In this document: piece after piece, positions 1-24,494 of the stretch
Layout: each line of letters begins with the position of its first letter
How positions within the stretch are numbered: position 1 is the stretch's first letter
The notes under the pieces: model-generated
The model's input: only the letters and a program-made list of their open reading frames with translations
The model's database searches: none
Told to the model about the DNA's origin: nothing
IMG/VR virus record: IMGVR_UViG_2778261179_000018
Coordinates: 1-24,494 of that record
DNA from: a virus
Taxonomy: Duplodnaviria > Heunggongvirae > Uroviricota > Caudoviricetes
Strand: one strand, 5' to 3'
Length of the DNA: 24,494 bases
Made by a program: the position numbers and the translations under genes

Positions 1-1254
1 ATGCCAAAACTCACAGACATGCAGATCCGCGCGTGGATTAAAAGCGGCGAACGATTCGAGGGGCGGGCCGATGGCGACGGCCTATATCTGAGGTTTCGAA
101 AAGAGGATAAAACTCCTTTTTGGCGGTATCGGTACAAGCTGGTGGGGAAGGCCCGCACCATGATGATCGGTTCTTATTCCGATTTTTCACTGGCAAAAGC
201 CCGAGATATAGCGAAAGAGCTATCCGCACGGGTAGCGCTCGGGTATGACGTAGCCGCAGAGAAGCAGGAGCGCAAAGCGGAGGCAATAGCGAAGATTGAG
301 GCCGAGAAGAACGCCATACACGTTTCAGAGCTCGCAGCTGAGTATTACGCCCGCCAGATAGAAACCACTTACAAACACCCGGAGCTTTTCCGCAGCAGCC
401 TGCAGAAGAATATCGTAGCCCTGATCGGGAAGATGAAGGTAGAGGACGTTCGCCCGCGGCACATTGATAGCGTCCTACAGGATGTTTTAGAGCGCGGATC
501 TCCCACGGTAGCTAATGATGTACTTCGCATGCTCAAACGCCTGTTTGATTATGCTGTGGTGCGTGGAATGATAGAGGTTAACCCGGCGATATCCTTTGGT
601 TCCAAAGATGCAGGCGGGAAGGAGCAGGGGCGCAAACGTGCGTTAAGCCGTGATGAGCTGGTTATGTTCTTCAAGGCGCTACGCCGCGGCCGCGGAATCA
701 GTAGAGAGAATGAGCTGACGTTCAAGATTATTCTGGCGCTTGGGGTGCGTAAAATGGAGTTGTGCGCCGCCGAATGGTCGGAGTTCGACCTTGATAACGA
801 GGTGTGGCACCTCCCTGGCTCGCGGGCAAAGAATGGTGATGACATCGATATTCCGCTGCCGGCGCCAGTGATCGAATGGATTAAAGAGATTCGACTTTTC
901 GCCGGCGATAGCCGTTGGTTAATTCCGGCCAGACGCGCCAGAACAACGGCTCACGTTAGCCGGGCCACGCTGAATATGGTTATGCCGTCCGTTTTGAAAG
1001 AAATGGCTGACGTAGAGCCGTTCAGTATCCACGACCTACGGCGCACCATGCGTACGCAGATGGCGGCAATAGGTATTGACCCAGTAATAGCTGAGCGCTG
1101 CTTAAACCACAAAATACCTGGCATAGAGGGCATTTATAACCGTCACCAGTATTTTGATGAGCGTAAAGCGGCTTTGGCTCAATGGGCTGATCTGCTAGTG
1201 GCATTGGAAAGCGGTGAAGATTACAACGTAACACCGCTAAGAAAAACGAATTAA
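1..1254 (+). CDS. int: Tyrosine recombinase / phage integrase, P4-type (IntA/IntS-like)
   Basis: N-terminal arm-binding signature (MPKLTD..IRAWIKSG...DGDGLYLRF...WRYRYK) and C-terminal catalytic region (HDLRRTMRTQM ... GIYNRHQY) typical of P4-family integrases; 417 aa. Sits at window start, so the tRNA/tmRNA target is presumably just upstream and not visible. Confidence 0.9.
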   Translation: MPKLTDMQIRAWIKSGERFEGRADGDGLYLRFRKEDKTPFWRYRYKLVGKARTMMIGSYSDFSLAKARDIAKELSARVALGYDVAAEKQERKAEAIAKIEAEKNAIHVSELAAEYYARQIETTYKHPELFRSSLQKNIVALIGKMKVEDVRPRHIDSVLQDVLERGSPTVANDVLRMLKRLFDYAVVRGMIEVNPAISFGSKDAGGKEQGRKRALSRDELVMFFKALRRGRGISRENELTFKIILALGVRKMELCAAEWSEFDLDNEVWHLPGSRAKNGDDIDIPLPAPVIEWIKEIRLFAGDSRWLIPARRARTTAHVSRATLNMVMPSVLKEMADVEPFSIHDLRRTMRTQMAAIGIDPVIAERCLNHKIPGIEGIYNRHQYFDERKAALAQWADLLVALESGEDYNVTPLRKTN

Positions 1255-1346
1255 ATGGACAGGTTGAGCCTAATCCGACGGGGTGAAAAGCGGAAGCCTT
1301 ACCGCCTGGCTCAATTTTCTAAGGTATTGCGTGAAAAGGTAACGTA

Positions 1347-2306
1347 ATGACAAATGAAAGTAGCACCAATGTATGGGAAAAGAACAACATTCCCGCCCTT
1401 GAGTATTGCACATTGCCCAGAGCAGCAGAAATCCTAACCTGCAAAGTTTCCGACTTGATACACCTTGCAGAAATTGGCGCAATTGAGTTTTGCATAGCAC
1501 TCAGAGAGTTTGAAGCCTCGCTACTCCTCCCTTTTGATTGGCGAGATTCTTCTGAATGGGAAGAAAGATTTCCAGGCCTGCATCACTCCGTGCATAAATC
1601 AGCACTTAGTAGATTTAGGCCTAAGGCAAGCTTAAGTTATTCAACGGAACTTTCAGAAAAACACATAACCTACCATTATCAAAATGAAGATTCGCCAGGC
1701 CTTAGGCGACCTCTGATATTTATATCTGGACTGTGGTCATTATCAGTCACCAATGCTGAAATTTCATTTTTTCGGAAATTATCTATAAATCAAGAGGTTT
1801 CATTAACTGCTTTAGATTTTCTGCTTAAAGAAGCAGATGTGCCGTTCATAAATAATACAAGCACTGGTAGTGATGAGGTGATATTTGTATCACCTCCGAC
1901 AGAGCATTTGTATCCTGACGGTGGATTTCTTGATGAAAGTAAATTAAAGAATATAGCCACGCTGACCATTAATGATATTTTTTTAACAAAAAAGCAAATT
2001 GAAAAAATCTCCAATGGGCTAGGGGTGGAATTACCTAACTATATTAATGGTGGGGTAATTAAGCCAACAAAAGGAGTTGATGATAGCGAACAATATGCTT
2101 GCAATGTAAATCAGAATAAGGTCGGTGAATTTATTGAAATGTTAATTCGATGCGTACCAGAATTAGGTGATGAAGCGATAAACACAAGCGTAAATAATCG
2201 ATACAACATCTTGAAGGCATTCCTTGAGCAAAAACAGAGAGAGGGTAAGTTCACAGATATGAGAATGCCAAGTTCGGCGACTATAGAAAAGTACTTCAAA
2301 ATTTGA
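1347..2306 (+). CDS. Hypothetical protein, AT-rich cargo ORF; N-terminal segment looks HTH-like (TLPRAAEILTCKVSDLIHLAEIG)
   Basis: 319-aa ORF with RBS-like AAGGTAA upstream; visibly AT-rich codon usage unlike the flanking int and alpA genes; no family recognised by eye. Confidence 0.6.
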   Translation: MTNESSTNVWEKNNIPALEYCTLPRAAEILTCKVSDLIHLAEIGAIEFCIALREFEASLLLPFDWRDSSEWEERFPGLHHSVHKSALSRFRPKASLSYSTELSEKHITYHYQNEDSPGLRRPLIFISGLWSLSVTNAEISFFRKLSINQEVSLTALDFLLKEADVPFINNTSTGSDEVIFVSPPTEHLYPDGGFLDESKLKNIATLTINDIFLTKKQIEKISNGLGVELPNYINGGVIKPTKGVDDSEQYACNVNQNKVGEFIEMLIRCVPELGDEAINTSVNNRYNILKAFLEQKQREGKFTDMRMPSSATIEKYFKI

Positions 2307-2357
2307 AACGGAGAGTTTTAAATTTGCAACACTAACGACGGAATATCACCTTTAATT

Positions 2358-2396
2358 CCTGTAACGAAGCAACAACGCTCATACAGGAGTTACAGG
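2358..2396. promoter_or_regulatory. Perfect 8-bp inverted repeat CCTGTAAC / GTTACAGG immediately upstream of alpA, overlapping its RBS
   Basis: CCTGTAAC at 2358-2365 and its reverse complement GTTACAGG at 2389-2396, ending 4 bp before the alpA ATG; candidate operator or RBS-sequestering hairpin. Confidence 0.3.
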
Positions 2397-2400
2397 AAGC

Positions 2401-2604
2401 ATGTTCACAGACACTATCCCCACCAAAGGTTACATCCGCCGCTTTCGCCTAGCCAAACTGCTGGGCGTTAGCGTATCCACTATCGACCGTAAAGTGCGCA
2501 ACGGCTCACTCCCGCGCCCGGTGAAACTGGGTGATAAGATTACCGCATTTGATGCGGTGGAGATACATAACTGGCTGGCAGAATGCCGCGGGAAGGTGGC
2601 CTGA
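2401..2604 (+). CDS. alpA: AlpA-family transcriptional regulator / excisionase-like HTH protein
   Basis: 67 aa; LAKLLGVSVSTIDRKVRNGSLPRPVKLGDK..AF...EI..WL matches the AlpA/phage Xis-like HTH pattern; RBS AGGAAG upstream; int-ORF-alpA arrangement as in CP4-57-type islands. Confidence 0.85.
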   Translation: MFTDTIPTKGYIRRFRLAKLLGVSVSTIDRKVRNGSLPRPVKLGDKITAFDAVEIHNWLAECRGKVA

Positions 2605-3038
2605 TGAAAAAAGAAAACCGCCCCGGACAGCAGGCGGCTAACACAGATAATCGCGGATCTGATGTTACGCCAGCCACCAGCTACAAACAAGCCCCACGAC
2701 GCACACCGAAGAAGCATCGCGCCCGCGTTTATATGCTGCGTACCGGCGTTGAGGGATGGACAGAGAACGATATCTTGCGCTACTGCCGGCTTTCTTCTGG
2801 CCGGAACTACGCCACAGAGCTGGAACGTGAACTGAGTATTTGCCTGGAACGTCTGGAAGAGAAAAATCCGGATGGGATCGGCGCTCATATGCGTTACCGC
2901 TTTGCGTGCCGCAACGATGTGATGAAGGTTATCCAGTTCGTTAACCACATGGCCGCTATTAATCAGCACCGTGGGCTTTCTGTGCAGGATATTACCGACA
3001 TTCTGAACCTCTACCCGGACAACCTCACCGCCGCATAA
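2604..3038 (+). CDS. Hypothetical protein (island-associated, basic N-terminus)
   Basis: ORF-track frame 2583..3038; start chosen at ATG 2604, which overlaps the alpA stop (TGATG coupling). No recognisable domain. Confidence 0.55.
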   Translation: MKKENRPGQQAANTDNRGSDVTPATSYKQAPRRTPKKHRARVYMLRTGVEGWTENDILRYCRLSSGRNYATELERELSICLERLEEKNPDGIGAHMRYRFACRNDVMKVIQFVNHMAAINQHRGLSVQDITDILNLYPDNLTAA

Positions 3039-3051
3039 CGGAGCCTGACAA

Positions 3052-3861
3052 ATGAAAATCGAAAAAAGCCGATTCAATTCGGAGGCCGCCCCTCAACCTG
3101 ACGTTAACCAGGGCGTAATTAACGGTAACGACTTTGCCGCTGTTGTCCCTGTTATTTCCGGTCAGATTGGCGGGCGCGAAACCAATATGGCGAGCGCTAG
3201 AGCACTGCATAAAGCGCTGGGCGTGGGTCGAGACTTCACCACCTGGATTAAAGGGCGCATTAGTCAGTATGGTTTTGCCGCAGGTGTAGATTACATCACC
3301 GTTGAAAATTTGAGCTCACCCGTTTCGGGGAGCGCAAAATTTCGCCAGCAAATCGAGCATGATTACCTTCTCTCGCTGAACATGGCTAAAGAAGTGGCAA
3401 TGGTTGAACGCAACGAACAGGGCCGCGCCGTCCGCCGCTATTTCATCCAGTGCGAGGAAGCGTTACAGCTGAGTGCGCCAGAAATCGCCGCGAAGTACCG
3501 CCGTCACCTCAAAGCCCGCATTGGTGCTGCCAACCTCTTTAAGCCGATGTGCGCTGCTCTGGATGCTGCTCGCGCAGAACAGGGGAAAGAGACGCAAGGC
3601 CGCCACTACAGCAACGAAAGCAACATGATCGCCCGCATCGTGCTGGGTGGCATGACCGCTAAGCAGTGGGCGCAGGTGAACGGTATAGACGGCGAACCTC
3701 GCGATAGCATGAGTGCCGGCCAACTGGAGCACCTCAGCTATCTGGAGAGCACCAACATCACGTTGATCGATATGGGTATGCAGTACAACCAGCGCAAAGC
3801 GGAATTAACCCGCCTGTCTCAGCGCTGGCTGGCTAAACGCATGGGGGTTAACGATGAATAA
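3052..3861 (+). CDS. Phage antirepressor (AntA-like N-terminal domain with KilAC-like C-terminal region)
   Basis: Motif ARALHKALGVGRDFTTWIKGRISQYGFAAGVDYI resembles the AntA/AntB antirepressor domain; 269 aa; RBS GGAG upstream. Confidence 0.7.
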   Translation: MKIEKSRFNSEAAPQPDVNQGVINGNDFAAVVPVISGQIGGRETNMASARALHKALGVGRDFTTWIKGRISQYGFAAGVDYITVENLSSPVSGSAKFRQQIEHDYLLSLNMAKEVAMVERNEQGRAVRRYFIQCEEALQLSAPEIAAKYRRHLKARIGAANLFKPMCAALDAARAEQGKETQGRHYSNESNMIARIVLGGMTAKQWAQVNGIDGEPRDSMSAGQLEHLSYLESTNITLIDMGMQYNQRKAELTRLSQRWLAKRMGVNDE

Positions 3862-4057
3862 GCCCACCAGCACGCGGACGCATCTGGCGTCATTTTATGC
3901 CGGAGATCGAGACAGCGGGAGAGCACCCTATCAGCAGAATAATTCGCTGAAAAATGAGGGGTGCGTCAGCGGGCCTAACGCGGGAAATTCTGGCGTGTTC
4001 AAATTGGCCGGATTTTATGGTTGTTTGCTGGTGGTGATCGGTAACGGTGCCGACCGC

Positions 4058-4088
4058 CAAAAGAAAAAGGGCAGGATTCTGCCCTTTG
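4058..4088 (-). terminator. Rho-independent terminator for the minus-strand RHH gene
   Basis: On the minus strand: AAGGGCAG-aatc-CTGCCCTT hairpin followed by TTTCTTTT; preceded by a second hairpin AAAGCCC-gaatca-GGGCTTT (plus coordinates 4091-4112) right after the gene stop. Confidence 0.5.
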
Positions 4089-4116
4089 GTACCAAAGCCC
4101 TGATTCGGGCTTTGAG

Positions 4117-4296
4117 TCATTCCGATTCTTTGGGCTTCTTGCGCTGCCGGCGTTTGATCTCGCCCTTTGCAGCCGTAATCAGAAATCCGGCCGTACTTTC
4201 ACCCTCTTCTTTCAGTTTCTCTATCTCTTCCAAATCATCGAGAGGGAGTCTTACCGAAAGCTGTAGGGAGCGATTGTTCTTCCTACCTGTTGCCAT
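4117..4296 (-). CDS. Small ribbon-helix-helix (CopG/Arc-like) DNA-binding protein, putative regulator
   Basis: Minus-strand ORF (track 4117..4335); start taken at MATGRKNNRSLQLSVRLPLDDLEEIEKL... with RBS AAGAGG 8 nt upstream; beta-strand then helix pattern (LSVRLP / DDLEEIEKLKEEG) typical of RHH. Confidence 0.5.
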   Translation of the reverse strand: MATGRKNNRSLQLSVRLPLDDLEEIEKLKEEGESTAGFLITAAKGEIKRRQRKKPKESE

Positions 4297-4316
4297 TACT
4301 GAAACCTCTTGCCTTA

Positions 4317-4400
4317 GGTGGTGTTCAGTATACACATCAAAATTGATAATAAAACACTTGAAGTGGTGTTCACTAGGTTATACAGTGGTGGTGTTCACCT
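4317..4400. repeat. Three direct iterons GTGGTGTTCA(C/G); third copy contains TGTTCACC
   Basis: GGTGGTGTTCAGT 4317-4329, GTGGTGTTCACT 4363-4374, GTGGTGGTGTTCACC 4386-4400, in the divergent region between the RHH gene and the rightward small-ORF/primase operon. Confidence 0.6.
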
Positions 4401-4717
4401 TATCCACAGCTAAAGCACAGGTAAGGCACAAAACGGCGAAGCCCAGAGGTGCGCCAACACCTTCCGGGCTCCTGACCACCAGCGATAGAATCAGTATCGA
4501 GGTAGCTATGTCAAATCGTATCACACCCCTGACCGGGCGGCATCGCTCAGCCCTAATTTATTCCTCAGGCGCTTTCTGGCGCTCAACCGCCACGACAAAA
4601 AGGCCAGGCCCTGCCGCCTGTCCGTCGAGGCCGCAACCGAACGTGAAGCCCGCCGTATTCTGGCGCCGCACTTCATCCTTTCTCTGGCTGCTCGCCTGCC
4701 GCTGGTGGGGGTGCGTC

Positions 4718-4897
4718 ATGCTTAAAACCTTCCAGATTGACGGGTACGCGGTTAATAAGCGCGGTAACACCGTCGGCATTCACTACACCCTGACCAGCGA
4801 CAGCCCGGATACAGCCAAATCAACCGCGCAACTACTGGCGCAGCAGGGCGGCTATCAGCACGTTCGCATTACCCGCGTTCAGGAGGTAGCAGCATGA
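4718..4897 (+). CDS. Hypothetical small protein (start uncertain)
   Basis: C-terminal part of track ORF 3854..4897; MLKTFQIDGYAVNKRGNTVGIHY... looks protein-like, whereas the upstream part of the same frame is R/W/C/P-rich and overlaps the iterons and the minus-strand RHH gene. Stop overlaps the next start. Confidence 0.4.
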   Translation: MLKTFQIDGYAVNKRGNTVGIHYTLTSDSPDTAKSTAQLLAQQGGYQHVRITRVQEVAA

Positions 4898-5157
4898 AAA
4901 TTAACACCATCTGTCGCCATCCTGCAGAGCTTGAGGCCGAGGCAATGTTATTCCGTAAACAGCCTTACCCTGACTCTTTCTCGCTGGCAGAGCGTACCGC
5001 GGAACGCATGACCCGCGCCCGCAATGGTCTGGCTCACATTATGACAGAGCTGGCACCACGCCTCGACGATGAGCAAGCGGCCATCGTGCATTGCTGGCTG
5101 GATAAAGTCCTGGCGATTGTCGATATAACCCGAATTGATGCAGAGGCCAGTTTATGA
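4894..5157 (+). CDS. Hypothetical protein
   Basis: 87 aa; strong RBS AGGAGG upstream; translationally coupled to the next ORF (ATGA overlap). Confidence 0.6.
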   Translation: MKINTICRHPAELEAEAMLFRKQPYPDSFSLAERTAERMTRARNGLAHIMTELAPRLDDEQAAIVHCWLDKVLAIVDITRIDAEASL

Positions 5158-5375
5158 GCGGAAAAATCACGATGAAAAGAGATGTTTTCGAGGTCATCAC
5201 TGATGCTGAGCATGCCATTGGCTACTCCAACCAGGCGCTGGCGGTTCTTGACCTATGGCTGGATAGCGTGGGCATTGAAGACGATACCGAAGCGAACCGT
5301 ATCGCGGCGGTTCACAGCCTTGTGTGTGAGTCTCTGACCTGGCTTAAAAAAGCAGCCGGTATTAACGAGGAATAA
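5154..5375 (+). CDS. Hypothetical protein
   Basis: 73 aa; ATGA overlap with the upstream ORF. Confidence 0.55.
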   Translation: MSGKITMKRDVFEVITDAEHAIGYSNQALAVLDLWLDSVGIEDDTEANRIAAVHSLVCESLTWLKKAAGINEE

Positions 5376-5380
5376 AAATC

Positions 5381-5602
5381 ATGGTGAAAAATAATTCTGG
5401 CTCATCTGCCAGTGGTCTCGCTCACCCTGAAATCCTCCACGGCGATAAATGGGCAGATAAAAGCGGTGTACGGGTAATTATCGAAAGCTGCCGGTTCAAC
5501 AGAGTTAAATTTTACCGCGAAGGCTATCAGTCGCCGTGTATTTACCCCGAGCAGCGGTTTATCAAAGAGTTTTCACTAATACAGGGGGCCGTCCATGAAT
5601 AA
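5381..5602 (+). CDS. Hypothetical protein
   Basis: 73 aa; RBS GAGGAA 9 nt upstream; overlaps the next start by 8 bp. Confidence 0.45.
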   Translation: MVKNNSGSSASGLAHPEILHGDKWADKSGVRVIIESCRFNRVKFYREGYQSPCIYPEQRFIKEFSLIQGAVHE

Positions 5603-6167
5603 ACAATCTTATCCGGAAGCTGGCCCCGATGGCGTTATTACCGGCTCCGGGCTGGTGAGCTTTCTTTCGGTAACGGAAAGCCTTAGCCGCGGTGATTATG
5701 ACCGCAACCCGGAGGAAGGCATGGGTCTTGCCTGTGCCGCGCTGGATGGCGTGGCCCTGACGTGGTTCGCGGCAGCGCCAGAACAACATGCTGCTCTCTG
5801 GCGGTGGATTGTTGCGGCGGCATTTGTCGAGGAACAGGTGAAAAATAACGGAAATATCGACGTGATGTGCGAAGATGGCCGCAAAGTTAAGGCAGCTGTC
5901 TATGCCGGGAAATGCGGCGCTATAACCGTTTACCCGGTAGCGGAGCGTGTTGCTCTGGCAAGCCAGGTTGAGGGGTACGCTTTACAGAAATACGGTACTA
6001 CAACGGGTATGGATCTGGCTATCCAGCATTACCAGACGATGCTCGAATGGCGTGATGGCATTTACTGCCTGTCAGATCATGGCCGGGATATTCTTTCCGA
6101 TCTGCACGACAACCTTATCGCCACCATTCACGCCAGTGGTGTTCCTGCGATGCCAACGGAGCACTAA
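5595..6167 (+). CDS. Hypothetical protein
   Basis: 190 aa; RBS AGGGGG upstream; sits directly before the primase in the same operon. Confidence 0.6.
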   Translation: MNKQSYPEAGPDGVITGSGLVSFLSVTESLSRGDYDRNPEEGMGLACAALDGVALTWFAAAPEQHAALWRWIVAAAFVEEQVKNNGNIDVMCEDGRKVKAAVYAGKCGAITVYPVAERVALASQVEGYALQKYGTTTGMDLAIQHYQTMLEWRDGIYCLSDHGRDILSDLHDNLIATIHASGVPAMPTEH

Positions 6168-6171
6168 GCGT

Positions 6172-8856
6172 ATGAAGCGTGCAATTGAGCTTATCCACGA
6201 AGTGAAGCGCCGAACTGCCGGAAGCTGGGAAAGTGTGCTGCCGCAGTGCGGGGTGACGGTTCCGCCGAAAGGTCGTCACGGACCCTGCGCCATCTGCGGC
6301 GGTTCTGACCGCTTTCACTTTATTGACGACCACGGCGGCGGCGAGTGGCATTGTCGCCAGTGTGACGAACCGAATCATGGCGACGGTCTGGATCTCATCG
6401 CCAGAGCGCACGGTATTACCATAACCGCAGCGGCGCAGAAGGTGGCCTCTGTGTTGGGTGTAGATGCCCGGACACCGGAACCGAAGTCGGCCAGAGAGAA
6501 GCCTCAAACGGATATCGCCGGGAAAGTCGCCGGGATGGCCGCTAAAGCTGCGTCCGGACAGTCAGCCTATCTCACATCAAAGGGGCTTCAGTGCCCCTTC
6601 CCGTTGATGCCTGACGGGTCGCTGCTGATGGTGCTGAAAAACGGCGCTGGCGCTGTCACCGGCGCACAGGGGATTAAGCCAGACGGCAATAAGCGGCTGG
6701 TGGCCGGAACGGTGAAGAAAGGCTCCTTCTGTGTGGTTAATTCCGTTGAATCGCCGGAAAAGGTGGTTATCGCTGAAGGACTGGCAACCACGCTCTCAGT
6801 TAACCTGATGCGGCCCGATGCGCTGGCTGTCGTTGCCGTTGATGCCGGGAACCTGCTGCCCGTAGCGGAGGTTATGCGCCGGCGATACCCTGAGGCGCGG
6901 ATCATTATCGCTGCCGATAACGACATAAAGCCGGGAGAGCCAAACACAGGCAAAGAGGCTGCGGATAAAGCTGCTAAAGCCGTCTCTGGCTGGGTGGCTT
7001 TACCGCCAACAGTGAAAAAGGCCGACTGGAACGACTACCACCAGCAGCATGGCCTGGAAGCCGCTACAACGGCGTTTAAGAATTCGATGTATCAACCGCA
7101 GGAGCCTGAAGTGTCCGCGAGACTGCAAGTGATCAACGGAGGGAAGAAAGGCGCATCAAAACCTGAATCTCTGCGATCTCATGTCGAAAGCCGTGCTGAC
7201 GGTATTTTTTGGGTTGAGCCAAAATCAGACAAAGATACCGGGGAAATAACTACCCGTGAAAGCTGGCTGTGTTCTGCTCTGGAGGTCATAGGTACTGGCA
7301 TAGATGACAGTAAAACCCGGTATCTGATCCTGCGCTGGCGCCCATTCGGTTCGAAGGGGGATACTGTCCAGGCAATACCATTTGCTGATATCGGTGAACG
7401 CGAAGGCTGGCGAACGCTCAAGGCTGGTGGGGTGAACGTCACAACCAAAAGTGGTTTACGTGCAACGTTGGCCGACTGGCTGCAGAGCTGTGCCAATGGT
7501 GAGGTATGGCGCATTGCGCATGCTACGGGCTGGCAGTGTGGCGCCTACATCATGCCTGATGGCGAGATCATTGGTACTCCAGATCAACCGGTGCTGTTTA
7601 ACGGACGAAGTTCTGCCGCATCCGGTTATACCACCAGCGGTACTGTTGAGAGCTGGCGAGAGTGCGTTGGACGTCTGGCCTTTGGCAACTACTCGATGAT
7701 GACTGGCGTGGCCGCAGCGCTGGCAGCTCCTTTGATTGGCCTTGCCGGCGCTGATGGTTTTGGTATCCATCTCTATGAGCAGTCGAGCGCGGGTAAGACC
7801 ACCACTGCCAATGTGGCCTCCAGTCTCTATGGCAATCCGGATGTGCTACGCCTCACCTGGTACGGTACTGCGCTGGGGCTGGCGAACGAAGCCGCCGCAC
7901 ATAACGATGCGCTGATGCCGCTTGACGAAATTGGCCAGGGTGCTGACCCGGTGGAGGTCTACAAATCGGCATACGCACTGTTTAACGGCACGGGTAAGCT
8001 GCAGGGAGCGAAGGAAGGCGGAAACCGTGACCTGAAGCGCTGGCGTACTGTGGCCATCAGTACCGGTGAGATGGATCTGGAAACCTTCATCGCGAGCGCC
8101 GGTCGCAAGGCTAAAGCAGGCCAGCTGGTTCGCCTGCTGAATATCCCGATGCGCCGGGCTGTTCGTTTCCATGAACATGCCAACGGCAAACACCATGCCG
8201 ATGCCCTCAAAGATGCATACCAGCATCACCACGGAGTGGCTGGGCGTGAGTGGGTGAAGTGGCTGGCGGACCACCAGCACGAGGCTGTAAGCGCTGTCAG
8301 GGCAGCGGAAGAGCGCTGGCGTAGCCTGATCCCGTCGGATTACGGGGAGCAGGTCCATCGTGTTGGCGCCCGGTTTGCCATTCTGGAGGCCGCACTATTG
8401 TTAGGTAATGTGATCACCGGCTGGGATGAGCAGACGTGTCGGGATGCCATTCAGTACAGCTATAACGCCTGGCTGCGCGAGTTTGGTACCGGCAATAAAG
8501 AACACCAGCAAATTATCGAGCAGACAGAGGCATTCCTGAACGCCTACGGGATGAGCCGTTTTGCACCGTTCCCATATGACCCGACTAGCCTCCCTATCTC
8601 CAACATGGCGGGATACCGGCAGAAAGGCGGGCACGAGACTGACCCGATAGTGTTCTACACCTTCCCGGCAGCCTTCGAAGGGGAGATCGCCCGCGGCTTT
8701 AACTCCCGTCAGTTTGCGGAGGTATTGAAGAAAGCTGGCATGCTGACGCCACCGACTTCAGGCCGGGGATTCCAGAGAAAGTCGCCACGCATTGATGGGC
8801 GACAGATTCGGGTTTATGTCCTGCAGTATCTGCCGGACGACGACCAGCCAGAGTAA
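6172..8856 (+). CDS. Primase-helicase (zinc-binding domain + Toprim + P-loop NTPase; P4 alpha / DUF927-type)
   Basis: Start at MKRAIELIHEV (track ORF begins earlier at 5947 but overlaps the upstream gene). Zinc finger CAICGGSDRFHF...HCRQCD; Toprim acidic motifs VVIAEGLATT and IIIAADNDIKPGE; P-loop-like YEQSSAGKTTT; about 894 aa. Confidence 0.85.
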   Translation: MKRAIELIHEVKRRTAGSWESVLPQCGVTVPPKGRHGPCAICGGSDRFHFIDDHGGGEWHCRQCDEPNHGDGLDLIARAHGITITAAAQKVASVLGVDARTPEPKSAREKPQTDIAGKVAGMAAKAASGQSAYLTSKGLQCPFPLMPDGSLLMVLKNGAGAVTGAQGIKPDGNKRLVAGTVKKGSFCVVNSVESPEKVVIAEGLATTLSVNLMRPDALAVVAVDAGNLLPVAEVMRRRYPEARIIIAADNDIKPGEPNTGKEAADKAAKAVSGWVALPPTVKKADWNDYHQQHGLEAATTAFKNSMYQPQEPEVSARLQVINGGKKGASKPESLRSHVESRADGIFWVEPKSDKDTGEITTRESWLCSALEVIGTGIDDSKTRYLILRWRPFGSKGDTVQAIPFADIGEREGWRTLKAGGVNVTTKSGLRATLADWLQSCANGEVWRIAHATGWQCGAYIMPDGEIIGTPDQPVLFNGRSSAASGYTTSGTVESWRECVGRLAFGNYSMMTGVAAALAAPLIGLAGADGFGIHLYEQSSAGKTTTANVASSLYGNPDVLRLTWYGTALGLANEAAAHNDALMPLDEIGQGADPVEVYKSAYALFNGTGKLQGAKEGGNRDLKRWRTVAISTGEMDLETFIASAGRKAKAGQLVRLLNIPMRRAVRFHEHANGKHHADALKDAYQHHHGVAGREWVKWLADHQHEAVSAVRAAEERWRSLIPSDYGEQVHRVGARFAILEAALLLGNVITGWDEQTCRDAIQYSYNAWLREFGTGNKEHQQIIEQTEAFLNAYGMSRFAPFPYDPTSLPISNMAGYRQKGGHETDPIVFYTFPAAFEGEIARGFNSRQFAEVLKKAGMLTPPTSGRGFQRKSPRIDGRQIRVYVLQYLPDDDQPE

Positions 8857-8886
8857 AAGCATTCTTCCATGTGTGTAGTTTAGGTG

Positions 8887-8996
8887 TTGGTTCAGTTGGT
8901 TCAGTTGCCTCAGTAGTTATATATATCTGTTTAATAAGGGTTCTGGTTTAAAAAATGAACCAACATTGAGGCAACAAACGGGCATTTTGAACCAAC
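8887..8996. repeat. Iteron cluster flanking an AT-rich spacer; candidate replication origin
   Basis: GTTGGTTCA at 8887 and 8896, GTTGCCTCA at 8905, AT-rich 8914-8955, then inverted copies TGAACCAAC at 8956 and 8988 and TGAGGCAAC at 8967; immediately downstream of the primase-helicase gene. Confidence 0.55.
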
Positions 8997-9037
8997 ACAG
9001 AATCAGGTACAGGGCATCAGAAGAGAGGATCACAGCT

Positions 9038-9253
9038 ATGACAGCTCAAATTTCAGCATATGGCCGGCTGGTGGCCGACCCACAGACCCGAACAACCGGG
9101 AAAGGAACAACCATGGCTACGGCCCGTCTTGCGGTAGCTCTGCCCTGTAATGTCGCAGAGAACGGAGAGGCTACTTTCTGGCTGGGTGTCATTGCCTTTG
9201 GTAAGCAGGCTGATGCTCTGGCCAAACACCATAAAGCCGTATCACCAGATTAA
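9038..9253 (+). CDS. SSB-like OB-fold protein, apparently 3'-truncated
   Basis: Start at MTAQISAYGRLVADPQTR with RBS GAGAGGA. Pattern GRLVADP..R...G...A.LAVAL ... W.GVIAFGK.A resembles the N-terminal two-thirds of bacterial SSB, but the ORF stops at about 71 aa just before the AT-rich block. Confidence 0.4.
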   Translation: MTAQISAYGRLVADPQTRTTGKGTTMATARLAVALPCNVAENGEATFWLGVIAFGKQADALAKHHKAVSPD

Positions 9254-9536
9254 TTCGCTGTTGTTACGCGGGGAGAGCGTACCTGATGCCTAGACAAGCC
9301 ATCGCCGAATCACCGGGCTGGCATCAACCTACACATGCAACCTGTAAGTACGACTAAAGCCGTAAAATGGTATGGTCGACAATGCGATTTTTTTTGGCGT
9401 GATGTGCTTTACGGCTAGCAAAAAACGATTATTGGTTAACATTATTGTGTTTTATGTTTACATAAAATGGTTTATGATTTACATGTGTTCGAAAGGGATG
9501 ACTCTTTTTGAAGTCATCAATTTTTCCGGAAAAGGT

Positions 9537-10643
9537 ATGAAAGTGTTAGTTGACGATATTGTTGCTCTTATAGAAGCGTCTTTAGATGCAAACTATTCTG
9601 AAGTACGTAGTGTGAGCAATCGAATTGCCAAAGCTATAAGTACCGATAATATGGATGGTGCGAAAAAAATAAAATCTGTTTTACGACGTAAGGGGGTGCC
9701 GTTACGTAGTTCAGGTTACAGCGATAGCCTACCCGTTGATCCAAAGTCAAGAATGCCCTTGGTAGAAGAGCATCAATGGCCTGTCACGCCTCTTTTCTTA
9801 GAGGAGAGCGAACAGGATACCTTTAACACTTTTGTTGAAAGTGTAAAGCAACAAGATAAGCTGATTGCGAATGGACTAGTTGGTAAACTAGGTTTGCTGC
9901 TTTCTGGGCCGCCAGGAACAGGTAAGACATTGATTGCAGGACATATAGCGTCACAACTTAATAGACCACTTTATGTGGTGAGATTAGATTCTGTAATTTC
10001 TTCACTTCTTGGTGATACAGCAAAGAACCTAAGACAGATCTTTGATTTTGTACCGTCAAAAAATGGTGTTTTATTTCTCGACGAAGTTGATGCCGTTGCA
10101 AAAGTAAGAGATGACCGCCATGAAATAGGAGAACTGAAAAGAGTAGTAAATACATTAATTCAAGGTTTAGACTCTCTTGATGATAGTTCTATAGTTATAG
10201 CTGCGACCAATCACTCTGAATTACTTGATCCTGCTATCTGGAGACGTTTTCCTTTTAAAATACGTCTCGATTTCCCTTCCCAGGAATTACGAGAGTTCTT
10301 ATGGAGTCATTTTTTATTCGGTGATAAAGGCCCGATTAAGGAGTTAAAGGCGTTAGGTATTGTTTCAAATGGACTAAGTGGTGCTGATATTGAAACTATA
10401 GCTATTTCGGCGAGGAGACAATCAGTATTATCGAATACACCTTTGAATATTCCTTCTGTATTGTTATCAATTATGGACAGTGAATACAATAATTCAGTGA
10501 TGCCTAACACTAAGGAACCAAGTTTACATACCAAGAAAAGATTGATAAATCTTTTATACGAAGCAAAATCTTTCACACAGACAGAAATTGCCAGCCTATT
10601 AGGTTTGAGTAGGCAGACAATTTCAAGCCATTTAAAGGAGTAA
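9537..10643 (+). CDS. AAA+ ATPase (classic clade) with C-terminal HTH; IetA-like candidate
   Basis: Walker A GPPGTGKT, Walker B VLFLDEVD, sensor-1 AATN, arginine-finger region DPAIWRRF; C-terminal HTH-like TQTEIASLLGLSRQTISSHLKE. Start ambiguous (ATGs at 9483, 9498, 9537); the track start 9372 is rejected. Strongly AT-rich. Confidence 0.8.
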   Translation: MKVLVDDIVALIEASLDANYSEVRSVSNRIAKAISTDNMDGAKKIKSVLRRKGVPLRSSGYSDSLPVDPKSRMPLVEEHQWPVTPLFLEESEQDTFNTFVESVKQQDKLIANGLVGKLGLLLSGPPGTGKTLIAGHIASQLNRPLYVVRLDSVISSLLGDTAKNLRQIFDFVPSKNGVLFLDEVDAVAKVRDDRHEIGELKRVVNTLIQGLDSLDDSSIVIAATNHSELLDPAIWRRFPFKIRLDFPSQELREFLWSHFLFGDKGPIKELKALGIVSNGLSGADIETIAISARRQSVLSNTPLNIPSVLLSIMDSEYNNSVMPNTKEPSLHTKKRLINLLYEAKSFTQTEIASLLGLSRQTISSHLKE

Positions 10644-10647
10644 TGCT

Positions 10648-12876
10648 ATGGCAGATGGTAATAACCGTAAGAAAGTGTTGAACCCTCTACTTTCGTATTT
10701 GGAGGACCCTGCGCCAAAAGCGATTAATGGTGGAGGCAAGAATGCTGACGATATTCAGTGGGCTAGGTTAGATATTCAAAAAGAGACTTTAAGTAAAAGT
10801 CTTAAAAGTATCAGTGAAAACAAATCTATTATAGCTCACGCTGGTAAAATCCATCTGCTAATTAAAATGTTTGATGATTCATTAGCACCTTCATGGACCC
10901 CGACGGATTTATTTGAAACAAATCCTTTTACTAGACTAGTTTCTCCTGCATACAACGGATTTTTAGTTGAAACAAGCAAAGAAAAGATACCTGAAATTAT
11001 CAAGAAGATAAAAACTGCTAGCAATGATAGAATTAAAGTAGATGTGTCACGACTTGAAAGTATAAAGGCATTTGATAGGAGCGCAGTTTTAAGAGGGAAA
11101 AGCTTATCTGACTTTGATTTTAGTAATGATGGAAACCAGTTTAATATTTGGATTTTACCATTTCATGATCCAAATGCGCGCTTTTCGGTTGCTGAGGAGT
11201 TAGAGGATCTTGTTGATGAGGATGTTATTACGTTTGGTGAATCCATTTATGACAATGTTTTTGATGGAGAAAAAAGAACCTCTGGTACTCGTTCCTTCAA
11301 AAGAAAGTTAAAGCAATATCTATCGCATGGACATTTAACATTTACAGCAGTAGTAAAAAATAATAATGACTTCATAAAGTTAATTGGATCCGGAGCTATA
11401 TATAGAATCGAACCGGTTAAGAAGGTGACAACTAGGTCATTGCCTCCTGGTGAAGGAGAAGAGCCTTCACCAAAACTGATTAATAAAGAAACCGCTCCCG
11501 TTGTAGTTATAGTTGATGGTGGTTGTTCATCGAAGTCTTACTTGCCATTGAATGTGATTAACATTAATCCGCTTATTGATAGCTATCATGCAGATTTAAA
11601 ACATGGCAATTGCGTAACTTCATTGGTTTGCCAGGGCGGAGCTTGGAATAATAAATTACACTTACCACAATTAGAGTGTAAATTTGTTAGCGTACAAGCT
11701 ATAAGTAAGAGAGATGTAAGCCCTCAACCAACCACCGAGCAGTTCATTAATTATCTAAGAGTTGTGGCGGAGAAAACTAAAAATGTTTCTTCTGTTTGGA
11801 ATCTATCATTTAATGAGGCTTCGCCATCCGATAGTGTTGATGAAATTAGTAGGTTGGGACATGAAATAAGTCTTCTGGCTCGCGAATTTAATATATTACC
11901 CGTGATTTCAATTGGTAATGTTAACTCTGACAACCCAACTACCTTATGTCCTCCTGCTGATTGTGAAGCGGCATTGACTGTATCAGGTAGAAAAGCATCT
12001 ATTTTAGGTGAGATCTCTTCACATTGTCCAAAAAGTTTGCGTGGACCTGCTCCTGGTGGAATGAAGAAGCCTGAGCTTTCTTGGTTTTCTAAATTGAGGA
12101 TGTTAGGTGGAGATGTTAAGACAGGTACAAGCTTTAGTGCGCCCTTGATATCAAGCATTGCGGCTCACACGTTCAAAAATCTAAAAGAGCCAACTCCAGA
12201 TTTAGTTAAGGCATTACTGATAAACAAAGCTGAAGGTATTGAGCATGATCTTGGCCTAGGTTGGGGGTCTCCATGGAGGAAAGGGAGTTCTATGCCATGG
12301 ATGTGTGAAGATGGAACTGTGACATTAGCTTGGAATTCTAAATTAAAAGCTGGTAGTGCATATTATTGGAATAATATTCCTATCCCTCCTGAAATGATTG
12401 TAGATGGAAAGATTAAAGGTAGTATTATTCTTACTGCCATCTTAAAGCCAGTAGTTTCTGAATTAGCAGGGGATAACTATTTTTCAACAAGATTACAATG
12501 TGCACTACAGCATGTAAATAATGCAGGCAAGGCCAAAAATCTTCTTGGTACTATGAAAGAGTCAACCGAAAAGGAAATTGATTCCAGAAGTGAATTAGCT
12601 AAATGGAGCCCGATTAGACATCATGGTAAAAGCTTTAAAGGGGTTGCCGTTGATAATAACAAAGTAAGGCTTTATGCGCGTATTTTTACAAGAGATCTTT
12701 TCCAATTTAATTATGCGAGTCATCATGAGTTAGATGAACAAGATGTGGCATTTGTTTTGACCTTTAAAAGTCCTAGCGACGATCCATCAATTTACGACTC
12801 AATGAAGCAACAACTTGGTAACAAGGTCAAAGCTGCGATAATAGAACAGGATATTATTCTGGATAGTGATGTTTGA
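10648..12876 (+). CDS. S8 family subtilisin-like serine peptidase; IetS-like candidate
   Basis: 742 aa; RBS AAGGAG 8 nt upstream; 4-bp gap after the ATPase gene. Candidate catalytic motifs in subtilase order: Asp VVVIVDGGCS, His HGNCVTSLV, Ser GTSFSAPLISSIAAH. AT-rich like its partner. Confidence 0.8.
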   Translation: MADGNNRKKVLNPLLSYLEDPAPKAINGGGKNADDIQWARLDIQKETLSKSLKSISENKSIIAHAGKIHLLIKMFDDSLAPSWTPTDLFETNPFTRLVSPAYNGFLVETSKEKIPEIIKKIKTASNDRIKVDVSRLESIKAFDRSAVLRGKSLSDFDFSNDGNQFNIWILPFHDPNARFSVAEELEDLVDEDVITFGESIYDNVFDGEKRTSGTRSFKRKLKQYLSHGHLTFTAVVKNNNDFIKLIGSGAIYRIEPVKKVTTRSLPPGEGEEPSPKLINKETAPVVVIVDGGCSSKSYLPLNVININPLIDSYHADLKHGNCVTSLVCQGGAWNNKLHLPQLECKFVSVQAISKRDVSPQPTTEQFINYLRVVAEKTKNVSSVWNLSFNEASPSDSVDEISRLGHEISLLAREFNILPVISIGNVNSDNPTTLCPPADCEAALTVSGRKASILGEISSHCPKSLRGPAPGGMKKPELSWFSKLRMLGGDVKTGTSFSAPLISSIAAHTFKNLKEPTPDLVKALLINKAEGIEHDLGLGWGSPWRKGSSMPWMCEDGTVTLAWNSKLKAGSAYYWNNIPIPPEMIVDGKIKGSIILTAILKPVVSELAGDNYFSTRLQCALQHVNNAGKAKNLLGTMKESTEKEIDSRSELAKWSPIRHHGKSFKGVAVDNNKVRLYARIFTRDLFQFNYASHHELDEQDVAFVLTFKSPSDDPSIYDSMKQQLGNKVKAAIIEQDIILDSDV

Positions 12877-12918
12877 CTTTGCTTATACATAATAACTTTT
12901 TCAAATACAGCTTAACTT

Positions 12919-12945
12919 AAACCCGTTTCGGCGGGTTTTCTTTTT
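12919..12945 (+). terminator. Rho-independent terminator ending the ATPase/subtilase operon
   Basis: AAACCCG-tttcgg-CGGGTTT hairpin followed by TCTTTTT, about 45 bp after the subtilase stop. Confidence 0.65.
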
Positions 12946-13352
12946 GCAGCTATTTATCAATGAGTTCTGTCTGGTTGGCAAACTTGTTGTTAATGAATCT
13001 CTCTGCAGGAGTGGCATTCTTTACGAAGTGCAGGGTGCTGGGCGTTGCCCTCGTCATTCTGTTCATGCTGGTGGCCATCGCTACGTGGCAGTTTGCGCAT
13101 TACATGTAGAATCATACCGCCCATGAAAATGCCTATATCTTATTTATAGGCAGAAACGGTGTGTTCTGGCTATGTATAGGCACAGGTACCGTGTTTTTCC
13201 TATGAGCTTTACCTACCCTCCATTTTGTTCACTAATCAATCAATTCCCTTTCTGGTAACGATCGAATTTACTCTTTCATATTTTGCAATATAAGTGATGA
13301 TCATTTCACTTAATGCAATTATAATTACTGTATAAATATCAGGGGGTGGCAT

Positions 13353-13538
13353 ATGTCCAGACAAAACGTAAACGTAAAACCGGTATTACTCAGTCACGAG
13401 CAGATAAAGGCGCTGAGTGACATTCAGGAGCAGCACCGCAAAACATCCAGTATCGGCGTTGCGCCAACTATCCATGAGATTGCACGCGGTCTGATGGATA
13501 AAGCGCTGGCGTCTCTCTCCGACGGAGTGAAAGTATGA
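13353..13538 (+). CDS. Small phage protein preceding the tape measure gene
   Basis: 61 aa; RBS GGGGGTGG upstream; ATGA overlap with the downstream gene. Confidence 0.5.
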   Translation: MSRQNVNVKPVLLSHEQIKALSDIQEQHRKTSSIGVAPTIHEIARGLMDKALASLSDGVKV

Positions 13539-15535
13539 ATGCTGAAACTCTGAAGGACTTTTTAATTAGCCTGGGCTTCAAAGTAGATGACGCCGGCGCC
13601 AGAAAATTTGATGCCATCGTTACCGGCGCGACACTCAAGGCGATCGAGCTCGGCACCAAAGTAGAGCTGGCCGCTGCGTCTGTGGTGGCCTTTACCGCGA
13701 AAGTCGCCAGCGGTCTCGATAACTTGTACTGGGCCTCTCAGCGCACTGGCGCAACGGTGCAGGGCATCAAGCAGATCGGCTTTGCCGTCAGCCAGATGGG
13801 CGGCAGTGTGGATGCCGCCCGCGGCTCTCTCGAAAGCCTGGCTCAGTTCATCCGTACCAGCTCCGGAGCCGAGGGTTTCCTGAATCGCCTTGGCGTTCAG
13901 ACCCGCGATGCCAGCGGAAACATGCGGGACATGACGACGATCTTTACCGGCGTCGGCCAGCGTCTCAGCAGCATGCCGTACTATCGCGCTAATCAGTACG
14001 CACAGATGCTCGGCATGGATGAAAACACGCTGCTGGCTATGCGTCGAGGCATTGGCGAGTACATGGGCCAGTATAACGCCATGAAAAAGGCTATCGGGTT
14101 TAATCCTGATCAGGCCGCCGCGGCATCTAACCGCTTTATGACCTCGTTGCGGTCGTTCGGCGAAATGGCCGGCATGGCGCGGGACAAAATCGGCTCTAAC
14201 CTCGCTGGTGGTCTAGCCGGTGCCATTGATAACCTTCGCCGCCAGATCCTTGATAACTTCCCGAAAATAGAGCGCACCATTAACGCAGTGGTGAAGGGTA
14301 TTCTTTGGATGGGGGAGGCCGTCGGACGGGTGGTCTATCGTCTGATACAGGCCGCGGGTGATATCCGGGACTGGTGGAAAGGGCTTGATGAAGACTCCAG
14401 GAAACTCATCGGCACGCTGGGTGGAATGCTGGTGGCCTGGCGATTGCTGAATGCCGCTATGCTCGCCTCTCCGATTACCTGGGTTCTGGCGCTTGCTGGT
14501 GCGCTTCTGCTGCTCTATGACGATTACAAGACGTGGAAAGAAGGCGGTAAAAGCCTCATTGACTGGGATAAGTGGGAGCCGGCGATAAACTTTGCGCTGA
14601 CTGCCATTGAAAAACTATGGACTGGTGTGAAGCGTCTTAAAGACGAGTTGATTAAACTTTTCGGTATCGACCCTAAAACATGGTCGATTAAGTTCGAATT
14701 CGACAGTCTGAAGAAGCAGTTCAATGAGCTGAGCAAGATGCTGGATACCATAGGCAAGCTTCTCAATGCGATTGATGAAGGTCGCTGGTCAGACGCGGCA
14801 GCTTACGCCAGACAACTGCTGAATCAGGGCGGCGAGCCGACACCATCAAACGCGGTGACAGACAGCGCCAATAGCGCTGCGGACTGGATTCAGAATAAAA
14901 CCGGGTTTGACCCCCGCAGTATTGGTCAAGCCGTTACTGGCTGGTTTGGTGGTGAAGCTACTCAATACGGGCAGTCTGTTAAACGACCTCAGGCCTCTAA
15001 AGCTGGCGCTCAGCTGCTGGGTTGGATGGCTCCGATGATGGGTAAACTGGAGGCGTTGTATAACCTCCCTGCGGGCCTGCTCCGTAGTGTTGCTCTCGCT
15101 GAGTCAAACGGCAATCAGTTTGCTGTGTCTGGCGCTGGCGCACAGGGAATGTTTCAGTTTATGCCGGGTACTGCCCGCGATATGGGCCTGCGCGGCAACG
15201 ATGTGTTTAACCCGATGAAAGCGGCGGAAGCGGCGGCGCGGTATCTCTCGATGCTCCTGCAGAAGAACGGCGGCGATCTGAATAAAACTCTGGCCTCCTA
15301 TAACTGGGGCATCGGTAATGTGCAGAAGTACGGCATGGCGCTGATGCCCGGGGAGACCCGTCAATATATCCCGAAAGTGCTCAGCAATATGCCGGGCAGC
15401 GGGGCAACGCTGAACCAGGAAACCAATATCCATATTCACGGCGTCAATAATCCGCGAGAGGCGGCCAATCTGGTGGTTGAAAGGCAGAACACTGTAAACA
15501 ATCGGGCAACCCAGGATCTGGGGAGGAGTAACTGA
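13535..15535 (+). CDS. Phage tail tape-measure-like protein with C-terminal lytic transglycosylase (SLT) domain
   Basis: 666 aa; coiled-coil-like N-terminal region, hydrophobic segment LIGTLGGMLVAWRLLNAAMLASPITWVLALAGALLLL, and SLT motif block AESNGNQFAVSGAGAQGMFQFMPGTARDMG...YNWG. Confidence 0.7.
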   Translation: MNAETLKDFLISLGFKVDDAGARKFDAIVTGATLKAIELGTKVELAAASVVAFTAKVASGLDNLYWASQRTGATVQGIKQIGFAVSQMGGSVDAARGSLESLAQFIRTSSGAEGFLNRLGVQTRDASGNMRDMTTIFTGVGQRLSSMPYYRANQYAQMLGMDENTLLAMRRGIGEYMGQYNAMKKAIGFNPDQAAAASNRFMTSLRSFGEMAGMARDKIGSNLAGGLAGAIDNLRRQILDNFPKIERTINAVVKGILWMGEAVGRVVYRLIQAAGDIRDWWKGLDEDSRKLIGTLGGMLVAWRLLNAAMLASPITWVLALAGALLLLYDDYKTWKEGGKSLIDWDKWEPAINFALTAIEKLWTGVKRLKDELIKLFGIDPKTWSIKFEFDSLKKQFNELSKMLDTIGKLLNAIDEGRWSDAAAYARQLLNQGGEPTPSNAVTDSANSAADWIQNKTGFDPRSIGQAVTGWFGGEATQYGQSVKRPQASKAGAQLLGWMAPMMGKLEALYNLPAGLLRSVALAESNGNQFAVSGAGAQGMFQFMPGTARDMGLRGNDVFNPMKAAEAAARYLSMLLQKNGGDLNKTLASYNWGIGNVQKYGMALMPGETRQYIPKVLSNMPGSGATLNQETNIHIHGVNNPREAANLVVERQNTVNNRATQDLGRSN

Positions 15536-16122
15536 TGGATATTCTTTCAACGCTGTTTCAGCAAAATAGCCGCAGAATCGGGTTAATGGTGCCAAGCGTT
15601 GTTGTTTCTGAAAAACACACTGACATGCTGGAGATTACCGAGCATCCCGTTGAACGCCCCACATCTGCTGGGGCTGGTTTTATTGCTGATCATGCGTATC
15701 GCCGACCCTCTGAAGTGGTAATGGAAATTGGCTTTGCTGGTGGTGGTTCACTGCTGGATTTCTACGACACCCGAAATATTGGACTGTCGACGCCGCTCAA
15801 CAGCATGGGCCCGAAAGAGGTTTATGCGGAGCTGCTGAATATGCAGCAAGGTAAGCAGTTGCTCGACGTCACCACGGGCAAGCGGTTGTACAAAAATATG
15901 CTGATCCGCTCTCTGGAGGTTACCACTGACCGAACTACTGAAAATGTATTATCGGCCACAGTGACACTTCGCGAAGTCATTATCACTCAGACAAAAAGCA
16001 TCAAGGTGGCTGATAAAGCCGATATGAAATATGGCGTAAACACCTCAGCCGTAATTAACACCGGAACTAAAACGCCAGTACCGAAAAATGAGTCCATTCT
16101 TTCCAGCGTGTTTGGAGGTTAA
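15535..16122 (+). CDS. Phage tail/baseplate structural protein (unassigned)
   Basis: 195 aa; TGATG-coupled to the upstream gene; RBS GGAG; position within the tail operon. Confidence 0.55.
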   Translation: MDILSTLFQQNSRRIGLMVPSVVVSEKHTDMLEITEHPVERPTSAGAGFIADHAYRRPSEVVMEIGFAGGGSLLDFYDTRNIGLSTPLNSMGPKEVYAELLNMQQGKQLLDVTTGKRLYKNMLIRSLEVTTDRTTENVLSATVTLREVIITQTKSIKVADKADMKYGVNTSAVINTGTKTPVPKNESILSSVFGG

Positions 16123-16428
16123 ATGTCCGTATCGGAAATTCCGTTAGCGCCCGATAGTCAGAGTTTTAATATCACCCTAGCTGGCGTTGATTATCAAATG
16201 CGCGTGGTCTGGCGCGGGGTATGTTGGTTCCTCGACCTGATGGACAGTACCGGTACGCTGATGATTGGCGGTATTCCGCTGATCACCGGCACTAATCTGC
16301 TGGCGCAGTACCATTATCTCGGCCTCGGGTTCTCGCTTTATGTGGTCTGTGATGACCCGGCCAGCGAAAACCCAACGCAGTTTGATCTTGGCATTAAAAG
16401 CCACCTGTACGCGAAAACTGAGGATTAA
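16123..16428 (+). CDS. Phage tail/baseplate protein (small, unassigned)
   Basis: 101 aa; RBS GGAGG; immediately follows the previous stop. Confidence 0.5.
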   Translation: MSVSEIPLAPDSQSFNITLAGVDYQMRVVWRGVCWFLDLMDSTGTLMIGGIPLITGTNLLAQYHYLGLGFSLYVVCDDPASENPTQFDLGIKSHLYAKTED

Positions 16429-16430
16429 CG

Positions 16431-17513
16431 ATGCCAAGAAACTGGAACCGACATTTTGAACTACAGCTCATCGACGATAACGGCGAGGGTATCAGCCTTA
16501 GCGACTTTAAAGTTGCCTTTAGCGTAGAGCGAAACGATAACCGATGGCCAGCTATGGCGCTGGTCAAAATCTATAACCTTGCCCCCGAAACCCAGAACCG
16601 TATCATGCGCCGTGAATACAGCAAGATAACCCTGATAGCGGGTTATGACGGGCTGGATAGTGCTTCCTCTGATACCGTAAGCGCCAGCGAGGTAGGGAAG
16701 GTGCGCTACGTAACAAATGACACCATAAATAGCCCTGATGGCTCAAATTACGGTGTCATTTTCAGCGGTGATATTGCTTTCACTGTGGAAGGCAAAGACA
16801 ACATTACCGATCGGTACGTCCGTATACAGGCATTTGACGGCGACAAGGCCTTTATGGAAGCGCAGATCAGCACCTCGCTGGCCGCCGGCTATACGCTGAG
16901 CGATGAGTACAATTTGCTCATGAAGCACCTTGAACCGTTCGGTATCCGTAAGGGGGTTGAGCCGGTTTTCCCTGGTACAGTCTATCCGCGAGCTGCGTCA
17001 TACCACGGCCTTGTGAACAACTATCTTTCCCGACTGGCTGATGACCTTCGTGCGACATGGCAATTCAGCTTTGGAAAGGTTGACTTCATTCAGCAGGATG
17101 TGGCGAAACACCGTGCAATCGTCCTGAACGCTGATACCGGGCTGGTGGGCATGCCGCAGCAGACCATTGGCGGAGGGGTGAATGTTACGTGTCTTATTAA
17201 TTCCTTCATTCAGTTACACGGGCTTATTCAGTTGGATCAGGCGTCAGTGTATCGTGCACAGTTGAGCAATGAGCAGGTTTTACAGGCTGGTGGTATTGCG
17301 CCGGAACAGGAAATTAACGGCAACCTTGTCACAAGTGGTCTGGCGCAGAGAGAGAATCCGGCGAGTGTTGCGACAGACGGTGTTTATATCGTCCGCTACC
17401 TCTCATATCGAGGCGATACGCGCGGGCAGGACTGGTACATGGATTTAGCTTGCGAAGCCCGAGGAAATGCTGACGTTCCCTCATCGTCTTACTTACTCAA
17501 ACAGGATTCTTAA
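16431..17513 (+). CDS. Putative baseplate hub protein (gp27 / late-control-D-like)
   Basis: 360 aa; RBS GAGGA; lies between the tape measure and the spike gene, the usual hub position. Assignment is by context and size, not by a recognised motif. Confidence 0.5.
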   Translation: MPRNWNRHFELQLIDDNGEGISLSDFKVAFSVERNDNRWPAMALVKIYNLAPETQNRIMRREYSKITLIAGYDGLDSASSDTVSASEVGKVRYVTNDTINSPDGSNYGVIFSGDIAFTVEGKDNITDRYVRIQAFDGDKAFMEAQISTSLAAGYTLSDEYNLLMKHLEPFGIRKGVEPVFPGTVYPRAASYHGLVNNYLSRLADDLRATWQFSFGKVDFIQQDVAKHRAIVLNADTGLVGMPQQTIGGGVNVTCLINSFIQLHGLIQLDQASVYRAQLSNEQVLQAGGIAPEQEINGNLVTSGLAQRENPASVATDGVYIVRYLSYRGDTRGQDWYMDLACEARGNADVPSSSYLLKQDS

Positions 17514-17863
17514 TGAAAAAAGCAATTCTCATTATTGGCATGGTTGCTTCAATGGCGTGCAGCGCGAAAGCGCCCTTAACGCATCGGTATGATTGCGGAG
17601 CCTTTCGGTTTGAGATAATCGAAAACTCCATGTCGAAGATAAACGGCGAGTATGTAACTTCACAAAAAATAGCGTCGCTGGGGGAGCGTGGAGCCAAAAT
17701 AGATATGACCCTCACATCTGCTAAAGACGGTAATTTCTACGGCTTCGAATATGTTCATCCTGACGGCAGCAATAAGCGTTGGCTAAATGTTGAGTTAATC
17801 CGCAGTAGCATGGATCAGCCGCGGATTATTGGTACGTTTATGTGCAAACGTGTTGAGAGTTGA
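17513..17863 (+). CDS. Small secreted protein or lipoprotein within the tail module
   Basis: 116 aa; N-terminal signal-like MKKAILIIGMVASMACSAK with a Cys after the hydrophobic core; TAATG overlap with the upstream gene. Confidence 0.5.
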   Translation: MKKAILIIGMVASMACSAKAPLTHRYDCGAFRFEIIENSMSKINGEYVTSQKIASLGERGAKIDMTLTSAKDGNFYGFEYVHPDGSNKRWLNVELIRSSMDQPRIIGTFMCKRVES

Positions 17864-17872
17864 GGGGGAAGC

Positions 17873-18616
17873 ATGGCCACAGCAAGACCAATTGAAGATC
17901 GCGAGGTGTATGACTCCATCCTGAAGGGGGCGAAACAATCAATTCGTGTGTCAATGCCGGGGGTTATTAAGTCTTTTGACCCGGAAACCGTTACATGCGT
18001 TGTGGAAGTCTCGATATATATCCCTAAGCCAGAGTCAGCGGAAGGCAAATCCATTGACCGGCTGGCGCAGGACAATGTTTTCTACCCGCTTATTTTAGAT
18101 GCGCCGGTTATTTTTCCCCGCGGTGGCGGCTGTACGCTAACGTTTCCCATTAGTGCCGGCGATGAGTGCCTGGTGATATTCGCCGATCGCTGTATCGACT
18201 TCTGGTGGCAGAATGGCGGGGTGCAAAATGGCTCAAGGGGGAGAATGCACGATTACTCGGATGCGTTTGTTATCCCCGGCCCGCAGTCGCAGGCGAAGAA
18301 AATCAGCGGCATCAGCACTACGGCCGCGCAGCTGCGTACCGACGACGGCACCGCATTCATTGAGGTGTCCGCCGGCGGGGATATCACTGCCACCACCGCC
18401 GGCAACGCGACTATTAACGCCCCGGAAATCATTCTCAATGGCAACGTAACGATTAACGGCAACCTGTCGCAGGGCATGGGCGATAGCGGCGGCACAGCGA
18501 CGATGCACGGCCCTGTTACCGTAACCAACGATGTGACAGCAGGTGGTAAGAGCCTGATGACGCACACGCATGGAGGGGTTGAGACTGGCAGTGGGAATAC
18601 AGGAGAGCCGCAGTAA
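17873..18616 (+). CDS. Baseplate central spike protein (gpV / gp5 / gp138-like)
   Basis: 247 aa; RBS GGGGGAAG; Gly/Thr-rich beta-helix-like C-terminus (ITATTAGNATINAPEIILNGNVTINGN) ending in an HxH motif (MTHTHGG), as at the metal-binding tip of phage spikes. Confidence 0.6.
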   Translation: MATARPIEDREVYDSILKGAKQSIRVSMPGVIKSFDPETVTCVVEVSIYIPKPESAEGKSIDRLAQDNVFYPLILDAPVIFPRGGGCTLTFPISAGDECLVIFADRCIDFWWQNGGVQNGSRGRMHDYSDAFVIPGPQSQAKKISGISTTAAQLRTDDGTAFIEVSAGGDITATTAGNATINAPEIILNGNVTINGNLSQGMGDSGGTATMHGPVTVTNDVTAGGKSLMTHTHGGVETGSGNTGEPQ

Positions 18617-19154
18617 GTTATTTTCCTCTGGCTGGCAATACTGGCCACCAGCGATAGGCGCAGGGATGCGCTACCGCCTTCATTGGTAAGAATTGGTAAG
18701 GTTAAAACGAGGTTTGCGCGCCACCGGCAGTGGCTCACAACTTTGCGCCTGCGCAGTTCGTACACGCCAATCAGCTGCGTACGTTTAACGTACGGACGTC
18801 GTAACCTTTTGATAGAGTCGGTTATCGCGATTCGCGATAAATGGCTAACCCTCTGATTCTTTCGAAAACCTGCACCGCAGGAACTCGCCCAACTGGCTGA
18901 TAAATCGTGATTATAACTATTCGTTAGGACTGGATCGCGCCCGCCGAGCTCACTGGCTTGCTTGAACTTATGTGATTGAGTGTCATTTCAGCCAGAGCTG
19001 GTGGCTATCGTTTTCGACCAAACTCACGATGAGTTGTGAGCTATCACCAGCAGTCATCAGTCCGCACTTTACAGCGCGCATTATTCTGGGTTATATGCGA
19101 CTATTAACAGCAGTAGATGGCAACAGACGATAATAAACGGCAGGAGATTGGATC

Positions 19155-19613
19155 ATGGCAGTTACAACCCTAAATAGCGTGGCGGACTATCTGCTGTGCT
19201 TTGCTCAGGAGCACGGGGATGTTATGACGCCGCTGAAACTGCAAAAAATGGTGTTTTACGCTGATGCCTGGTATATGGCTCTGAACGATGGCGAAGAGTT
19301 GATTGCTGATCGGTTTGAGGCGTGGGTACACGGCCCGGTAGCGAGAGATTTGTATATCAGGTTCGCCGATTACAAATGGCAGCCGATCACCCGTGAAATA
19401 CCATGCCCGGATCTCCCTAAGGGTGTTTCTGAACATCTGGACGAAATTTATAATGTATTCGGCGGATTCTCGGCTTATGAGCTGGAGCAGATGACGCATC
19501 AGGAAAAACCCTGGCTGATAGCTCGCGGTGATATTCCATCAGATGCGCCTTGCCGGAATGACATCGACAAAGGCGTAACCGCTGAATTCTACCGCGGCAT
19601 GATGGATGCCTGA
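19155..19613 (+). CDS. Panacea-domain (DUF4065, SocA/GepA-like) protein; putative antitoxin
   Basis: 152 aa; RBS AGGAGA 8 nt upstream; hallmark LKLQKMVFYADAW ... GPV ... Y of the DUF4065 family. Confidence 0.75.
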   Translation: MAVTTLNSVADYLLCFAQEHGDVMTPLKLQKMVFYADAWYMALNDGEELIADRFEAWVHGPVARDLYIRFADYKWQPITREIPCPDLPKGVSEHLDEIYNVFGGFSAYELEQMTHQEKPWLIARGDIPSDAPCRNDIDKGVTAEFYRGMMDA

Positions 19614-19615
19614 AC

Positions 19616-20053
19616 GTGGGCAAAGGGAAAATCAAGGCAAGCAAGATACCGGCAGCGGGTAATCAAATCGTTGCCGGAACGCCCATCCCCACCACTACAA
19701 CCCTCAGTTTCTCTTTCCAGTACATTGATCCCGCACATGCTAAGTTCGGTTTTGCGGGACAGGCGACTGCTTACTTTTGCAAGGTGCTGGAGCGTCTTAA
19801 AGATATATCAACTCTGACGCCGCTTGAGTTTACGACAAACCGAAATGCGGCTCTCAAATCGCACTGTATCGAGTGGAAAACAACCTCCGAGCCTGACGGC
19901 TTTACTCACCTCAACGAGCAGTTCCAGAGCTATACGCCTTATCAGTTTGCCATATCTCGCAATGAGCACGGCCGCATACACGGCTTTTTCATTGGCAATG
20001 TGTTCTACGTCGTATGGCTTGACCCCAACCACCAGCTCTACCCCGGCGAATAG
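19616..20053 (+). CDS. Hypothetical protein, candidate toxin partner of the Panacea-domain protein
   Basis: 145 aa; GTG start 2 bp after the upstream stop (operon arrangement); no recognisable domain. Confidence 0.5.
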   Translation: MGKGKIKASKIPAAGNQIVAGTPIPTTTTLSFSFQYIDPAHAKFGFAGQATAYFCKVLERLKDISTLTPLEFTTNRNAALKSHCIEWKTTSEPDGFTHLNEQFQSYTPYQFAISRNEHGRIHGFFIGNVFYVVWLDPNHQLYPGE

Positions 20054-20158
20054 CCAACCCATTGTTTATTCCGAAAACCGCCAATGGCGTGCACCGGGCT
20101 CATGTAATAGCCCCCGTTTAAACCGGACACTTCACCAGTAAGACATAGGCATAGAGCT

Positions 20159-20563
20159 ATGTTTAAGGAGTGTCCTGTGCAAAGAATCGAAGTGATCACT
20201 GGCGAGCAAAAGCGCCGCCGTTATACTCCCGAAGAGAAAGCCCGTTTTGTAGCGCTCGCCATGCAGCCCGGCTACACCGTCTCACTCGTTGCCCGGCAAT
20301 ATGGCATCACTCCCAGTCTTCTTTTTAAGTGGAAACGACTCATGAACGAGGGTGGCAAGTCTGCGATCGCCGCAGGCGACGAGGTGGTCAGCGTCTCCGA
20401 GCTCAAAGCGCTGGAGAAAAAAGTCAAACAGCTTGAACAGATGCTGGGACGCAAAACGATGGAAGCCGAAATCCTTCGCGACGCGCTTGAGATAGCCCAG
20501 GCAAAAAAGTTGATATCGCGCATGCCATTGCTGCCACCGGACGATATCCCCTCATCCGAATAG
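20159..20563 (+). CDS. IS3-family transposase OrfA (HTH DNA-binding subunit)
   Basis: EQKRRRYTPEEKARFV...GYTVSLVARQYGITPSLLFKWKR and a leucine-zipper-like C-terminus; slippery AAAAAAG at 20503-20509 for a programmed -1 frameshift. Confidence 0.85.
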   Translation: MFKECPVQRIEVITGEQKRRRYTPEEKARFVALAMQPGYTVSLVARQYGITPSLLFKWKRLMNEGGKSAIAAGDEVVSVSELKALEKKVKQLEQMLGRKTMEAEILRDALEIAQAKKLISRMPLLPPDDIPSSE

Positions 20564-20568
20564 CAGAA

Positions 20569-21384
20569 GTGCTCTGTGTATCGCGTTCGAATCTGTATGA
20601 CCGGTTACTGGATAAAAGCCAGCACCGGTCAGCCCGCTACAGCAAAGACGATGACGCCCGACTGTTACCGCTTATCCGCCAGATATGCAGCGAGCGGGCA
20701 ACAAACGGCTATCGTCGCGTGACTGCGCACCTCAATCGTGCGCTGAAGGAACATAACTGGCGAGTTAACCCCAAACGTATTTATCGGATCATGCAGGCGA
20801 ATAACCTGTTACTGGCAAAATCTGGCCATAAAAAGCCAGAACGCTGCCATACCGGCAGCGTCGTGACACTTAAGTCGGATACGCGCTGGTGCTCAGATGG
20901 CTTCGAAATCCGCTGCTGGAATCGGGAAGTCGTGCGGGTGGTGTTCAGCCTTGACTGCTGTGATCGTGAAGCCATCAGTTGGTCGGCCACAGCAGGCGGT
21001 ATAAACAGCGTTATGGTGCAGGATCTGCTGACAGAGAGTGTAGAAAAGCGCTTTGGAAATACGCTTTACCTGCCACACGCCGTTGAGTGGCTGACCGATA
21101 ACGGCAGTTGCTACGTAGCGGACGCGACAAGGACGTTCGCTGCTTCACTCGGGTTCATCGTGTGTACGACGCCAGTGCGTAGCCCGGAGAGCAATGGGAT
21201 GGCTGAATCGTTCGTGAAAACGTTCAAGCGTGACTACGTGTATGTGAATGACCTGCCGGATGCGGTGACCGTAATGGAAAAACTGACAGAATGGATGGAA
21301 GACTATAATAACTGGCATCCCCATAAAGGACTGAAAATGCAGTCACCGAGAGAATACAGAAGCTCATTACTAGCTATAAATTAA
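20569..21384 (+). CDS. IS3-family transposase OrfB (DDE catalytic domain); probably expressed as an OrfAB fusion
   Basis: ORF-track coordinates; the reading frame stays open upstream to the slippery site in the -1 frame; integrase-core-like block WLTDNGSCYVA and conserved C-terminal region. Confidence 0.8.
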   Translation: MLCVSRSNLYDRLLDKSQHRSARYSKDDDARLLPLIRQICSERATNGYRRVTAHLNRALKEHNWRVNPKRIYRIMQANNLLLAKSGHKKPERCHTGSVVTLKSDTRWCSDGFEIRCWNREVVRVVFSLDCCDREAISWSATAGGINSVMVQDLLTESVEKRFGNTLYLPHAVEWLTDNGSCYVADATRTFAASLGFIVCTTPVRSPESNGMAESFVKTFKRDYVYVNDLPDAVTVMEKLTEWMEDYNNWHPHKGLKMQSPREYRSSLLAIN

Positions 21385-21662
21385 CCGTGTCCGATTTAGC
21401 GGGGGCAACTCCAGCTCAATCTGTATATGGACAAAACAACGTTAAACACGGTTAGAGGTTCCGACGAAATCCGTCGGTAGCTGTGAAGATGATGGAAAGA
21501 GCCATCATGAGGAAAATCAACAAAGTCCAGCTTTGGACTGTAAGCCGGATTTGGCTTGCGTAAGGCTAGTGACTCAAAGTCGCGAGGTTAACCGAGTATC
21601 TCTGAGCGAGTCGGATAGCCTACCCTCTTTAAGAGGGTCAGTAGATACGGGGCTGGACTAAG

Positions 21663-21858
21663 TTATCCACATAATGGAAATCATAAGGCAACTCACTATC
21701 TCCGCATTTCATGCGGCCTAAGGGCATAAAATCGCAGTTTTCATTGAAAATGGATAACTCCGCATTTTTTTGAAGTTTTAATTCCGCACTCAAACGCAGA
21801 CAGGCAGCGGCCCCGGAGGAGACTTTTAGTCAGAATTATTCCGCACGCAAAATGCGGA
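21663..21858. repeat. ORF-free region with a DnaA-box-like 9-mer and repeated TCCGCA motifs; candidate origin or operator
   Basis: TTATCCACA at 21663-21671; reverse-orientation TGGATAA at 21751-21757; four direct copies of (A/T)(C/T)TCCGCA at about 21698, 21756, 21780 and 21838; small inverted repeats CCGCAT-ttc-ATGCGG and TCCGCA-cgcaaaa-TGCGGA; AT-rich stretches between. Confidence 0.4.
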
Positions 21859-22278
21859 GAAATGATTTTGAACAAAAATTAAACAGTGACTGATTTCAGG
21901 TAAGCGTATGGCCAGAAAAAATAGTTTTCAGAAGGCCTACGTCGGTATCGTTCTGGACATGGCTTTAGCCCTGCCAATGTATGCAAATGTTAACGTTTTT
22001 CCGTGTCTGGCTGGTGGGCGAATCTTTACATTTCTTGGTGCTAGAGGGCTGACTTAGTTTCATCAGGGTAATTGCGACAAATTGCGACGTTCTGTCCTGA
22101 TACGAACGGAGCTGAATAGCGAAAAATATAGACGTTTTCCCGGTTGTTCACCCGAGACTCTACGAGCAGAATGTTTACAAATGTTGGTGTTCAGACGTTT
22201 CTCAAATGCCGGCCCACTGATAGGATCAAATAGTAACGTTTTGGCGAAATTCTCCCTTTCCAGAAACAGGTGGCTAAC

Positions 22279-22470
22279 ATGCTTAAATCTGATGTCATTG
22301 AGTCGGCAATTGCTGAGATGGTCACTAAGCAGGGATTCGCATTGAGCGCCGCCGATATGCTGGAGCTACGTTGTAGAGTTGCCGGTACGCTCGCAGCGAA
22401 GGAGCGCCACCGCCGGCGGATGACGGCCCCAGCCTACCAGTGGAAGAAGCCGGATAATCCGCGTCGCTAA
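22279..22470 (+). CDS. Hypothetical small protein
   Basis: Start at MLKSDV with RBS AGGTGG 5 nt upstream (track start 22270 rejected); 63 aa; 3' end overlaps the convergent minus-strand gene by 4 bp. Confidence 0.45.
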   Translation: MLKSDVIESAIAEMVTKQGFALSAADMLELRCRVAGTLAAKERHRRRMTAPAYQWKKPDNPRR

Positions 22471-22826
22471 AACACACGCGTAAATTCGCCTTCTATCGCC
22501 CCACCAGCGCCATCTTTATCGTGCACCACTGAAACGGTACCCGGAAGGCCATAACGGACGACTGTAGCAGTCGTCTCGCCGCCCAGAACGATACTCCGCG
22601 CCTCACGGCTACGGTACCTTTCCAGCAACCCGTCTTTCACCATTGCTTCAAGCGTTCGCCTGGTGGATTCGAGCCAGTGCCGGTTATCTTTGAGACCCAT
22701 ACCATGTAGCAGGTATGCTACGCCGGACACATCGAGCGGAGGTGCGCCGATCTCGACCGTCACCCATTCCCGGTTATCCGGCTCAAAGTAGCTGAGTATC
22801 GTCTTTTTGCGGCTGGTCAGTCTCAT
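22467..22826 (-). CDS. Hypothetical protein, possible DNA-binding regulator
   Basis: Start at MRLTSRKK with RBS AAGGAA 9 nt upstream (track start 22862 rejected); 119 aa; divergent from the terminase-like operon across the TGCGCAA motif cluster. Confidence 0.5.
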   Translation of the reverse strand: MRLTSRKKTILSYFEPDNREWVTVEIGAPPLDVSGVAYLLHGMGLKDNRHWLESTRRTLEAMVKDGLLERYRSREARSIVLGGETTATVVRYGLPGTVSVVHDKDGAGGAIEGEFTRVF

Positions 22827-22896
22827 GCTGGAAGATTCCTTAATGTAGGATAGTGCTATCATACATTAACAGAACGCCAGCAGGGTACATCCAGAA

Positions 22897-23102
22897 GTAC
22901 GCAGACTGGTACGCAGGTACGCAAAAGTGGTACGTAGTGCGCAAAAAAAGTGCGAATTGCGCAGTTTGAAAAATAACCGCGCAAATAGGCCTGTAACCCG
23001 CACCAGCACTTGTTTTTAATGGTGATGATTCGCAATATTTGTGCGCAATTCGCAGATTTAATGCTTAGAAATGCCAGGGTTTCAGCGTTCAATTGCGCAA
23101 TA
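22897..23102. promoter_or_regulatory. Dense cluster of GTACGCA / TGCGCAA-family motifs in a divergent intergenic region
   Basis: GTACGCAG 22897, GGTACGCAG 22908, GGTACGCAA 22916, GGTACGTAG 22929, GTGCGCAAA 22938; GTGCGAATTGCGCAG at 22950-22964, whose 13-bp core recurs in inverted orientation as TGCGCAATTCGCA at 23042-23054; palindromic AATTGCGCAAT near 23091. Confidence 0.5.
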
Positions 23103-23145
23103 ATTTGTATCGGGATGTACCGTTTATGCCGCCAAGAGGCGTTAA

Positions 23146-23526
23146 ATGAAAAAACCTGACCAACAATCAAGATCCGGATGGGGCGGAAAGCGTACCGGCT
23201 CTGGCGCACCCTATGGCAACACGAACGCGGTTAAGCATGGAGAACGTAGCCGGCGGGCATTTTTTCCACTGGAAGGCGGAGATGAGCTCTCCCCGCTGGT
23301 AAAGAACAGGGTGCGGAACCTCTTGCTGGCTGAACACCTCGGCCTGCTCATACAAAGCGACCCGGAGTACGGAACAGAGGCATGGCGGGAAATGACGCTT
23401 CTCTACGGGATGATGAGCCTGCATACCGACCGCATCATGAGGCTGGAGCTGATGAAAGCAAAGGCTGACCTGGCCCGCGCCAGACTGGAGCTGATAAGGC
23501 TTAAAAAGCGTCTGCCTGCCAGATGA
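23146..23526 (+). CDS. Putative phage terminase small subunit-like protein
   Basis: 126 aa; RBS AAGAGG 7 nt upstream; N-terminal GAPYGNTNAVKHG, which I recall from small terminase / packaging proteins; coiled-coil-like C-terminus. Confidence 0.5.
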   Translation: MKKPDQQSRSGWGGKRTGSGAPYGNTNAVKHGERSRRAFFPLEGGDELSPLVKNRVRNLLLAEHLGLLIQSDPEYGTEAWREMTLLYGMMSLHTDRIMRLELMKAKADLARARLELIRLKKRLPAR

Positions 23527-23583
23527 GTGATTTGCTGGCTGGTGGTTGTGAGAATTCTGGACAGTTCTGGACGGATGGGGAAT

Positions 23584-23994
23584 ATGGCGACATTAAAGGC
23601 TGAGTGCAAAATATTTATTGTTCAATCCATTGCGTGCTACGAAACGCCTTCTCAGGTCGTGGAGTCCGTAAGGGAGAAATTTGGTATTAAAATCACCCGC
23701 CAGCAGGTCGAATCACATGATCCGACGAAGGTCAGCGGTAAGGGGCTGGCTCAAAAATGGGTAGACATATTCAACGCTACCCGCGCGCGCTTTCTCAAAG
23801 AAACCTCGGACATTCCGATCGCCAACAAGGCCTATAGTCTGCGCGTCCTCGACAGAATGGCTGTTAACGCTGAAAGCATGAATAACTACGGAATGACAGC
23901 CGACATTCTGGAGCAGGCAGCCAAAGAGGTTGGCGGAGTGTACGCCAGCCGGATGAACGTGGAGACTGCAGGCAAAAGCATCAGTGACGCTTAG
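23584..23994 (+). CDS. DUF2280-like phage protein (packaging-associated, putative DNA-binding)
   Basis: Start at MATLKAECKIFIVQSIACYETPSQVVESVREKFGIKITRQQV, which resembles DUF2280 N-termini as I recall them; 136 aa. Confidence 0.55.
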   Translation: MATLKAECKIFIVQSIACYETPSQVVESVREKFGIKITRQQVESHDPTKVSGKGLAQKWVDIFNATRARFLKETSDIPIANKAYSLRVLDRMAVNAESMNNYGMTADILEQAAKEVGGVYASRMNVETAGKSISDA

Positions 23995-24200
23995 GCTAGG
24001 GCAGCAGGGCTCAACCCAATAGAAGCCGCAGACGCCTACAAAAAGATGGTGATTTGAATATGGATGATTTTAACTAAGATTCAGCCACCAGCCTGACCTA
24101 CCTTTTCTCGCAGGATGCCACCTGTAGTTGCGTAAGATCAATGTTGGCTAACTTTTCAACGAATACCTTGGATGTTCATCTAAAGCCCGGAGAGAGCCAA

Positions 24201-24494
24201 ATGAACATCAAGTTAGTCACTATTTCCGTACTTGCAGCTGCTTTCGTCTTTGTGTCAGATATTGCCATCGCCAAATCGAACCAGTTAACTGATGACCAAG
24301 TTAAGCAAAGAATTATCGACGACTCTATAGCATCCTACCCAGGTACCTGCGCTTGCCCATTCAATACGGCACGGAACGGAAGCTCATGCGGCCGCCGCAG
24401 CGCCTGGAGCAAAGCGGGAGGATATTCGCCTGTCTGCTATAAGAAAGAGGTCACAAAGGATATGGTAAAAGAGTGGCGCAAGCAGAATCAGTAA
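24201..24494 (+). CDS. Small secreted Cys-containing protein
   Basis: Start at MNIKLVTISVLAAAFVFVSDIAIA (signal-peptide-like) with RBS GGAGAGAG; four Cys in the mature part; about 97 aa (track start 24141 rejected). Confidence 0.5.
   Translation: MNIKLVTISVLAAAFVFVSDIAIAKSNQLTDDQVKQRIIDDSIASYPGTCACPFNTARNGSSCGRRSAWSKAGGYSPVCYKKEVTKDMVKEWRKQNQ

Follow-up and report, generated by a model that had tools for sequence, protein, structure and literature searches.

The stretch of DNA considered here, which has 24,494 nucleotides and which we will call the window, carries an AT-rich gene, labelled X in this report, between the gene of an integrase and alpA. The question raised by this locus is what kind of gene occupies such a position, and what it does there. 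A sequence-only reading of the window had proposed that X could be a single-gene abortive-infection or defense protein, or else a regulator, and both of these answers will be weighed below against what X, its relatives and its flanking sequences reveal.

The gene between int and alpA

The int, X and alpA genes follow one another in this order and are all co-directional. The features of the window that place X in its context are the following:

1 to 1254, plus strand: int, a tyrosine integrase of 417 aa (Pfam Arm-DNA-bind_3, 1.6e-20; Phage_integrase, 2.8e-17; Phage_int_M, 5.7e-16), forming the conserved upstream flank of the int-alpA slot
1325 to 1349, plus strand: small putative hairpin, with the X Shine-Dalgarno sequence in its loop and the X ATG in the 3' strand of its stem
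1347 to 2306, plus strand: X, an open reading frame of 319 aa with an ATG start
2401 to 2604, plus strand: alpA, an AlpA-family regulator/excisionase of 67 aa (Pfam Phage_AlpA PF05930, 5.3e-08)
3052 to 3861: open reading frame with the Pfam AntA domain
5947 to 8856: Zn-ribbon/Toprim/DUF927 primase
9372 to 12876: AT-rich IetA/IetS defence pair (PADLOC)

The Shine-Dalgarno sequence of X (AAGG) lies 8 nt 5' of the ATG; the small hairpin that would enclose both is weakly suggested by an RNAalifold prediction for 7 islands, in which one pair is compensatory, and by the fold of the single sequence. No sigma-70 promoter is predicted directly upstream of the gene. The description of X as an AT-rich frame of 319 amino acids between int and alpA is accurate: its GC content is 0.382 and its GC3 0.331, against 0.53-0.57 and 0.58-0.63, respectively, in int, alpA, orf151, antA and the primase gene, and the resulting trough (0.37-0.41 over positions 1501-2500) is bordered by DNA of about 0.54 on either side. 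At the composition of X, an open frame of 319 codons would arise by chance with a probability of about 3e-10, according to our own estimate from base composition.

Compared with a 72%-identical homologue in a Klebsiella island (L014), X has a dN/dS of 0.15, while that of int is 0.05 and that of alpA 0.06 in the same comparison; the corresponding dN values are 0.154 for X, 0.030 for int and 0.020 for alpA. With a dN that exceeds those of int and alpA by a factor of 5-7, and with a dN/dS of 0.15, X is selected but changes faster than these neighbours. Exact copies of the protein are present in the assembly collection, in no fewer than 49 blocks. Because X has 42 close protein clusters, 554 clusters in a profile search and this dN/dS, it is a real protein-coding gene under purifying selection. 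The sequence-only reading had named decay into a pseudogene among relatives as an outcome that would undo its account; as far as sequence comparison can tell, conservation and the dN/dS of 0.15 contradict such a decay.

The island and its relatives

The order of the window is int, X, alpA, orf151, the AntA gene, small open reading frames, the primase gene, an SSB fragment, IetAS, tail genes, a SocA/Panacea gene and an IS3-type transposase gene. Gram-negative PICIs have been described as a succession of four zones, namely integration, Bro, replication and late (PMC10111431), and because the unidirectional int, alpA and pri genes and the order of the zones fit that description, the window is recognised, on the grounds of its sequence, as a phage satellite of the Gram-negative PICI type. 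Its recognisable defence cargo is IetAS, which lies 3' of the primase gene and away from X. Island copies with an identical X are found downstream of der, and in L018, which is one of these copies, IetAS has given way to a PP2C phosphatase and a Ser/Thr kinase; the region that follows the primase gene is therefore a site where cargo is swapped in and out, in agreement with the accessory region adjoining pri that was published for PICIs (PMC11364771).

The int-X-alpA arrangement recurs next to yicC in Citrobacter-type genomes (L001-L004), in Salmonella (L005-L007) and in E. coli (L008, L009, L107), and it is also found in islands of Enterobacter (L010), of Klebsiella, adjoining der (L014), and of Scandinavium, adjoining a tRNA gene (L011). 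The integrase of the window is 62-65% identical to those of the yicC islands and 94% identical to that of L014, and alpA identity across the related islands is 75-96%; the Scandinavium island is the most distant relation, with an integrase only 26% and an AlpA only 33% identical to those of the window. X is AT-rich in every related island (GC 0.35-0.45 versus 0.51-0.58 in the flanks), and it is far more diverged than int, alpA, orf151, antA and the primase gene, as its identity across these islands is 27-50%, against 62-65% for int and 77-93% for alpA.

A large family of Enterobacterales

X had been called an orphan, and this description does not hold, given that 554 clusters or more make up its family, part of which corresponds to phrog_7144. 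A word-indexed search gave 42 protein clusters of 291-339 aa, with the exception of one partial member of 225 aa. The profile search gave 554 clusters (at 50% identity) at E<=1e-3, of which 251 are retained at E<=1e-10, and nearly all of them have 260-350 aa; the best E values go down to 1e-209 with a profile coverage of 1-319, which is a full-length match to the X family. X itself carries the N-terminal motif of the family, IPxLEYCxLxRAAxLLxCxxxDLLH, together with the GLW motif. All the named members that were looked up are 'hypothetical' proteins, and all come from Enterobacterales, the distant ones that were looked up belonging to Klebsiella, Yersinia, Providencia, Enterobacter and Lelliottia. 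A scan of the genome collection with a second alignment (A2) returned 3 loci.

The phrog_7144 entry (PHROGs v4, function unknown) is matched by 13 of 58 family members, with a best E of 7e-22. Its profile has 313 positions, a length similar to that of X, but only the N-terminal domain of the window's X matches it (residues 17-73, E 7.8e-05). Searches of Pfam, NCBIfam and PADLOC gave no match for X, and Pfam gave none for 30 or for 58 of its relatives. The defence models of PADLOC-DB v2 matched neither X at E<=10 nor the E. coli alleles and their replacement family Y (see below) at E<=0.001, in a search that demonstrably works, because IetA and IetS of the same window match strongly. X had no tblastn match among 50,697 phage records, plasmid records gave only weak N-terminal matches, in Klebsiella records, and a sequence-profile search of the PDB gave only a chance-level match. 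By these searches, the X family appears as a large and uncharacterised one that is seen only in Enterobacterales.

A conserved RNA ahead of the gene

The spacer between int and X is conserved far beyond the flanking genes, and it contains a known RNA motif:

1263 to 1329, plus strand: int-alpA RNA motif (Rfam RF02996), which forms a three-way junction, has a U-rich tract behind its closing stem and ends 17 nt 5' of the X ATG

The motif is matched by cmscan with 53.3 bits, for a gathering score of 35.8, over model positions 1-71, that is, over its full length. It precedes an X homologue in all 8 related loci that were scanned (L001, L005, L008-L012 and L014). A scan of IMG/VR with the invariant core of RF02996 gave 87 loci, all confirmed by a covariance model of our own. 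Across 89 matches, 96.8% of the cells are paired, versus 37-52% in slid controls, and the cells changed on both sides number 231, where shuffles give about 70 and slid controls 13-35. Changes on both sides are found at all 9 pairs of the closing stem; the inner hairpins are invariant, which is partly due to the search pattern that demanded this invariance.

In almost every one of the 87 IMG/VR loci, an open reading frame of 100-390 aa starts 20-65 nt past the core of the RNA. Only about 10 of these frames belong to the X family, the rest forming more than 30 unrelated clusters, and 10 of these other occupants gave nothing usable when compared with Pfam. The IMG/VR loci in which X itself stands behind the RNA are L019, L028, L029, L044, L060, L061, L073 and L082. 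The distance from the RNA to alpA is 707-1156 nt in 34 of the 34 loci that have both, and it is never short or empty.

Rfam files RF02996 as 'Gene; sRNA', whereas here it lies directly ahead of a variable protein-coding gene, as it also does in about 100 loci besides that of the window. This position suggests a leader or terminator role for the gene that follows, rather than, or besides, that of a free-standing sRNA. We infer from the same position that the RNA would act in cis as a leader or as a leaky terminator, the latter option being raised because of its U-rich tail, and would thereby set the expression of the downstream gene. Against a leader function, the U-tract could simply make RF02996 the terminator of the integrase gene, and the class given by Rfam is that of an sRNA. 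Our literature search found no paper assigning a function to RF02996, and no such conserved structured RNA was found described ahead of PICI hotspots.

The 3' boundary

The other end of X is also structured, and the two features that define it are:

2299 to 2325, plus strand: AT-rich hairpin, obtained by folding, over the X stop codon, at the 3' end of the cassette
2353 to 2398, plus strand: alpA leader hairpin (CCTGTAAC...AGGAGTTACAGG), predicted to sequester the alpA Shine-Dalgarno sequence, in the conserved flank downstream of the slot

The region 2296-2410 has a folding z of -4.9, and the arms of the alpA leader hairpin co-vary among islands through G.U intermediates. The sequence just 3' of X changes together with the X allele, and each type of C-terminal module in the protein has its own hairpin right past the stop codon. 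Since structured flanks are thus found on both sides, the cassette begins where RF02996 ends and reaches as far as the stop-codon hairpin. It had also been considered that the C-terminal module might bind repeats located just 3' of its own gene; this idea is unsupported, and the repeats look like cassette-boundary hairpins.

A slot with many alleles

The int-alpA interval had been presented as a position that often carries variable cargo, and the comparison of related islands that had been proposed to verify it shows that the content of the interval does vary, and that the X alleles themselves also differ strongly. In some E. coli islands at the same yicC site, X is replaced by an AT-rich gene of another family, either unrelated to X or at most very distantly related, which we call Y (293 aa); an hhalign comparison of X and Y aligns only their 45 N-terminal residues, in register, with an E of 0.01-0.03 and a probability below 5%. 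In another island (L033), the same place is taken by an unrelated protein of 213 aa. Among 5426 complete E. coli genomes, the RNA motif is present in 203, and at a single locus of these RNA-positive genomes, the slot contains an X of type c in 77, an X of type b in 34 and a family Y-like gene in 24. The 11 IMG/VR islands with close Int and AlpA proteins are divided into 8 with X, 2 with family Y and 1 with the unrelated 213-aa protein.

Because unrelated genes stand in for X in sister islands, the slot between int and alpA is polymorphic, yet it is filled whenever the RNA and alpA are both present. With more than 30 unrelated genes behind RF02996 and a gap that is never empty, X is therefore one allele of a cassette slot, and it is the commonest occupant, or dominant allele family, of that slot. 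The idea of a variable cargo position is thus borne out in that unrelated genes replace X, but homologues of X hold the slot in most related islands. Conservation as a core component of all such islands, which would have spoken against the initial proposal, is found in part, in the sense that most related islands have X, but the slot is still polymorphic. X is not a free-floating cargo gene; it is an allele family of the slot. We found no description of an int-alpA cassette slot in the literature.

Two proteins encoded at comparable places can be set beside X. YfjH of the E. coli K-12 prophage CP4-57 (318 aa) lies between intA and alpA and has the size and the interval of X, but it is on the opposite strand, and an hhalign probability of 1.4% indicates that it is not homologous; CP4-57 contains no RF02996 motif. 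In EcCIMP1, a functional PICI, the int-alpA interval contains only a small ORF, about 10% as large as UvrB (PMC11773190), and this EcCIMP1_002 is a different and much smaller protein that is not a counterpart of X (PMC11773190).

Anatomy of the X protein

An AlphaFold2 model of X (pLDDT 81, pTM 0.68), considered together with an alignment of the family (A1), delimits four parts:

Residues 9-48 (1371 to 1490, plus strand): putative N-terminal winged-helix or winged-helix-like domain, the best-conserved part of the family, with R25, A26, C32 and D36 invariant in A1
Residues 49-223 (1491 to 2015, plus strand): central beta-rich domain, hypervariable, without a recognisable fold, in which only W130, G128, D164 and D210 are conserved
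Residues 224-255: disordered linker with a conserved LPNYINGGV motif
Residues 256-318 (2112 to 2303, plus strand): C-terminal four-helix module, of the '...SATIEKYFKI' type

The complete set of invariant residues in A1 consists of R25, A26, C32, D36, W130, D164 and G226, and no conserved catalytic residue or enzymatic motif was found in this alignment. The N-terminal domain aligns in register with AlpA, a weak indication of the HTH that had been suspected in this part of the protein; Pfam models of the AlpA, HTH_17 and MerR types (PF05930, PF12728 and PF13411-type) were not matched by X at E<=1, nor by 30 or 58 of its relatives.

In the per-domain comparison with L014, the C-terminal module has a dN/dS of 0.056, which makes it the most constrained part of X. 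It exists in at least three versions in A1 and the loci, ending in '...SATIEKYFKI', as in the window, in '...D/TWxxWL/RxK' or in '...LRSAANGK'. From position 2115, the DNA of the window matches with 75% identity an E. coli allele that is otherwise 36% identical. This module is exchanged as a unit among the members of the X family.

Interference with phages as the leading reading

How could a protein so built, encoded at such a place, serve its island? The reading that we favour, tentatively and with less than even confidence, is that X is an accessory interference or immunity factor, a non-enzymatic binder engaged in the conflict between phage, satellite and host, and that it is not a core gene of the life cycle. 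X would act by binding and not by catalysis, because it has no conserved catalytic residues, and has instead a putative AlpA/MerR-like winged helix, a hypervariable centre and a modular helical C-terminus. Its N-terminal domain would anchor it to a conserved nucleic-acid target, its variable centre would recognise a partner that evolves fast and that most plausibly belongs to a helper or competing phage, and its C-terminal module would couple this recognition to an output.

Interference is favoured because the composition of X stays foreign to the core genes of the island, because sister islands swap it for other genes, because the int-alpA interval of a working PICI, EcCIMP1, contains no more than a tiny ORF (PMC11773190), and because the ends of PICIs are reported to hold immune genes. 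The latter statement goes back to earlier work, cited in PMC11364771, that placed immune systems at one or the other end, 5' or 3', of PICIs. Like those immune regions, X stands, as one AT-rich gene, close to the int end of a unidirectional satellite, and the content of this place differs among sister islands; unlike them, X matches no known defence model, and its slot is dominated by one family with a putative winged helix and is always filled. Several other observations weigh against interference: X is without homology to anything of known phenotype, with neither a defence model nor a relative in phage genomes; a slot that is never empty and is held most often by X could also be that of an obligatory regulator existing in many specificity types; and the recognisable defence cargo of the window lies elsewhere, past the primase gene.

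Among the known interference proteins of satellites, those of the Tai (tail assembly inhibition) type were also considered. Phage phi80 encodes one Tai protein (PMC11364771), and the PICI Tai genes that were first tested adjoin pri, not int (PMC11364771). X was not retained as a Tai homologue, as none of the 50,697 phage records searched by tblastn, a set that may not include phi80, gave a match. Another comparison is offered by the Bro-N/KilA-N/ANT network, whose members, like X, are satellite-encoded and combine a conserved N-terminal domain of a DNA-binding type with swapped C-terminal modules. X differs from them in that it lies in the integration zone and not in the Bro zone, and the Pfam domains Bro-N, KilA-N, ANT and Rha were found neither in X nor in 87 relatives.

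Regulation of alpA and other possibilities

The main rival to interference is that X senses the helper phage and regulates alpA, as an analogue of the Stl repressor of SaPIs, which we regard as possible but doubtful. The winged helix would then bind a conserved site near alpA or in the control region of the island and silence alpA, a helper protein would bind the centre of X and relieve this repression, and different X alleles would specify different helpers. X resembles Stl in that it adjoins int, lying here directly upstream of alpA, and in that a conserved N-terminal domain of the DNA-binding or HTH type, the HTH of X being a putative one, is followed by a divergent remainder, which is hypervariable in X. 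Just as different and even unrelated Stl proteins occupy the same position among SaPIs, unrelated occupants share the X slot. Such a role would account for the never-empty slot, given the RNA and alpA, and for the conserved DNA-binding-type domain, and it also fits the lack of a conserved enzymatic motif in X and the joint variation of the X allele and of the sequence just downstream.

However, stl is divergently transcribed, whereas X is co-directional with int and alpA, and X is beta-rich, whereas Stl is all-helical. What is conserved around alpA varies in the manner of RNA hairpins, through G.U intermediates, and not in that of protein operators, and the persistent AT-richness of X is unlike the core genes of the island. 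Moreover, in the published account of functional Gram-negative PICIs, these islands are activated and controlled by AlpA, and no repressor of this kind takes part (PMC10111431), while EcCIMP1 has no more than a tiny ORF at this place (PMC11773190).

A bolder proposal, which we consider speculative, brings the RNA and the gene together as an RNA-gated specificity cassette, in which X and its slot-mates would sense helper or rival phages and then either activate alpA or block the phage. That these sensors would represent a fold without a solved relative belongs to the same proposal and is just as conjectural.

It is unlikely that X is an accessory transcription factor whose targets lie in the host chromosome or in other mobile elements and which takes no direct part in phage conflict. 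Its putative winged-helix and its helical modules, devoid of a catalytic motif, and its AT-rich, horizontally acquired character would suit such an accessory gene, and PICIs do carry regulators that affect the host, such as the PerC-like gene of EcCIMP1, which was reported to be an accessory regulator acting on the host (PMC11773190). But an allelic diversity this extreme at one locus, and a central domain that diverges so fast, are more to be expected of a conflict interface than of a host regulator.

An involvement in integration and excision, as a directionality or architectural protein with an Xis/AlpA-like winged helix working alongside Int, seems quite improbable. X does lie in the 'integration zone' between int and alpA (PMC10111431), and its N-terminal domain aligns in register with AlpA, but this domain is conserved even though the integrases can be only 26% identical and the attachment sites differ (yicC, der, tRNA), AlpA already fills the role, and unrelated genes take the slot in sister islands that share the same Int. 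Finally, there is hardly any chance that X is a relic without function or an open frame that arose by accident in AT-rich DNA, for, although it has no annotated domain and no sigma-70 promoter is predicted directly upstream, its 554 clusters of similar length, its dN/dS of 0.15 (0.056 in the C-terminal module), its confident AlphaFold2 models and its exact copies in at least 49 blocks all speak against it.

Significance of the slot

For RF02996, the slot provides a concrete and testable context, that of a proposed leader of a cassette slot, and the defined boundaries of the slot make allele swaps and reporter fusions easy to design. If the RNA-gated cassette were true, it would explain both an orphan Rfam motif and the way in which islands choose their helpers. 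The slot gene is a good candidate for setting satellite-phage specificity or immunity, because it is always present, highly polymorphic, of an unrecognised fold and tied to a conserved RNA. The islands concerned are common in E. coli, Salmonella, Klebsiella, Citrobacter, Enterobacter and Yersinia, and they also move defence systems such as IetAS.

Occupants of the slot between the int-alpA RNA and alpA

The interval between the Rfam int-alpA RNA (RF02996) and alpA, which in the window holds the AT-rich 319-aa ORF (hereafter X), is filled in some E. coli yicC islands by another family instead, termed Y (L106, 3595-4476; L108, 3579-4460; also L059, L066 and L071). Family Y proteins are AT-rich in their genes and 293-393 aa long, and they gave no match in searches of Pfam and PADLOC. 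Their N-terminus, WLTLxEAAxRL...DCLQLALDGHITIS, and their C-terminus, '...LLDEYFSSANKSFKS', resemble X in pattern only, and hhalign returned an E value of 0.01 between the two families. In E. coli ECONIH4 (L107), an inserted ISSpu7-family transposase (4627-6237) parts X from alpA and leaves both genes intact.

Beyond Enterobacterales, the RF02996 core is also held by many GC-rich elements among the IMG/VR loci L019-L105, and more than 30 unrelated uncharacterised genes stand 3' of it there, including those for HNH/AP2-like and Bro/ANT-like proteins. Some of these elements, such as L075, carry an ORF of about 100 aa between the integrase and the RNA.

Hairpins bordering X and alpA

Three hairpins surround the two genes in the window:

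1325-1349, + strand, small hairpin between RF02996 and X, predicted in 7 islands
2299-2325, + strand, hairpin at the X stop codon
~2353-2398, + strand, conserved alpA leader hairpin (CCTGTAAC...AGGAGTTACAGG), from folding

Every X allele is directly followed by a hairpin or inverted repeat of its own (window, L009, L010, L011, L019, L028, L044, L061, L073, L082 and L107), and this element varies with the type of C-terminal module that X carries. The 3' boundary of the exchangeable cassette lies at this element, which in some loci, for instance L107, resembles an intrinsic terminator.

The alpA leader hairpin is predicted to sequester the Shine-Dalgarno sequence of alpA, the region 2296-2410 folding with a z-score of -4.9. 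Its arms co-vary among islands (CCCGTAAC/GTTACGGG, CTCGTAAC/GTTACGAG), G.U intermediates being present, and it matched none of the Rfam families. At the other end of X, the predictions for the 7 islands place the Shine-Dalgarno sequence in the loop of the small hairpin and the ATG in its stem, with one compensatory pair, and this structure may control the translation of X.

Cargo, tail genes and RNA immunity

Further downstream, the following features were found in the window:

3854-4897, + strand, 347-aa ORF
9372-10643, + strand, IetA, AAA ATPase (PADLOC 3.5e-105)
10648-12876, + strand, IetS, subtilase (PADLOC 5e-70)
13535-18616, + strand, tail gene block
19155-19613, + strand, SocA/Panacea-domain antitoxin-like gene
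20569-21384, + strand, IS3-family transposase (rve, HTH_21)

Gene calling leaves the 347-aa ORF whole in L016 but breaks it up into several small genes in L017 and L018. Its translation has a low-complexity appearance, and the ORF probably does not encode one real protein. The IetA/IetS defence system, an AT-rich pair (GC 0.36-0.39), is placed 3' of the primase and SSB genes; in L018, an island at the same der site with an identical X protein, this position holds a PP2C phosphatase and a Ser/Thr kinase. In both islands the tail block follows the cargo. One of its genes encodes a 666-aa SLT-domain protein, which matched a minor-tail-protein model only below threshold, and others encode a Dit-like protein, a baseplate hub and a gpV-like spike. 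The SocA/Panacea gene and the transposase both lie downstream of the block. Elongated PICIs have been described with a 'late zone' made up of genes captured from helpers (PMC10111431), and the block may be such a zone or an adjacent prophage remnant.

The window gave no Rfam match to isrK, C4 antisense RNA or c4-a1b1. In related islands at yicC, isrK and C4 antisense RNA are present (L005, 11568-11755; L008, 8381-8608; L009, 7894-8095, the last additionally with the c4-a1b1 target), adjoining icd-like or ash-family genes, and this is RNA immunity of the P4/P1 type.

Follow-up and report, generated by a model that had tools for sequence, protein, structure and literature searches.

Three repeats at predicted back-to-back promoters are probable operators of a YlcI/YnfO family RHH protein in a phage-satellite island

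We analyzed the whole 24,494-nucleotide stretch of the virus record IMGVR_UViG_2778261179_000018 (hereafter, the window), whose features are listed in Table 1. The order of its genes, i.e., integrase, alpA, Bro/Ant, replication, and then late and accessory zones, matches the Integration / Bro / Replication / Late order of Gram-negative PICIs (PMC10111431). The same gene order, RHH gene included, is found in EcCICFT073. In layout, the element corresponds to an integrated phage-satellite island of the Gram-negative PICI type. Identical copies of its RHH protein occur on 243 contigs, and the protein record is named from Klebsiella pneumoniae; Klebsiella is the probable source of the window. A megablast search of positions 4100-4760 against the complete genomes of E. 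coli returned no match.

Table 1. Features of the window around the repeats and along the island, with the evidence or remarks attached to each.
Feature	Position	Strand	Remarks
Integrase	1-1254		
int-alpA RNA	1263-1329		Rfam match, 53 bits
AlpA	2401-2604		
AntA-type protein	3052-3861		
Intrinsic-terminator-like hairpin and T-run	4066-4087	minus	30 nt past the RHH stop; 9 pairs, tail TTCTTTTGGC
RHH gene, 59 aa, YlcI/YnfO family	4117-4296	minus	proposed repressor
O1	4317-4329	+	GGTG-GTGTT-CAGT; decamer 4318-4327; candidate autoregulatory site
P_L -10 TATACT, predicted	4327-4332	minus	conservation; start near 4320
P_R -35 TTGAAG, predicted	4358-4363	+	conservation
O2	4362-4374	+	AGTG-GTGTT-CACT; decamer 4363-4372
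P_R -10 TACAGT, predicted	4381-4386	+	17 bp past the -35; start near 4393
O3	4387-4399	+	GGTG-GTGTT-CACC; decamer 4388-4397
Hairpin in the P_R leader RNA	4441-4469	+	GCCCAGAGGTG...CACCTTCCGGGC
Icd-like gene	4508-4725	+	first gene of the P_R operon; NF033153 match (3e-18) in the frame ending at 4725
Small ORFs of the P_R operon	4718-4897, 4894-5157, 5154-5375	+	
DUF4222 gene	5381-5602	+	
ORF	5595-6167	+	P_R operon
Primase-helicase	6160-8856	+	Zn-ribbon, Toprim, DUF927
Candidate replication origin	8884-8998		iterons around an AT-rich core, about 8915-8950
SSB-like gene	8966-9253		
IetA/IetS defence pair, tail-type genes, IS element	after the SSB-like gene		

The repeats studied here lie in the region 4317-4400. 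A sequence-only reading had placed them between a minus-strand RHH gene and a rightward operon leading to a primase, and the ORF map agrees with this. Within this operon, which is preceded by the predicted promoter P_R, the ORFs from 4718 to 8856 are chained by overlapping start and stop codons. The icd-like gene at its head is frameshifted in the window: one G is absent from a GGGCGGG tract at about 4535-4540, and the frame ending at 4725 lacks a start codon, while the relatives are encoded in a single frame (MSNR...GRASLSPN...). On the other side of the repeats, the terminator-like hairpin follows the RHH gene, which would therefore be monocistronic. A 76-aa ORF found downstream of the RHH gene (3890-4120) was not retained as a gene, as a tblastn search gave no match to it in any related locus and the terminator-like hairpin lies inside it.

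The leader RNA of the P_R operon contains a conserved hairpin. Of its 13 pairs, 6 are preserved via compensatory changes among the 24 loci aligned, and the reading frame across it differs between loci. The support for this hairpin comes from the alignment, the fold of the leader by itself being unexceptional (z = -1.4). The hairpin has no match in Rfam. Searching Rfam with the window and 12 related loci revealed no P4 CI, P1 C4 or isrK immunity RNA upstream of the icd-like gene; the matches consisted of the int-alpA RNA, tRNAs, one 5S rRNA, and sub-threshold noise.

The protein encoded by the RHH gene matches the NCBIfam family NF041551 (YlcI/YnfO) with an E-value of 7.5e-12 and 45.1 bits, for a cutoff of 30, and its homologs are named "YlcI/YnfO family protein" in RefSeq. 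Its predicted layout, with a beta-strand at about residues 10-17 and helices at residues 19-28 and 35-53, is that of the beta-alpha-alpha RHH fold. When the RHH profile was searched against the sequences of solved structures, it gave only chance matches to RPN8 (E about 0.5). The family seems to be specific to islands, since a tblastn search of the protein against 50,697 phage records gave no match. It corresponds to PHROG 949, of "unknown function", and has been called a "prophage-associated protein" (PMC13612085). We found no functional statement on the family in the literature searched, whose coverage is incomplete, and the PICI papers among it, including PMC6092414 and PMC10111431, do not mention it.

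The repeats consist of three exact direct copies of GTGGTGTTCA on the plus strand, with start-to-start spacings of 45 and 25 bp. As the sequence-only reading had noted, the base directly 3' of the copies is C or G (G, C, and C, in this order), and the octamer TGTTCACC is present in the last copy (4392-4399); the other two lack it. Allowing at most one mismatch, there are 7 matches to GTGGTGTTCA in the whole window for an expected number of 1.05, and none of 100 shuffles reached 7. A fourth exact copy, at 20938, lies within the ORF of an IS3-type transposase and is most simply explained as a chance match. No additional copy of this type was found outside the triad in the related 12-kb loci. When extended by one base on each side and by the CAC/CAG tail, the sites become 13-mers (O1, O2, and O3) with short inverted arms and an asymmetric core. 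They lie beside the RHH gene and overlap the predicted core elements of two promoters pointing in opposite directions. O1 reaches over the final base of the leftward -10 and over the point near 4320 where the RHH transcript is predicted to start, O2 begins on the last base of the P_R -35 and occupies the spacer of this promoter, and O3 spans about -6 to +4 of the predicted P_R.

These promoters were recovered through their conservation across species. A search with the RHH protein identified 123 clusters of homologs across Enterobacterales, of which 38 were aligned. From this alignment we fetched 80 genomic loci, with at most one genome per species, and counted promoter hexamers in the 75 distinct upstream regions, with positions given from the ATG of the RHH gene. 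In nearly all loci a site starts at position 22, always followed by GTATAC (32-37), then by an A-rich tract and a TTGAnG hexamer. The latter, in the form TTGA(C/A/G)G, is at positions 62-67 in 69 of the 75 regions, and a second site starts at position 67 in nearly all loci. The resulting spacing of 45 bp between O1 and O2 is strictly conserved. In most specificity groups a third site is found at about 90-102, direct or inverted depending on the group; a few groups or loci have two copies only. At the position of the P_L -10, TATACT is exact in 57 of the 75 regions and a TAnnnT hexamer is found in 89% of them. A TAnnnT hexamer is also present 17-18 bp past the -35 in 74 of the 75 regions (e.g., TATATT in loci L003, L008, and L010). 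The -35 matching P_L is weak (GTTTTA), which makes P_L an inferred assignment. A consensus scan of positions 4000-4800 detected no sigma-70 site at a threshold of 9 of 12 positions, because both promoters fall just under it; the P_R of the window has 8 of the 12 consensus positions.

To what extent do the sites differ between islands? Within one locus the copies are identical or nearly so. Between loci, the GTG...CA frame and the promoter hexamers are constant and the 5-bp core in the middle of the site varies. The core type corresponds almost one-to-one to residues 12 and 14 in the N-terminal strand of the RHH protein (Table 2). The sites and the protein change in concert (Mantel r = 0.47, reached by none of 2000 permutations). 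Mutual information with the operator class is highest at residue 12 (2.26 bit) and residue 14 (2.66 bit), two alternate, non-hydrophobic positions of the strand that would be outward-facing in the two-stranded RHH ribbon, whereas S10 and R16 are invariant across the alignment. RHH proteins 66-74% identical overall to that of the window but differing in the strand have a different operator, and at 74-77% identity with an unchanged strand the operator is the same. Protein and site co-vary, in a way that points to the beta-strand as the part setting the specificity.

Table 2. Six of the site types and the corresponding N-terminal strands of the RHH protein; further pairs exist.
Site	RHH strand	Loci	Remarks
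GTGGTGTTCA	..NN(R/K)SLQ(L/V)SVRL	11	11 genera (the window is counted as Klebsiella, itself an inferred assignment)
GTGTATTTCA	..NAKSQMTTVRI	18	
GTGCGATTCA	..KSQQLNARF	9	
GTGGCTGACA	..KSKKLEARV	9	
GTGGGCCACA	..KSQ(S/A)LK(S/A)RV	3	
(G/A)TGTAAGACA	..SQS(V/I)T(A/V)R	4	

The conservation of the sites is stronger than that of the DNA around them. In the group of loci sharing GTGGTGTTCA with the window, 29 of the 30 columns of the sites show no variation, compared with 8 of the 67 other columns; sets of three 10-nt windows drawn at random did as well in only 25 of 20,000 cases. In four members of the group, identity to the window is 31-39% outside the sites and 100% within them. As the RHH gene and the sites are contiguous, linkage accounts for part of the covariation and inflates its simple statistics. 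The argument therefore relies on the three sites of each locus changing in concert and on all other genes being mosaic.

We made three blind checks in which the core was predicted from the RHH strand. The strand of EcCICFT073, whose RHH gene is at 1380473-1380652 of NC_004431 and which was outside the first set of loci, reads ..KSQALKARVP (S-A-K-R) and predicts a GGCCA core. The prediction held: the DNA has TTGACG-GTGGGCCACA, TATA-GTGGGCCACA, and a deviant O1, GTGGGGGACA-GTATAC. An island of Aeromonas salmonicida (..KSLQMSVRLP, S-Q-S-R), for which GTGTT is predicted, carries GTGGTGTTCA twice, once at the -35 and once at the -10 position. In an island of Salmonella Reading (..KSKKLEARVP, S-K-E-R; predicted core GCTGA) there are three GTGGCTGACA sites, and these adjoin an AAA_25-type replication gene. 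Overall, an RHH gene with three candidate operators on the promoter of the replication operon is found in EcCICFT073, and islands from over 30 genera have it too.

The replication genes have repeats of their own. In the stretch following the primase-helicase gene, GTTGGTTCA occurs twice in direct orientation (8886 and 8895) and TGAACCAAC twice in inverted orientation (8956 and 8988), on the two sides of the AT-rich core. [quoted passage not shown] 2), and lies beside pri/rep as expected of such origins; the triad at 4317-4400 does not have this arrangement. The stretch 8884-8998 is the probable replication origin and a candidate binding site of the primase-helicase. All 13 related loci with a DUF927 primase and a readable downstream flank have iterons immediately behind the primase gene, and in 12 of the 13 clear iteron sets flank an AT-rich stretch. 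Their sequence tracks the primase: GTTGGTTCA is found in L011, L060, L074, and L080 (primases 69-77% identical), whereas L004 and L005 have GTCGGTTCA, L006 has AACGGGTTA, and L007 has a GGGATAACG-like iteron. The loci L004 to L007 thus combine the RHH operator of the window with different origin iterons. Conversely, L060, L074, and L080 encode primases 75-77% identical to that of the window and yet have other operators. The operator and the replication module show a clean double dissociation.

This bears on the proposal of the sequence-only reading that the repeats may be a second cis site bound by the primase-helicase, as ori and crr of P4 are for the alpha protein. The octamer had been correctly identified: the RefSeq record of P4 annotates 16 "ori type 1 repeats", 6 in ori and 10 in crr, whose consensus is TGTTCACC. 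There are other likenesses. The hexamer TGTTCA is common to both systems, one copy in the window has the full octamer, and both elements are integrase-carrying satellites encoding a zinc-ribbon/Toprim primase, with 35% identity between the two proteins over 314 aa. Yet the repeats differ in register, copy number, location, and partner protein. The iterons of P4 (variants T(A/C)TTCACC and TGTTCACA) are many and in both orientations; the window has three direct copies and the octamer in one of them. In P4 the constant part is T(G)TTCACC and the bases 5' of it vary, whereas in the window GTGG-TGTTCA is constant and the 3' end varies; because of this offset, TGTTCA is all they share. The octamer within O3 is a coincidence of its CACC arm. 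Comparing the region to P4 by blastn-short, an alignment that the earlier reading had suggested as a check, gave only a match of 11 nt (E = 0.95), i.e., no DNA similarity to ori or crr. The iteron-binding domain of P4 alpha is at its C terminus, and the similarity to the island primase in BLASTP is confined to residues 21-315, in the N-terminal zinc-ribbon/Toprim part. The island primase has Zn_Ribbon_Prim, Toprim_3, and DUF927 domains and P4 alpha has D5_N, DUF5906, and Pox_D5 instead of DUF927, so that no Pfam domain of the C-terminal region of alpha is found in the window primase. Finally, the motif does not follow the initiator: the GTGGTGTTCA group comprises 7 loci with DUF927 primases, 3 with P4-alpha-type primases, and one with neither within 6 kb, and the motif differs beside the closely related primases mentioned above, while the iterons that do track the primase are at 8884-8998. 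We therefore rejected the identity of the repeats as P4-type iterons on the basis of register, primase domains, and lack of covariation with the primase, and regard a role as second primase site as extremely improbable. Annotating the repeats at 4317-4400 as "P4 iterons" would be wrong, the probable origin being at 8884-8998.

If not the primase, could a protein other than the RHH one recognize these sites? Besides helper-phage and host factors, the island itself provides candidates (AlpA, the AntA/Bro protein, the Icd-like protein, or a small ORF), in which case the RHH protein would be a bystander, and its covariation with the sites could in part be the linkage expected from adjacency. However, the RHH protein is the only one among those encoded in the window to be present in every GTGGTGTTCA-group locus; for each of the Icd-like, DUF4222, AntA, AlpA, and ORF151 proteins, several of these loci have a highly diverged version or none at all. 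The icd-like gene is missing in three of these loci, and Icd-like proteins 83-85% identical to that of the window adjoin another operator. A host factor is excluded, since the same site is found in 11 genera and in Aeromonas, and since as many as four islands, each with its own type of site, coexist in single genomes of Xenorhabdus or Yersinia. The information on the site type peaks, moreover, at the strand residues of the RHH protein predicted to face the DNA. We thus find another binder very unlikely. It is also very unlikely that the RHH protein binds the sites without being a simple repressor of P_R, e.g., by activating its own promoter from O2, by building a nucleoprotein structure, or by regulating only itself. 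O2 is about 43-52 bp upstream of the predicted start of P_L, a workable position for activators, the distance between O1 and O2 is invariable, and AlpA alone induces the replication of EcCICFT073. But O2 in the spacer of P_R and O3 over its start occupy classical positions for occlusion, and every specificity group retains these positions, including those in which O3 is inverted or shifted.

We conclude that the three repeats are, with high probability, operators of the adjacent YlcI/YnfO RHH protein, set on predicted back-to-back promoters and serving to repress the replication genes. The sequence-only reading had offered the RHH operator as its other alternative, and the comparative evidence (fixed layout, covariation with the strand, blind checks) strongly supports it. 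Binding by the RHH protein, repression rather than activation, stoichiometry, and cooperativity are what we infer from these comparisons. Under the operator model, RHH dimers would insert their N-terminal beta-ribbon in the major groove of sites of about 13 bp, (G/A)GTG-N5-CAC(C/T), with the invariant S10 and R16 reading the conserved GTG/CAC arms and residues 12 and 14 (Q and S in the window) reading the 5-bp core (GTGTT in the window). The case for repression is that O2 fills the spacer of P_R past the -35 and O3 covers its start: their occupancy would exclude the RNA polymerase and keep the icd-like gene, the primase-helicase, and the SSB silent in the quiescent island. O1, located at the -10 and transcription start of the RHH promoter, does not have the right-hand CACC arm. 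It is always the most deviant site, its right arm being constrained to CAGTATAC, and for this reason is probably the weakest operator. Its occupancy would limit the synthesis of the repressor, and a weak site over the RHH promoter fits negative autoregulation at high repressor levels.

How such a repression would be lifted is suggested by EcCICFT073, in which helper phages induce alpA and the overexpression of AlpA alone leads to primase-dependent replication (PMC6092414); AlpA overexpression is also reported to reduce viability. The replication result implies that repression by the RHH protein is either bypassed through AlpA or not dominant. According to PMC7969949 and PMC9371919, AlpA-family proteins act as antiterminators in Pseudomonas. 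In the window, transcription of the alpA operon is directed at the RHH gene and, beyond it, the replication operon, which suggests read-through into the replication genes. Derepression could hypothetically occur by AlpA-driven transcription running through the RHH gene, in antisense, and on into the replication genes.

This kind of system is familiar: Mnt and Arc of P22, omega, and CopG are RHH repressors with repeated operators on divergent promoters. The closest parallel in arrangement is immI of P22, where a small RHH repressor gene is divergent from an operon, an operator overlaps the promoter of the operon, the repressor controls its own synthesis, and specificity resides in the N-terminal beta-strand. 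In contrast, Mnt and Arc each bind one symmetric operator of roughly 17-21 bp as tetramers, whereas the window has three sites of about 13 bp spaced by 45 and 25 bp and controlling, in our model, an operon for replication instead of an antirepressor. We detected no sequence similarity of the RHH protein to Mnt or Arc. The omega protein of pSM19035 (PDB 1irq and 2bnw; 17% sequence identity) reads contiguous 7-bp heptads, unlike the separated 10-13-mers at fixed promoter positions found here. The window also resembles OR of lambda, with its three operators between the back-to-back promoters PRM and PR, two of them covering the lytic/replication promoter and the most deviant one covering that of the repressor. 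Lambda CI, however, is of the helix-turn-helix type, and its 17-bp operators lie about 24 bp from one another. Among satellites, the Stl proteins of Gram-positive PICIs (SaPIs) are of the helix-turn-helix type and are lifted by helper-phage proteins. Stl/Rpr, the master repressor of these PICIs, occupies an equivalent position, with the repressor divergent from the excision/replication operon of the satellite (PMC6092414), but Stl is a large protein, compared with the 59 aa of the RHH protein, and the induction of Gram-negative PICIs runs through AlpA.

The founding paper on Gram-negative PICIs calls a global repressor for them "unclear" (PMC6092414). A tentative answer, which we consider possible but not yet probable, is that the YlcI/YnfO RHH protein is the unrecognised master (immunity) repressor of a large share of Gram-negative PICIs and P4-like islands, including EcCICFT073, with at least 15 non-cross-reacting classes set by residues 12 and 14 against the 5-bp core. 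Pairs of islands with the same specificity within one genome number 1 in 29, for about 3.5 expected, a difference that is not significant; the exclusion of same-type islands within genomes is, as support for immunity, suggestive. If the proposal is true, co-resident islands would be regulated independently, and AlpA-dependent induction must override the RHH protein, e.g., if antitermination lets transcripts of the alpA operon extend, in antisense, through the RHH gene into the replication operon. The module had gone unnoticed in the model satellite EcCICFT073, and it makes the question of the repressor of Gram-negative PICIs directly testable. With many protein-operator pairs on a fixed scaffold, the family may also give access to an RHH recognition code and to orthogonal repressor-operator pairs.

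The leader of the rightward operon, which leads to the primase-helicase, contains a conserved RNA hairpin, GCCCAGAGGTG...CACCTTCCGGGC, followed in order by the conserved CTCTnACCAC, a second small hairpin, and the ribosome-binding site of the icd-like gene. The hairpin is kept in all the 24 diverse loci, irrespective of the type of RHH (the proposed repressor, of the YlcI/YnfO family). Compensatory changes were found at 6 of its 13 pairs across these 24 loci, and the reading frame across it varies from locus to locus. It matched no Rfam family, C4 and isrK included. In the icd-like gene itself, the GGGCGGG tract (~4535-4540) is one G shorter than in three related loci (L021, L037, and L060). 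Hence, the ATG at 4508 is out of register with the Icd-domain frame ending at 4725, which could reflect a mutation or a sequencing error.

The segment downstream of the primase gene is probably the replication origin of the island. Two direct and two inverted copies of GTTGGTTCA flank an AT-rich core, which is also surrounded by the pair GTTGCCTCA/TGAGGCAAC. Related loci with a DUF927 primase have iterons at this same place, immediately 3' of the primase gene, and in 12 out of 13 of them the iterons clearly flank an AT-rich stretch on both sides. Across these loci, the sequence of the iterons tracks the primase.

Coordinates of the features (in the window unless another sequence is named)
Feature	Coordinates	Location or state	Basis
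Conserved leader RNA hairpin	4441-4469	leader of the rightward operon, ~4393-4507	
icd-like gene	4508-4725	frameshifted in the window	
Candidate replication origin	8884-8998	directly 3' of the primase stop codon	iterons and AT-rich core
Tail-type late genes (SLT-domain protein, Dit-like protein, gpV-like spike)	13535-18616		
IS3-family transposase	20569-21384	downstream of the tail-type late genes	
EcCICFT073 RHH gene	L084 9474-9653 = NC_004431 1380473-1380652	E. coli CFT073	

The island carries as cargo the anti-phage defence pair IetA (AAA ATPase) and IetS (subtilase) at 9372-12876 (PADLOC matches of 3.5e-105 and 5e-70). An int-alpA RNA (Rfam RF02996, 53 bits) lies at 1263-1329, immediately 3' of the integrase stop codon; it is also present in six related loci, mostly adjoining a tRNA gene. 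The tail-type genes and the transposase represent either late genes that the island has captured or the remnant of a neighbouring prophage.

The same RHH gene and triad of operators (the three proposed RHH sites, O1 to O3) are found in the model PICI EcCICFT073, where alpA lies on one side of them and the icd-like/primase operon on the other. The RefSeq locus tag of the EcCICFT073 RHH gene, C_RS30120, is high-numbered, which suggests that the gene was entered in a later re-annotation. In the Aeromonas salmonicida locus (L085, ~2925-3063), the segment with O1 and the predicted leftward RHH promoter is absent, only ~25 nt separate the MATG start from the -35 of the predicted rightward promoter, and the RHH gene is called with an N-terminal extension of 21 aa. 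This gene may be expressed in a different way.

Some genomes carry several islands (L033/L063/L069/L070, L032/L067/L071/L075, L025/L057/L061/L079/L080, and others), and their RHH/operator types nearly always differ. Only one of 29 pairs within a genome was of the same type, against ~3.5 expected, a difference that is statistically not significant. The differing types of co-resident islands are suggestive of heteroimmunity.

Follow-up and report, generated by a model that had tools for sequence, protein, structure and literature searches.

Origins in which two iteron sets surround an AT-rich region directly 3′ of pri-rep are already known from PICIs and SaPIs. Gram-negative PICIs are characterized by the gene set int-alpA-pri (PMC6092414, PMC10111431, PMC11773190), and the criteria applied to PICIs also include a size of about 10–20 kb, an incomplete complement of phage structural and lysis genes, and induction and packaging by a helper phage. 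DUF927 proteins are counted in the PICI 'Primase' family, and ssb is found beside pri-rep in these islands (PMC10111431). For EcCICFT073, pri-rep-ori gave a positive replicon test (Fillol-Salom et al. 2018, PMC6092414). For SaPIs such as SaPIbov1 and SaPI1, published work describes origins with 6–12 iterons directly downstream of rep and with an AT-rich center (Ubeda et al. 2007/2012, as cited in PMC9371898 and PMC7581432). At least two iterons are located on each side, the two sides point in opposite directions, and recognition is assigned to a winged helix in the C-terminal domain of Rep (PMC9371898, PMC7581432). The architecture of SaPI origins and a model of Rep self-loading are set out in the same two papers.

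Two further systems are relevant for comparison. In P4, for which the positions of ori and crr were taken from the annotated record NC_001609, crr (4291–4590) is located 46 bp downstream of alpha and ori lies 4.5 kb away. Type-1 repeats occur within the P4 crr in either orientation, two of them in tandem 9 bp apart. The origin-binding domain of alpha corresponds to PDB 1ka8, as cited in PMC2777425. In the case of SCCmec, no origin for Cch itself was found in the literature searched; for the unrelated SCCmec helicase Cch2, a cognate iteron site was demonstrated (PMC7581432).

In this study, we analyzed a stretch of 24,494 nucleotides, referred to as the window, which contains a 111-bp iteron element. 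Comparison with relatives and with the systems above makes it very probable that an integrated Klebsiella satellite island of the PICI type has this element as an iteron module of its replication origin. An earlier note on this DNA had proposed an origin served by the adjacent primase-helicase, here called Pri-Rep, and the proposal gains support from conservation in relatives, iteron covariation, protein fold and the published PICI/SaPI architecture. As far as our searches show, the Klebsiella island, its GTTGGTTCA/GTTGCCTCA iterons and its TOPRIM-DUF927 Rep have not been described previously. Possibly also new are the arrangement with a distal module, which may make the origin bipartite, and a residue-level signature of specificity. 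The coordinates of all features are given in Table 1.

Table 1. Features of the Klebsiella island with their positions in the window.
Feature	Position	Strand	Basis or remark
Tyrosine integrase with Arm-DNA-binding domain	1–1254	+	Pfam
AlpA regulator	2401–2604	+	PF05930 Phage_AlpA, E 5.3e-8, above curated cut-off
Pri-Rep gene, 894 aa	6172–8856	+	Pfam, PHROG and PDB matches; homologue lengths
C-terminal 210 residues of Pri-Rep, helical bundle with winged-helix-like end (predicted)	8224–8853	+	AlphaFold2 model, Foldseek
Leader, from stop codon to first iteron	8857–8885	+	29 bp; motif CATGTGYGTAG partly conserved in relatives (nine aligned module-1 regions)
Left iteron set, three head-to-tail 9-mers (GTTGGTTCA, GTTGGTTCA, GTTGCCTCA)	8886–8912	+	Pattern search, repeat finder
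Left copies of GTTGGTTCA	8886–8894, 8895–8903	+	
Left copy of GTTGCCTCA	8904–8912	+	
AT-rich spacer, proposed DNA-unwinding element	8913–8955		43 bp, 77% A+T; no strand
Right iteron set, inverted copies of TGAACCAAC	8956–8964, 8988–8996	-	
Right iteron set, inverted copy of TGAGGCAAC	8967–8975	-	
Truncated SSB gene, 71 aa	9038–9253	+	Pfam SSB 5e-7; PHROG 44, 1.2e-16
Module 2	24545–24664 (window-equivalent; L205 10345–10464)	inverted relative to module 1	Identical contigs

The element consists of six iterons arranged 3 + 3, and the 9-mers of the right set are exact reverse complements of those of the left set. While the left set is strictly tandem with 9-bp spacing, the start-to-start spacing in the right set is 11 and 21 bp. 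The six 9-mers in inverted clusters, two of one kind and one of the other per side, had already been seen in the earlier note; a repeat finder and a pattern search recovered the same exact copies. The range of 8887–8996 given there for the element is right in its end, but its start is one base late, the true start being 8886. The AT-rich gap, formerly estimated at about 40 bp, measures 43 bp and holds a semi-conserved core, CTGTTTAATAAGG. Equally AT-rich windows of 43 bp make up 0.7% of such windows across the 24.5-kb window and 0.4% inside its GC-rich part (1–9250). The location directly after the primase-helicase gene was likewise described correctly, as the reading frame ends 29 bp ahead of the first repeat.

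The clustering of the 9-mers is far beyond chance, as had been claimed. The pattern GTTGSYTCA has eight matches in the window versus 0.83 expected, and none of 100 shuffles reached eight, the shuffle test being generous since the pattern was defined post hoc from the repeats. Six of the eight matches fall inside the 111 bp, whereas the remaining two (12803 and 17543) are GTTGCTTCA singletons; further iteron clusters are absent from the window. Neither a DnaA box nor an IHF consensus was detected in 8801–9100, and the single GATC of this region is at 9028. The missing DnaA box and IHF consensus are compatible with a self-loading initiator, yet they give it no independent support. A full-text literature search for the 9-mer returned unrelated primer and shRNA papers only.

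The genetic context is that of an integrated island. Genes are located on the plus strand from position 1 to about 21.4 kb according to the ORF map, and int, alpA and pri-rep are co-oriented. The truncated ssb has full-length relatives of 147 aa (L122 and E. coli LR-33) and belongs to the replication module, which comes after the origin in related islands. The GC content falls after ssb, where the IetA/IetS defense pair follows; further genes of the window encode an AntA antirepressor, a DUF4222 protein and, near the window end, a DUF2280 protein. Contigs identical to the end of the window place the right end of the island shortly past it, where a second integrase gene and the xseA-guaBA genes of the host are located. 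Measured from int through the distal module described below, the island comprises at least 24.7 kb, of which about 5 kb are accounted for by the IetAS insertion and an IS. It also contains tail-tip-like genes (SLT/TMP-like, Dit_like, Pam3_gp18 and hub). A complete prophage, as suggested by these tail-like genes, was considered and rejected, because capsid, portal and large terminase genes are missing from the whole island up to the flanking host genes xseA-guaBA. Since the int-alpA-pri set is present as in Gram-negative PICIs and these structural genes are not, the DNA is to be regarded as an integrated island rather than a complete prophage.

For the Pri-Rep gene, the start codon ATG at 6172 is more likely than GTG at 5947, based on translation and homologue lengths. 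The most similar proteins belong to Klebsiella quasipneumoniae and K. pneumoniae. Pfam identified Zn_Ribbon_Prim (4e-9), Toprim_3 (2e-14) and DUF927 (9.5e-48), and the protein matches PHROG 1139, DNA primase (1.7e-175). From the N-terminus onward, it combines a Zn-ribbon and TOPRIM primase, an MCM-like AAA+ helicase of the DUF927 type and a putative origin-binding region. The N-terminus is similar to the P4 alpha gene (tblastn, 34.4% identity over residues 17–311, E 4e-30). The helicase part (query residues 447–791) matches PDB 8tch_A with 1.2e-10, an entry described as a SaPIbov1 protein that initiates replication and has helicase activity, and more weakly 5dgk (Cch). Many relatives are DUF927 proteins of 710 aa without a TOPRIM domain that nevertheless retain the iterons, from which it follows that the iterons go with the helicase and the C-terminal part and not with the primase.

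A sequence-profile search of the C-terminal 210 residues against PDB gave a chance-level match only; since this search was uninformative, a structural comparison was needed. The AlphaFold2 model of this region, built from a 60-sequence alignment, has a mean pLDDT of 90.4. In Foldseek it comes closest to two structures, 8tch_B, again SaPIbov1 Rep (E 6.7e-6 over 197 columns), and that of Cch (5dgk). Over approximately the last 62 residues, the next matches are 5vfx, the winged-helix (wHTH) oriT-binding protein of pCW3, and much more weakly, with a probability below 0.1, HSF DNA-binding domains. We propose on the basis of this model and of the iteron covariation described below that the C-terminal 210 residues form the iteron-recognition domain, with GRGFQRKSPRIDGRQ as putative specificity-linked motif.

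With respect to Gram-negative PICIs, the island likewise has co-oriented int, alpA and pri-rep genes and an adjacent ssb, and the published definition of the origin of these elements (PMC6092414) is matched by the left iterons, the spacer and the right iterons (8886–8912, 8913–8955 and 8956–8996). It differs from them by its larger size and by its tail-tip-like late genes, IetAS, IS and distal module. An island of E. coli O157:H7 with capsid and terminase genes, which resembles the published EcCIEDL933, has the DUF927 Rep family in common with the window island, but its iteron, TGCGGGTTA, and the class of its C-terminal domain are different. The 3 + 3 iterons match what PMC9371898 gives for SaPI-type origins with respect to iterons, AT-rich center and opposite orientation, and SaPIbov1 Rep has a homologous DUF927 helicase and C-terminal region. 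In contrast, the host is Gram-negative here; SaPI iterons are 5–6 bp long, compared with 9 bp here; SaPIbov1 has a separate primase gene, whereas Rep here includes a fused primase of the DnaG type (Zn-ribbon/TOPRIM); and the left set differs from SaPIs in being strictly tandem with 9-bp phasing. SCCmec Cch (PDB 5dgk) shares the DUF927 MCM-like helicase and a similar C-terminal region but is without a fused primase.

P4 alpha resembles Pri-Rep in its homologous Zn-ribbon/TOPRIM primase (34% identity over about 300 aa) and in combining primase, helicase and a C-terminal winged-helix origin binder, a predicted one in Pri-Rep, in one polypeptide. Also as here, P4 has an iteron cluster in both orientations some tens of bp past the gene and a second cluster of the same iterons kilobases away. 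However, the P4 helicase is of the D5/SF3 type, while Pri-Rep has DUF927, Pfam finds neither D5_N nor Pox_D5, and the tblastn match ends at residue 311. The P4 iteron is TGTTCACC instead of GTTGGTTCA/GTTGCCTCA, the two 120-bp direct repeats that make up P4 crr are absent here, and the gene order relative to int/attP is different. Because helicase type and iteron differ, the window island is not a P4 system. At the level of sequence, the island has the integrase, AlpA and pri-rep genes and the origin layout of Gram-negative PICIs, together with the DUF927-type Rep and the iteron layout of SaPI-type Rep/ori.

The repeats recur after homologous primase genes; their absence there had been named in the earlier note as an argument against an origin. 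A protein-driven scan of GTDB (one genome per species), which started from a close alignment of eight sequences, yielded 79 loci with homologues of 33–98% identity from Enterobacterales and one Pseudomonas. Of the 75 loci that extend 200 bp or more past the gene, 70 have an 8-mer repeated 4–13 times within at most 450 bp of the stop codon. In the typical layout, the first copy is located 23–30 bp past the stop codon and 2–3 tandem copies follow each other at 9 bp; the first inverted copy comes 52 bp further on, followed by copies at +11 and +21. Among relatives whose proteins are roughly 50% identical or closer, this layout is constant across different iteron motifs, and the 11/21 spacing of the right set is present in most relatives. 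The spacer is exactly 43 bp long in 27 of 36 relatives and has a mean AT content of 78%. When nine such regions are aligned, the iteron columns are invariant and the flanking and intervening DNA is variable, resembling a footprint.

On the DNA level, the first two relatives, E. coli LR-33 and 'Klebsiella phage' P12620-1, carry the same motif in the same place at 68–75% identity; the only close relatives in the phage collection are Klebsiella phage P12620-1 and one 2-kb fragment. Exact matches to the 18-mer GTTGGTTCAGTTGGTTCA are present at no fewer than 119 loci in IMG/VR. Among the matches listed, 80 loci hold four or more GTTGGTTCA copies in both orientations within 400 bp, and 69 of these 80 are located at most 120 bp from the 3′ end of a Pri-Rep homologue (median 33 bp). 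DNA homologous to 7300–9040 was detected in 733 of 5426 complete E. coli genomes (about 13%), and the full-length alignments end at window position 8999, three bases past the last iteron.

Although the layout is conserved, the iteron motif itself differs by clade. Besides GTTGGTTCA, GTTGTCTCA, GTTGCCTCA, GTCGGTTCA, AGTGTGTCA and others, the clade motifs include ACGGGTTAY/TGCGGGTTA, GTTGTCCCA/CTTGTCCCA, CGGGATAAC/TGGGATAAC and GGTGTAACA/GGTGGAACA/ACTGGTAAC. Across the sequences compared, it is the last approximately 70 residues of Pri-Rep, and not the helicase core, with which the repeat co-varies. For 58 loci, iteron distance and distance in residues 825–894 gave a partial Mantel correlation of 0.53 with the core controlled for, a value reached in none of 2000 permutations, while the reverse partial correlations (core or N-terminus given the C-terminus) were negative. 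For protein pairs with more than 75% core identity, C-terminal identity was 72.8% when the iteron was the same versus 61.8% when it was different, at 84% core identity in both groups. Individual proteins follow the same trend. Two proteins with ACGGGTTAY iterons (L144 and L146) are 81–88% identical to the window protein in core residues 451–780, which is comparable to GTTGGTTCA-class proteins, but only 44–45% in the last 54 residues. Conversely, a Morganella protein with GTTGGTTCA iterons (L155) is 61–66% identical in the core and 69–70% in the C-terminus. Proteins of the GTTGTCTCA class from scattered positions in the phylogeny have QG[RK][VT] or QNRT in place of the QRKS motif in the GTTGGTTCA-class segment GRG[YF]QRKS-PR-IDGRQ, and other iteron classes have other class-specific forms of the QRKS region.

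Part of the covariation could be due to co-transfer by recombination, since the C-terminal coding region adjoins the iterons. Plain hitch-hiking is insufficient as an explanation, because the distal module, 6–16 kb away, carries the same class; this also applies to L214, a GTTGCCTCA-class island whose distal iterons match the rep-proximal class. The rules of recognition are incompletely understood, as two sites of the window element are of the GTTGCCTCA type, which elsewhere is cognate to a clearly different C-terminal domain. If the covariation reflects recognition, it would provide a small code for retargeting initiators, with QRKS corresponding to GTTGGTTCA and QG[RK][VT] to GTTGTCTCA.

A second module starts 51 bp past the window end, as seen from contigs with 100% identity to the final 10.3 kb of the window. 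In this module, an AT-rich spacer of 43 bp separates three copies spaced 20–21 bp from three tandem ones at 9-bp spacing; its reverse complement aligns with module 1, which is located 15.6 kb upstream. The E. coli relatives LR-33 and FDAARGOS_1261 also have the distal module, at distances of 13.9 and 7.5 kb from module 1, respectively, and so do two IMG/VR loci (L099 and L081) and, with GTTGCCTCA iterons about 6 kb away, E. coli JNEC-KY171; the distal module is always near the right end of the island. The modules adjoin each other in other islands, such as that of E. coli 1368KP and the O157:H7 one that has capsid and terminase genes; there they form a composite origin of 290–330 bp with 11–12 iterons, and no distal copy was found in these islands. 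A rule by which a distal module occurs only where the proximal origin is single was considered and rejected, as the island L214 has both a composite origin and a distal module. Altogether, 942 places in 527 E. coli genomes match the module, with a median of two per genome, all in unannotated DNA. A distal module of this type was not found described in the Gram-negative PICI literature searched.

Module 2 is expected to bind the same Pri-Rep protein and may act as a second origin, as a partner comparable to crr of P4 or in copy control. The existence of this paralogous module means that 'the origin' may be bipartite, or that module 1 may be the crr-like partner. A bipartite origin, in which Rep pairs two inverted paralogous modules by looping, similar to ori and crr of P4, or fires from both, is a tentative reading that we consider plausible but do not favor. 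If it is correct, the interval of 6–16 kb between the modules, with ssb, defense cargo and late genes, would be the cargo hotspot of the island. A functional distal module would also link PICI replication mechanistically to the P4 ori-crr system.

Several other functions of module 1 were weighed against that of an origin module. Module 1 could be an auxiliary site like crr of P4, which would bind Rep and, by pairing or looping of the two sites as proposed for P4, be required for or stimulate initiation elsewhere, probably at the distal module. P4 provides the precedent, as the cluster directly after alpha is crr with ori at 4.5 kb distance, and the primase domain of Pri-Rep is 34% identical to that of alpha; the second module of the window island and of the E. 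coli relatives, where the median is two places per genome, would offer the required partner. The helicase and the C-terminal domain are, however, of the SaPIbov1 Rep/Cch type and not of the D5/SF3 type of P4, and it is the rep-proximal site that serves as origin in SaPIs and in EcCICFT073 (PMC6092414, PMC9371898). Moreover, both modules have the design of iterons, AT-rich spacer and iterons, so that neither is more origin-like than the other, and many relatives have contiguous modules with no distal site (L210 and L211). We regard an auxiliary function of this kind as rather unlikely.

Iterons may also serve to control copy number or incompatibility by titrating Rep or handcuffing origins. In the plasmids P1 and F, iteron clusters placed after the rep gene are control loci (incA of P1 and incC of F being of this type), and the two separated clusters of the same iterons in the window island would be in line with such a function. 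Such control clusters, though, usually consist of directly repeated iterons and have no AT-rich unwinding spacer at their center, whereas here inverted sets flank a 43-bp spacer that is conserved in length and about 78% AT in relatives. As a satellite with a burst of replication after induction needs little strict copy control, and as the homologous SaPI/PICI sites are origins (PMC6092414), this function is very improbable. Finally, the location between two co-oriented genes would suit a terminator of pri-rep, an operator of ssb or the late operon, or a structured RNA, and the single strand indeed folds into a long hairpin (DNA MFE −21.4 kcal/mol, z = −4.8). The two sides stay complementary when the motif changes between clades, a pattern that might pass for RNA covariation, but the partner that co-varies is a protein domain. 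A scan of 8600–9400 revealed neither a sigma-70-like promoter nor an intrinsic terminator in 8857–9037; the sole terminator-like site is weak, on the minus strand and within the rep gene, and 8600–9400 has no Rfam match at E ≤ 1. Repeated protein sites fit better than a stem because the arms are non-collinear, contiguous on the left and with 11/21-bp spacing on the right, and because module 2 has same-strand copies at 21 bp. A role as operator, terminator or RNA structure can hardly be credited.

For the element as an origin module, we infer by analogy that binding, melting, loading, priming and initiation are carried out by Pri-Rep. According to the literature on Gram-negative PICIs, Pri-Rep would be expressed from the rightward operon after induction. 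Its C-terminal winged-helix region would then bind the 9-bp iterons with the consensus GTTGNNTCA, as suggested by the covariation of iterons and C-terminal domain and by the structural homology to SaPIbov1 Rep. [quoted passage not shown] Following the SaPI Rep model, the AT-rich spacer would melt and the MCM-like DUF927 rings would load themselves onto the single strands. The fused TOPRIM primase could lay the first primers, and host polymerase and SSB would complete replication, the ssb of the island being truncated. In addition, Rep binding at the iterons could regulate transcription as a side effect.

This assignment pinpoints a cis-acting replication site and the likely binding domain for the family of DUF927 primase-helicases. 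Knowledge of the origin together with its specificity determinant could be used to predict incompatibility or cross-replication of co-resident satellites, to build minimal replicons and to plan assays of binding. Islands of this Rep family carry defense systems, here IetAS, and virulence regulators.

Many homologues of Rep, the primase-helicase encoded directly upstream of the iterons, align only from about residue 304-332 onwards, or are DUF927 proteins of 710 aa that lack the Zn-ribbon/TOPRIM primase (e.g. L010, L015, L017 and similar loci from IMG/VR, and L210-L214 from E. coli). In such homologues without the N-terminal primase part, the iterons are kept at the same position. It follows that the primase domain at the N-terminus can be exchanged, whereas the origin remains associated with the helicase and the C-terminal domain.

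The 9-mer GTTGCCTCA accounts for two of the six iterons in the window (8904-8912 and 8967-8975), and exactly this 9-mer is the sole iteron of the E. coli JNEC-KY171 island. The C-terminal motif of the Rep encoded there differs clearly from that of the window protein (GRGWKIKTPRLKNLNG versus GRGFQRKSPRIDG in the window protein). Either site positions 5-6 are tolerated, or two specificity classes have recombined in this origin. The AT-rich spacer between the inverted clusters (8913-8955) is constant in length (27 of 36 relatives have 43 bp), and its core YTGWTTWATAAGG is semi-conserved. Another motif, CATGTGYGTAG, is located upstream of the first iteron within 8857-8885. Neither the spacer core nor this motif matched the DnaA or IHF consensus; both could serve as a priming signal, a melting signal or a host-factor site.

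A second iteron module was detected beyond the window end in contigs identical to that end (L205, L207); beyond it lie another integrase gene, the second of the island, and xseA-guaBA of the host. It consists of three GTTGGTTCA copies spaced 20-21 bp, a 43-bp AT-rich spacer, and tandem TGAGACAAC, TGAACCAAC and CGAACCAAC. The module at 8886-8996 is its paralogue in inverted orientation. Counterpart distal modules are present in E. coli LR-33, FDAARGOS_1261 and JNEC-KY171 as well as in IMG/VR loci, and in certain other islands both modules are contiguous. The coordinates of this module and of the accessory genes are listed in the table.

Table. Positions of the second iteron module and of accessory genes
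Feature	Position	Remark
Low-GC insertion	9254-12876	Carries the IetA/IetS anti-phage defence pair
IetA/IetS pair	9372-10643 and 10648-12876	PADLOC E 3.5e-105 and 5e-70
Tail-tip-like proteins and DUF2280 protein	13535-18616, and 23584-23994	
SocA_Panacea-domain protein and partner, then IS3-family transposase	19155-20053 and 20159-21384	
Second iteron module	Window-equivalent 24545-24664 (L205/L207 10345-10464)	51 bp past window end

The low-GC insertion starts at the point where the island ssb is cut, leaving 71 of about 147 codons. Since a related Klebsiella island carries a different set of minus-strand genes after ssb at the same position, the site may be a cargo or defence hotspot. No capsid, portal or large terminase genes were found in the island. 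Its tail-tip-like series comprises a 666-aa SLT-domain protein matching tape-measure PHROGs, followed by Dit_like, Pam3_gp18, a baseplate-hub-like protein and an Apex-domain protein; E. coli relatives encode P22-like DNA-ejection proteins at the matching position. The island also encodes the DUF2280 protein. All of these are possibly late genes that were taken over from a helper phage. The SocA_Panacea-domain protein (152 aa) and its 145-aa partner look like a toxin-antitoxin pair; the IS3-family transposase after them is composed of two ORFs, and some contigs (L203, L206) are identical except that they lack the IS.

A homologous DUF927 gene with 11 GTTGGTTCA iterons after it was also observed in GenBank PQ569648, deposited as the 106.5-kb genome of 'Klebsiella phage P12620-1'. 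Every gene in this region is annotated as hypothetical, and part of the record may be DNA of a satellite or island, or the assembly may be chimeric.

Follow-up and report, generated by a model that had tools for sequence, protein, structure and literature searches.

Phage morons in the sense of Hendrix are autonomous inserts consisting of a promoter, a gene and a terminator, with a deviant GC content. Prophages and satellites such as P2 and P4 have hotspots of variable anti-phage cargo (Rousset et al. 2022, PMC9122126), and defense islands have been described in E. coli (PMC10121019). Among the systems that populate mobile elements is IetAS, a pair of protease toxin and ATPase antitoxin that provides phage defense of the abortive-infection type (PMC5006074; 10.1101/2022.08.27.505566; PMC13069673); the toxin-antitoxin system responsible for stability of the plasmid pTiC58 is IetAS, and IetAS is also an anti-phage system of Gao et al. 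(2020).

The window, i.e. the whole stretch of 24,494 nucleotides analyzed here, is an integrase-borne, prophage-like island, the host of which is probably Klebsiella pneumoniae. Its integrase gene (1-1254) is followed by AlpA, AntA and DUF4222 genes. A primase with Zn-ribbon, Toprim and DUF927 domains ends at 8856, and behind it lie an ssb stump, an AAA+ ATPase gene, an S8 protease gene and a 61-aa ORF. The tape-measure gene, whose product has an SLT domain (13535-15535), then precedes Dit-like, Pam3_gp18-like, hub and Apex-spike genes, a SocA_Panacea ORF and an IS3 element. The features between the primase and tape-measure genes are as follows.

9038-9253, plus strand: ssb' ORF of 71 aa, with ATG at 9038 and stop codon at 9251-9253.
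9237-9414, no strand assigned: orphan filler of 178 bp and 49% GC, which is neither ssb nor Iet as found in other contexts.
9358-9416, no strand assigned: 9-bp perfect inverted repeat with arms AGCCGTAAA (9358-9366) and TTTACGGCT (9408-9416) and 41 nt between them.
9415-9536, plus strand: Iet upstream region, conserved with the Cronobacter satellite and lambdoid prophage copies; presumed promoter/operator.
9537-10643, plus strand: ietA, AAA+ ATPase with a C-terminal HTH, 368 aa; PADLOC IetA PDLC02196 (2.1e-105 over 6-367 of 368 aa), Pfam AAA (2.7e-30).
10648-12876, plus strand: ietS, S8 subtilase-family protease, 742 aa; PADLOC IetS PDLC02197 (5e-70), Pfam Peptidase_S8 (7.6e-15).
12919-12945, plus strand: intrinsic terminator (CCCGTTTCGGCGGG followed by a T-run) that ends the Iet cassette; kept in all five of the contexts compared.
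12946-12988, no strand assigned: 43-bp stretch from the terminator to the restart of the sister backbone; common, in diverged form, only to L061/L062.
12989-13538, plus strand: restart of the backbone, which bounds the cargo slot on the right; includes a conserved block in which a small hydrophobic ORF (12960-13109) lies, followed by orf61.
13353-13538, plus strand: orf61, 61 aa, preceding the tape-measure/SLT gene.

As in the P2/P4 hotspots, conserved core genes of this island family flank a slot rich in defense or candidate defense genes, and the exchange of cargo appears to proceed by recombination in the flanks. In contrast to those hotspots, the slot is bordered on the left by the DUF927 primase gene and ssb, and on the right by small ORFs and the tape-measure/SLT tail-tip module. 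Homologues of orf61 were located downstream of ssb in at least 15 loci, and across 15 loci the distance from ssb to orf61 was shortest in Leclercia sp. EMC7 (264 bp) and Rahnella (377 bp) and reached approximately 4.1 kb, the two loci with the 264- and 377-bp gaps having the next backbone gene directly behind ssb. Elsewhere the slot was occupied by PDC-M18A (E. coli LR-33), by a PIN_12 protein (Tatumella terrea, in which ssb was cut at codon 56), by Hcp together with a Tlde1 effector, or by several unannotated genes. With its conserved flanks and its differing content in near-identical elements, the ssb-orf61 stretch is a variable cargo slot, or hotspot. Its left border is not respected, since parts of the ssb coding sequence have been lost repeatedly in the course of cargo turnover. 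A short literature search, which is not proof of absence, found no description of this slot in the island family.

The 71-aa ORF of the window begins as an ordinary ssb gene, with a GAGG-type ribosome-binding site and the start codon intact and with 65-91% identity to island SSBs over the N-terminal region. Codons 1-66 are derived from ssb; five codons unrelated to SSB then follow, and V-S-P-D and the stop codon TAA come from foreign DNA. The Pfam SSB profile PF00436 matched the ORF with an E value of 5e-7 and a score of 30.2 bits, above the gathering threshold of 26 bits, over profile positions 3-65 of 104, so that positions 66-104 and the whole tail are absent. The sequence-only reading had described this ORF as the first two-thirds of an SSB OB fold that then stops; the truncation stands, the front 60% or so of the fold being present. 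Of the properties of a functional homotetrameric SSB, N-terminal homology was present, residues 1-66 being aligned to the N-terminal strands of the OB fold, whereas a complete OB fold (approximately 100-110 residues) and the acidic tip (DDD-IPF-like), which serves in partner binding, were not. In terms of the island's own ssb gene, the stump represents the front 45%, and about 81 codons (67 to about 147) are missing. The same reading had proposed to look for a C-terminal remnant at 12877-13352; neither there nor elsewhere in the window was an ssb 3' remnant or an acidic tail detected in any frame by tblastn with seven intact C-terminal halves, by blastn with three 3' ends or by a motif scan, matches at E<=10 being noise only, and this fits replacement of the 3' end.

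An OB barrel cannot close with 66 residues of SSB, and such a piece makes no working SSB. Judged by its profile match, the 71-aa ORF is a truncated ssb, that is, a fragment and not a functional member of PF00436. Without the final 40% of the OB fold or an acidic tip at its C-terminus, the stump is most likely a non-functional pseudogene, and it should be annotated as such, with no biological role evident; the host SSB presumably covers any need that the island has for the protein. The fragment may nonetheless be expressed, as its good ribosome-binding site and start codon have been kept.

An alignment of SSB N-termini was used to search one genome per species, and this yielded 40 loci from about 20 genera of Enterobacterales. 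An SSB of 134-156 aa with an acidic tip of the DD(D/E)xPF type was encoded in 31 of these species-representative loci, confirming the expectation that related islands lacking the cassette would have a full-length ssb, and ssb was disrupted in about nine of the 40, or about a fifth. A full-length relative aligned to solved SSB OB domains over residues 5-113 or so. The possibility that homologues are naturally about 70 aa long, which would have spoken against a truncation, was rejected, as most loci of the genome scan encode the full-length protein. In more than 30 intact relatives from about 20 genera, DNA homology to the window ended at 9234-9239 and never extended beyond. The break against intact ssb lies at 9236/9237, within codon 67, where intact genes read ...CAT AAA G|GC GAC CTT... 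and the window reads ...CAT AAA G|CC GTA TCA CCA GAT TAA; the junction is thus AAAG|CCGTATCACC, and the k-mer that spans it is CACCATAAAGCCGTATCACCAGAT. A protein search with the stump gave a different picture, in that short clusters dominated and almost no full-length proteins were returned. Since the genome scan found mostly full-length ssb, this predominance of short proteins was read as a retrieval and clustering bias, and the proportions are not to be taken at face value. Of the 120 best clusters with homology to the stump, foreign C-terminal tails were present in 58, and these tails followed 33 different break positions between codons 39 and 126, although some of the cases, e.g. P0008, are frameshifts.

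The limits of the acquired DNA were fixed by a sister island (L065/L066), found via a 107-aa homologue, which is 98.7-98.8% identical to the window over 4405-9239 and 91-96% identical over 12989-18040. Its ssb extends past the break of the window (codons 68-93) and is cut at codon 93 by a different junction. The comparison sets the window-specific segment at about 9237-12988 (3.75 kb), and this segment consists of three parts, namely the 178-bp filler, the IetA/IetS unit and the 43 bp behind the terminator. In the sister island, the same slot (7203-9278) holds genes for a PP2C phosphatase and a 242-aa Ser/Thr kinase, the latter matching the PD-T4-6, Stk2 and mad6 defense profiles, and the two are a candidate defense pair. 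Between 9237 and 12988 of the window, no recombinase gene, target duplication or terminal repeat was found, and the segment accordingly does not qualify as a transposon or a site-specific cassette.

On the right side of the slot, the small hydrophobic ORF at 12960-13109 encodes 49 aa (...LGVALVILFMLVAIATWQFAHYM), and a hairpin lies near it on the minus strand (13130-13152). The block of about 200 bp that contains this ORF is also conserved in L047, in L062 and, without any annotation, in three E. coli chromosomes; the ORF is broken in L015 and L013, and there was no match in Rfam. The ORF could specify a small membrane peptide or be type I toxin-like.

The filler was found only in modules that combine the ssb stump with Iet. 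Searches of 5,426 E. coli genomes, plasmids, phages, viral contigs and the 40 related loci gave no match to it, nor did Rfam at E<=1; its single metagenome match was the same island at 99.99% identity. The idea that it is the frameshifted or diverged rest of ssb was rejected, as no frame resembles the C-terminal half of SSB. The GC content fell from 55% in the ssb-derived stretch to 49% (9237-9414) and then to 37% (37.3%; 9415-12945), as compared with 55-57% for ssb', the primase and the tape-measure gene. The ORF had been thought to stop just where the composition switches; in fact, ssb homology ends at 9236/9237 and GC drops at about 9415, that is, 178 bp beyond the ssb break.

Judged by its genes, the AT-rich cassette is IetAS, a known defense system, in the form of a self-contained, moron-like unit. 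It shares with the IetAS family the order of an ATPase gene followed by an adjacent S8 protease gene, the strong PADLOC matches and the location on mobile elements, and ietS starts 4 bases past the ietA stop. It differs from the family description in adjoining an ssb stump, which is not a family feature, and in the C-terminal HTH of IetA. Gene callers proposed a 423-aa ietA starting from the ATG at 9372, with 55 extra codons over the upstream region and part of the filler; since homologues elsewhere start at the equivalent of 9537 (368 aa), this call is probably an artefact. The conserved region upstream of ietA measures about 120 bp and gave no match to the sigma-70 consensus in a simple scan. 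Just before the ietA ribosome-binding site it contains a hairpin (9497-9518) with a 7-bp stem of the GATGACTC...GAGTCATC-like type and a T-run behind it; altered in places, the hairpin is retained in the copies from Cronobacter and the lambdoid prophages. This hairpin may serve as an operator for the C-terminal HTH of IetA, or as an attenuator.

The unit is mobile. IetAS homologues with 86-87% protein identity occur in a P4-like satellite of Cronobacter, next to primase, Ogr/Delta, DprA-like and OLD-like genes, and in a lambdoid prophage, between replication and NinG/Q genes; other lambdoid prophages have copies that are 72% identical. At the DNA level, homology of 84-86% to the satellite and the lambdoid prophage spans 9415/9418-12942/12943, and on the right it ends just past the terminator. 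An exact look-up of IetS returned only clonal copies of the window island, and these other contexts were reached via more distant homologues; an identical IetS protein is recorded from K. pneumoniae. Like a moron, Iet is discrete, has a conserved upstream region and its own terminator, is 37% GC against a backbone of about 55%, and has identical ends in the satellite, the lambdoid prophages and the window island. Unlike the textbook case, it showed no consensus sigma-70 match in the simple scan, and its insertion came with a deletion into a neighboring gene.

All IetAS carriers of this island type share one junction, including the two diverged islands L061 and L062. In these, ssb' from codon 9 onward, together with the filler, Iet and the right flank, forms a module with 94.5% overall identity to that of the window, whereas their primase shares just 69% identity with that of the window, and they contain an inserted DUF1233 gene. 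The identical junction in such diverged islands indicates that it arose once and that the module then moved. P0004/L063 seemed to combine the same junction with different cargo; this was rejected, as the locus is another copy of the Iet island (95% identity) that is riddled with errors and has indels. In L061 itself, ssb codons 1-13 (1481-1525) are followed by an insert of about 330 bp with the DUF1233 gene, and ssb resumes from codon 9 (1854 onward), so that codons 9-13 are duplicated, which constitutes a second rearrangement in the stump.

Divergence was distributed unevenly over the module. Between the window and L062, the Iet genes differed with pS of 0.10-0.13 and pN of about 0.01, and the filler differed from that of L061/L062 by about 12% substitutions, as counted by hand from the alignment (windowed identity was also computed), and three indels. 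The equality of filler divergence and Iet synonymous divergence suggests that their linkage goes back to the common ancestor of the carriers. In contrast, the ssb stumps were 82% identical, 19 of their 32 differences being at third codon positions, and the right flank was 71-87% identical; the flanks overall were at 70-87%, as against 97-98% for the cassette core. Furthermore, at least two intact Klebsiella alleles (L015, L013) resembled each stump more closely than the two stumps resembled each other. One event followed by drift does not directly explain this pattern, which calls for additional recombination in the flanks. The simplest reading is that the flanks, which in contrast to the core have homologues in every other island, would have been overwritten patchwise by recombination with intact alleles.

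Taken together, we consider it probable, at roughly 80%, that the ssb 3' end and an old cargo were replaced by the Iet-bearing segment in one illegitimate event, of which the stump is the scar. A single illegitimate replacement would have removed ssb codons 67 to about 147 along with the cargo behind them; at 9236/9237 the stump would thereby have been fused to 3.75 kb of foreign DNA comprising the 178 bp of orphan DNA, the IetA-IetS unit and the 43 bases; the CG at 9238-9239 possibly served as microhomology for the join. The island presumably tolerates the loss of ssb, and the module would then have spread vertically and, by homologous recombination in the conserved flanks, also between diverged islands. 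The proposal of an insertion into, or replacement of, the 3' end of ssb thus survives as replacement with deletion and not as simple insertion. The filler probably arrived together with Iet. Because the filler is absent from other Iet contexts, it could be a leftover of an earlier cargo that truncated ssb, perhaps along with 12946-12988, with the Iet moron (9415-12945) later replacing the rest. Such a two-step history would account for the same sharp ends of the Iet unit in unrelated contexts that lack the filler, for the GC content of the filler (49%) being unlike that of Iet (37%), and for the flanks in the window-L062 comparison being far more diverged than the core. The common divergence of filler and Iet nevertheless speaks for their linkage, and searches of Logan, ENA, NCBI and JGI contigs, together with the metagenome scan, turned up no copy of the junction that lacked Iet; such a copy would also have told against the cassette as the cause of the truncation. 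We therefore regard the two-step history as rather unlikely.

Very improbable, in our view, is that the 71-aa fragment was kept because it is useful, whether as a decoy or sensor partner of IetAS or as a dominant-negative SSB against helper or competitor phages. Escape loci of several defense systems do include phage replication proteins, SSBs among them (10.1101/2022.08.27.505566). The ribosome-binding site and ATG of the stump are intact, a second, diverged island also has the combination of stump, filler and Iet, there located behind the DUF1233 gene, and dN/dS between the two stumps is about 0.16. The synonymous divergence of the stumps, however, is 4-6 times that of Iet, so that the low dN/dS more likely stems from imported intact alleles. 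Retention for a purpose is disfavored by the satellite and lambdoid Iet cassettes, which have no ssb fragment at all, by the C-terminus, which is not conserved (VSPD and stop in the window, 11 more codons in L061, frameshifts in P0003/P0004), and by the L061 copy, which lacks codons 1-11; moreover, the 66 SSB residues could not close the OB barrel. The 9-bp inverted repeat, for its part, was indeed present as the sequence-only reading had it, and its right arm abuts the first base of cassette homology at 9415-9418, as might be expected of a site-specific recombination site or transposon end that had inserted the cassette. It does not, however, bracket the ssb break: both arms lie within the filler, 120-180 bp past the ssb break, with the right one at the left edge of Iet. 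At least one such repeat arose in 5.7% of shuffles of 9038-9416 (379 bp), and the window contains 16. The region 9350-9425 folded no better than shuffled sequences (z=-1.3), with the arms unpaired in the minimum-energy fold, and in L061/L062 the right arm is TTTGTGGTT, with three mismatches and no compensating change. As the repeat is also absent from other Iet contexts, and as no counterpart at the right end, target duplication or cassette recombinase was found, a role in inserting the cassette has a negligible probability. The repeat is best regarded as a chance match, and its candidacy as terminator, RNA structure or recombination site was rejected on account of its chance-level occurrence, the lack of stable pairing and the lack of conservation.

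The replacement of the ssb 3' end is ordinary turnover of defense cargo, an event of a known kind involving a known system, and leaves the current understanding unchallenged. Its value lies in that the limits of the acquired DNA are fixed at 9237-12988 and that a cargo slot has been mapped in a widespread Enterobacterales family carrying tail-tip genes; new defense genes can usefully be sought in such slots, and several of the cargos encountered here lack annotation. A further idea, to which we attach a low probability, is that, in this family, crossovers at the left of the slot preferentially take place in the 3' half of ssb. It builds on the foreign tails in 58 of the 120 clusters, with their 33 break positions, and on the disrupted ssb in about a fifth of the species-representative islands. 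If this were true, and the loss of SSB were tolerated or selected, the stumps would mark a recurrent, directional process and not random decay. Possible selective reasons would be the avoidance of SSB-sensing defenses or the shutting down of autonomous replication, and a possible mechanistic reason would be breaks at the adjacent iteron/ori region.

Between the primase gene and ssb, 8884-8998 contains an iteron-like cluster, in which GTTGGTTCA occurs as two or three direct repeats and its complement TGAACCAAC twice in inverted orientation. The cluster is strongly conserved in the E. coli LR-33 island, and it may be the replication origin of the island or a loading site for the primase.

The tape-measure/SLT, Dit-like, hub and Apex-spike genes are shared by the island family (L013-L047, L065-L067) across about 20 Enterobacterales genera, and neither capsid nor terminase genes were found within 1-24494 of the window. 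The island could be a degraded or satellite-like element whose contribution is limited to tail-tip functions. Directly after the integrase gene, an AT-rich ORF of 319 aa (1347-2306; GC about 0.35-0.37) gave no Pfam or PADLOC match and looks like a second position for foreign cargo in the island. At the other end, an IS3-family element (20159-21384) interrupts the tail-gene region, and directly upstream of it the SocA_Panacea-domain ORF (152 aa) and a 145-aa partner (19155-20053) form a possible toxin-antitoxin or defense pair.

Follow-up and report, generated by a model that had tools for sequence, protein, structure and literature searches.

The AT-rich gene pair at positions 9537 to 12876 is best read as an intact IetAS module, a two-gene toxin–antitoxin (TA) and abortive-infection defence on a self-contained cassette of 3.5 kb, which occupies the cargo slot of a phage-related integrative element from Klebsiella; we put the probability of this reading at roughly 0.7. 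The pair is a further, intact copy of an already known system, in a different clade from IteA/IteS. What is new here are the limits of the cassette (9400–12939), a terminal helix-turn-helix (HTH) on IetA and an array of repeats spaced by 21 nt in the promoter region. All coordinates refer to the window, the whole stretch of 24,494 nucleotides that was analysed.

The gene pair and its family

The first-pass annotation had described two co-oriented genes 4 nt apart, closed by an intrinsic terminator and richer in A+T than their surroundings, all of which was borne out. The layout is as follows:

9497–9518, + strand: leader hairpin (GATGACT / AGTCATC, 8-nt loop), directly 5' of the ribosome-binding site
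9537–10643, + strand: ietA, 368 aa, classical-clade AAA+ ATPase, predicted antitoxin partner
10648–12876, + strand: ietS, 742 aa, cytoplasmic S8 subtilase, predicted toxin partner
12919–12948, + strand: intrinsic terminator; hairpin at 12919–12938 with an 8-bp G+C-rich stem and a 4-nt loop, then a T run

Open reading frames were called at 9372–10643 and 10648–12876, both on the + strand, and the ATG at 9537 is the likely start of ietA because the resulting 368 aa equals the length of most homologues. Four nucleotides (TGCT) separate the ietA stop codon (TAA, 10641–10643) from the ietS ATG at 10648, which an AAGGAG Shine–Dalgarno sequence precedes. GC content is 0.377 over 9537–12876, against 0.528 in the left flank and 0.513 in the right, and the pair also lies below its flanks in GC in most gammaproteobacterial loci. 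The terminator hairpin has a folding energy of -12.8 kcal/mol (z = -3.1), equalled by 2 of 200 shuffles. The leader hairpin was detected by a terminator-like scan and also as an inverted repeat; judged by eye, its stem is kept through G-U wobble changes in the 85%-identical copy on contig L044.

Profile searches placed both proteins in the ietAS class, as the first-pass annotation had proposed, with matches much too strong to be due to chance. IetA matches Pfam AAA (2.7e-30) and the PADLOC IetA profile PDLC02196 (2.1e-105, residues 6–367 of 368), while IetS matches Pfam Peptidase_S8 (7.6e-15) and PADLOC PDLC02197 (5e-70), with PDLC02200 covering its C-terminal part (9.5e-37). Their domains and motifs are:

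9690–9719: IetA disordered loop KGVPLRSSGY, residues 52–61
9906–9929: IetA Walker A, GPPGTGKT, residues 124–131
9999–10016: IetA pore loop 1, SSLLGD
10071–10091: IetA Walker B, LFLDEVD, residues 179–185
10200–10211: IetA sensor 1, AATN, residues 222–225
10239–10250: IetA Arg fingers, WRRF, residues 235–238
10524–10640, + strand: IetA C-terminal HTH, residues 330–368, whose recognition helix SRQTISSHLKE forms the protein end
10648–11427: IetS N-terminal region, family-specific, residues 1–260
11428–11499: IetS disordered linker, conserved, with PPGxGxEP, residues 261–284
11500–12282: IetS subtilase core, residues 285–545
11509–11529: IetS Asp motif, IVDGGCS, residues 288–294
11602–11622: IetS His motif, HGNCVTS, residues 319–325
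11908–11919: IetS oxyanion Asn, N424
12124–12144: IetS Ser motif, GTSFSAP, residues 493–499
12310–12777: IetS beta-sandwich, residues about 555–710

The classic-clade AAA+ motif set is complete, as the first-pass annotation had claimed, and none of K130, D182-E183, N225 and R236-R237 varies among 48 IetA sequences. The best AAA+ matches of IetA are PF00004 and the p97/FtsH/PAN families; a search for a Sigma54_activ-type core returned only PF14532 at a sub-threshold E = 0.0029. In the AF2 model (pLDDT 81), whose Foldseek neighbours are p97, FtsH, PAN and Vps4, residues 5–50 form a three-helix bundle that precedes the invariant loop at 52–61. The monomer model of IetS consists of the subtilase core plus the beta-sandwich. 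Its subtilase Asp, His and Ser motifs were likewise located as proposed, and a set of 84 IetS relatives, some of them as low as about 20% in identity, shows no change at D290, H319, S495 or oxyanion N424. The DGG of the Asp motif, flagged earlier as odd, is instead this clade's normal variant of DSG/DTG: it is invariant within the clade, and of the 84 relatives 67 have G at position 291, 15 have S and 2 have T.

The pair falls below the cut-offs of the NCBIfam models NF042959 (IteA; 313.5 bits, cut-off 510) and NF042956 (IteS; 185.8 bits, cut-off 900), which define the anti-phage 'ietAS' of the type of Gao et al. 2020; two control pairs, one from Acidovorax and one from an E. coli phage, reach 570 bits on the IteA model and 1038–1058 bits on the IteS model. 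These scores indicate a different clade, one that includes the pair on plasmid pRi1724, and the present pair thus belongs to a sister clade of IteA/IteS and is not their equivalog. As the NCBI names cover only one clade, proteins from copies like this one are labelled simply 'AAA family ATPase' and 'S8 family peptidase'. The pRi1724 pair, likewise sub-threshold on the NCBIfam models, has the same gene order, similar sizes (374 and 752 aa), 53% (IetA) and 43% (IetS) identity over the full length, and the same C-terminal HTH on IetA (recognition helix SRQAIYAYLK), although it resides on an alphaproteobacterial plasmid and ours in a chromosomal phage-related element of Klebsiella. The IteA/IteS pairs of Acidovorax p1-T1 and E. 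coli phage vB_EcoS-683R6 share the architecture, triad and AAA+ motifs but are only 38% identical in IetA and 26–28% in the catalytic part of IetS. The ietHAS system (Liu-DS4), which is IetAS with an SNF2 helicase, IetH (PMC13069673), shares the IetA and IetS cores, whereas no helicase gene lies alongside the pair in the window, which has the truncated ssb on one side and a phage tail module on the other.

A mobile cassette in a phage-related element

Comparison with related loci delimits the unit that carries the pair:

9400–12939, + strand: mobile cassette unit of 3.5 kb, comprising promoter/repeat region, ietA, ietS and terminator
9240–13125, no strand assigned: swapped segment (cargo slot) relative to a related E. 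coli LR-33 element

The closest relatives, on the lambdoid-prophage contigs L044, L045 and L052, are 85% identical in DNA over 9400–12939 only, and a further such contig, L049, matches from 9415; the rest of the 24 kb has no match to these four contigs. The right end of this homology coincides with the intrinsic terminator. The stretch 9400–12939 is therefore the unit that moves between unrelated elements. On the carrier side, homology to locus L001 stops at 9239, inside ssb, and restarts at 13126. The left edge of the swapped segment truncates ssb (ORF 9039–9253), the 3' half of which is replaced by the cassette, although the product still matches SSB families. The first-pass annotation had regarded the pair as cargo of an integrase/AlpA/primase island. 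The cargo role stands, but the carrier is more than such an island, as phage tail-type genes directly follow the cassette and half of ssb has been replaced. An IS element lies near the cassette, in the mosaic region. No tRNA or att feature was found in the window, and PADLOC returned no match for ten other window ORFs.

The proposal that the pair belongs to mobile rather than housekeeping DNA held up across its relatives, whose loci are variable, mobile or defence-rich. They include 21 viral contigs, lambdoid prophages and conjugative (Ri-type) plasmids; of 18 loci in reference genomes, at least 6 have Gabija or CBASS-type E1-E2 genes as neighbours of the pair, Shedu adjoins it in Acidovorax, and no conserved housekeeping neighbour was found across the 18. 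Wherever a related locus has a complete IetS, ietA lies immediately upstream of ietS, the two being -23 to +5 nt apart; the exceptions are L011, L016 and L063, which are degraded or N-terminally disrupted.

Such contexts bear on whether the pair serves defence at all. It might instead be an addiction module that stabilizes its mobile element by post-segregational killing, with defence then playing a secondary part, or none, in this clade. The founding TA system of the family, reportedly described by Yamamoto et al. 2009, is the IetAS of Ti and Ri plasmids from Agrobacterium/Rhizobium. According to PMC13069673 and PMC8562856, which cite the original description, IetAS came to light as a TA system for plasmid stability, on pTiC58, which is not among the plasmid matches to our pair. 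The conjugative Ri-type plasmid pairs of this clade (pRi1724), and its position below the anti-phage equivalog cut-offs, also point in this direction. However, many copies lie in prophages and beside other defence genes, and both roles are compatible, as abortive-infection TA systems commonly play both; we consider addiction as the principal role unlikely.

It is far less probable still that the pair is a decaying remnant without current function. Split or truncated IetS genes do occur in L032, L035, L039, L041 and L063, and the surroundings here are mosaic, with the truncated ssb and the IS element nearby. Against this, neither open reading frame is shortened, each can be aligned with its homologues over the whole length, and no catalytic or ATPase residue has been lost. 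Moreover, nine public contigs encode an IetS of 100% identity; six of them come from separate assemblies or sequencing runs, and one of these six is a Klebsiella pneumoniae assembly. No near-identical DNA to 9300–13300 was found in complete E. coli genomes or GenBank phages, and the host was recognized through the identical K. pneumoniae protein.

How IetA may restrain IetS

An anti-phage role for this pair is transferred from IetAS of other or unspecified clades, as this clade lies below the IteA/IteS equivalog cut-offs. In homologues, IetS is the toxin, IetA the antitoxin and the protease is required, with the mechanism called unknown in April 2026 (PMC13069673), in agreement with the first-pass annotation. 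The literature on homologues further indicates that active IetA is needed to tolerate IetS and that abortive infection is triggered by a phage protein (bioRxiv 10.1101/2022.08.27.505566). Mycoplasma TA132/133, in which an AAA-ATPase antitoxin gene lies upstream of that for a roughly 750-aa S8 protease toxin and toxicity-neutralization has been validated (PMC8562856), can be likened to our pair by architecture, although the host is distant.

By analogy, IetS, a cytoplasmic subtilase with a complete triad and oxyanion Asn, would be the toxin, and defence would need its protease activity. IetA, a classical-clade AAA+ remodeller of the hexamer type with intact motifs and a hydrophobic pore loop, would keep IetS harmless in an ATP-dependent manner, as suggested by homologues, probably by directly binding or remodelling it. 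Candidates for an IetA–IetS contact or a processing site are two conserved disordered segments, KGVPLRSSGY in IetA and PPGxGxEP in IetS. Upon infection, a phage product or its consequence would disable or divert IetA; the freed IetS would then cleave cellular or phage proteins, and growth would stop before phage release. The second-best PADLOC family for IetA is TRIP13/Pch2 of HORMA-containing CBASS (1.3e-15), which the IetA profiles beat by about 90 orders of magnitude. TRIP13/Pch2 is an AAA+ remodeller that holds an immune effector pathway off until infection, but its partner is a HORMA/cyclase, whereas that of IetA is a protease.

Alternatively, the two proteins could form a two-component ATP-dependent protease in which IetA unfolds proteins, perhaps those of the phage, for IetS, so that defence works by direct degradation and not by suicide. 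IetA is most closely related to unfoldases and segregases that are coupled to proteases (PAN, FtsH, Rpt, p97), pore loop 1 is conserved, and the genes are strictly paired and translationally coupled. That loop reads Leu-Leu-Gly here, compared with Tyr/Phe-Leu-Gly in distant IetA clades, with Leu at the position where most unfoldases have an aromatic residue. In homologues, however, IetS becomes toxic when active IetA is missing and the defence has the look of abortive infection, which fits restraint rather than delivery. Moreover, the IetA C terminus lacks an HbYX-type peptidase-docking tail, being an HTH recognition helix, and the monomer model of IetS resembles an ordinary monomeric multidomain subtilase with no signs of a chamber. 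We therefore regard this alternative as improbable and favour restraint of a toxic IetS by IetA.

A phased promoter array and the IetA helix-turn-helix

Upstream of ietA, this clade carries two to four TTGACA-like direct hexamers at exactly 21-nt spacing. In the window, the first sits 36 nt downstream of the start of cassette homology:

9436–9483, + strand: three direct hexamers, TTAACA (9436–9441), TTTACA (9457–9462) and TTTACA (9478–9483), at exact 21-nt spacing

With copies counted at up to one mismatch, at least two stand in 21-nt register in 27 of 29 related loci, and at least three in 12 of 29. Hexamer pairs occur at 1.50 per 160 nt upstream of ietA but at 0.0046 elsewhere in the same loci, a difference of about 325-fold, and triples number 16 upstream of ietA against none in 1.1 Mb of these loci. 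In shuffled sequences the count averaged 0.42 and never exceeded 5, against 42 observed, and a motif-free count of spacings also peaks at 21. For pRi1724, four TTGACA-like hexamers 21 nt apart can be seen by eye, of which the count at up to one mismatch gives two in register. An 8-bp palindrome at 9450–9467 was also considered as operator and was dropped in favour of the direct repeats after comparison with other loci.

More distant clades can hold the same phase with other words: L073 has four copies of CGACAC, L070 has three of TYGTMTCA, L077 and L078 have words of the TGATTCA type, L072 has a word containing TATAAT, and the IteA/IteS examples have a pair of direct repeats (TGATTCA / TTTTGATTS). 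A clear 21-nt array was not found in L065, L068 and L074, three of six distant-clade loci. The IetA C terminus matches Pfam HTH_Mga (6.9e-6) and HTH_24 (2.2e-5), both over the gathering scores, and the model shows it as three helices (330–342, 348–355 and 359–367); by eye from sequence, an HTH-like segment ends IetA in all distant-clade examples that were examined, including IteA, and the recognition helices differ in clades with other repeat words.

The repeat statistics, and a repeat word that changes in clades with different recognition helices, suggest that the array is a putative IetA operator for autoregulation, possibly overlapping the promoter. No sigma-70 promoter was found in 9400–9536 at the threshold of a consensus scan, and hand-placed -35 and -10 elements were unconvincing. 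An antitoxin gene that comes first and encodes a predicted DNA-binding HTH is a trait of type II TA systems, whose antitoxins repress their own operons. In the same way, several HTHs of an IetA oligomer would bind the phased repeats and repress the translationally coupled genes.

RNA polymerase is an alternative ligand of the hexamers in this clade, as TTGACA itself is the -35 consensus. The repeats might then be tandem or overlapping sigma-70 promoter elements, or else host-factor sites, and we read the 21-nt phasing as placing 'GACAWW' at the -10 of a promoter that uses the previous repeat as its -35; the TATAAT within the L072 word fits as well. However, L073, L070, L077 and L078 keep the phase with words unlike promoters and with different IetA recognition helices, 1.1 Mb of the same loci, rich in ordinary promoters, contain essentially no such arrays, and the array moves together with the cassette. 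Promoter or host-factor elements are thus a somewhat doubtful explanation, and the operator reading is the one that we develop here.

A C-terminal HTH that meets phased DNA repeats is familiar from other AAA+ proteins, namely DnaA with its DnaA-box arrays and the enhancer-binding proteins NtrC and PspF. IetA has a similar order of N-terminal domain, AAA+ core and C-terminal HTH, and an oligomer of it would meet several equally phased sites; unlike these proteins, its core is of the classical p97/FtsH/PAN clade, and its DNA binding is putative. We tentatively propose, at rather less than even odds, that IetA is a DNA-anchored AAA+ ring that both represses its operon and restrains IetS in an ATP-driven manner. 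The terminal HTH of each subunit would occupy operator words exactly two helical turns apart, and loss or diversion of IetA upon infection would simultaneously free the toxin and lift repression of the operon. Literature searches yielded no relevant work on an HTH, autoregulation or cryo-EM structures of ietAS.

By itself, the present copy contributes little: the same IetS already exists in public Klebsiella assemblies, and the PADLOC IetA and IetS profiles match the pair. What it offers to the field is a clean definition of a 3.5-kb unit shared by prophages, satellite-like islands and plasmids, a predicted DNA-binding domain on IetA across the family, and, in the 21-bp-phased promoter array, a direct and cheap experimental handle on IetAS regulation. 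If the proposed DNA-anchored ring is correct, it would be a conserved and so far undescribed regulatory architecture of the whole IetAS family, in which repeat word and recognition helix change together from clade to clade.

Family identity and operon layout

The first-pass annotation read this AAA+ ATPase/subtilase operon as a candidate anti-phage system of the ietAS class, and profile searches agree. Pfam returns AAA (2.7e-30) and Peptidase_S8 (7.6e-15), and the PADLOC defence profiles match IetA across the entire protein (2.1e-105) and IetS at 5e-70, with further PADLOC IetS models matching the C-terminal part of IetS. All seven peptide motifs that had been quoted from the two proteins (7/7) lie at the expected places. 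At every sequence-level criterion the pair belongs to PADLOC's IetAS family; the identification is correct, yet PADLOC's own IetA and IetS profiles already recognise the pair, and public databases already contain the sequence of its IetS protein.

The best NCBIfam matches are the IteA and IteS equivalogs, but at 313 and 186 bits they lie far under the curated thresholds, which are 510 and 900 bits. Control pairs annotated as iteA/iteS, from an Acidovorax plasmid and E. coli phage vB_EcoS-683R6, reach 570 and 1038-1058 bits, whereas the E. coli relative P0053 and the pair on plasmid pRi1724 score about 180 and 300 bits, as does the window pair. Because the controls pass and window-like pairs fall short, the IetAS family comprises several clades, of which the NCBI names IteA/IteS cover one. 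On these missed cut-offs, we place the window pair in a sister clade that includes the Ri-plasmid copies: it shares 53% (IetA) and 43% (IetS) identity with pRi1724, compared with 38% and 26-28% for the NCBI-named clade.

Both genes lie on the + strand, as first described, within long ORFs at 9372..10643 and 10648..12876. For ietA, the ATG at 9537 agrees with a protein of 368 aa, exactly the length of most IetA homologues; the 413-420 aa versions in some public gene calls use the longer ORF from 9372, a start that would run through the promoter region and is probably an artefact. The ietA stop is TAA at 10641-10643, ietS begins four bases on, and its ribosome-binding site, AAGGAG, reaches back into the end of ietA, which makes translational coupling of the pair probable. 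The reported AT-richness is borne out (GC 0.377, against 0.528 in the left flank and 0.513 in the right), and the terminator said to close the operon is found as a terminator-like hairpin at 12919-12938 (folding energy -12.8 kcal/mol; z = -3.1 against shuffles) followed by a T run. The ietA leader holds a further hairpin at 9497-9518 (7-bp stem, 8-nt loop), directly 5' of the ribosome-binding site; judged by eye, it is retained via G-U wobble changes in the 85%-identical lambdoid-prophage copy L044, and could be an attenuator or RNA-level control.

Conserved residues and structure models

Across 48 IetA sequences, Walker A K130, Walker B D182 and E183, sensor 1 N225 and the Arg fingers R236 and R237 are invariant, as is the pore-loop segment S155-S156-x-L158-G159. 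Pore loop 1 reads Leu-Leu-Gly in the window copy and Tyr/Phe-Leu-Gly in distant clades. The IetA model (pLDDT 81) consists of a three-helix bundle (5-50), a disordered loop (52-61), the AAA+ core with its lid, and three terminal helices (330-367) in which Pfam sees an HTH (HTH_Mga and HTH_24, each above gathering score). IetA is thus an intact, classical-clade AAA+ protein with an HTH at its end. In structure it resembles p97, FtsH, PAN, Rpt, Vps4 and spastin, and its nearest PDB sequences are the same; no IetA or IetS structure was found in the PDB copy searched. Such relatives agree with the idea that IetA and IetS form a true unfoldase-peptidase machine, a reading we consider quite improbable, as it is at odds both with the toxicity of IetS without IetA and with the HTH that occupies the place of a docking tail in IetA.

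In IetS, D290-G291-G292, H319-G320-N321, G423-N424 and G493/S495 are invariant among 40 close relatives, and D290, H319, N424 and S495 remain so in 84 sequences down to 19-23% identity, so the triad (D290, H319, S495) does not show the loss of conservation that would speak against a subtilase. The Asp motif had been flagged for reading DGG rather than the usual DTG/DSG. It does read DGG, but this is not anomalous: of the 84 sequences, 67 have G directly after the Asp, 15 have S and 2 have T. DGG is therefore the clade's own version of DSG/DTG and no sign of decay. Neither IetA nor IetS has a signal peptide or membrane segment, and IetS is an intact cytoplasmic subtilase.

The IetS structure model is of high confidence (pLDDT 91, pTM 0.91) and has four parts, of which the N-terminal region (~260 residues) has no credible relative among solved structures. 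The linker is short and disordered (pLDDT <50 at residues 265-269) with a conserved PPGxGxEP motif within it; the stretch at 11428-11499 (residues 261-284) is disordered in the model while PPGxGxEP is strongly conserved in the clade. Similarly, KGVPLRSSGY in IetA (9690-9719, residues 52-61) is invariant in the clade although disordered in the model. We speculate that this loop, like the IetS linker 261-284, might serve as an IetA-IetS contact or a processing/cleavage site.

Phased repeats upstream of ietA

In aligned upstream regions, TTGACA-like hexamers recur on the coding strand ahead of ietA. With one mismatch allowed, 28 non-identical loci contain 96 matches; shuffled sequences give 21 ± 4.4 and the opposite strand 30. 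Exact 21-nt spacing is found in 38 of 68 adjacent pairs, and spacings of 20-23 nt total 42 (shuffle mean 0.42, maximum 5 in 1000). With the other 1.1 Mb of these loci, both strands, as a real-sequence control, 21-nt pairs occur 1.50 times per 160 nt upstream of ietA versus 0.0046 elsewhere, and triples 16 times versus 0. The consensus is wwwwGC-TTGACA-ww; at least two in-register copies are present in 27/29 clade loci and at least three in 12/29. The pRi1724 plasmid has four TTGACA-like copies 21 nt apart by eye, two of them in register by the ≤1-mismatch count. The window has three copies:

9436-9441, + strand: TTAACA, copy 1
9457-9462, + strand: TTTACA, copy 2
9478-9483, + strand: TTTACA, copy 3

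These repeats might be promoter elements rather than an operator, which we regard as possible but doubtful: TTGACA is the -35 consensus and the 21-nt phasing sets 'GACAWW' at a -10 position, yet other clades carry non-promoter words at the same phase. When 7-mer direct repeats are counted without a preset motif, spacing 21 is the peak in the window's clade (25 events; every other spacing ≤8) and again in six distant-clade loci (8 events; others ≤3; shuffles 1.2 ± 1.2), where the words are TYGTMTCA three times in L070, GWTATAATT in L072 and CGACAC four times in L073, and the IetA recognition helices differ as well. Two NCBI-type loci have paired TGATTCA / TTTTGATTS words 21 nt apart; no clear 21-nt array was seen in the distant loci L065, L068 and L074. 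The 21-nt-phased repeats accompany the cassette and occur together with the C-terminal HTH on IetA (window 9436-9483; loci L009-L078). A literature search, with the 2009 and 2020 founding papers outside its reach, returned no paper tying IetA to an HTH, autoregulation or promoter repeats.

Mobility, neighbours and proposed mechanism

A Klebsiella pneumoniae entry matches the window IetS at 100% identity, and several assemblies carry the same element. The pair had been described as cargo of an integrase/AlpA/primase island; those genes are present, and the carrier also has tail-tip genes, a Panacea gene and an IS3 element.

Gene order of the carrier element
1-1254: integrase
1347-2306: AT-rich ORF, no family match
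2401-2604: AlpA
after AlpA: Bro-N / Ant-like gene
after the Bro-N / Ant-like gene: DUF927-Toprim primase
9039-9253: truncated ssb, after the primase
9537-12876: ietAS, after the truncated ssb
after ietAS: SLT-domain tape-measure-like gene, then Dit-like and other tail-tip genes
after the tail-tip genes: Panacea-domain gene
20159-21384: IS3 element
after the IS3 element: DUF2280 gene

The related E. coli element LR-33 shares this backbone, with its ssb intact and its cargo different. Homology to it ends at 9239, within ssb, and restarts at 13126; the window ssb (9039-9253) is cut to 71 codons, whereas that of LR-33 has 147. The ietAS-bearing segment has replaced the 3' half of ssb, the scar of a cargo exchange. 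The closest ietAS relatives (85% DNA identity) sit in lambdoid prophages, between O/P-like replication genes and the Q antiterminator, and match the window over 9400-12939 only, from 36 nt ahead of the first promoter repeat through the terminator end. This segment is the mobile unit.

The carrier, in a gene order shared with LR-33, joins a P4-like module (integrase, AlpA, Bro-N, DUF927-Toprim primase, SSB) directly to SLT tape-measure-like and tail-tip genes (Dit-like, Pam3_gp18-like, Apex-like), with no sheath, tube or head genes between them. It may be a fused remnant, or a satellite-like element equipped with tail-tip genes of its own. The 319-aa ORF at 1347-2306, which separates integrase from AlpA, equals ietAS in AT-richness (GC 0.38). 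Pfam, PHROGs and PADLOC return nothing for it, and it may represent a second cargo gene. At 19155-20053, a 145-aa ORF without a family match starts 2 nt after the gene for a SocA_Panacea-domain protein (152 aa); neither matches PADLOC, and they could be a Panacea-type toxin-antitoxin pair. Directly after lies the IS3-family element (HTH_Tnp_1 ORF plus transposase), which the Klebsiella copies L002 and L003, identical in all other respects, lack. Just past the ietAS terminator, outside the cassette, are a small, very hydrophobic ORF of about 55 aa (12961-13126; MSSVWLANLLLMNLSAGVAFF...) and, on the opposite strand, a terminator-like hairpin (13130-13152).

Across 35 reference-genome loci and 21 viral contigs, IetA lies directly upstream of every complete IetS, with a gap of -23 to +5 nt except in three degraded or N-terminally disrupted copies. 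Around 18 complete reference-genome loci, the 139 neighbour proteins cover 147 Pfam families, and no housekeeping gene recurs as a conserved neighbour; the proteins include Gabija GajA (2 loci) and CBASS-type E1-E2/JAB genes (4 loci). In three alphaproteobacterial loci (L018, L020, L023), an E1-E2 (ThiF/Prok-E2) and JAB pair lies directly upstream on the opposite strand (about 6470-8270), and in Acidovorax (L077, 5552-6661) a Shedu gene is immediately downstream. With neighbours so variable and defence-rich, the objection that homologous pairs belong to housekeeping loci fails. Most gammaproteobacterial copies are far below their flanks in GC (in Pseudomonas, for example, 0.44-0.46 versus 0.54-0.62). 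A noticeable share of reference-genome copies have ietS truncated, split or interrupted (L011, L016, L032, L035, L039, L041, L063), for instance by IS256 in Bradyrhizobium pBb1S5a, which suggests that the toxin gene decays often.

In homologues, IetS acts as toxin and IetA as antitoxin, a plasmid carrying mutated ietA could not be constructed, and defence requires protease activity (PMC13069673). IetAS defence is abortive and one phage protein is able to trigger toxicity (bioRxiv 10.1101/2022.08.27.505566); in mycoplasmas an AAA-ATPase/subtilase pair works as a TA module (PMC8562856), and E. coli IetAS is often on prophages (bioRxiv 10.1101/2022.08.21.504612). As the first-pass annotation noted, the anti-phage mechanism 'remains unknown' (PMC13069673). 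Building on the intact subtilase, the AAA+ protein with its terminal HTH, strict gene pairing, the cassette-borne repeat array and mobile, defence-rich contexts, we propose that IetA would hold IetS in check by binding or remodelling it directly in an ATP-dependent way. An IetA oligomer would use several of its HTHs to bind the promoter repeats, which at two helical turns apart would all lie on one DNA face, and repress the operon; the restraint on IetS would be lifted upon infection. That the pair is instead an addiction module and not a defence system seems unlikely; such a role is plausible for the Ri-plasmid-related clade, but addiction and defence are not mutually exclusive. As a find the window pair is ordinary, with a modest, testable addition to the unsolved IetAS system.

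Follow-up and report, generated by a model that had tools for sequence, protein, structure and literature searches.

A conserved Panacea gene pair, PanAT, whose second protein has a predicted RelE/BECR-type fold

Introduction

What kind of module is formed by two short genes that lie at positions 19155–20053 of a viral contig (IMG/VR record IMGVR_UViG_2778261179_000018)? We analysed the whole 24,494-nt stretch of this record, hereafter called the window. The original prediction, made from the sequence alone, was that the first gene encodes a Panacea-domain protein, that the second encodes a 145-aa partner resembling nothing recognisable, and that the two form a toxin–antitoxin or defence pair. 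Panacea pairs have been catalogued before: Kurata et al. 2022 surveyed 20,209 genomes, for which they predicted 1,268 PanA–PanT pairs with 88 toxin clusters (PMC8832971). We use the same names here, so the two genes are panA and panT and the pair is PanAT. The questions are whether the pairing holds in other genomes, what kind of protein PanT is likely to be, and what the pair may do.

The gene pair and its expression signals

Both open reading frames are present as originally described, on the + strand. The panA gene (19155–19613) has an ATG start, a TGA stop and a 152-aa product, and panT (19616–20053) has a GTG start 2 nt past the panA stop and a 145-aa product. The GTG start is backed by 62 homologues, in which M1 is nearly invariant and the N-terminus is conserved. 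A Shine-Dalgarno sequence (AGGAGA, 19142–19147, + strand) stands 7 nt 5' of the panA ATG, and a putative sigma-70 promoter lies upstream of it on the same strand at 19068–19097, with a -35 hexamer TTTACA (19068–19073), an 18-nt spacer and a -10 hexamer TATATG (19092–19097). As read from alignments, the promoter motif is kept in the orthologous upstream regions of a Raoultella locus (L008) and an E. coli locus (L001), as is the AGGAGA. A scan for consensus promoters and terminators found nothing convincing as a promoter on the + strand and no terminator 3' of the pair; the scanner missed the putative promoter because its rule demands a -10 hexamer that ends in T.

This layout is consistent with a single expression unit. 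The two genes would be co-transcribed from the promoter ~60 nt 5' of panA, and their translation is probably coupled, since stop and start are 2 nt apart here and the genes as called in other loci overlap by 1–32 nt. An RNA antitoxin was also considered and rejected, as 18600–20150 has no Rfam match.

Both genes can be compared with their orthologues in Raoultella terrigena (94% nucleotide identity). The dN/dS values are 0.097 for PanA and 0.062 for PanT, and, as judged from these ratios, purifying selection is acting on panA and panT alike.

The island around the pair

The window starts with an integrase gene (1–1254, Pfam) and an int-alpA RNA (1263–1329, Rfam), followed by genes for AntA (3052–3861, Pfam) and a primase-helicase (5947–8856, Pfam). 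Next comes the defence pair IetAS (9372–12876; IetA E=3.5e-105, IetS E=5e-70) and then a tail-tip block (13535–18616), which encodes an SLT protein, a Dit-like protein, a Pam3 gp18-like plug, two unassigned ORFs and a gpV-like spike. PanAT (19155–20053, + strand) stands between this block and an IS3-family element of 1,311 bp (20103–21413), which has terminal repeats TGTAATAGCCCCC and TGGAGTTGCCCCC, with the 5-bp direct repeat GCTCA on either side.

The pair was originally described as sitting alone between a truncated tail module and an IS. The immediate neighbours are as described, with the spike gene ending at 18616 and the IS downstream, but the pair does not stand quite alone in the island, as the defence pair IetAS lies 6.3 kb upstream. 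The tail-tip block (the "truncated tail module") and PanAT are conserved together in another genus: over the stretch from the SLT gene through PanAT, a Raoultella terrigena contig without the IS shares 94% identity with the window. Disruption of panA-panT by the IS was considered and rejected. With its start 49 nt past the panT stop codon, the element leaves both genes intact.

PanA is a stand-alone Panacea protein

The prediction for the first gene holds. PanA matches the Pfam family SocA_Panacea (PF13274) with E=6.8e-18 and 66.1 bits (gathering score 25.7) over profile positions 1–112 of 113, and it contains LKLQKMVFYADAW...HGPV. It also matches phrog_1281 in PHROGs (E=3e-35) and is 83% identical to an E. 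coli protein named "Panacea domain-containing protein" (WP_001371753.1). The available parts of the supplements of Kurata et al. 2022 contain neither WP_001371753 nor WP_032283080.

A Panacea domain does not by itself make a protein a SocA. The NCBIfam equivalog model SocA_antitoxin (NF047745) matches PanA residues 8–98 with 59 bits, and its cutoff of 190 is not reached; a score so far under the equivalog cutoff means that PanA is a Panacea protein and not an orthologue of SocA. SocAB of Caulobacter crescentus is a type VI toxin–antitoxin system with the founding Panacea (DUF4065) antitoxin, and thus has the same antitoxin domain as PanA, whereas its toxin SocB is unrelated to PanT. SocA is a ClpXP adaptor, by which SocB, a DnaN-binding toxin, is delivered to degradation. 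At 152 aa, PanA has no room for an N-terminal HTH, PAD1 or zinc-binding domain (ZBD) and is therefore of the stand-alone kind. We predict it to be the antitoxin or sensor of the pair.

Two side observations concern relatives of PanA. PanA homologues carry the annotation "GepA-like toxin" in some phage records, and Cylindrospermopsis phage Cr-LKS4 has a PanA homologue without a PanT, located between two CRISPR arrays.

The two genes occur together across genomes

We assessed linkage at the genomic places of eight divergent PanT homologues and in an IMG/VR scan with the family profile. Every locus that carries a toxin of the PanT family has a Panacea ORF immediately upstream on the same strand (54/54). 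Grouped at 90% identity, the toxins fall into 22 types (11 at 50%), and 41 of the loci examined are IMG/VR viral contigs. Conservation of the gene pair in other genomes had been named beforehand as a test that could overturn the original prediction; what we found is co-occurrence at each locus, and a linked pair of the toxin–antitoxin or defence type is the best reading.

The loci themselves are diverse. Besides the Klebsiella/Raoultella islands, PanAT is found in an E. coli island near pao genes, in the immunity region of an E. coli lambdoid prophage (between a CI-like repressor and pRha/kilR/gam/recT), at the end of a Proteus/Providencia prophage (beside Phd/Doc and HipA), in an Endozoicomonas P2-like prophage (directly after gpU-gpX-gpD), in a Patescibacteria contig (beside sugar-nucleotide genes), and in viral contigs of 100–140 kb. 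It also occurs in a metagenomic contig just 3' of pyruvate dehydrogenase (pdh) genes, i.e., in a housekeeping locus. Because the flanking genes are unrelated between loci, panA-panT moves as an autonomous two-gene unit, one that is carried by prophages, satellite-like islands and defence islands.

PanT belongs to a large family of unnamed proteins

NCBI already lists the exact 145-aa PanT sequence, under the title "MULTISPECIES: hypothetical protein [Enterobacteriaceae]" and from 60 contigs (Klebsiella michiganensis and others). A word-indexed search gave 88 homologues, all of ~145 aa and all without a name, from Enterobacterales, Aeromonas, Endozoicomonas and Patescibacteria. Many database entries have only 61 or 89 aa; a reading of these as decayed toxin genes was rejected, as they are N-terminally shortened calls of identical sequence. 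An exhaustive profile search extended the family to 1,365 clusters (at 50% identity) at E<=1e-3, with 750 of them at E<=1e-10, so the PanT family comprises at least 1,365 clusters at that identity.

Established domain models say little about this family. PanT has no Pfam match at E<=0.3, Pfam is equally silent on 62 aligned family members, and neither PanT nor any of the 62 matches ParE_toxin, HigB-like, YafQ, YoeB, Gp49 or MqsR in Pfam or NCBIfam at E<=1. A PDB sequence-profile search with PanT returned only chance matches (E>0.5), and a Foldseek search of predicted viral structures (BFVD) had no match at E<0.4. Among known phages and plasmids, megablast of the panA-panT locus found nothing in phages and only the IS end in plasmids, and tblastn of PanT found no match in 50,697 phage records.

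Two other family models are nevertheless within reach. PanT scores 31.4 bits against MAG6450_fam (NF046006, NCBIfam), below the curated cutoff of 40, and all 62 aligned members match this model at sub-threshold level (best E=1.3e-8), which points to a remote relationship between the two families. The literature on MAG6450 consists of an entry in a transposon-mutant table ("CHP") and does not address its function. PanT also matches phrog_8366 (E=6.5e-6), as do 61 of the 62 aligned members. The statement that the partner matches nothing recognisable is thus correct for Pfam, but it does not extend to MAG6450_fam and phrog_8366, nor to the predicted fold and the cluster relationship described below.

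PanT has a predicted RelE/BECR-type fold and a candidate active site

We modelled PanT with AlphaFold2 from a 62-sequence alignment, with a confident result (mean pLDDT 86.8, pTM 0.75). In the model, residues 1–29 are a disordered, basic tail and 31–33 are a short strand which corresponds to the conserved FSF. Two helices (51–64 and 69–74) and a small helix (101–104) are followed by three strands (108–112, 120–126 and 129–136) and a C-terminal tail. From this model we predict a RelE/HigB/YafQ-type (BECR) alpha/beta fold. Structure prediction had been suggested at the outset as a check on the partner, and its answer is a fold of a familiar type, hence not an unrecognised class.

The relationship to the RelE/ParE superfamily is not detectable at the level of sequence, either with Pfam or with hhalign, in which the PanT family profile reached a probability of <=0.2% against E. 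coli YafQ, YoeB and HigB. Compared with RelE, HigB, YoeB and YafQ, PanT is ~55 residues longer: its N-terminal tail is disordered, and it has one strand more and an insertion at ~75–105. The antitoxins differ too: that of PanT is a Panacea protein, not RelB, HigA, YefM or DinJ.

Residue conservation, counted over 222 family members, indicates where the function of the protein may lie. G119, G123, W134, D136 and H139 are conserved in 99%, R120 in 98%, H83 and Q110 in 96% each, R60 in 95%, H122 in 90%, Y142 in 86% and E117 in 65%. Among the 22 toxin types of the linkage sample, H83, Q110, D136 and H139 are kept in all (22/22, including viral relatives of 26–36% identity) and R120 in all except one (L055). 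H83, R120, H122, D136, H139 and Y142 belong to the last strands and the tail of the model. Judging by this pattern, the active site of PanT would most likely consist of H83, R120 and H139, together with Q110 and D136.

Such residues bear on what the target of PanT would be. A ParE-like toxin has the same RelE/ParE fold and acts on DNA gyrase instead of RNA, and if PanT were one, the gyrase rather than mRNA would be hit. We consider this very improbable. RelE, HigB, YoeB and YafQ, all RNases, rank above every ParE match for PanT, and ParE proteins are not known to have a catalytic set of the PanT kind. The His/Arg/His/Asp set of PanT does resemble the H-D-H triad of the RNase YafQ and the H-R-H triad of NsnC (PMC12065111). 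We predict that PanT is an RNase, with an mRNA interferase as the likeliest kind. The searchable literature holds no toxicity or RNase assay on the PanT family.

A possible link to the Menshen effector NsnC

NsnC deserves a closer look. [quoted passage not shown] The PADLOC profile of NsnC aligns at positions 223–280 (58 of 284) with PanT residues 83–141, a weak match (E=0.0025) over a stretch that includes H83, R120 and H139. The same profile is matched, again weakly, by 29 of the 62 family members (best E=7.5e-5). We propose H83-R120-H139 as the putative equivalent of the NsnC triad.

The two proteins act in different settings. NsnC has an N-terminal inactive-PIN domain within its 284 profile positions, and PanT is too short for an inPIN. 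NsnC also works with NsnA (ParB-DUF262) and NsnB (an ABC ATPase), whereas PanT has no such neighbours: the window contains no ParB-DUF262 or ABC ATPase gene, so the locus is not a Menshen NsnABC system. The match suggests that one RNase module is common to two-gene Panacea pairs and three-gene Menshen systems.

A further comparison is with toxin node D3 of the NetFlax network, which was seeded on Panacea partners. AarT of Acinetobacter guerrae (D3) is described as having no HHpred match, an mRNA-interferase fold and an AAA ATPase as its antitoxin, and it was validated as toxic and translation-inhibiting (PMC10440598). The antitoxin of PanT is instead a Panacea protein. By this description, D3 and PanT may belong to one superfamily. 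Enterobacterales genera do not appear in the available portion of the NetFlax supplements.

PanT and toxin cluster T1

T1 is the largest PanT cluster of Kurata et al. and includes proteins from Firmicutes, Actinobacteria, Bacteroidetes, Cyanobacteria, Proteobacteria and Mollicutes (PMC8832971). The same source lists T1 members from Klebsiella cf. planticola B43 (WP_042711679.1), E. coli MOD1 and Salmonella phage Emek, and gives all three pairs a "noNTD" PanA and the antitoxin-first order (PMC8832971). The pair of Salmonella phage vB_SemP_Emek (YP_006560565.1/YP_006560566.1) is arranged like the one in the window, with a stand-alone Panacea gene first and a gene for a 140–160-aa partner immediately 3' or overlapping.

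The PanT family profile matches the Emek protein YP_006560566.1 in hhalign (probability 96.6%, E=5.7e-10, 109 columns) and, with the low score of a distant relative, in hmmsearch (30.6 bits). Because of these matches, we regard PanT as homologous to cluster T1, and by sequence the PanT of the window is probably a T1 member. The sub-threshold matches to MAG6450_fam, a Mycoplasma-named model, fit the presence of Mollicutes in T1. The suggestion that the partner is an undescribed toxin was therefore not borne out: its homologues are catalogued as T1 (Kurata et al. 2022) and its predicted fold is of the RelE/BECR type.

What is known of T1 is mixed. The T1 proteins that were tested carry the label "mRNase" in SI Table S1 (PMC8832971). 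The one from C. cadaveris was toxic and its own PanA did not neutralise it, the phage Emek and E. coli MOD1 proteins were non-toxic in E. coli, and complete toxin–antitoxin validation was achieved for none of the three T1 members (PMC8832971).

These results give weight to a different reading, in which panA-panT is a conserved module of PanA and partner whose second protein is not toxic alone. It would be a latent effector that awaits a trigger from phage or host, or else a harmless protein that binds RNA or has a regulatory function. Two of three tested T1 proteins behaved in this way, no complete pair was validated, and the pair beside the pdh genes sits in a housekeeping locus. Panacea has also been proposed, in the NetFlax paper, to be mainly a sensor (PMC10440598). 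We consider this reading unlikely, although it is the most credible of the alternatives. The near-invariant H83, R120 and H139 of the window's family point to an active enzyme, and the strict pairing with PanA fits a need to neutralise PanT. The two non-toxic proteins, moreover, appear to be a single Emek-type protein that lacks the triad residues.

This last point needs explanation. The Emek T1 protein shares with PanT a basic N-terminal tail, the FSF.Y motif, the L.RL..LS..T helix and the F.V(I/V)WLD....LY C-terminal strand. It differs in having E, A, V and F where PanT has H83, R120, H122 and H139, and it lacks the NEHGRIHGF motif. With E, A and F in place of H83, R120 and H139, the Emek protein has no putative triad. 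As for MOD1, the gap given for its T1 pair (WP_077635758.1) is -20 (PMC8832971). An in-frame TTG in the Emek ORF gives a gap of exactly -20 and a 147-aa product; this 147-aa Emek-type form is found as "MULTISPECIES hypothetical protein [Escherichia]" in 612 contigs, and the Emek pair occurs at >=99% identity in E. coli genomes in 44 cases. Both negative T1 tests therefore likely sampled one triad-less branch, with the identity of the MOD1 and Emek proteins resting on the gap and the 147-aa form. Results from a triad-less branch would not count against the toxicity of the branch to which the window's PanT belongs.

Polarity and mechanism of the pair

The roles of the two proteins could in principle be reversed or shared, with PanA as the harmful partner and PanT as its modulator, or the module could serve a phage or island in anti-defence or regulation. 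PanA was itself toxic in three of the pairs tested by Kurata et al. 2022 (PMC8832971), and the toxin label and the partnerless homologue mentioned above among PanA relatives would be in keeping with such a role. The usual polarity nevertheless fits better with the antitoxin-first order, the enzyme-like conservation of PanT and its toxin-type fold, and nothing in the analysis points to an anti-defence activity. We consider a reversed, shared or anti-defence role very improbable.

We therefore return to PanAT as a type II toxin–antitoxin-like module with an RNase toxin, which is the best explanation and one we hold to be reasonably probable, with the toxicity of PanT as a prediction. In such a module, PanT would cut mRNA, probably on the ribosome, and translation would stop. 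PanA would bind PanT directly and keep it inactive, as other single-domain PanA proteins do; direct neutralisation by stand-alone Panacea has been shown for other PanATs (PMC10440598). The family-specific N-terminal tail of PanT and its FSF strand are a candidate handle for PanA binding.

The role of the module would likely be phage defence by abortive infection, stabilisation of a mobile element, or both, with Panacea as the sensor of the trigger. We favour defence because IetA/IetS is in the same island and because PanAT elsewhere occupies prophage immunity regions and prophage ends. A more specific proposal is that PanT represents a catalytically intact branch of T1, an H-R-H BECR RNase like the effector domain of NsnC, that the earlier negative results came from triad-less proteins, and that PanA is the phage-sensing switch of an abortive-infection module carried as cargo on prophages and satellite-like islands. 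As a whole, we offer this proposal only tentatively.

Conclusion

In the published partner-swapping network of toxins and antitoxins, no group is larger than that of the Panacea pairs, and the largest Panacea toxin cluster has neither a validated member nor a curated domain model. For the PanT family, the present analysis adds a predicted RelE/BECR fold, a candidate active site (H83, R120 and H139 with Q110 and D136) and a possible reason for the negative tests. It fills in a known picture and leaves current concepts unchanged. Its additions (the fold, a candidate H-R-H site as in NsnC and a rationale for the earlier negatives) are modest, yet testable. If PanAT does give abortive-infection immunity in Klebsiella and Raoultella, it would be relevant to phage therapy there.

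Island context and boundaries

The Panacea pair lies downstream of a block of genes (13535-18616, plus strand) which, judged by gene content, encodes only a tail tip: a 666-aa protein with an SLT domain, a Dit-like protein, a plug resembling Pam3 gp18, ORFs of 360 and 116 aa, and a gpV-like spike with an Apex motif. Genes for a head, tube, sheath, wedge or fibre were not found in this block. The same block, together with the Panacea pair, occurs in a Raoultella terrigena contig (L008) at 94% identity, so what the original prediction had described as a truncated tail module is a conserved state. The surrounding island also encodes an integrase, AntA and a DUF927 primase-helicase, and the tail-tip block might be part of a satellite-like element.

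Directly after the integrase gene (1-1254) there is an int-alpA RNA motif (1263-1329, plus strand; Rfam, 53.3 bits vs a gathering score of 35.8). At the other end, the window's likeness to the Raoultella island stops at approximately 23545, where a DUF2280 protein begins (23527-23994, plus strand; E=4.6e-45), and the window from 23527 onward suggests a junction with another phage-like element.

In the same island, the Panacea pair is preceded, at a distance of 6.3 kb, by adjacent plus-strand genes for an AAA ATPase (9372-10643; PADLOC IetA match, E=3.5e-105) and a subtilase (10648-12876; PADLOC IetS match, E=5e-70), which by these sequence matches are an IetAS anti-phage pair.

Downstream of the Panacea pair is a 1,311-bp IS3-family element (20103-21413), with two orfs (orfA, 20159-20563; orfB, 20569-21384), terminal inverted repeats (TGTAATAGCCCCC and TGGAGTTGCCCCC) and a 5-bp direct repeat, GCTCA, on both sides (20098-20102 and 21414-21418). 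The Raoultella locus is without this element and is otherwise collinear with the window. The left end of the element is identical to copies on many plasmids of Klebsiella and Pantoea.

PanA and its upstream region

A short palindrome (GGTGA-GCTA-TCACC; 19034-19047, plus strand) precedes the putative -35 element by approximately 20 nt. The Raoultella region keeps it, and the orthologous region of E. coli has it with one change. The palindrome is a possible operator, but no DNA-binding domain is recognisable in PanA.

Among phage homologues of the window's PanA, the closest is that of Cylindrospermopsis phage Cr-LKS4 (L010 1495-1953; 45% identity), with no panT-type partner beside it. In this 101-kb cyanophage genome, the homologue stands directly between two annotated CRISPR arrays.

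The PanT family and published toxicity tests

Many public entries of the panT family give a length of 61 or 89 aa and begin at an internal codon, e.g., with I85 read as M (entries P0237, P0239, P0242, P0269 and P0283). The complete ORF is intact in the sequences behind them; the GTG start was probably overlooked in a family that lacks a curated model.

The partner in the Panacea pair region of Salmonella phage vB_SemP_Emek (L009 1495-2368) is of a type belonging to T1, the largest predicted PanT cluster, and was reported to be non-toxic (Kurata 2022, PMC8832971); E. coli W4 (L057) carries this type too. It has E, A, V and F at the positions of H83, R120, H122 and H139 in the window's family. 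An in-frame TTG at L009 1925 gives a 147-aa form which is common in E. coli, and starting there reproduces the gap of -20 given for the MOD1 pair of E. coli. Given this form and the matching gap, both published negative toxicity tests may therefore concern one protein, which lacks the putative triad (H83, R120 and H139) of the window's family.

Follow-up and report, generated by a model that had tools for sequence, protein, structure and literature searches.

P1/P7 immI is ordered c4 antisense RNA, icd, ant, and the Rickettsia palindromic elements are in-frame palindromic elements inside genes. In P4, the eta ORF contains the CI immunity RNA together with seqA, and translation of eta prevents premature termination (Forti 1999, Sabbattini 1995, as summarised in PMC10111431). 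The sections of PMC10111431 that treat the PICI 'Bro zone' present it in terms of protein domains and domain-swapping genes, and report C4 and isrK matches in some PICIs; those sections contain no description of hairpin cassettes, of frame upkeep without amino-acid constraint, or of an eta-like long frame in antA-type PICIs. In the Salmonella prophage Gifsy-1, the RNA IsrK occurs in two forms, one short and terminated, the other within a longer mRNA, and it controls downstream gene expression (PMC4825925).

We analyzed a 24,494-nt stretch of viral DNA (IMG/VR record IMGVR_UViG_2778261179_000018, Caudoviricetes; hereafter the window), in which a sequence-only reading had singled out 21440-21660 as a hairpin-dense, ORF-free possible structured RNA. 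Comparison with homologous loci (designated by L-numbers) makes it fairly probable that the two leader pieces of Table 1, 20055-20102 and 21414-21660, are a detached fragment of about 295 nt from a hairpin-cassette leader of PICIs (phage-inducible chromosomal islands, which are phage satellites), now a relic, and that the native leader is eta-like.

Table 1. Features of the window around the hairpin stretch
Feature	Position	Strand	Detail
Panacea/SocA-type antitoxin gene	19155-19613	+	Pfam PF13274 SocA_Panacea, E = 6.8e-18
145-aa partner gene of the antitoxin	19616-20053	+	145-aa family of 88 database clusters
5' piece of PICI-leader fragment	20055-20102	+	AACCCATTGTTTATTCCGAAAACCGCCAATGGCGT...; separated from the remainder by the insertion sequence
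IS3-family insertion sequence	20103-21413	+	1311 bp; orfA 20159-20563, orfB 20569-21384
Main piece of leader fragment	21414-21660	+	holds the hairpin stretch of the sequence-only reading
Frame-breaking lesion	21450-21458	+	GGTT-AGAGG in the window, GGTTCAGAGG in PICI copies
Hairpin 1	21461-21477	+	CCGACG-AAATC-CGTCGG
Hairpin 2	21489-21508	+	AUGAUGG-AAAGAG-CCAUCAU
Motif GGAAAATCAACAA	21511-21523	+	most conserved motif of the module; nearly invariant (alignments A4, A5)
Hairpin 3	21524-21539	+	AGUCCA-GCUU-UGGACU
Hairpin 4	21540-21559	+	GUAAGCCG-GAUU-UGGCUUGC; previously named as AAGCC/GGCTT, here extended to (GT)AAGCC/GGCTT(GC)
Hairpin 5	21569-21588	+	small further hairpin, absent from the sequence-only list
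Terminal hairpin	21622-21638	+	ACCCUC-UUUAA-GAGGGU
GCUGGACU	21652-21659	+	8-nt perfect complement of the hairpin-3 5' arm (21524-21531); closes the MFE multibranch fold

All five stem-loops named in the sequence-only reading were located, between 21461 and 21638. Hairpin 1 reads CGACG-AATAA-CGTCG in PICI copies, or carries one mismatch; hairpin 2 is the first cassette of an optional 126-nt (42-codon) block; hairpin 5 can pair either as GUGAC/GUCGC (21569-21583) or as a CUC/GAG-type helix (21571-21588), each form excluding the other; and the terminal hairpin is the most widespread cassette, found in every PICI copy examined. The motif GGAAAATCAACAA occurs a second time in L119, L126 and L133. 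Folded as RNA, the plus strand of 21440-21660 reaches -86.5 kcal/mol (z = -5.9; none of 200 dinucleotide shuffles matched it) and the minus strand -63.7 kcal/mol (z = -3.3), against about -0.8 to +1 for adjacent coding DNA. A single large multibranch RNA closed by 21524-21531 and 21652-21659, the sole long-range complement of at least 8 nt within 21414-21700, was considered and dropped: the helix occurs in window-type copies only, L006-type and PICI copies having no counterpart, and RNAalifold's long-range pairs lack covariation. By these comparisons, the conserved feature is a chain of local hairpins, not one large multibranch fold.

The leader fragment starts directly past the stop codon of the antitoxin's partner gene. 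Its 5' piece aligns to the PICI leaders of L114 and L111 from AACCCATTG onward, and is contiguous with 21414 onward in copies free of the insertion sequence, e.g. L094, comparison with which gave the exact junctions of the IS3-family element. This element has TG...CA ends with inverted repeats, a 5-bp target duplication GCTCA (20098-20102, 21414-21418) and Pfam HTH_Tnp_1 and rve matches; among the homologous loci, it occurs in L095 and L113 only. Copies 88.8-100% identical to the main piece lie behind the same toxin-antitoxin (TA) pair in L088-L098, L006, L007, L105, L110 and L112. The comparison of copies shows that the fragment recombined behind the Panacea TA pair at the microhomology CAACCCATTG. 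The locus documents cassette-level recombination, in that identical TA flanks accompany different versions of the module and some pieces are common to antirepressor genes. The module differs by 5-7% between copies whose TA genes are identical, so recombination confounds a test of constraint that sets module divergence against synonymous divergence of the TA genes. A role for the module as a 3' element tied to the Panacea TA pair was also rejected, since it is missing from 80 reference-genome toxin-family loci and from the Yersinia copies; distant members of this TA pair lack it as well. Iteron- and DnaA-box-like sequences lie at 4320-4410 and 21651-21885 of the window. For the latter block, an origin or a packaging site was considered; the gene downstream, YP3, has weak HTH matches only.

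The native setting of the cassettes is a region of about 900 nt between an antirepressor-like gene (antA/BRO, the 'Bro-zone') and the icd and primase genes of Gram-negative PICIs. The same cassettes are found within the antA-icd regions of L111, L114, L115, L118 and L119, L115 having a tandem duplication, and partial sets are found in L107, L108, L117 and L123-L133. Around the PICI copies, PGAP annotates int, an HTH regulator, antA, YlcI or HicB (minus strand), an Icd-like gene and primase. Of 5426 complete E. coli genomes, one has the module core and four others have partial copies, always inside PICIs.

That the stretch is ORF-free holds for the window, which has no credible ORF there, and fails in the homologous loci, where the same frame is open for hundreds of codons. 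The native frame starts at a GTG within GTGA, overlapping the upstream stop codon, with GGAGG as ribosome-binding site 6 nt upstream of the GTG and inside the antA 'VGG' codons. Usually it is in frame with an Icd-like domain homologous to P4 Kil. It is open for 243-560 codons in at least 14 distinct copies, compared with 4-46 codons for the other two frames, and every indel of the region has a length divisible by three (6, 21, 27, 48, 54 and 102 nt, the 126-nt block and a 30-nt duplication). Proteins of the long frame fall into 515 database clusters, many of them named long 'Icd-like protein', and NCBI often annotates the frame as an 'Icd-like protein' of 304-470 aa.

These features raise the possibility that the stretch is plain degraded coding sequence of a long Icd-like (Eta-like) protein gene, with incidental hairpins. 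The CDS annotation that the long frame bears in many genomes, the in-frame indels and the Shine-Dalgarno sequence with its overlapping start codon all fit such a gene, as do a neighbouring piece of the L114/L111 leader that is 89% identical to real Rha/KilAC antirepressor genes in the same frame, and three synonymous, stem-breaking changes by which L114 loses hairpin 2 relative to L111. The pattern of substitution does not fit it. Variable sites were distributed over the three codon positions as 28/28/32 in one comparison, as 23/19/27 in another (14 synonymous versus 53 non-synonymous variant codons) and as 16/4/14 between L111 and L114 (9 synonymous, 18 non-synonymous); with no third-position excess and a synonymous/non-synonymous ratio that is about neutral, the purifying selection on amino acids expected of an ordinary CDS was not seen. 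Outside the Icd domain, the long frame has no Pfam, PHROG or NCBIfam match and was rejected as a known protein family. It passes antisense through real minus-strand genes, and the homologues fold with z from -2 to -7, far under the coding controls at about 0. Moreover, compensatory double changes swap amino acids non-conservatively while the pairs are kept, as in an extra covarying hairpin where UCGCG/CGCGA becomes UAACG/CGUUA and the peptide changes from R.T.R to N.S.L. We consider plain degraded coding sequence very unlikely. This possibility, which the sequence-only reading had set against a structured RNA, is correct in so far as the window holds a degraded piece of translated sequence; its conserved part, however, is the hairpins and not the amino acids.

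Covariation across homologous loci, proposed in the same reading as a check, was found. In an 11-sequence alignment, 88-91% of stem cells were paired, compared with 29-40% when partners were slid, and 6-8 pairs had changed on both sides, compared with 0-2 in the slid controls, a count matched by just 2-4 of 500 shuffles. Hairpin 2, with 92% of cells paired, has both-side changes in four of its seven pairs, its stem sequence being wholly different in L111, L115, L119 and L107. In hairpin 3, GUCCA/UGGAC is replaced by GUACA/UGUAC in L115 and by AUCCA/UGGAU in L107, with an A.C mismatch in L119 as a counter-example; in hairpin 5, both L005 and the second unit of the L115 tandem duplication have GUAAC/GUUAC in place of GUGAC/GUCAC. 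Hairpin 4 (94% of cells paired) varies by one-sided changes only, from G.U to A-U or from U.G to U-A, and has one pair broken in 5 of the 11 sequences. The terminal hairpin is nearly invariant and so gives no covariation signal. The alignments of the native region show an open frame, in-frame indels, unconserved amino acids and several stems that covary. Judged in this way, evolution conserves the hairpins, not the amino acids, of this translated sequence. Such an unusual combination of open frame, in-frame indels, drifting amino acids and covarying hairpins is expected if passage of the ribosome is itself the regulated event, as in P4 eta. In that case, many enterobacterial PICIs would gate replication via a translated structured leader without known C4/CI RNAs, which would offer a testable handle on PICI silence and switch-on.

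We then compared the stretch with known RNA classes. It matches none, and the sequence-only reading had likewise been unable to assign it to one: Rfam gave no match for it in a search of the whole window at gathering score and of 21300-22400 at E up to 10, and gathering and permissive thresholds applied to the window and eight related loci returned only int-alpA RNA, elsewhere. Covariance models of C4, isrK and c4-a1b1 had no match in 21300-22400 at E up to 10, in the whole window at gathering score, in seven homologous loci or, at E up to 5, in L115 3200-4200; in P4, used as a positive control, they scored 74.9, 60.8 and 44.1 bits, respectively. ARAGORN found no tRNA or tmRNA anywhere in the window. 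The suggested search for a reverse transcriptase, the neighbour expected of a retron msr-msd, found no such domain by Pfam in the 20 larger ORFs scanned in the window, and none was seen beside the homologous copies. The stretch is single-copy in the window, unlike a REP/ERIC/MITE-like dispersed repeat.

An independent structured ncRNA gene, for example a trans-acting immunity or decoy RNA like P4 CI that would pair with resident or incoming PICI leaders, could account for the exceptional plus-strand fold, the covarying hairpins and the absence from Rfam. The complementarity of 8-10 nt between the hairpin-3 arm and 21652-21659 recalls P4 seqB/seqC, and the copy behind the TA pair has been retained in many genomes. 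Several observations nevertheless make this reading improbable. No promoter-like site and no plus-strand terminator was found flanking 21414-21660, nor did the plus strand within it contain an intrinsic-terminator pattern. The ends of the fragment are recombination junctions rather than transcript-like boundaries, the long-range pairing is kept in window-type copies only, and the covariation derives from copies inside a translated frame. There is also no obvious target, because the window's own PICI leader, at 3862-4500, has a sequence unrelated to that of the hairpin fragment. Finally, recent single substitutions in stems have gone uncompensated in L093 (hairpin 1) and L098 (hairpin 7). Pairing statistics indicate that the hairpins are evolutionarily maintained, which upholds the structural half of the proposal of a possible structured RNA; the window copy is not a new ncRNA class, and such stretches should not be catalogued as novel ncRNA genes.

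Several signals point to the opposite strand. The hairpins might act on a minus-strand transcript, as one-directional intrinsic terminators or insulators that let plus-strand transcription pass and keep out of the upstream genes any leftward antisense transcription coming from the minus-strand genes to the right or, in PICIs, from hicB/ylcI. Read on the minus strand, GGAAAATCAACAA becomes UUGUUGAUUUUCC immediately after hairpin 3, so that the most conserved motif of the module forms part of a terminator-like signal; hairpin 3 with UUGUUGAUUU was flagged as such by pattern match only. The terminal hairpin of PICIs is likewise terminator-like on this strand, with a UUGGUUAUCU tail, and L115 has six terminator-like minus-strand sites where 1.2 are expected, the terminal hairpin and another cassette being among the PICI sites. 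Many cassettes are preceded on the plus strand by CAAAAC(A), a U-tract on the minus strand, and several homologues fold equally well or better on the minus strand; a general plus-strand folding preference, true of the window, was accordingly rejected across homologues. In the window, however, only one of six hairpins has a U-rich tail, that of the terminal hairpin not being U-rich; G.U cells (19-21) outnumber A.C cells (8-15), which leans to the plus strand; and upkeep of the plus-strand frame is left unexplained. We hold a role of the minus-strand transcript to be unlikely, though it is not exclusive of an eta-like leader and the two are compatible.

It is also conceivable that the palindromes work at the DNA level, either as operators bound by dimeric DNA-binding proteins or as replication-priming or packaging signals beside an origin or pac region, formed by single-stranded DNA hairpins or cruciforms. 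With DNA parameters, the folds of the two strands of 21440-21660 stand out to about the same degree (z = -5.2 and -4.8). Perfect palindromes are frequent among the stems, and iteron/DnaA-box-like sequences follow a few hundred nt downstream of the array in both contexts. Yet each palindrome has its own sequence, which speaks against one shared binding protein; one-sided changes of the G.U type are tolerated, the maintained frame goes unexplained, and these elements show no sign of a single-stranded replication or transfer stage. We regard this reading as highly improbable.

The eta-like leader reading draws on the likeness to P4 eta/kil. P4 eta has 199 open codons from an ATG overlapping the ORF88 stop and contains the C4 and isrK/c4-a1b1 matches; its 5' part folds with z = -4.35, and its C-terminus has NF033153 and PHROG family matches in common with PICI icd. 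Both systems share the order of an alpA homologue (plus the Bro gene in PICIs), this ORF, further genes and primase, a start codon overlapping the stop of the preceding gene, a short Kil/Icd-like gene lying in frame within the 3' end of the long frame, and a 5' part in which junk-like translation runs over strongly structured RNA. They differ in the RNA itself: C4-family and isrK/c4-a1b1-family RNAs are present in P4, and their place in the PICI leaders and the window is taken by small hairpin cassettes in a variable chain. No sequence similarity of the hairpin-bearing part to the 5' region of P4 eta is detectable, and BLASTP between the P4 and PICI long frames gives E = 0.11, confined to the Icd/Kil end. 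The proposed likeness is one of position, coupling, nesting and the shared Icd/Kil domain.

The other systems resemble the locus in part. P1/P7 immI shares an Icd-type small gene, translation tied to downstream transcription and a structured regulatory RNA ahead on the same transcript; its antirepressor lies downstream, whereas here it lies upstream, and C4 and a1b1 matches are lacking here. IsrK differs in that neither the window stretch nor the PICI leaders have an isrK match. Like the Rickettsia palindromic elements, the cassettes form hairpins that some copies of an ORF contain in frame and others lack, but they are not dispersed through the genome. One leader piece is common to Rha/KilAC antirepressor genes of the PICI 'Bro zone'; zone, element class, extreme mosaicism and cassette exchange are all shared with that zone as described in the relevant sections of PMC10111431.

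By analogy with P4, ribosomes coupled in from the upstream gene would melt the hairpins of the native leader, so that transcription continues into icd and primase, and untranslated transcripts would fold and then be terminated or processed. The native region is a string of short hairpins that fold independently and are exchanged as cassettes. At homologous PICI loci, annotations of a long 'Icd-like protein' should not be taken for ordinary proteins.

The window keeps little of this arrangement. Within the stretch, just one ORF has a start codon (TTG, 42 aa). One frame is open for 71 codons (21446-21658) without a start codon: preceded by a TAA, it contains no ATG, GTG or TTG ahead of 21533. 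Pairwise alignments to L115 and L117 place a single-base gap at the lesion, where the 1-nt deletion puts a TAG stop into the upstream frame. In L006-type copies, a TCA-to-TGA change is instead combined with a 1-nt deletion, and L105 has an in-frame TAG farther along. A 26-aa small ORF in frame 1 (MKMMERAIMRKINKVQLWTVSRIWLA) was rejected as a candidate, its ATG being lost in a Klebsiella plasmid copy and the frame being just 8 codons in L115 and L119. Icd-like sequence was not found downstream of 21660 in the window. Compared with P4 eta/kil, the window copy thus lacks start codon, frame and kil/icd end: the start overlapping an upstream stop, seen in native PICI copies and P4, and the long frame joined or coupled to an Icd/Kil-like domain, seen in PICI copies, are both missing, and the strongly structured RNA in the 5' part of the frame is retained. 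Because the window copy has no start codon, a 1-nt deletion, no icd downstream and a split by the IS3-family element, it is most likely a relic that is not autonomous. Any remaining activity would be in cis: folded 3'-UTR RNA for transcripts of the TA pair, and a terminator-like signal at hairpin 3 for minus-strand transcription. The window-type copy is retained in many Klebsiella and Enterobacteriaceae genomes, and this wide retention, a point against a relic, could mean function rather than recency.

A broader proposal, which we offer as speculative and consider improbable as a whole, is that antA/BRO-icd PICIs have an undescribed translated 'hairpin-cassette' leader that replaces the P4 CI/C4 RNA, in which the frame and the hairpins but not the peptide would be selected, cassettes would be shuffled for specificity, and orphan copies would be kept as a trans decoy/immunity RNA or as an insulator against competing satellites. 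The layout of the window itself is in keeping with the elongated PICIs with captured late genes presented in part of PMC10111431.

The stretch at 21440-21660 had been described from the sequence alone as dense in hairpins and free of open reading frames, and this observation was confirmed. All five hairpins of that description were found (hairpins 1 to 4 and the terminal hairpin), and an additional small one, hairpin 5, brings the number to six. RNA folding of the + strand gave -86.5 kcal/mol (z = -5.9), a value equaled by 0/200 dinucleotide shuffles, and of the - strand -63.7 kcal/mol (z = -3.3); with DNA parameters the two strands were about equal (z = -5.2 and -4.8), and coding DNA nearby gave z of about -0.8 to +1. 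As first reported, a credible ORF is lacking: none in the stretch has a believable start, and the frame that stays open for 71 codons across it has no start codon. Nor could a known ncRNA class be assigned; an Rfam search of the stretch returned zero family matches even with E up to 10. A tRNA/tmRNA search of the window found none.

Features of the window, with coordinates
Feature	Coordinates	Remarks
P4-type integrase gene	1-1254	
int-alpA RNA	1263-1329	Rfam RF02996, 53.3 bits; directly after integrase gene
Long frame of the window's own PICI	3809-4897	362 codons stop to stop, from antA stop across antA-icd region
Likely PICI replication origin	4318-4415	TGGTGTTCA(C) repeat, three copies; TTATCCACA DnaA box
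Icd-like domain	4570-4722	within 4508-4725; NF033153, E = 9e-19
ATPase-subtilase pair	9372-12876	AAA+ ATPase with C-terminal HTH (423 aa), then 742-aa subtilase (S8) protein
Tail module	13535-18616	tape-measure (SLT domain), Dit-like, gp18-like plug, hub, gpV-like spike
Panacea/SocA antitoxin gene and 145-aa partner (TA pair)	19155-20053	upstream of IS
IS3-family element	20103-21413	1311 bp; directly upstream of hairpin stretch; 5-bp GCTCA target duplication
Hairpin 1	21461-21477	
Hairpin 2	21489-21508	
Hairpin 3	21524-21539	
Hairpin 4	21540-21559	
Hairpin 5	21569-21588	
Terminal hairpin	21622-21638	
Conserved non-coding block	21651-21885	
8-nt complement	21652-21659	
Paired TTATCCA (DnaA-box-like) motifs	21661-21669, 21751-21759	within non-coding block
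49-aa ORF	21908-22057	

Many Enterobacteriaceae genomes have the arrangement of TA pair and hairpin stretch without the IS, and Klebsiella michiganensis is one of the sources from which the exact partner protein is named. In IS-free copies the hairpin stretch is contiguous with the 48 nt after the partner gene's stop codon; the unit (the module) is therefore about 20055-20102 plus 21414-21660, with the IS sitting inside. Only L095 and L113 among the homologous loci carry this insertion, so it is a recent one. The module is missing from more distant TA-family members (80 reference-genome loci and Yersinia copies). A separate conserved non-coding block, common to Yersinia phage YP3 and 'Elizabethkingia' phage EKP1, starts downstream at about 21651. 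It also carries four to five (A/T)TCCGCA repeats at a spacing of about 57-58 nt, with dyads among them, and may represent an origin or else a site for packaging (cos/pac). The 49-aa ORF retains only the N-terminus of an HTH protein that phage YP3 encodes at its full 200 aa (L001 1869-2471); the ORF is probably a pseudogene.

Diverse copies of the module came from pattern scans of viral and metagenome collections and from a BLAST search of E. coli genomes. One group sits behind the TA pair (loci L006, L105, L088-L098 and others). These cassettes also fill a gap of ~900 nt, the leader, between an antA/BRO-type gene and icd-like/primase genes on small islands that carry an integrase gene. The order that PGAP annotates in E. 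coli ABW_S38 is int, DUF6387, HTH regulator, antA, leader, Icd-like, two small genes and primase, with no annotation on the leader's + strand and YlcI on the - strand; FDAARGOS_1283 has a similar layout, but with HicB on the - strand. This gene order is that of Gram-negative phage-inducible chromosomal islands (PICIs), for which PMC10111431 describes four zones (Integration, Bro, Replication, Late), the Bro zone with extreme domain swapping. The PICI leader is modular: individual hairpin cassettes are present or absent from element to element, and hairpins 2-6 of the window form an optional 126-nt block bounded by GAAGAT and A[AG]CC[AT]ACCCTC. L088 and L097 match the window almost perfectly in the TA genes (0-1 differences over 899 nt) while 10-15/206 module positions differ, in clusters, so the module recombines independently of its flanks.

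A 54-nt leader piece (L114 6249-6302; equivalent position in L111) is ~89% identical to the sequence coding for the N-terminal Rha-type domain of KilAC/Rha antirepressor genes in >570 E. coli genomes, in the same frame (RLPQIEV.ERINNL), which argues for cassette exchange between leaders and real antirepressor genes. One hairpin cassette of L115 is tandemly duplicated (3586-3645; 30 nt, AGGGTAGTACCTCAAAGTCACGAGGTTAAC / AGGGTAGTAACTCATAGTTACCAGGTTAAC), the GUAAC/GUUAC stem being perfected in the second copy. L107 (1-1200) is a decayed leader remnant beside tail-fiber genes, with the terminal hairpin cassette present twice; it lies directly 3' of the host gene fis, where PICIs are known to integrate. 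In Klebsiella variicola plasmid pBM374-1 (L003 3700-4250) and in L004, both the 145-aa toxin-like gene and the module persist in degraded form, the module with an internal deletion. The glycosyl hydrolase family 28 CDS that follows in L003 is annotated from 4010 and so extends across the relic; its start is probably placed too far upstream, and a signal-peptide-like start is present near 4248. In the viral contig L005, a run of ~15 G in place of hairpins 1-2 (1436-1452) may be an assembly artifact.

The hairpins are conserved as structures. Eleven distinct copies were aligned colinearly and the local hairpins specified explicitly; of the alignment cells in stems, 88-91% were paired, compared with 29-40% when the 3' partners were slid by 1-3 columns. 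Pairs changed on both sides numbered 6-8 vs 0-2 in slid controls (2-4/500 shuffles reached the observed number), and the covariation score was 0.165-0.18 vs 0.02-0.04. RNAalifold supported the local hairpins and gave no covariation for long-range pairs. Compensatory changes include GUCCA/UGGAC to GUACA/UGUAC (L115) or AUCCA/UGGAU (L107) in hairpin 3, GUGAC/GUCAC to GUAAC/GUUAC in hairpin 5, and UCGCG/CGCGA to UAACG/CGUUA in an upstream PICI hairpin, where the encoded R.T.R becomes N.S.L; the stem of hairpin 2 exists in three unrelated versions. There are counter-examples: three synonymous changes break hairpin 2 of L114, hairpin 3 of L119 has an A.C mismatch, and one hairpin 4 pair is unpaired in 5/11 copies. 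Variation is as frequent in stems as at unpaired positions (41% vs 44%). The signs for the strand of folding are mixed: G.U cells outnumber A.C cells in stems (19-21 vs 8-15), but in several homologues the - strand folds no worse than the + strand, or better. Two - strand structures resemble intrinsic terminators: hairpin 3 with UUGUUGAUUUUCC after it (the reverse of the motif most conserved in the module) and, in PICI copies, the terminal hairpin.

The native leaders are also kept open. In at least 14 distinct PICI copies the same single frame is open for 243-560 codons, vs 4-46 codons in the other two. The usual start of this long frame is a GTG that overlaps the stop codon just upstream (VILHNSIRVAQNL...), with GGAGG 6 nt before the GTG supplied by the 'VGG' codons of the antA C-terminus, and the frame usually enters the Icd-like C-terminus without a shift; in L115 it stops instead at a TGA overlapping the icd ATG. 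Indels among copies are all multiples of three (6, 21, 27, 48, 54, 102 nt), as are the 126-nt block and the L115 duplication. The conceptual protein (180-470 aa) falls in 515 database clusters, many of which (304-470 aa) bear the NCBI name 'host cell division inhibitor Icd-like protein'. Outside the Icd domain the frame had zero matches in Pfam, PHROGs or NCBIfam, and it passes antisense through real - strand genes. Variable sites were spread over codon positions as 28/28/32 in its N-terminal part and 23/19/27 in the module; module variant codons comprised 14 synonymous and 53 non-synonymous, and L111 vs L114 9 and 18. The frame is maintained, yet these comparisons give no sign of selection on its amino acids.

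Phage P4 offers a parallel. According to PMC10111431, the P4 Bro-network gene eta contains the CI immunity RNA together with its target, seqA. In our own check of P4, eta begins at an ATG that overlaps the stop codon of ORF88 and stays open for 199 codons, with the Rfam hits C4, isrK and c4-a1b1 all inside it and a 5' part that folds with z = -4.35. Its C-terminal Kil part matches the same NCBIfam phage_ICD_like model and PHROGs as PICI icd and the long-frame end. The PICI long frame and icd are thus organized like eta/kil. However, the PICI frame carries hairpin cassettes in place of C4-type RNAs, and the 5' parts have no sequence similarity. The native region, in which frame and hairpins but not the peptide are conserved and which lacks a C4/CI RNA, appears to be undescribed in the accessible literature.

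The hairpin stretch is an orphan fragment of this translated, hairpin-rich satellite control region, whose organization is related to that of P4 eta/kil; the identity of the fragment, the loss of its frame and the conservation of its hairpins are demonstrated, and the native mechanism is inferred. Five differences set the fragment apart from PICI copies: it starts at a recombination joint (microhomology CAACCCATTG) directly after the partner gene's stop, it lacks a start codon, a 1-nt deletion (GGTT-AGAGG) brings a stop into the incoming frame, no icd or primase gene follows, and the IS splits it. In copies of the L006 type the lesions are a nonsense change and a different 1-nt deletion, and the L105 copy has a TAG in frame. 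No promoter-like site or + strand terminator of the fragment's own was found. Its sole window-specific feature, the 8-nt complement, is not conserved elsewhere. The fragment is best interpreted as the non-autonomous relic of a PICI leader resembling eta. A residual cis role is possible, as a folded 3'-UTR of the TA transcript or as a - strand terminator-like signal at hairpin 3. The sequence-only proposal of a structured RNA has partial support: the hairpins are real and conserved as structures, but they do not make up a new ncRNA that stands by itself. The native PICI region merits experiments; the window copy alone is of modest interest.

The window runs from int, int-alpA RNA, antA, icd and primase into tail genes, and so fits the 'elongated' PICIs, those with captured prophage late genes, of PMC10111431. 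Its tail module, enclosed in an otherwise PICI-looking element, fits the same description, and L105 and L006 share the layout. L117 also has the int-alpA RNA motif. The window's own long frame is unrelated in sequence to the hairpin module, has a junk-like translation, and is out of phase with the Icd domain, continuing into the next small gene. The Icd-like domain has no start codon of its own, and the ATG at 4508, which matches the position where icd begins in other PICIs, lies out of frame with the domain; in this element the gene has either been frameshifted or become a pseudogene. The likely replication origin lies upstream of icd and the primase gene, and its repeat resembles the P4 ori/crr type-1 repeat (TGTTCACC). 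The ATPase-subtilase pair, with the primase/SSB genes on one side and the captured tail genes on the other, may be defense-type cargo.

What the first reader, a model, noticed from the sequence alone, without database searches (positions are those of the whole stretch)
21663..21858. DnaA-box-like 9-mer plus periodic TCCGCA repeats and AT-rich tracts
A perfect TTATCCACA, a reverse-orientation TTATCCA, and four direct (A/T)(C/T)TCCGCA copies with short inverted repeats and AT-rich segments form an origin-like or operator-like array. A single perfect DnaA box is not very improbable in 24 kb, so the weight is on the combination.
Basis: seen in the sequence. Interest (0 to 1): 0.4.

Follow-up and report, generated by a model that had tools for sequence, protein, structure and literature searches.

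The report
Helper-phage packaging site in a satellite island
The repeat cluster is not a replication origin: it is most likely a DNA-packaging (cos-type) signal copied from a family of temperate phages, sitting without its terminase genes inside a satellite-like chromosomal island that probably uses it to be packaged by those phages.

Summary
The sequence features are real. TTATCCACA is at 21663-21671. Five of the window's six WYTCCGCA matches fall within 162 bp.

The origin reading is not supported. Window 21638-21971 is homologous to the intergenic region between a tyrosine recombinase and the small terminase gene (terS) of EKP1/YP3-type temperate myoviruses. Their TerL is 84-86% identical to that of SEN34.

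About 100 relatives show two repeat alleles. All 3-5 copies are either TCCGCA or GCCGCA. The allele matches the TerS recognition helix in 51 of 51 distinct sequences (DEATIRNWR or DETTIRRWR). It does not track the recombinase lineage. Phages 95-100% identical over 9.6 kb differ only in a roughly 600-bp cassette holding the repeats and the TerS N-terminus.

Four independent viral contigs end 16-27 nt upstream of the terS ATG, inside an invariant TTTGAACAAAA block. This suggests a fixed genome end.

The window belongs to a roughly 23-24 kb island in the 3' end of der. It has an integrase, AlpA, a primase and a tail-tip module. No capsid, terL or lysis gene was identified among the ORFs scanned. 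All 17 island copies examined keep the region without a cognate terS, as either allele.

Three of the four direct repeats are conserved sites. The DnaA-like 9-mer is variable flank.

The parts
21638..21661 (+). Vestige of the 3' end of the phage tyrosine-recombinase gene. It spans the last 7 codons plus the TAA stop at 21659-21661, and marks the left limit of homology to the phages.
   Evidence: The window reads ...SVDTGLD*. The phages read ...SVDMDLD* after the YGHLF catalytic motif. All island copies show the same breakpoint.
21662..21728 (+). Left block. It contains the DnaA-box-like TTATCCACA (21663-21671), which is the first of three TCCAC-type half-sites (forward, reverse, forward in the phages).
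   Evidence: The block varies with the lineage of the upstream recombinase. Lineages carry TTATCCACA, TTAACCGCA, TTATTCACA or GATAAACACA. In L080/L096 it is replaced entirely by CTATATCC-type repeats. It is the most diverged part among island copies, at 15-20% mismatches.
21699..21706 (+). Window-lineage-specific pseudo-copy TCTCCGCA.
   Evidence: The site reads CTCCCCA in every phage relative and most island copies examined. A single C>G change in a sublineage of islands creates it.
21729..21741 (+). Conserved block AAATCGCAGTTTT. It forms the left edge of the specificity cassette.
   Evidence: The first 11 nt (AAATCGCAGTT) are invariant in both alleles and all recombinase lineages in alignment A2. 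One island copy reads AAAACGCAGTTTT. Identity between otherwise near-identical phages drops immediately to its right.
21755..21769 (+). Repeat R1 (TAACTCCGCATTTTT; core TCCGCA at 21759-21764).
   Evidence: Present in all relatives at +30 from the anchor. It reads TCCGCA or GCCGCA in concert with R2 and R3.
21779..21792 (+). Repeat R2 (TAATTCCGCACTCA; core at 21783-21788), 24 bp after R1.
   Evidence: In the long variants it is replaced by two inverted copies of the matching allele.
21834..21863 (+). Repeat R3 (AATTATTCCGCACGC; core at 21840-21845), 57 bp after R2. An inverted copy, TGCGGAGA, lies at 21853-21860, so the pair forms a short palindrome in the TCCGCA allele.
   Evidence: The terminator-like score of this hairpin is specific to the TCCGCA allele and is not conserved in the GCCGCA allele.
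21867..21885 (+). Invariant block TTTGAACAAAA..TAA.CA carrying the inferred genome terminus (cut site near 21878-21892).
   Evidence: The block is identical in both alleles. Four independent IMG/VR contigs end or start here, 16-27 nt upstream of the terS ATG. Two of them have both of their ends at this point.
21908..21971 (+). Vestige of the small-terminase gene: start codon and first 21 codons (MARKNSFQKAYVGIVLDMALA). Homology to the phages ends here.
   Evidence: All island copies share the same right breakpoint, and the continuation is not conserved as protein.

Best explanation
Window 21638-21971 is a copy of the packaging-recognition region that lies just upstream of the small-terminase gene in EKP1/YP3-type temperate myoviruses of Enterobacteriaceae. 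It contains no terminase gene. These phages share head, tail and TerL modules with Salmonella phage SEN34.

Proposed mechanism, inferred rather than shown. The N-terminal helix-turn-helix domain of the phage small terminase binds the three direct repeats R1-R3. In the TCCGCA allele it may also bind the inverted copy next to R3. This would position the large terminase to cut about 20-45 bp further right, in the invariant TTTGAACAAAA block, creating the end from which DNA is packaged.

The window is part of a roughly 23-24 kb integrative island with an integrase, AlpA, a DUF927 primase-helicase, a variable cargo hotspot, a tail-tip module and a Panacea toxin-antitoxin pair. It is inserted in the 3' end of der. 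No capsid, large terminase or lysis gene was identified among the ORFs scanned. The island keeps the phage signal intact, so after helper infection or induction the helper terminase could package island DNA, as satellite P4 does with its copy of the P2 cos site.

The signal exists in two specificities (TCCGCA and GCCGCA) that match two small-terminase alleles. Islands carry one or the other, and the alleles have been exchanged by short, clean gene conversions. This window carries the TCCGCA allele.

The DnaA-box-like 9-mer belongs to a separate, poorly conserved left block that varies with the phage recombinase gene. It is not part of the conserved core.
For: **Shown**

1. Homology and position. 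The region is 70-78% identical to EKP1 and YP3. In the circular EKP1 record it lies between a tyrosine recombinase and a 194-aa helix-turn-helix protein that directly precedes terL. That protein gives weak small-terminase PHROG hits. Its best PDB hits are sub-threshold: RppC and the 2ao9 phage protein.
2. Concerted change. In about 100 relatives, all 3-5 copies are either TCCGCA or GCCGCA, including the inverted copies in the long variants.
3. Match to the binding protein. In 51 of 51 distinct sequences, TCCGCA goes with helix DEATIRNWR and GCCGCA with DETTIRRWR. The GEVVEMDLD, GEAVEMDLD, CAPVDMDLD and NESVDMDLD recombinase C-terminal types each occur with both alleles.
4. Cassette structure. 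L079 and L024 are 95-100% identical over 9.6 kb except at +46..+645 from the anchor, where identity is 62-82%. That interval holds the repeats, the cut block and the N-terminal part of TerS (about 150 codons in this pair). Three other phage pairs show the same pattern.
5. Ends. Four independent viral contigs terminate within an 11-nt window inside a block invariant in both alleles.
6. YP3 carries the region with terS but without the recombinase.
7. Island context. A 21-29 bp att repeat equals the der 3' end. The island carries an integrase, AlpA, a primase and tail genes. No capsid, terL or lysis family matched any ORF scanned.
8. Retention. All 17 island copies keep the region with identical breakpoints: 12 carry TCCGCA (one a hybrid) and 5 carry GCCGCA.
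9. Conversion. Islands L108 and L107 are 100% identical for at least 1 kb on each side but 50-64% identical within about 250 bp.
10. Constraint. In the most diverged island copy, R1..ATG has 2-2.6% mismatches, the flanks 6-9% and the left block 15-20%.

**Inferred**

TerS binding to the repeats, the exact cut position, and mobilisation of the island.
Against: - No binding, cleavage or transfer data exist.
- The small-terminase assignment rests on gene position and weak profile hits.
- The repeats lie within 70-150 bp of terS, so part of the allele match could reflect physical linkage. The sharp cassette edges on both sides reduce this concern but do not remove it.
- Contig ends are indirect evidence of genome ends. 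The ends show neither the overlap nor the gap expected of filled-in or trimmed cohesive ends. They fall in a recombination-prone conserved block where assembly graphs could branch.
- The repeats lie on the side of the inferred cut away from terS. In lambda, cosB lies between cosN and Nu1.
- No IHF consensus site is present.
- The TTTGAACAAAA and AAATCGCAGTT blocks are absent from SEN34 and from the 7.6-kb terS-terL region of Omnitron examined, although both have near-identical TerL.
- A roughly 23-24 kb island would under-fill a capsid sized for the 37-43 kb phage genomes seen here. No capsid-size factor was identified.
- All island copies descend from one capture event, so the precise capture of the intergenic region counts as a single observation.
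Confidence: 0.7

Rival explanations
1. Inert relic. The segment is a scar of an old recombination between the island's ancestor and a phage. It is still homologous enough to be converted by passing phages, but it has no role in the island.
For: - All island copies share the same breakpoints, so they trace to one ancestral event.
- The island copies are mostly 94-100% identical, which leaves little power to detect selection.
- Conversion needs only homology, not function.
- The window's own copy carries several private substitutions in the left block.
Against: - All 17 copies retain the three repeat cores and the cut block.
- In the most diverged copy, the R1..ATG core is about 3-fold less diverged than its flanks. 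That copy has also lost about 150 bp just to the right.
- The retained segment spans exactly the non-coding module plus a few codons on either side.
- The element carrying it has satellite hallmarks.
Confidence: 0.18
2. Transcriptional control region of the phage packaging operon. The repeats would be sites for a late activator, or for TerS autoregulation, rather than a packaging signal.
For: - The region lies directly upstream of terS with a conserved ribosome-binding site and ATG.
- Repeats that co-vary with a helix-turn-helix protein are also expected for autoregulation.
- The consensus scan cannot see activator-dependent promoters.
Against: - No sigma-70-like promoter was found.
- In the phages the region sits inside a co-directional run of genes (antitermination protein, lysis genes, recombinase), which suggests read-through from upstream.
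- The islands keep the region although nothing conserved is left to express.
- Contig ends map into it.
- The invariant blocks shared by both alleles are not explained by this reading.
Confidence: 0.07
3. Target site of the adjacent tyrosine recombinase (att, lox or dif-like), with the repeats acting as arm-type sites.
For: - In nearly all phages a tyrosine recombinase gene ends 1 nt before the region, including a distant Erwinia phage.
- The left block holds a short palindrome and a third half-site that vary with the recombinase lineage.
Against: - The repeat allele is independent of recombinase lineage.
- YP3 and all islands carry the region without the recombinase.
- The region is uninterrupted in prophage-containing isolate genomes (Citrobacter, Trabulsiella and Enterobacter records), so it is not the attP those prophages used.
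- This reading may still apply to the left block (21662-21728) alone.
Confidence: 0.03
4. Replication origin.
For: There is a perfect TTATCCACA, rare in this window, together with direct repeats and some A/T runs.
Against: - There is a single box, it is not conserved, and it lies in the fastest-diverging block.
- The A/T runs are absent from the GCCGCA allele.
- The repeats are about 11-14 bp long with 24 and 57 bp spacing.
- There is no adjacent initiator gene and no GC-skew shift.
- The repeat allele tracks a terminase subunit, not a replication protein.
Confidence: 0.02

Closest known systems
Phage lambda cos: cosB R3-I1-R2-R1 sites bound by gpNu1, and the lambda/phage 21 specificity pair (reviewed in PMC9026076)
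   Same: - Three short related repeats lie next to the cut site and next to the small-terminase gene.
- They are read by an N-terminal helix-turn-helix domain.
- Packaging specificity resides in the repeats plus the TerS N-terminal half and can be exchanged as a unit, while the C-terminal half stays matched to TerL. The cassette seen here follows this pattern.
   Different: - There is no sequence similarity to lambda cos.
- The repeats lie on the far side of the inferred cut from terS, and all three are direct in the short form.
- No IHF consensus is present.
- The TerS family is different.
- The nature of the ends is unknown.
Satellite phage P4 carrying a copy of the helper P2 cos site (own knowledge)
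   Same: An integrative element with a P4-type integrase, AlpA and a primase lacks terminase genes but carries the helper's packaging signal.
   Different: - The helper family and the cos sequence are different.
- No Sid, Psu or Delta homologues were found among the ORFs scanned.
- The island is about twice the size of P4 and carries tail genes.
- It occurs with two helper specificities.
E. coli PICIs such as EcCICFT073: cos plus the Rpp redirecting protein (PMC6739421, PMC9026076)
   Same: [quoted passage not shown]
- Both carry a cos related to that of their helpers.
- Both have a terS-like gene nearby. Here that is a DUF2280 protein at 23527-23994.
   Different: - PICI cos keeps the helper's cosQ and cosN but has no helper-type R repeats, and Rpp redirects TerS to it.
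- Here the complete helper-type repeat array is retained.
- The DUF2280 protein belongs to a different family from Rpp, and its role is unknown.
Bacillus phage SPP1 pac, with pacL and pacR boxes flanking the pacC cut (own knowledge)
   Same: Small-terminase binding boxes lie upstream of the cut site, at the 5' end of the terS gene.
   Different: - SPP1 packages by the headful mechanism with permuted ends, whereas the contig ends here suggest a fixed terminus.
- The proteins and sequences are unrelated.

Membership tests
DnaA-dependent replication origin (oriC-type) | A cluster of several DnaA boxes conserved among relatives | tested here: not met
   The region has one consensus box. Relatives carry TTAACCGCA, TTATTCACA or GATAAACACA, or lack it.
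DnaA-dependent replication origin (oriC-type) | An AT-rich unwinding element and a strand-composition switch | tested here: not met
   The A/T runs between R1 and R2 become C-rich in the GCCGCA allele. GC skew does not change across 21000-22500.
Iteron-type origin (plasmid or phage) | Regularly spaced 17-22 bp iterons next to the gene of the initiator that binds them | tested here: not met
   The conserved units are about 11-14 bp long with 24 and 57 bp spacing. The nearest replication gene is the primase at 5947-8856. The repeat allele tracks TerS.
Phage cos/terminase recognition site (lambda cosB-like) | Located immediately next to terS-terL in the phage genome | tested here: met
   EKP1: recombinase, this region, the 194-aa helix-turn-helix protein, then terL across the start of the circular record. 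The same order holds in the IMG/VR and genome loci.
Phage cos/terminase recognition site (lambda cosB-like) | Repeats whose sequence co-varies with the TerS DNA-binding domain | tested here: met
   The match holds in 51 of 51 distinct sequences. The cassette is confined to the repeats plus the TerS N-terminus.
Phage cos/terminase recognition site (lambda cosB-like) | Mature genome ends map at or next to the site | tested here: inconclusive
   Four independent contig ends fall within 11 nt of each other in an invariant block. There are no read-level or biochemical data, and the overhang is unknown.
Phage cos/terminase recognition site (lambda cosB-like) | TerS binds the repeats, and an IHF site lies between them | not testable with these tools
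   Binding cannot be tested here. The IHF consensus WATCAANNNNTTR is absent from the region.
Phage satellite (P4-like / PICI-like) carrying helper cos | [quoted passage not shown] | tested here: met
   Integrase at 1-1254, int-alpA RNA, AlpA at 2401-2604 and a DUF927 primase. A 21-29 bp direct repeat lies at the der 3' end and about 165 nt beyond the DUF2280 gene in relatives. attR itself is not in the window.
Phage satellite (P4-like / PICI-like) carrying helper cos | Lacks the genes for an autonomous virion, with no tail or holin genes (forbidden components in SatelliteFinder, PMC10085698) | tested here: not met
   No capsid, terL or lysis genes were found, but six tail genes (tape measure, Dit-like, hub, gpV-like) lie at 13535-18616. 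The island therefore falls outside the formal PICI and cfPICI models.
Phage satellite (P4-like / PICI-like) carrying helper cos | Induced and packaged by a helper phage | not testable with these tools
   This requires induction and transduction experiments.
Structured RNA (5' leader / riboswitch) | A conserved secondary structure with covariation, or an Rfam match | tested here: not met
   There is no Rfam hit at E<=1. The RNAalifold consensus is weak: -14.4 kcal/mol over 255 nt, with a covariation term of -1.8.

The most novel reading that the evidence does not exclude
The island represents an undescribed type of phage satellite with three unusual traits.

1. It carries the complete terminase-recognition array of its helpers rather than a stripped-down cos.
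2. It switches between two helper TerS specificities by roughly 250-bp gene conversions picked up from whichever helper is around.
3. It also brings its own tail-tip module (tape measure to spike) and a second, DUF2280-type TerS-like protein with its own candidate repeat array (ACGTTT repeats at 21985-22246). It could therefore build chimeric particles, or redirect the shared TerL of SEN34-like phages.

If this holds, the finding would also define the previously unidentified packaging signal of this phage group. [quoted passage not shown]
Probability: 0.3. Interest if true: 0.75.

Novelty: new member of a known kind. Interest (0 to 1): 0.5.

Why it matters
The result explains a striking repeat cluster without invoking replication. 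It gives a concrete, testable packaging signal for a widespread group of temperate Enterobacteriaceae myoviruses. For one member, SEN34, the published description says no packaging sequence could be identified (PMC5261728).

It provides a natural two-allele specificity pair: TCCGCA with TerS helix ...ATIRNW..., and GCCGCA with ...TTIRRW.... This is ready for binding and swap experiments, much like the classical lambda/21 system.

It also flags a common island next to der-xseA-guaBA that looks like a satellite of these phages. One of its proteins is indexed in 394 blocks of the collection. Current satellite finders would reject the island because it carries tail genes. Such islands carry variable defence cargo, so knowing how they are mobilised bears on gene flow in Klebsiella-like bacteria.

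Tried and rejected
- **E. coli genomes.** A megablast of 21300-22300 against complete E. coli genomes gave no match.
- **Plasmids.** Only short, unrelated hits to flanking sequence appeared.
- **Rfam.** At gathering thresholds the only hit is int-alpA RNA at 1263-1329. A permissive search of 21380-22000 found nothing.
- **tRNA.** None found.
- **Promoter scan.** No sites. The one terminator-like hairpin (21839-21859) is allele-specific and was not pursued.
- **IHF consensus.** Absent from the region.
- **RNA structure.** The consensus fold is weak.
- **Genome-contig scan.** It gave 12 stretches, of which 7 were chance matches in unrelated taxa and were discarded. The window's own genome was not among them.
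- **Chance pattern hits.** L059, L063 and L067 (tandem ~190-bp units) are unrelated and were excluded.
- **Exact-protein look-ups.** The DUF2280 protein and the 131-aa ORF are not on record.
- **Shared cut site across TerS types.** I looked for the TTTGAACAAAA and AAATCGCAGTT blocks upstream of terS in SEN34 and Omnitron, which have similar TerL but other TerS types. Neither block is there, so a shared TerL site across TerS types is not supported.
- **PDB sequence search with TerS.** Only sub-threshold hits appeared: RppC at E=0.16 and 2ao9 at E=0.68.
- **Recombinase-site reading for R1-R3.** Considered and rejected because the repeat allele is independent of recombinase lineage. It is kept as a possibility for the left block only.
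- **IS3 relationship.** I first suspected the region was part of, or truncated by, the neighbouring IS3. Island copies without the IS show the insertion lies about 220 bp to the left and does not touch the region.
- **Distant Erwinia phage.** It has recombinase-terS synteny and a different 9-mer repeated at 24-bp spacing. With only two direct copies, I treat this as a hint only.

Full report
**1. The observation**

- TTATCCACA lies at 21663-21671. The window has two copies against 0.12 expected.
- (A/T)(C/T)TCCGCA occurs at 21699, 21757, 21781 and 21838 on the + strand and at 21853-21860 on the - strand.
- The window-wide count is unremarkable (6 against 3.9 expected). But five of the six lie within 162 bp.
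- The repeat finder recovers the direct and inverted pairs.

The cluster is therefore real and non-random.

**2. Surroundings**

| Window coordinates | Feature | Calls |
|---|---|---|
| 1-1254 | P4-type tyrosine integrase | 7 |
| 1263-1329 | int-alpA RNA motif | 4 |
| 2401-2604 | AlpA-like protein | 58, 60 |
| 3052-3861 | AntA domain protein | 7 |
| 5947-8856 | DUF927 primase-helicase | 7 |
| 9372-12876 | Low-GC AAA ATPase plus S8 peptidase pair | 3, 7 |
| 13535-18616 | Six tail genes, tape measure to gpV-like spike | 7, 8, 59 |
| 19155-19613 | Panacea-domain protein | 8 |
| 20159-21384 | IS3 element | 8 |
| 21638-21971 | The region of interest | see below |
| 22270-23526 | Small ORFs | 2 |
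| 23527-23994 | DUF2280 protein | 8 |

There is no tRNA. Complete E. coli genomes hold no match.

**3. Homology**

A sensitive blastn found window 21653-21971 at 70-78% identity in Elizabethkingia phage EKP1 and Yersinia phage YP3.

- In EKP1 the match is the intergenic region between a 334-aa tyrosine recombinase and a 194-aa protein.
- In the circular record that protein directly precedes the large terminase.
- The 194-aa protein has an N-terminal helix-turn-helix and weak hits to small-terminase PHROGs.
- Its best PDB hits are sub-threshold: the TerS-like RppC and the 2ao9 phage protein.
- I treat it as the small terminase (TerS) on position plus these weak hits.

EKP1's TerL is 84-86% identical to that of Salmonella phage SEN34, Hafnia yong1, Citrobacter Omnitron and several E. 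coli prophage-derived phages. Those phages use other TerS types. The SEN34 description states that its packaging sequences could not be identified (PMC5261728).

Pattern scans of IMG/VR, GTDB genomes and metagenomes returned about 100 further copies. Those from named isolate genomes are all Enterobacteriaceae: Citrobacter, Pseudocitrobacter, Enterobacter and Trabulsiella.

In the window, homology starts at the last 7 codons of the recombinase and ends after codon 21 of terS.

**4. Anatomy from the comparison (alignment A2)**

From left to right:

- **Left block (21662-21728).** It holds the DnaA-like 9-mer.
- **Conserved AAATCGCAGTTTT (21729-21741).**
- **Three repeats.** Their CCGCA cores are invariant, at +30, +54/55 and +111/112 from that block.
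- **Invariant TTTGAACAAAA..TAA.CA block (21867-21885).**
- **Ribosome-binding site and ATG (21908).**

The repeats come in two alleles. They read A-W-W-A-W-TCCGCA in the window type and GATAYGCCGCA in the EKP1 type. All copies in a given sequence belong to one allele. This includes the two extra inverted copies in the long variants L007/L020/L061 and L031/L045.

A single C>G change confined to a sublineage of islands creates it.

The reverse TTATCCA is just the flank of repeat 1 in one allele.

The 9-mer itself varies: TTAACCGCA, TTATTCACA or GATAAACACA. It is replaced altogether in phages with a fourth recombinase lineage.

**5. Which protein reads the repeats**

- Across 51 distinct sequences, the TCCGCA allele always accompanies TerS helix DEATIRNWR. 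The GCCGCA allele always accompanies DETTIRRWR.
- The GEVVEMDLD, GEAVEMDLD, CAPVDMDLD and NESVDMDLD recombinase C-terminal types each occur with both alleles.
- Phage pairs that are otherwise near-identical make the point sharply. L079 and L024 are 95-100% identical over 9.6 kb except between +46 and +645 from the anchor, where identity is 62-82%.
- That interval holds the repeats, the cut block and the N-terminal part of TerS (about 150 codons in this pair). L078 or L056 against L013 give the same picture.
- This is the pattern known from lambda and phage 21, where cosB and the N-terminal half of TerS form an exchangeable specificity unit (PMC9026076).
- YP3 has the region with terS but without the recombinase.

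I conclude that the repeats are very probably TerS sites. This is an inference from co-variation, not a binding result. Physical linkage contributes to the association.

**6. Genome ends**

- Two IMG/VR contigs (41,185 nt and 29,418 nt) have both of their ends abutting inside the TTTGAACAAAA block.
- Two further contigs start 3 and 10 nt further right.
- All four ends lie 16-27 nt upstream of the ATG.
- Random breakpoints would not coincide like this, so a fixed physical terminus (cos-type) is the simplest reading.
- The ends show neither an overlap nor a gap. The block is also a recombination-prone conserved stretch. I therefore rate the exact position as moderately secure.
- The repeats lie on the far side of this cut from terS, unlike lambda's cosB.

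**7. What the window copy is**

Exact-protein look-ups showed that the window belongs to a conserved island.

- The Panacea protein is indexed in 394 blocks of the collection, and the integrase in 217.
- In the contig holding both island ends (L113/L106), integrase start to DUF2280 stop spans 22.8 kb. The window's copy is about 24 kb, partly because of the IS3 insertion.
- The island lies between der and yfgJ-xseA-guaBA.
- It is bounded by a 21-29 bp direct repeat that is the 3' end of der.
- Its gene order is integrase, AlpA, AntA, primase, a variable cargo slot, the six tail genes, Panacea, this region, small ORFs, then DUF2280.
- No capsid, terL or lysis gene was identified among the ORFs scanned.

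All 17 island copies examined carry the region with the same two breakpoints and without a cognate terS or the recombinase.

- Twelve copies carry the TCCGCA allele. One of these, L110, combines TCCGCA repeats with a GCCGCA-type cut-site flank.
- Five copies carry the GCCGCA allele.
- Islands L108 and L107 are 100% identical for at least 1 kb on each side, yet 50-64% identical across about 250 bp. That is a clean conversion of one allele into the other.
- In the most diverged copy (L126), R1..ATG shows 2-2.6% mismatches. The flanks show 6-9% and the left block 15-20%. About 150 bp just to the right have been deleted.

The IS3 element is an insertion found only in the window lineage (also L124). 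It ends about 220 bp to the left of the region.

**8. Interpretation**

The best explanation is that the island carries a copy, without terminase genes, of its helper phages' terminase recognition and cleavage region. It would be packaged by a helper with the matching TerS, as P4 is by P2.

- Shown: the homology, the cassette behaviour and the island context.
- Inferred: TerS binding, the cut position and mobilisation.

Open problems remain:

- the reversed geometry relative to lambda;
- the lack of an IHF consensus;
- the absence of the invariant blocks from SEN34 and Omnitron, despite similar TerL;
- how a roughly 23-24 kb element fills a capsid sized for the 37-43 kb phage genomes seen here.

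**9. Alternatives**

- **Origin.** Not supported. There is a single, unconserved DnaA box in the fastest-diverging block. There is no conserved AT-rich element and no skew change. The repeats are unlike iterons, and the repeat allele tracks a terminase subunit.
- **Operator or promoter.** No promoter-like site was found. Nothing conserved is left to express in the islands.
- **RNA element.** No Rfam hit and a weak consensus fold.
- **Recombinase site.** Excluded for R1-R3 by the lack of co-variation. It remains possible for the left block, whose TCCAC half-sites change with the recombinase lineage.
- **Inert relic.** This is the main surviving rival. All island copies derive from one capture, and conversion does not require function.

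**10. Novelty and score**

Terminase-binding repeats next to a cos cut, and satellites that carry their helper's cos, are both known. This is an uncharacterised example in a phage group whose packaging signal had not been identified.

It has two attractive features: a natural two-allele specificity cassette, and a host island that formal satellite models would reject because it carries tail genes (PMC10085698).

I rate it a new member of a known kind, with interest 0.5.

Noticed in passing
window 21440-21650: An island-native non-coding stretch immediately left of the region folds into six hairpins. The RNA minimum free energy is -78.9 kcal/mol, with z = -5.06 against shuffles. It is present in all island copies. 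Positions 21483-21537 are 87% identical to segments of Klebsiella plasmids. It has no Rfam match. It may be a small RNA or a mobile hairpin module.
   Followed up: partly
window 21985-22246: A second repeat array lies just right of the terS vestige. It has 3-5 copies of AAAT..(A/G)ACGTTTT plus GAATCTTTACA-type repeats. The array is conserved in island relatives and partly deleted in L126. These could be sites for the island's own DUF2280 TerS-like protein.
   Followed up: partly
window 23146-23994: The DUF2280 gene is about 71-75% identical at the DNA level to genes in several lambdoid and myovirus genomes. In Citrobacter phage Omnitron it sits directly upstream of a TerL that is 86% identical to EKP1's. 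The island therefore also encodes a TerS-like protein of a type that partners with the helper family's TerL.
   Followed up: partly
window 13535-18616: A complete tape measure, Dit-like, Pam3_gp18, baseplate hub and gpV-like spike module sits inside an otherwise satellite-like island with no sheath, tube, capsid or terL genes. It is about 79% identical to Klebsiella prophage-derived phages. SatelliteFinder treats tail genes as forbidden for PICI and cfPICI.
   Followed up: partly
window 9372-12876: A low-GC (36%) AAA ATPase with a C-terminal HTH, plus an S8 subtilase, occupies a cargo slot. Relatives hold PP2C phosphatase plus Ser/Thr kinase, SSB, PerC or other genes there. This looks like a defence hotspot.
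   Followed up: no
L001-L104 (phage loci); window 21662-21728: A roughly 335-aa tyrosine recombinase gene ends 1 nt before the region in almost all related phages. The same arrangement holds in a distant Erwinia phage with 35% TerS identity. The left block has three TCCAC half-sites that change with the recombinase lineage. EKP1 also has a separate integrase next to its tail-fibre genes. The role of the second recombinase is unknown.
   Followed up: partly
L002 1780-1870 (Yersinia phage YP3): A 78-bp tandem duplication contains repeat R3, the TTTG..AAAAA block and the ribosome-binding site. The YP3 record also holds a second match to the query region, which was not inspected. Its gene order looks rearranged.
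   Followed up: no
window 20159-21416: An IS3-family element (orfA at 20159-20563, orfB at 20569-21384) is present only in the window lineage and L124 (GCA_043945415.1). Other island copies are uninterrupted at this point.
   Followed up: yes
window 4400-4408: The window's second perfect TTATCCACA lies inside the 347-aa ORF at 3854-4897, upstream of the primase gene. I did not examine whether the island's replication origin lies nearby.
   Followed up: no
L003 (OM284015.1): EKP1 is recorded as an Elizabethkingia phage. Yet every relative of its packaging region that comes from a named isolate genome, and its closest TerL relatives (84-86% identity), are from Enterobacterales. The host assignment looks doubtful.
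   Followed up: no
L023/L088 (IMGVR_UViG_2029527006_000024): This contig has both ends at the inferred cut site but is only 29.4 kb long. The related phage genomes are about 37-43 kb. It may be a deletion derivative or a smaller packaged element.
   Followed up: no
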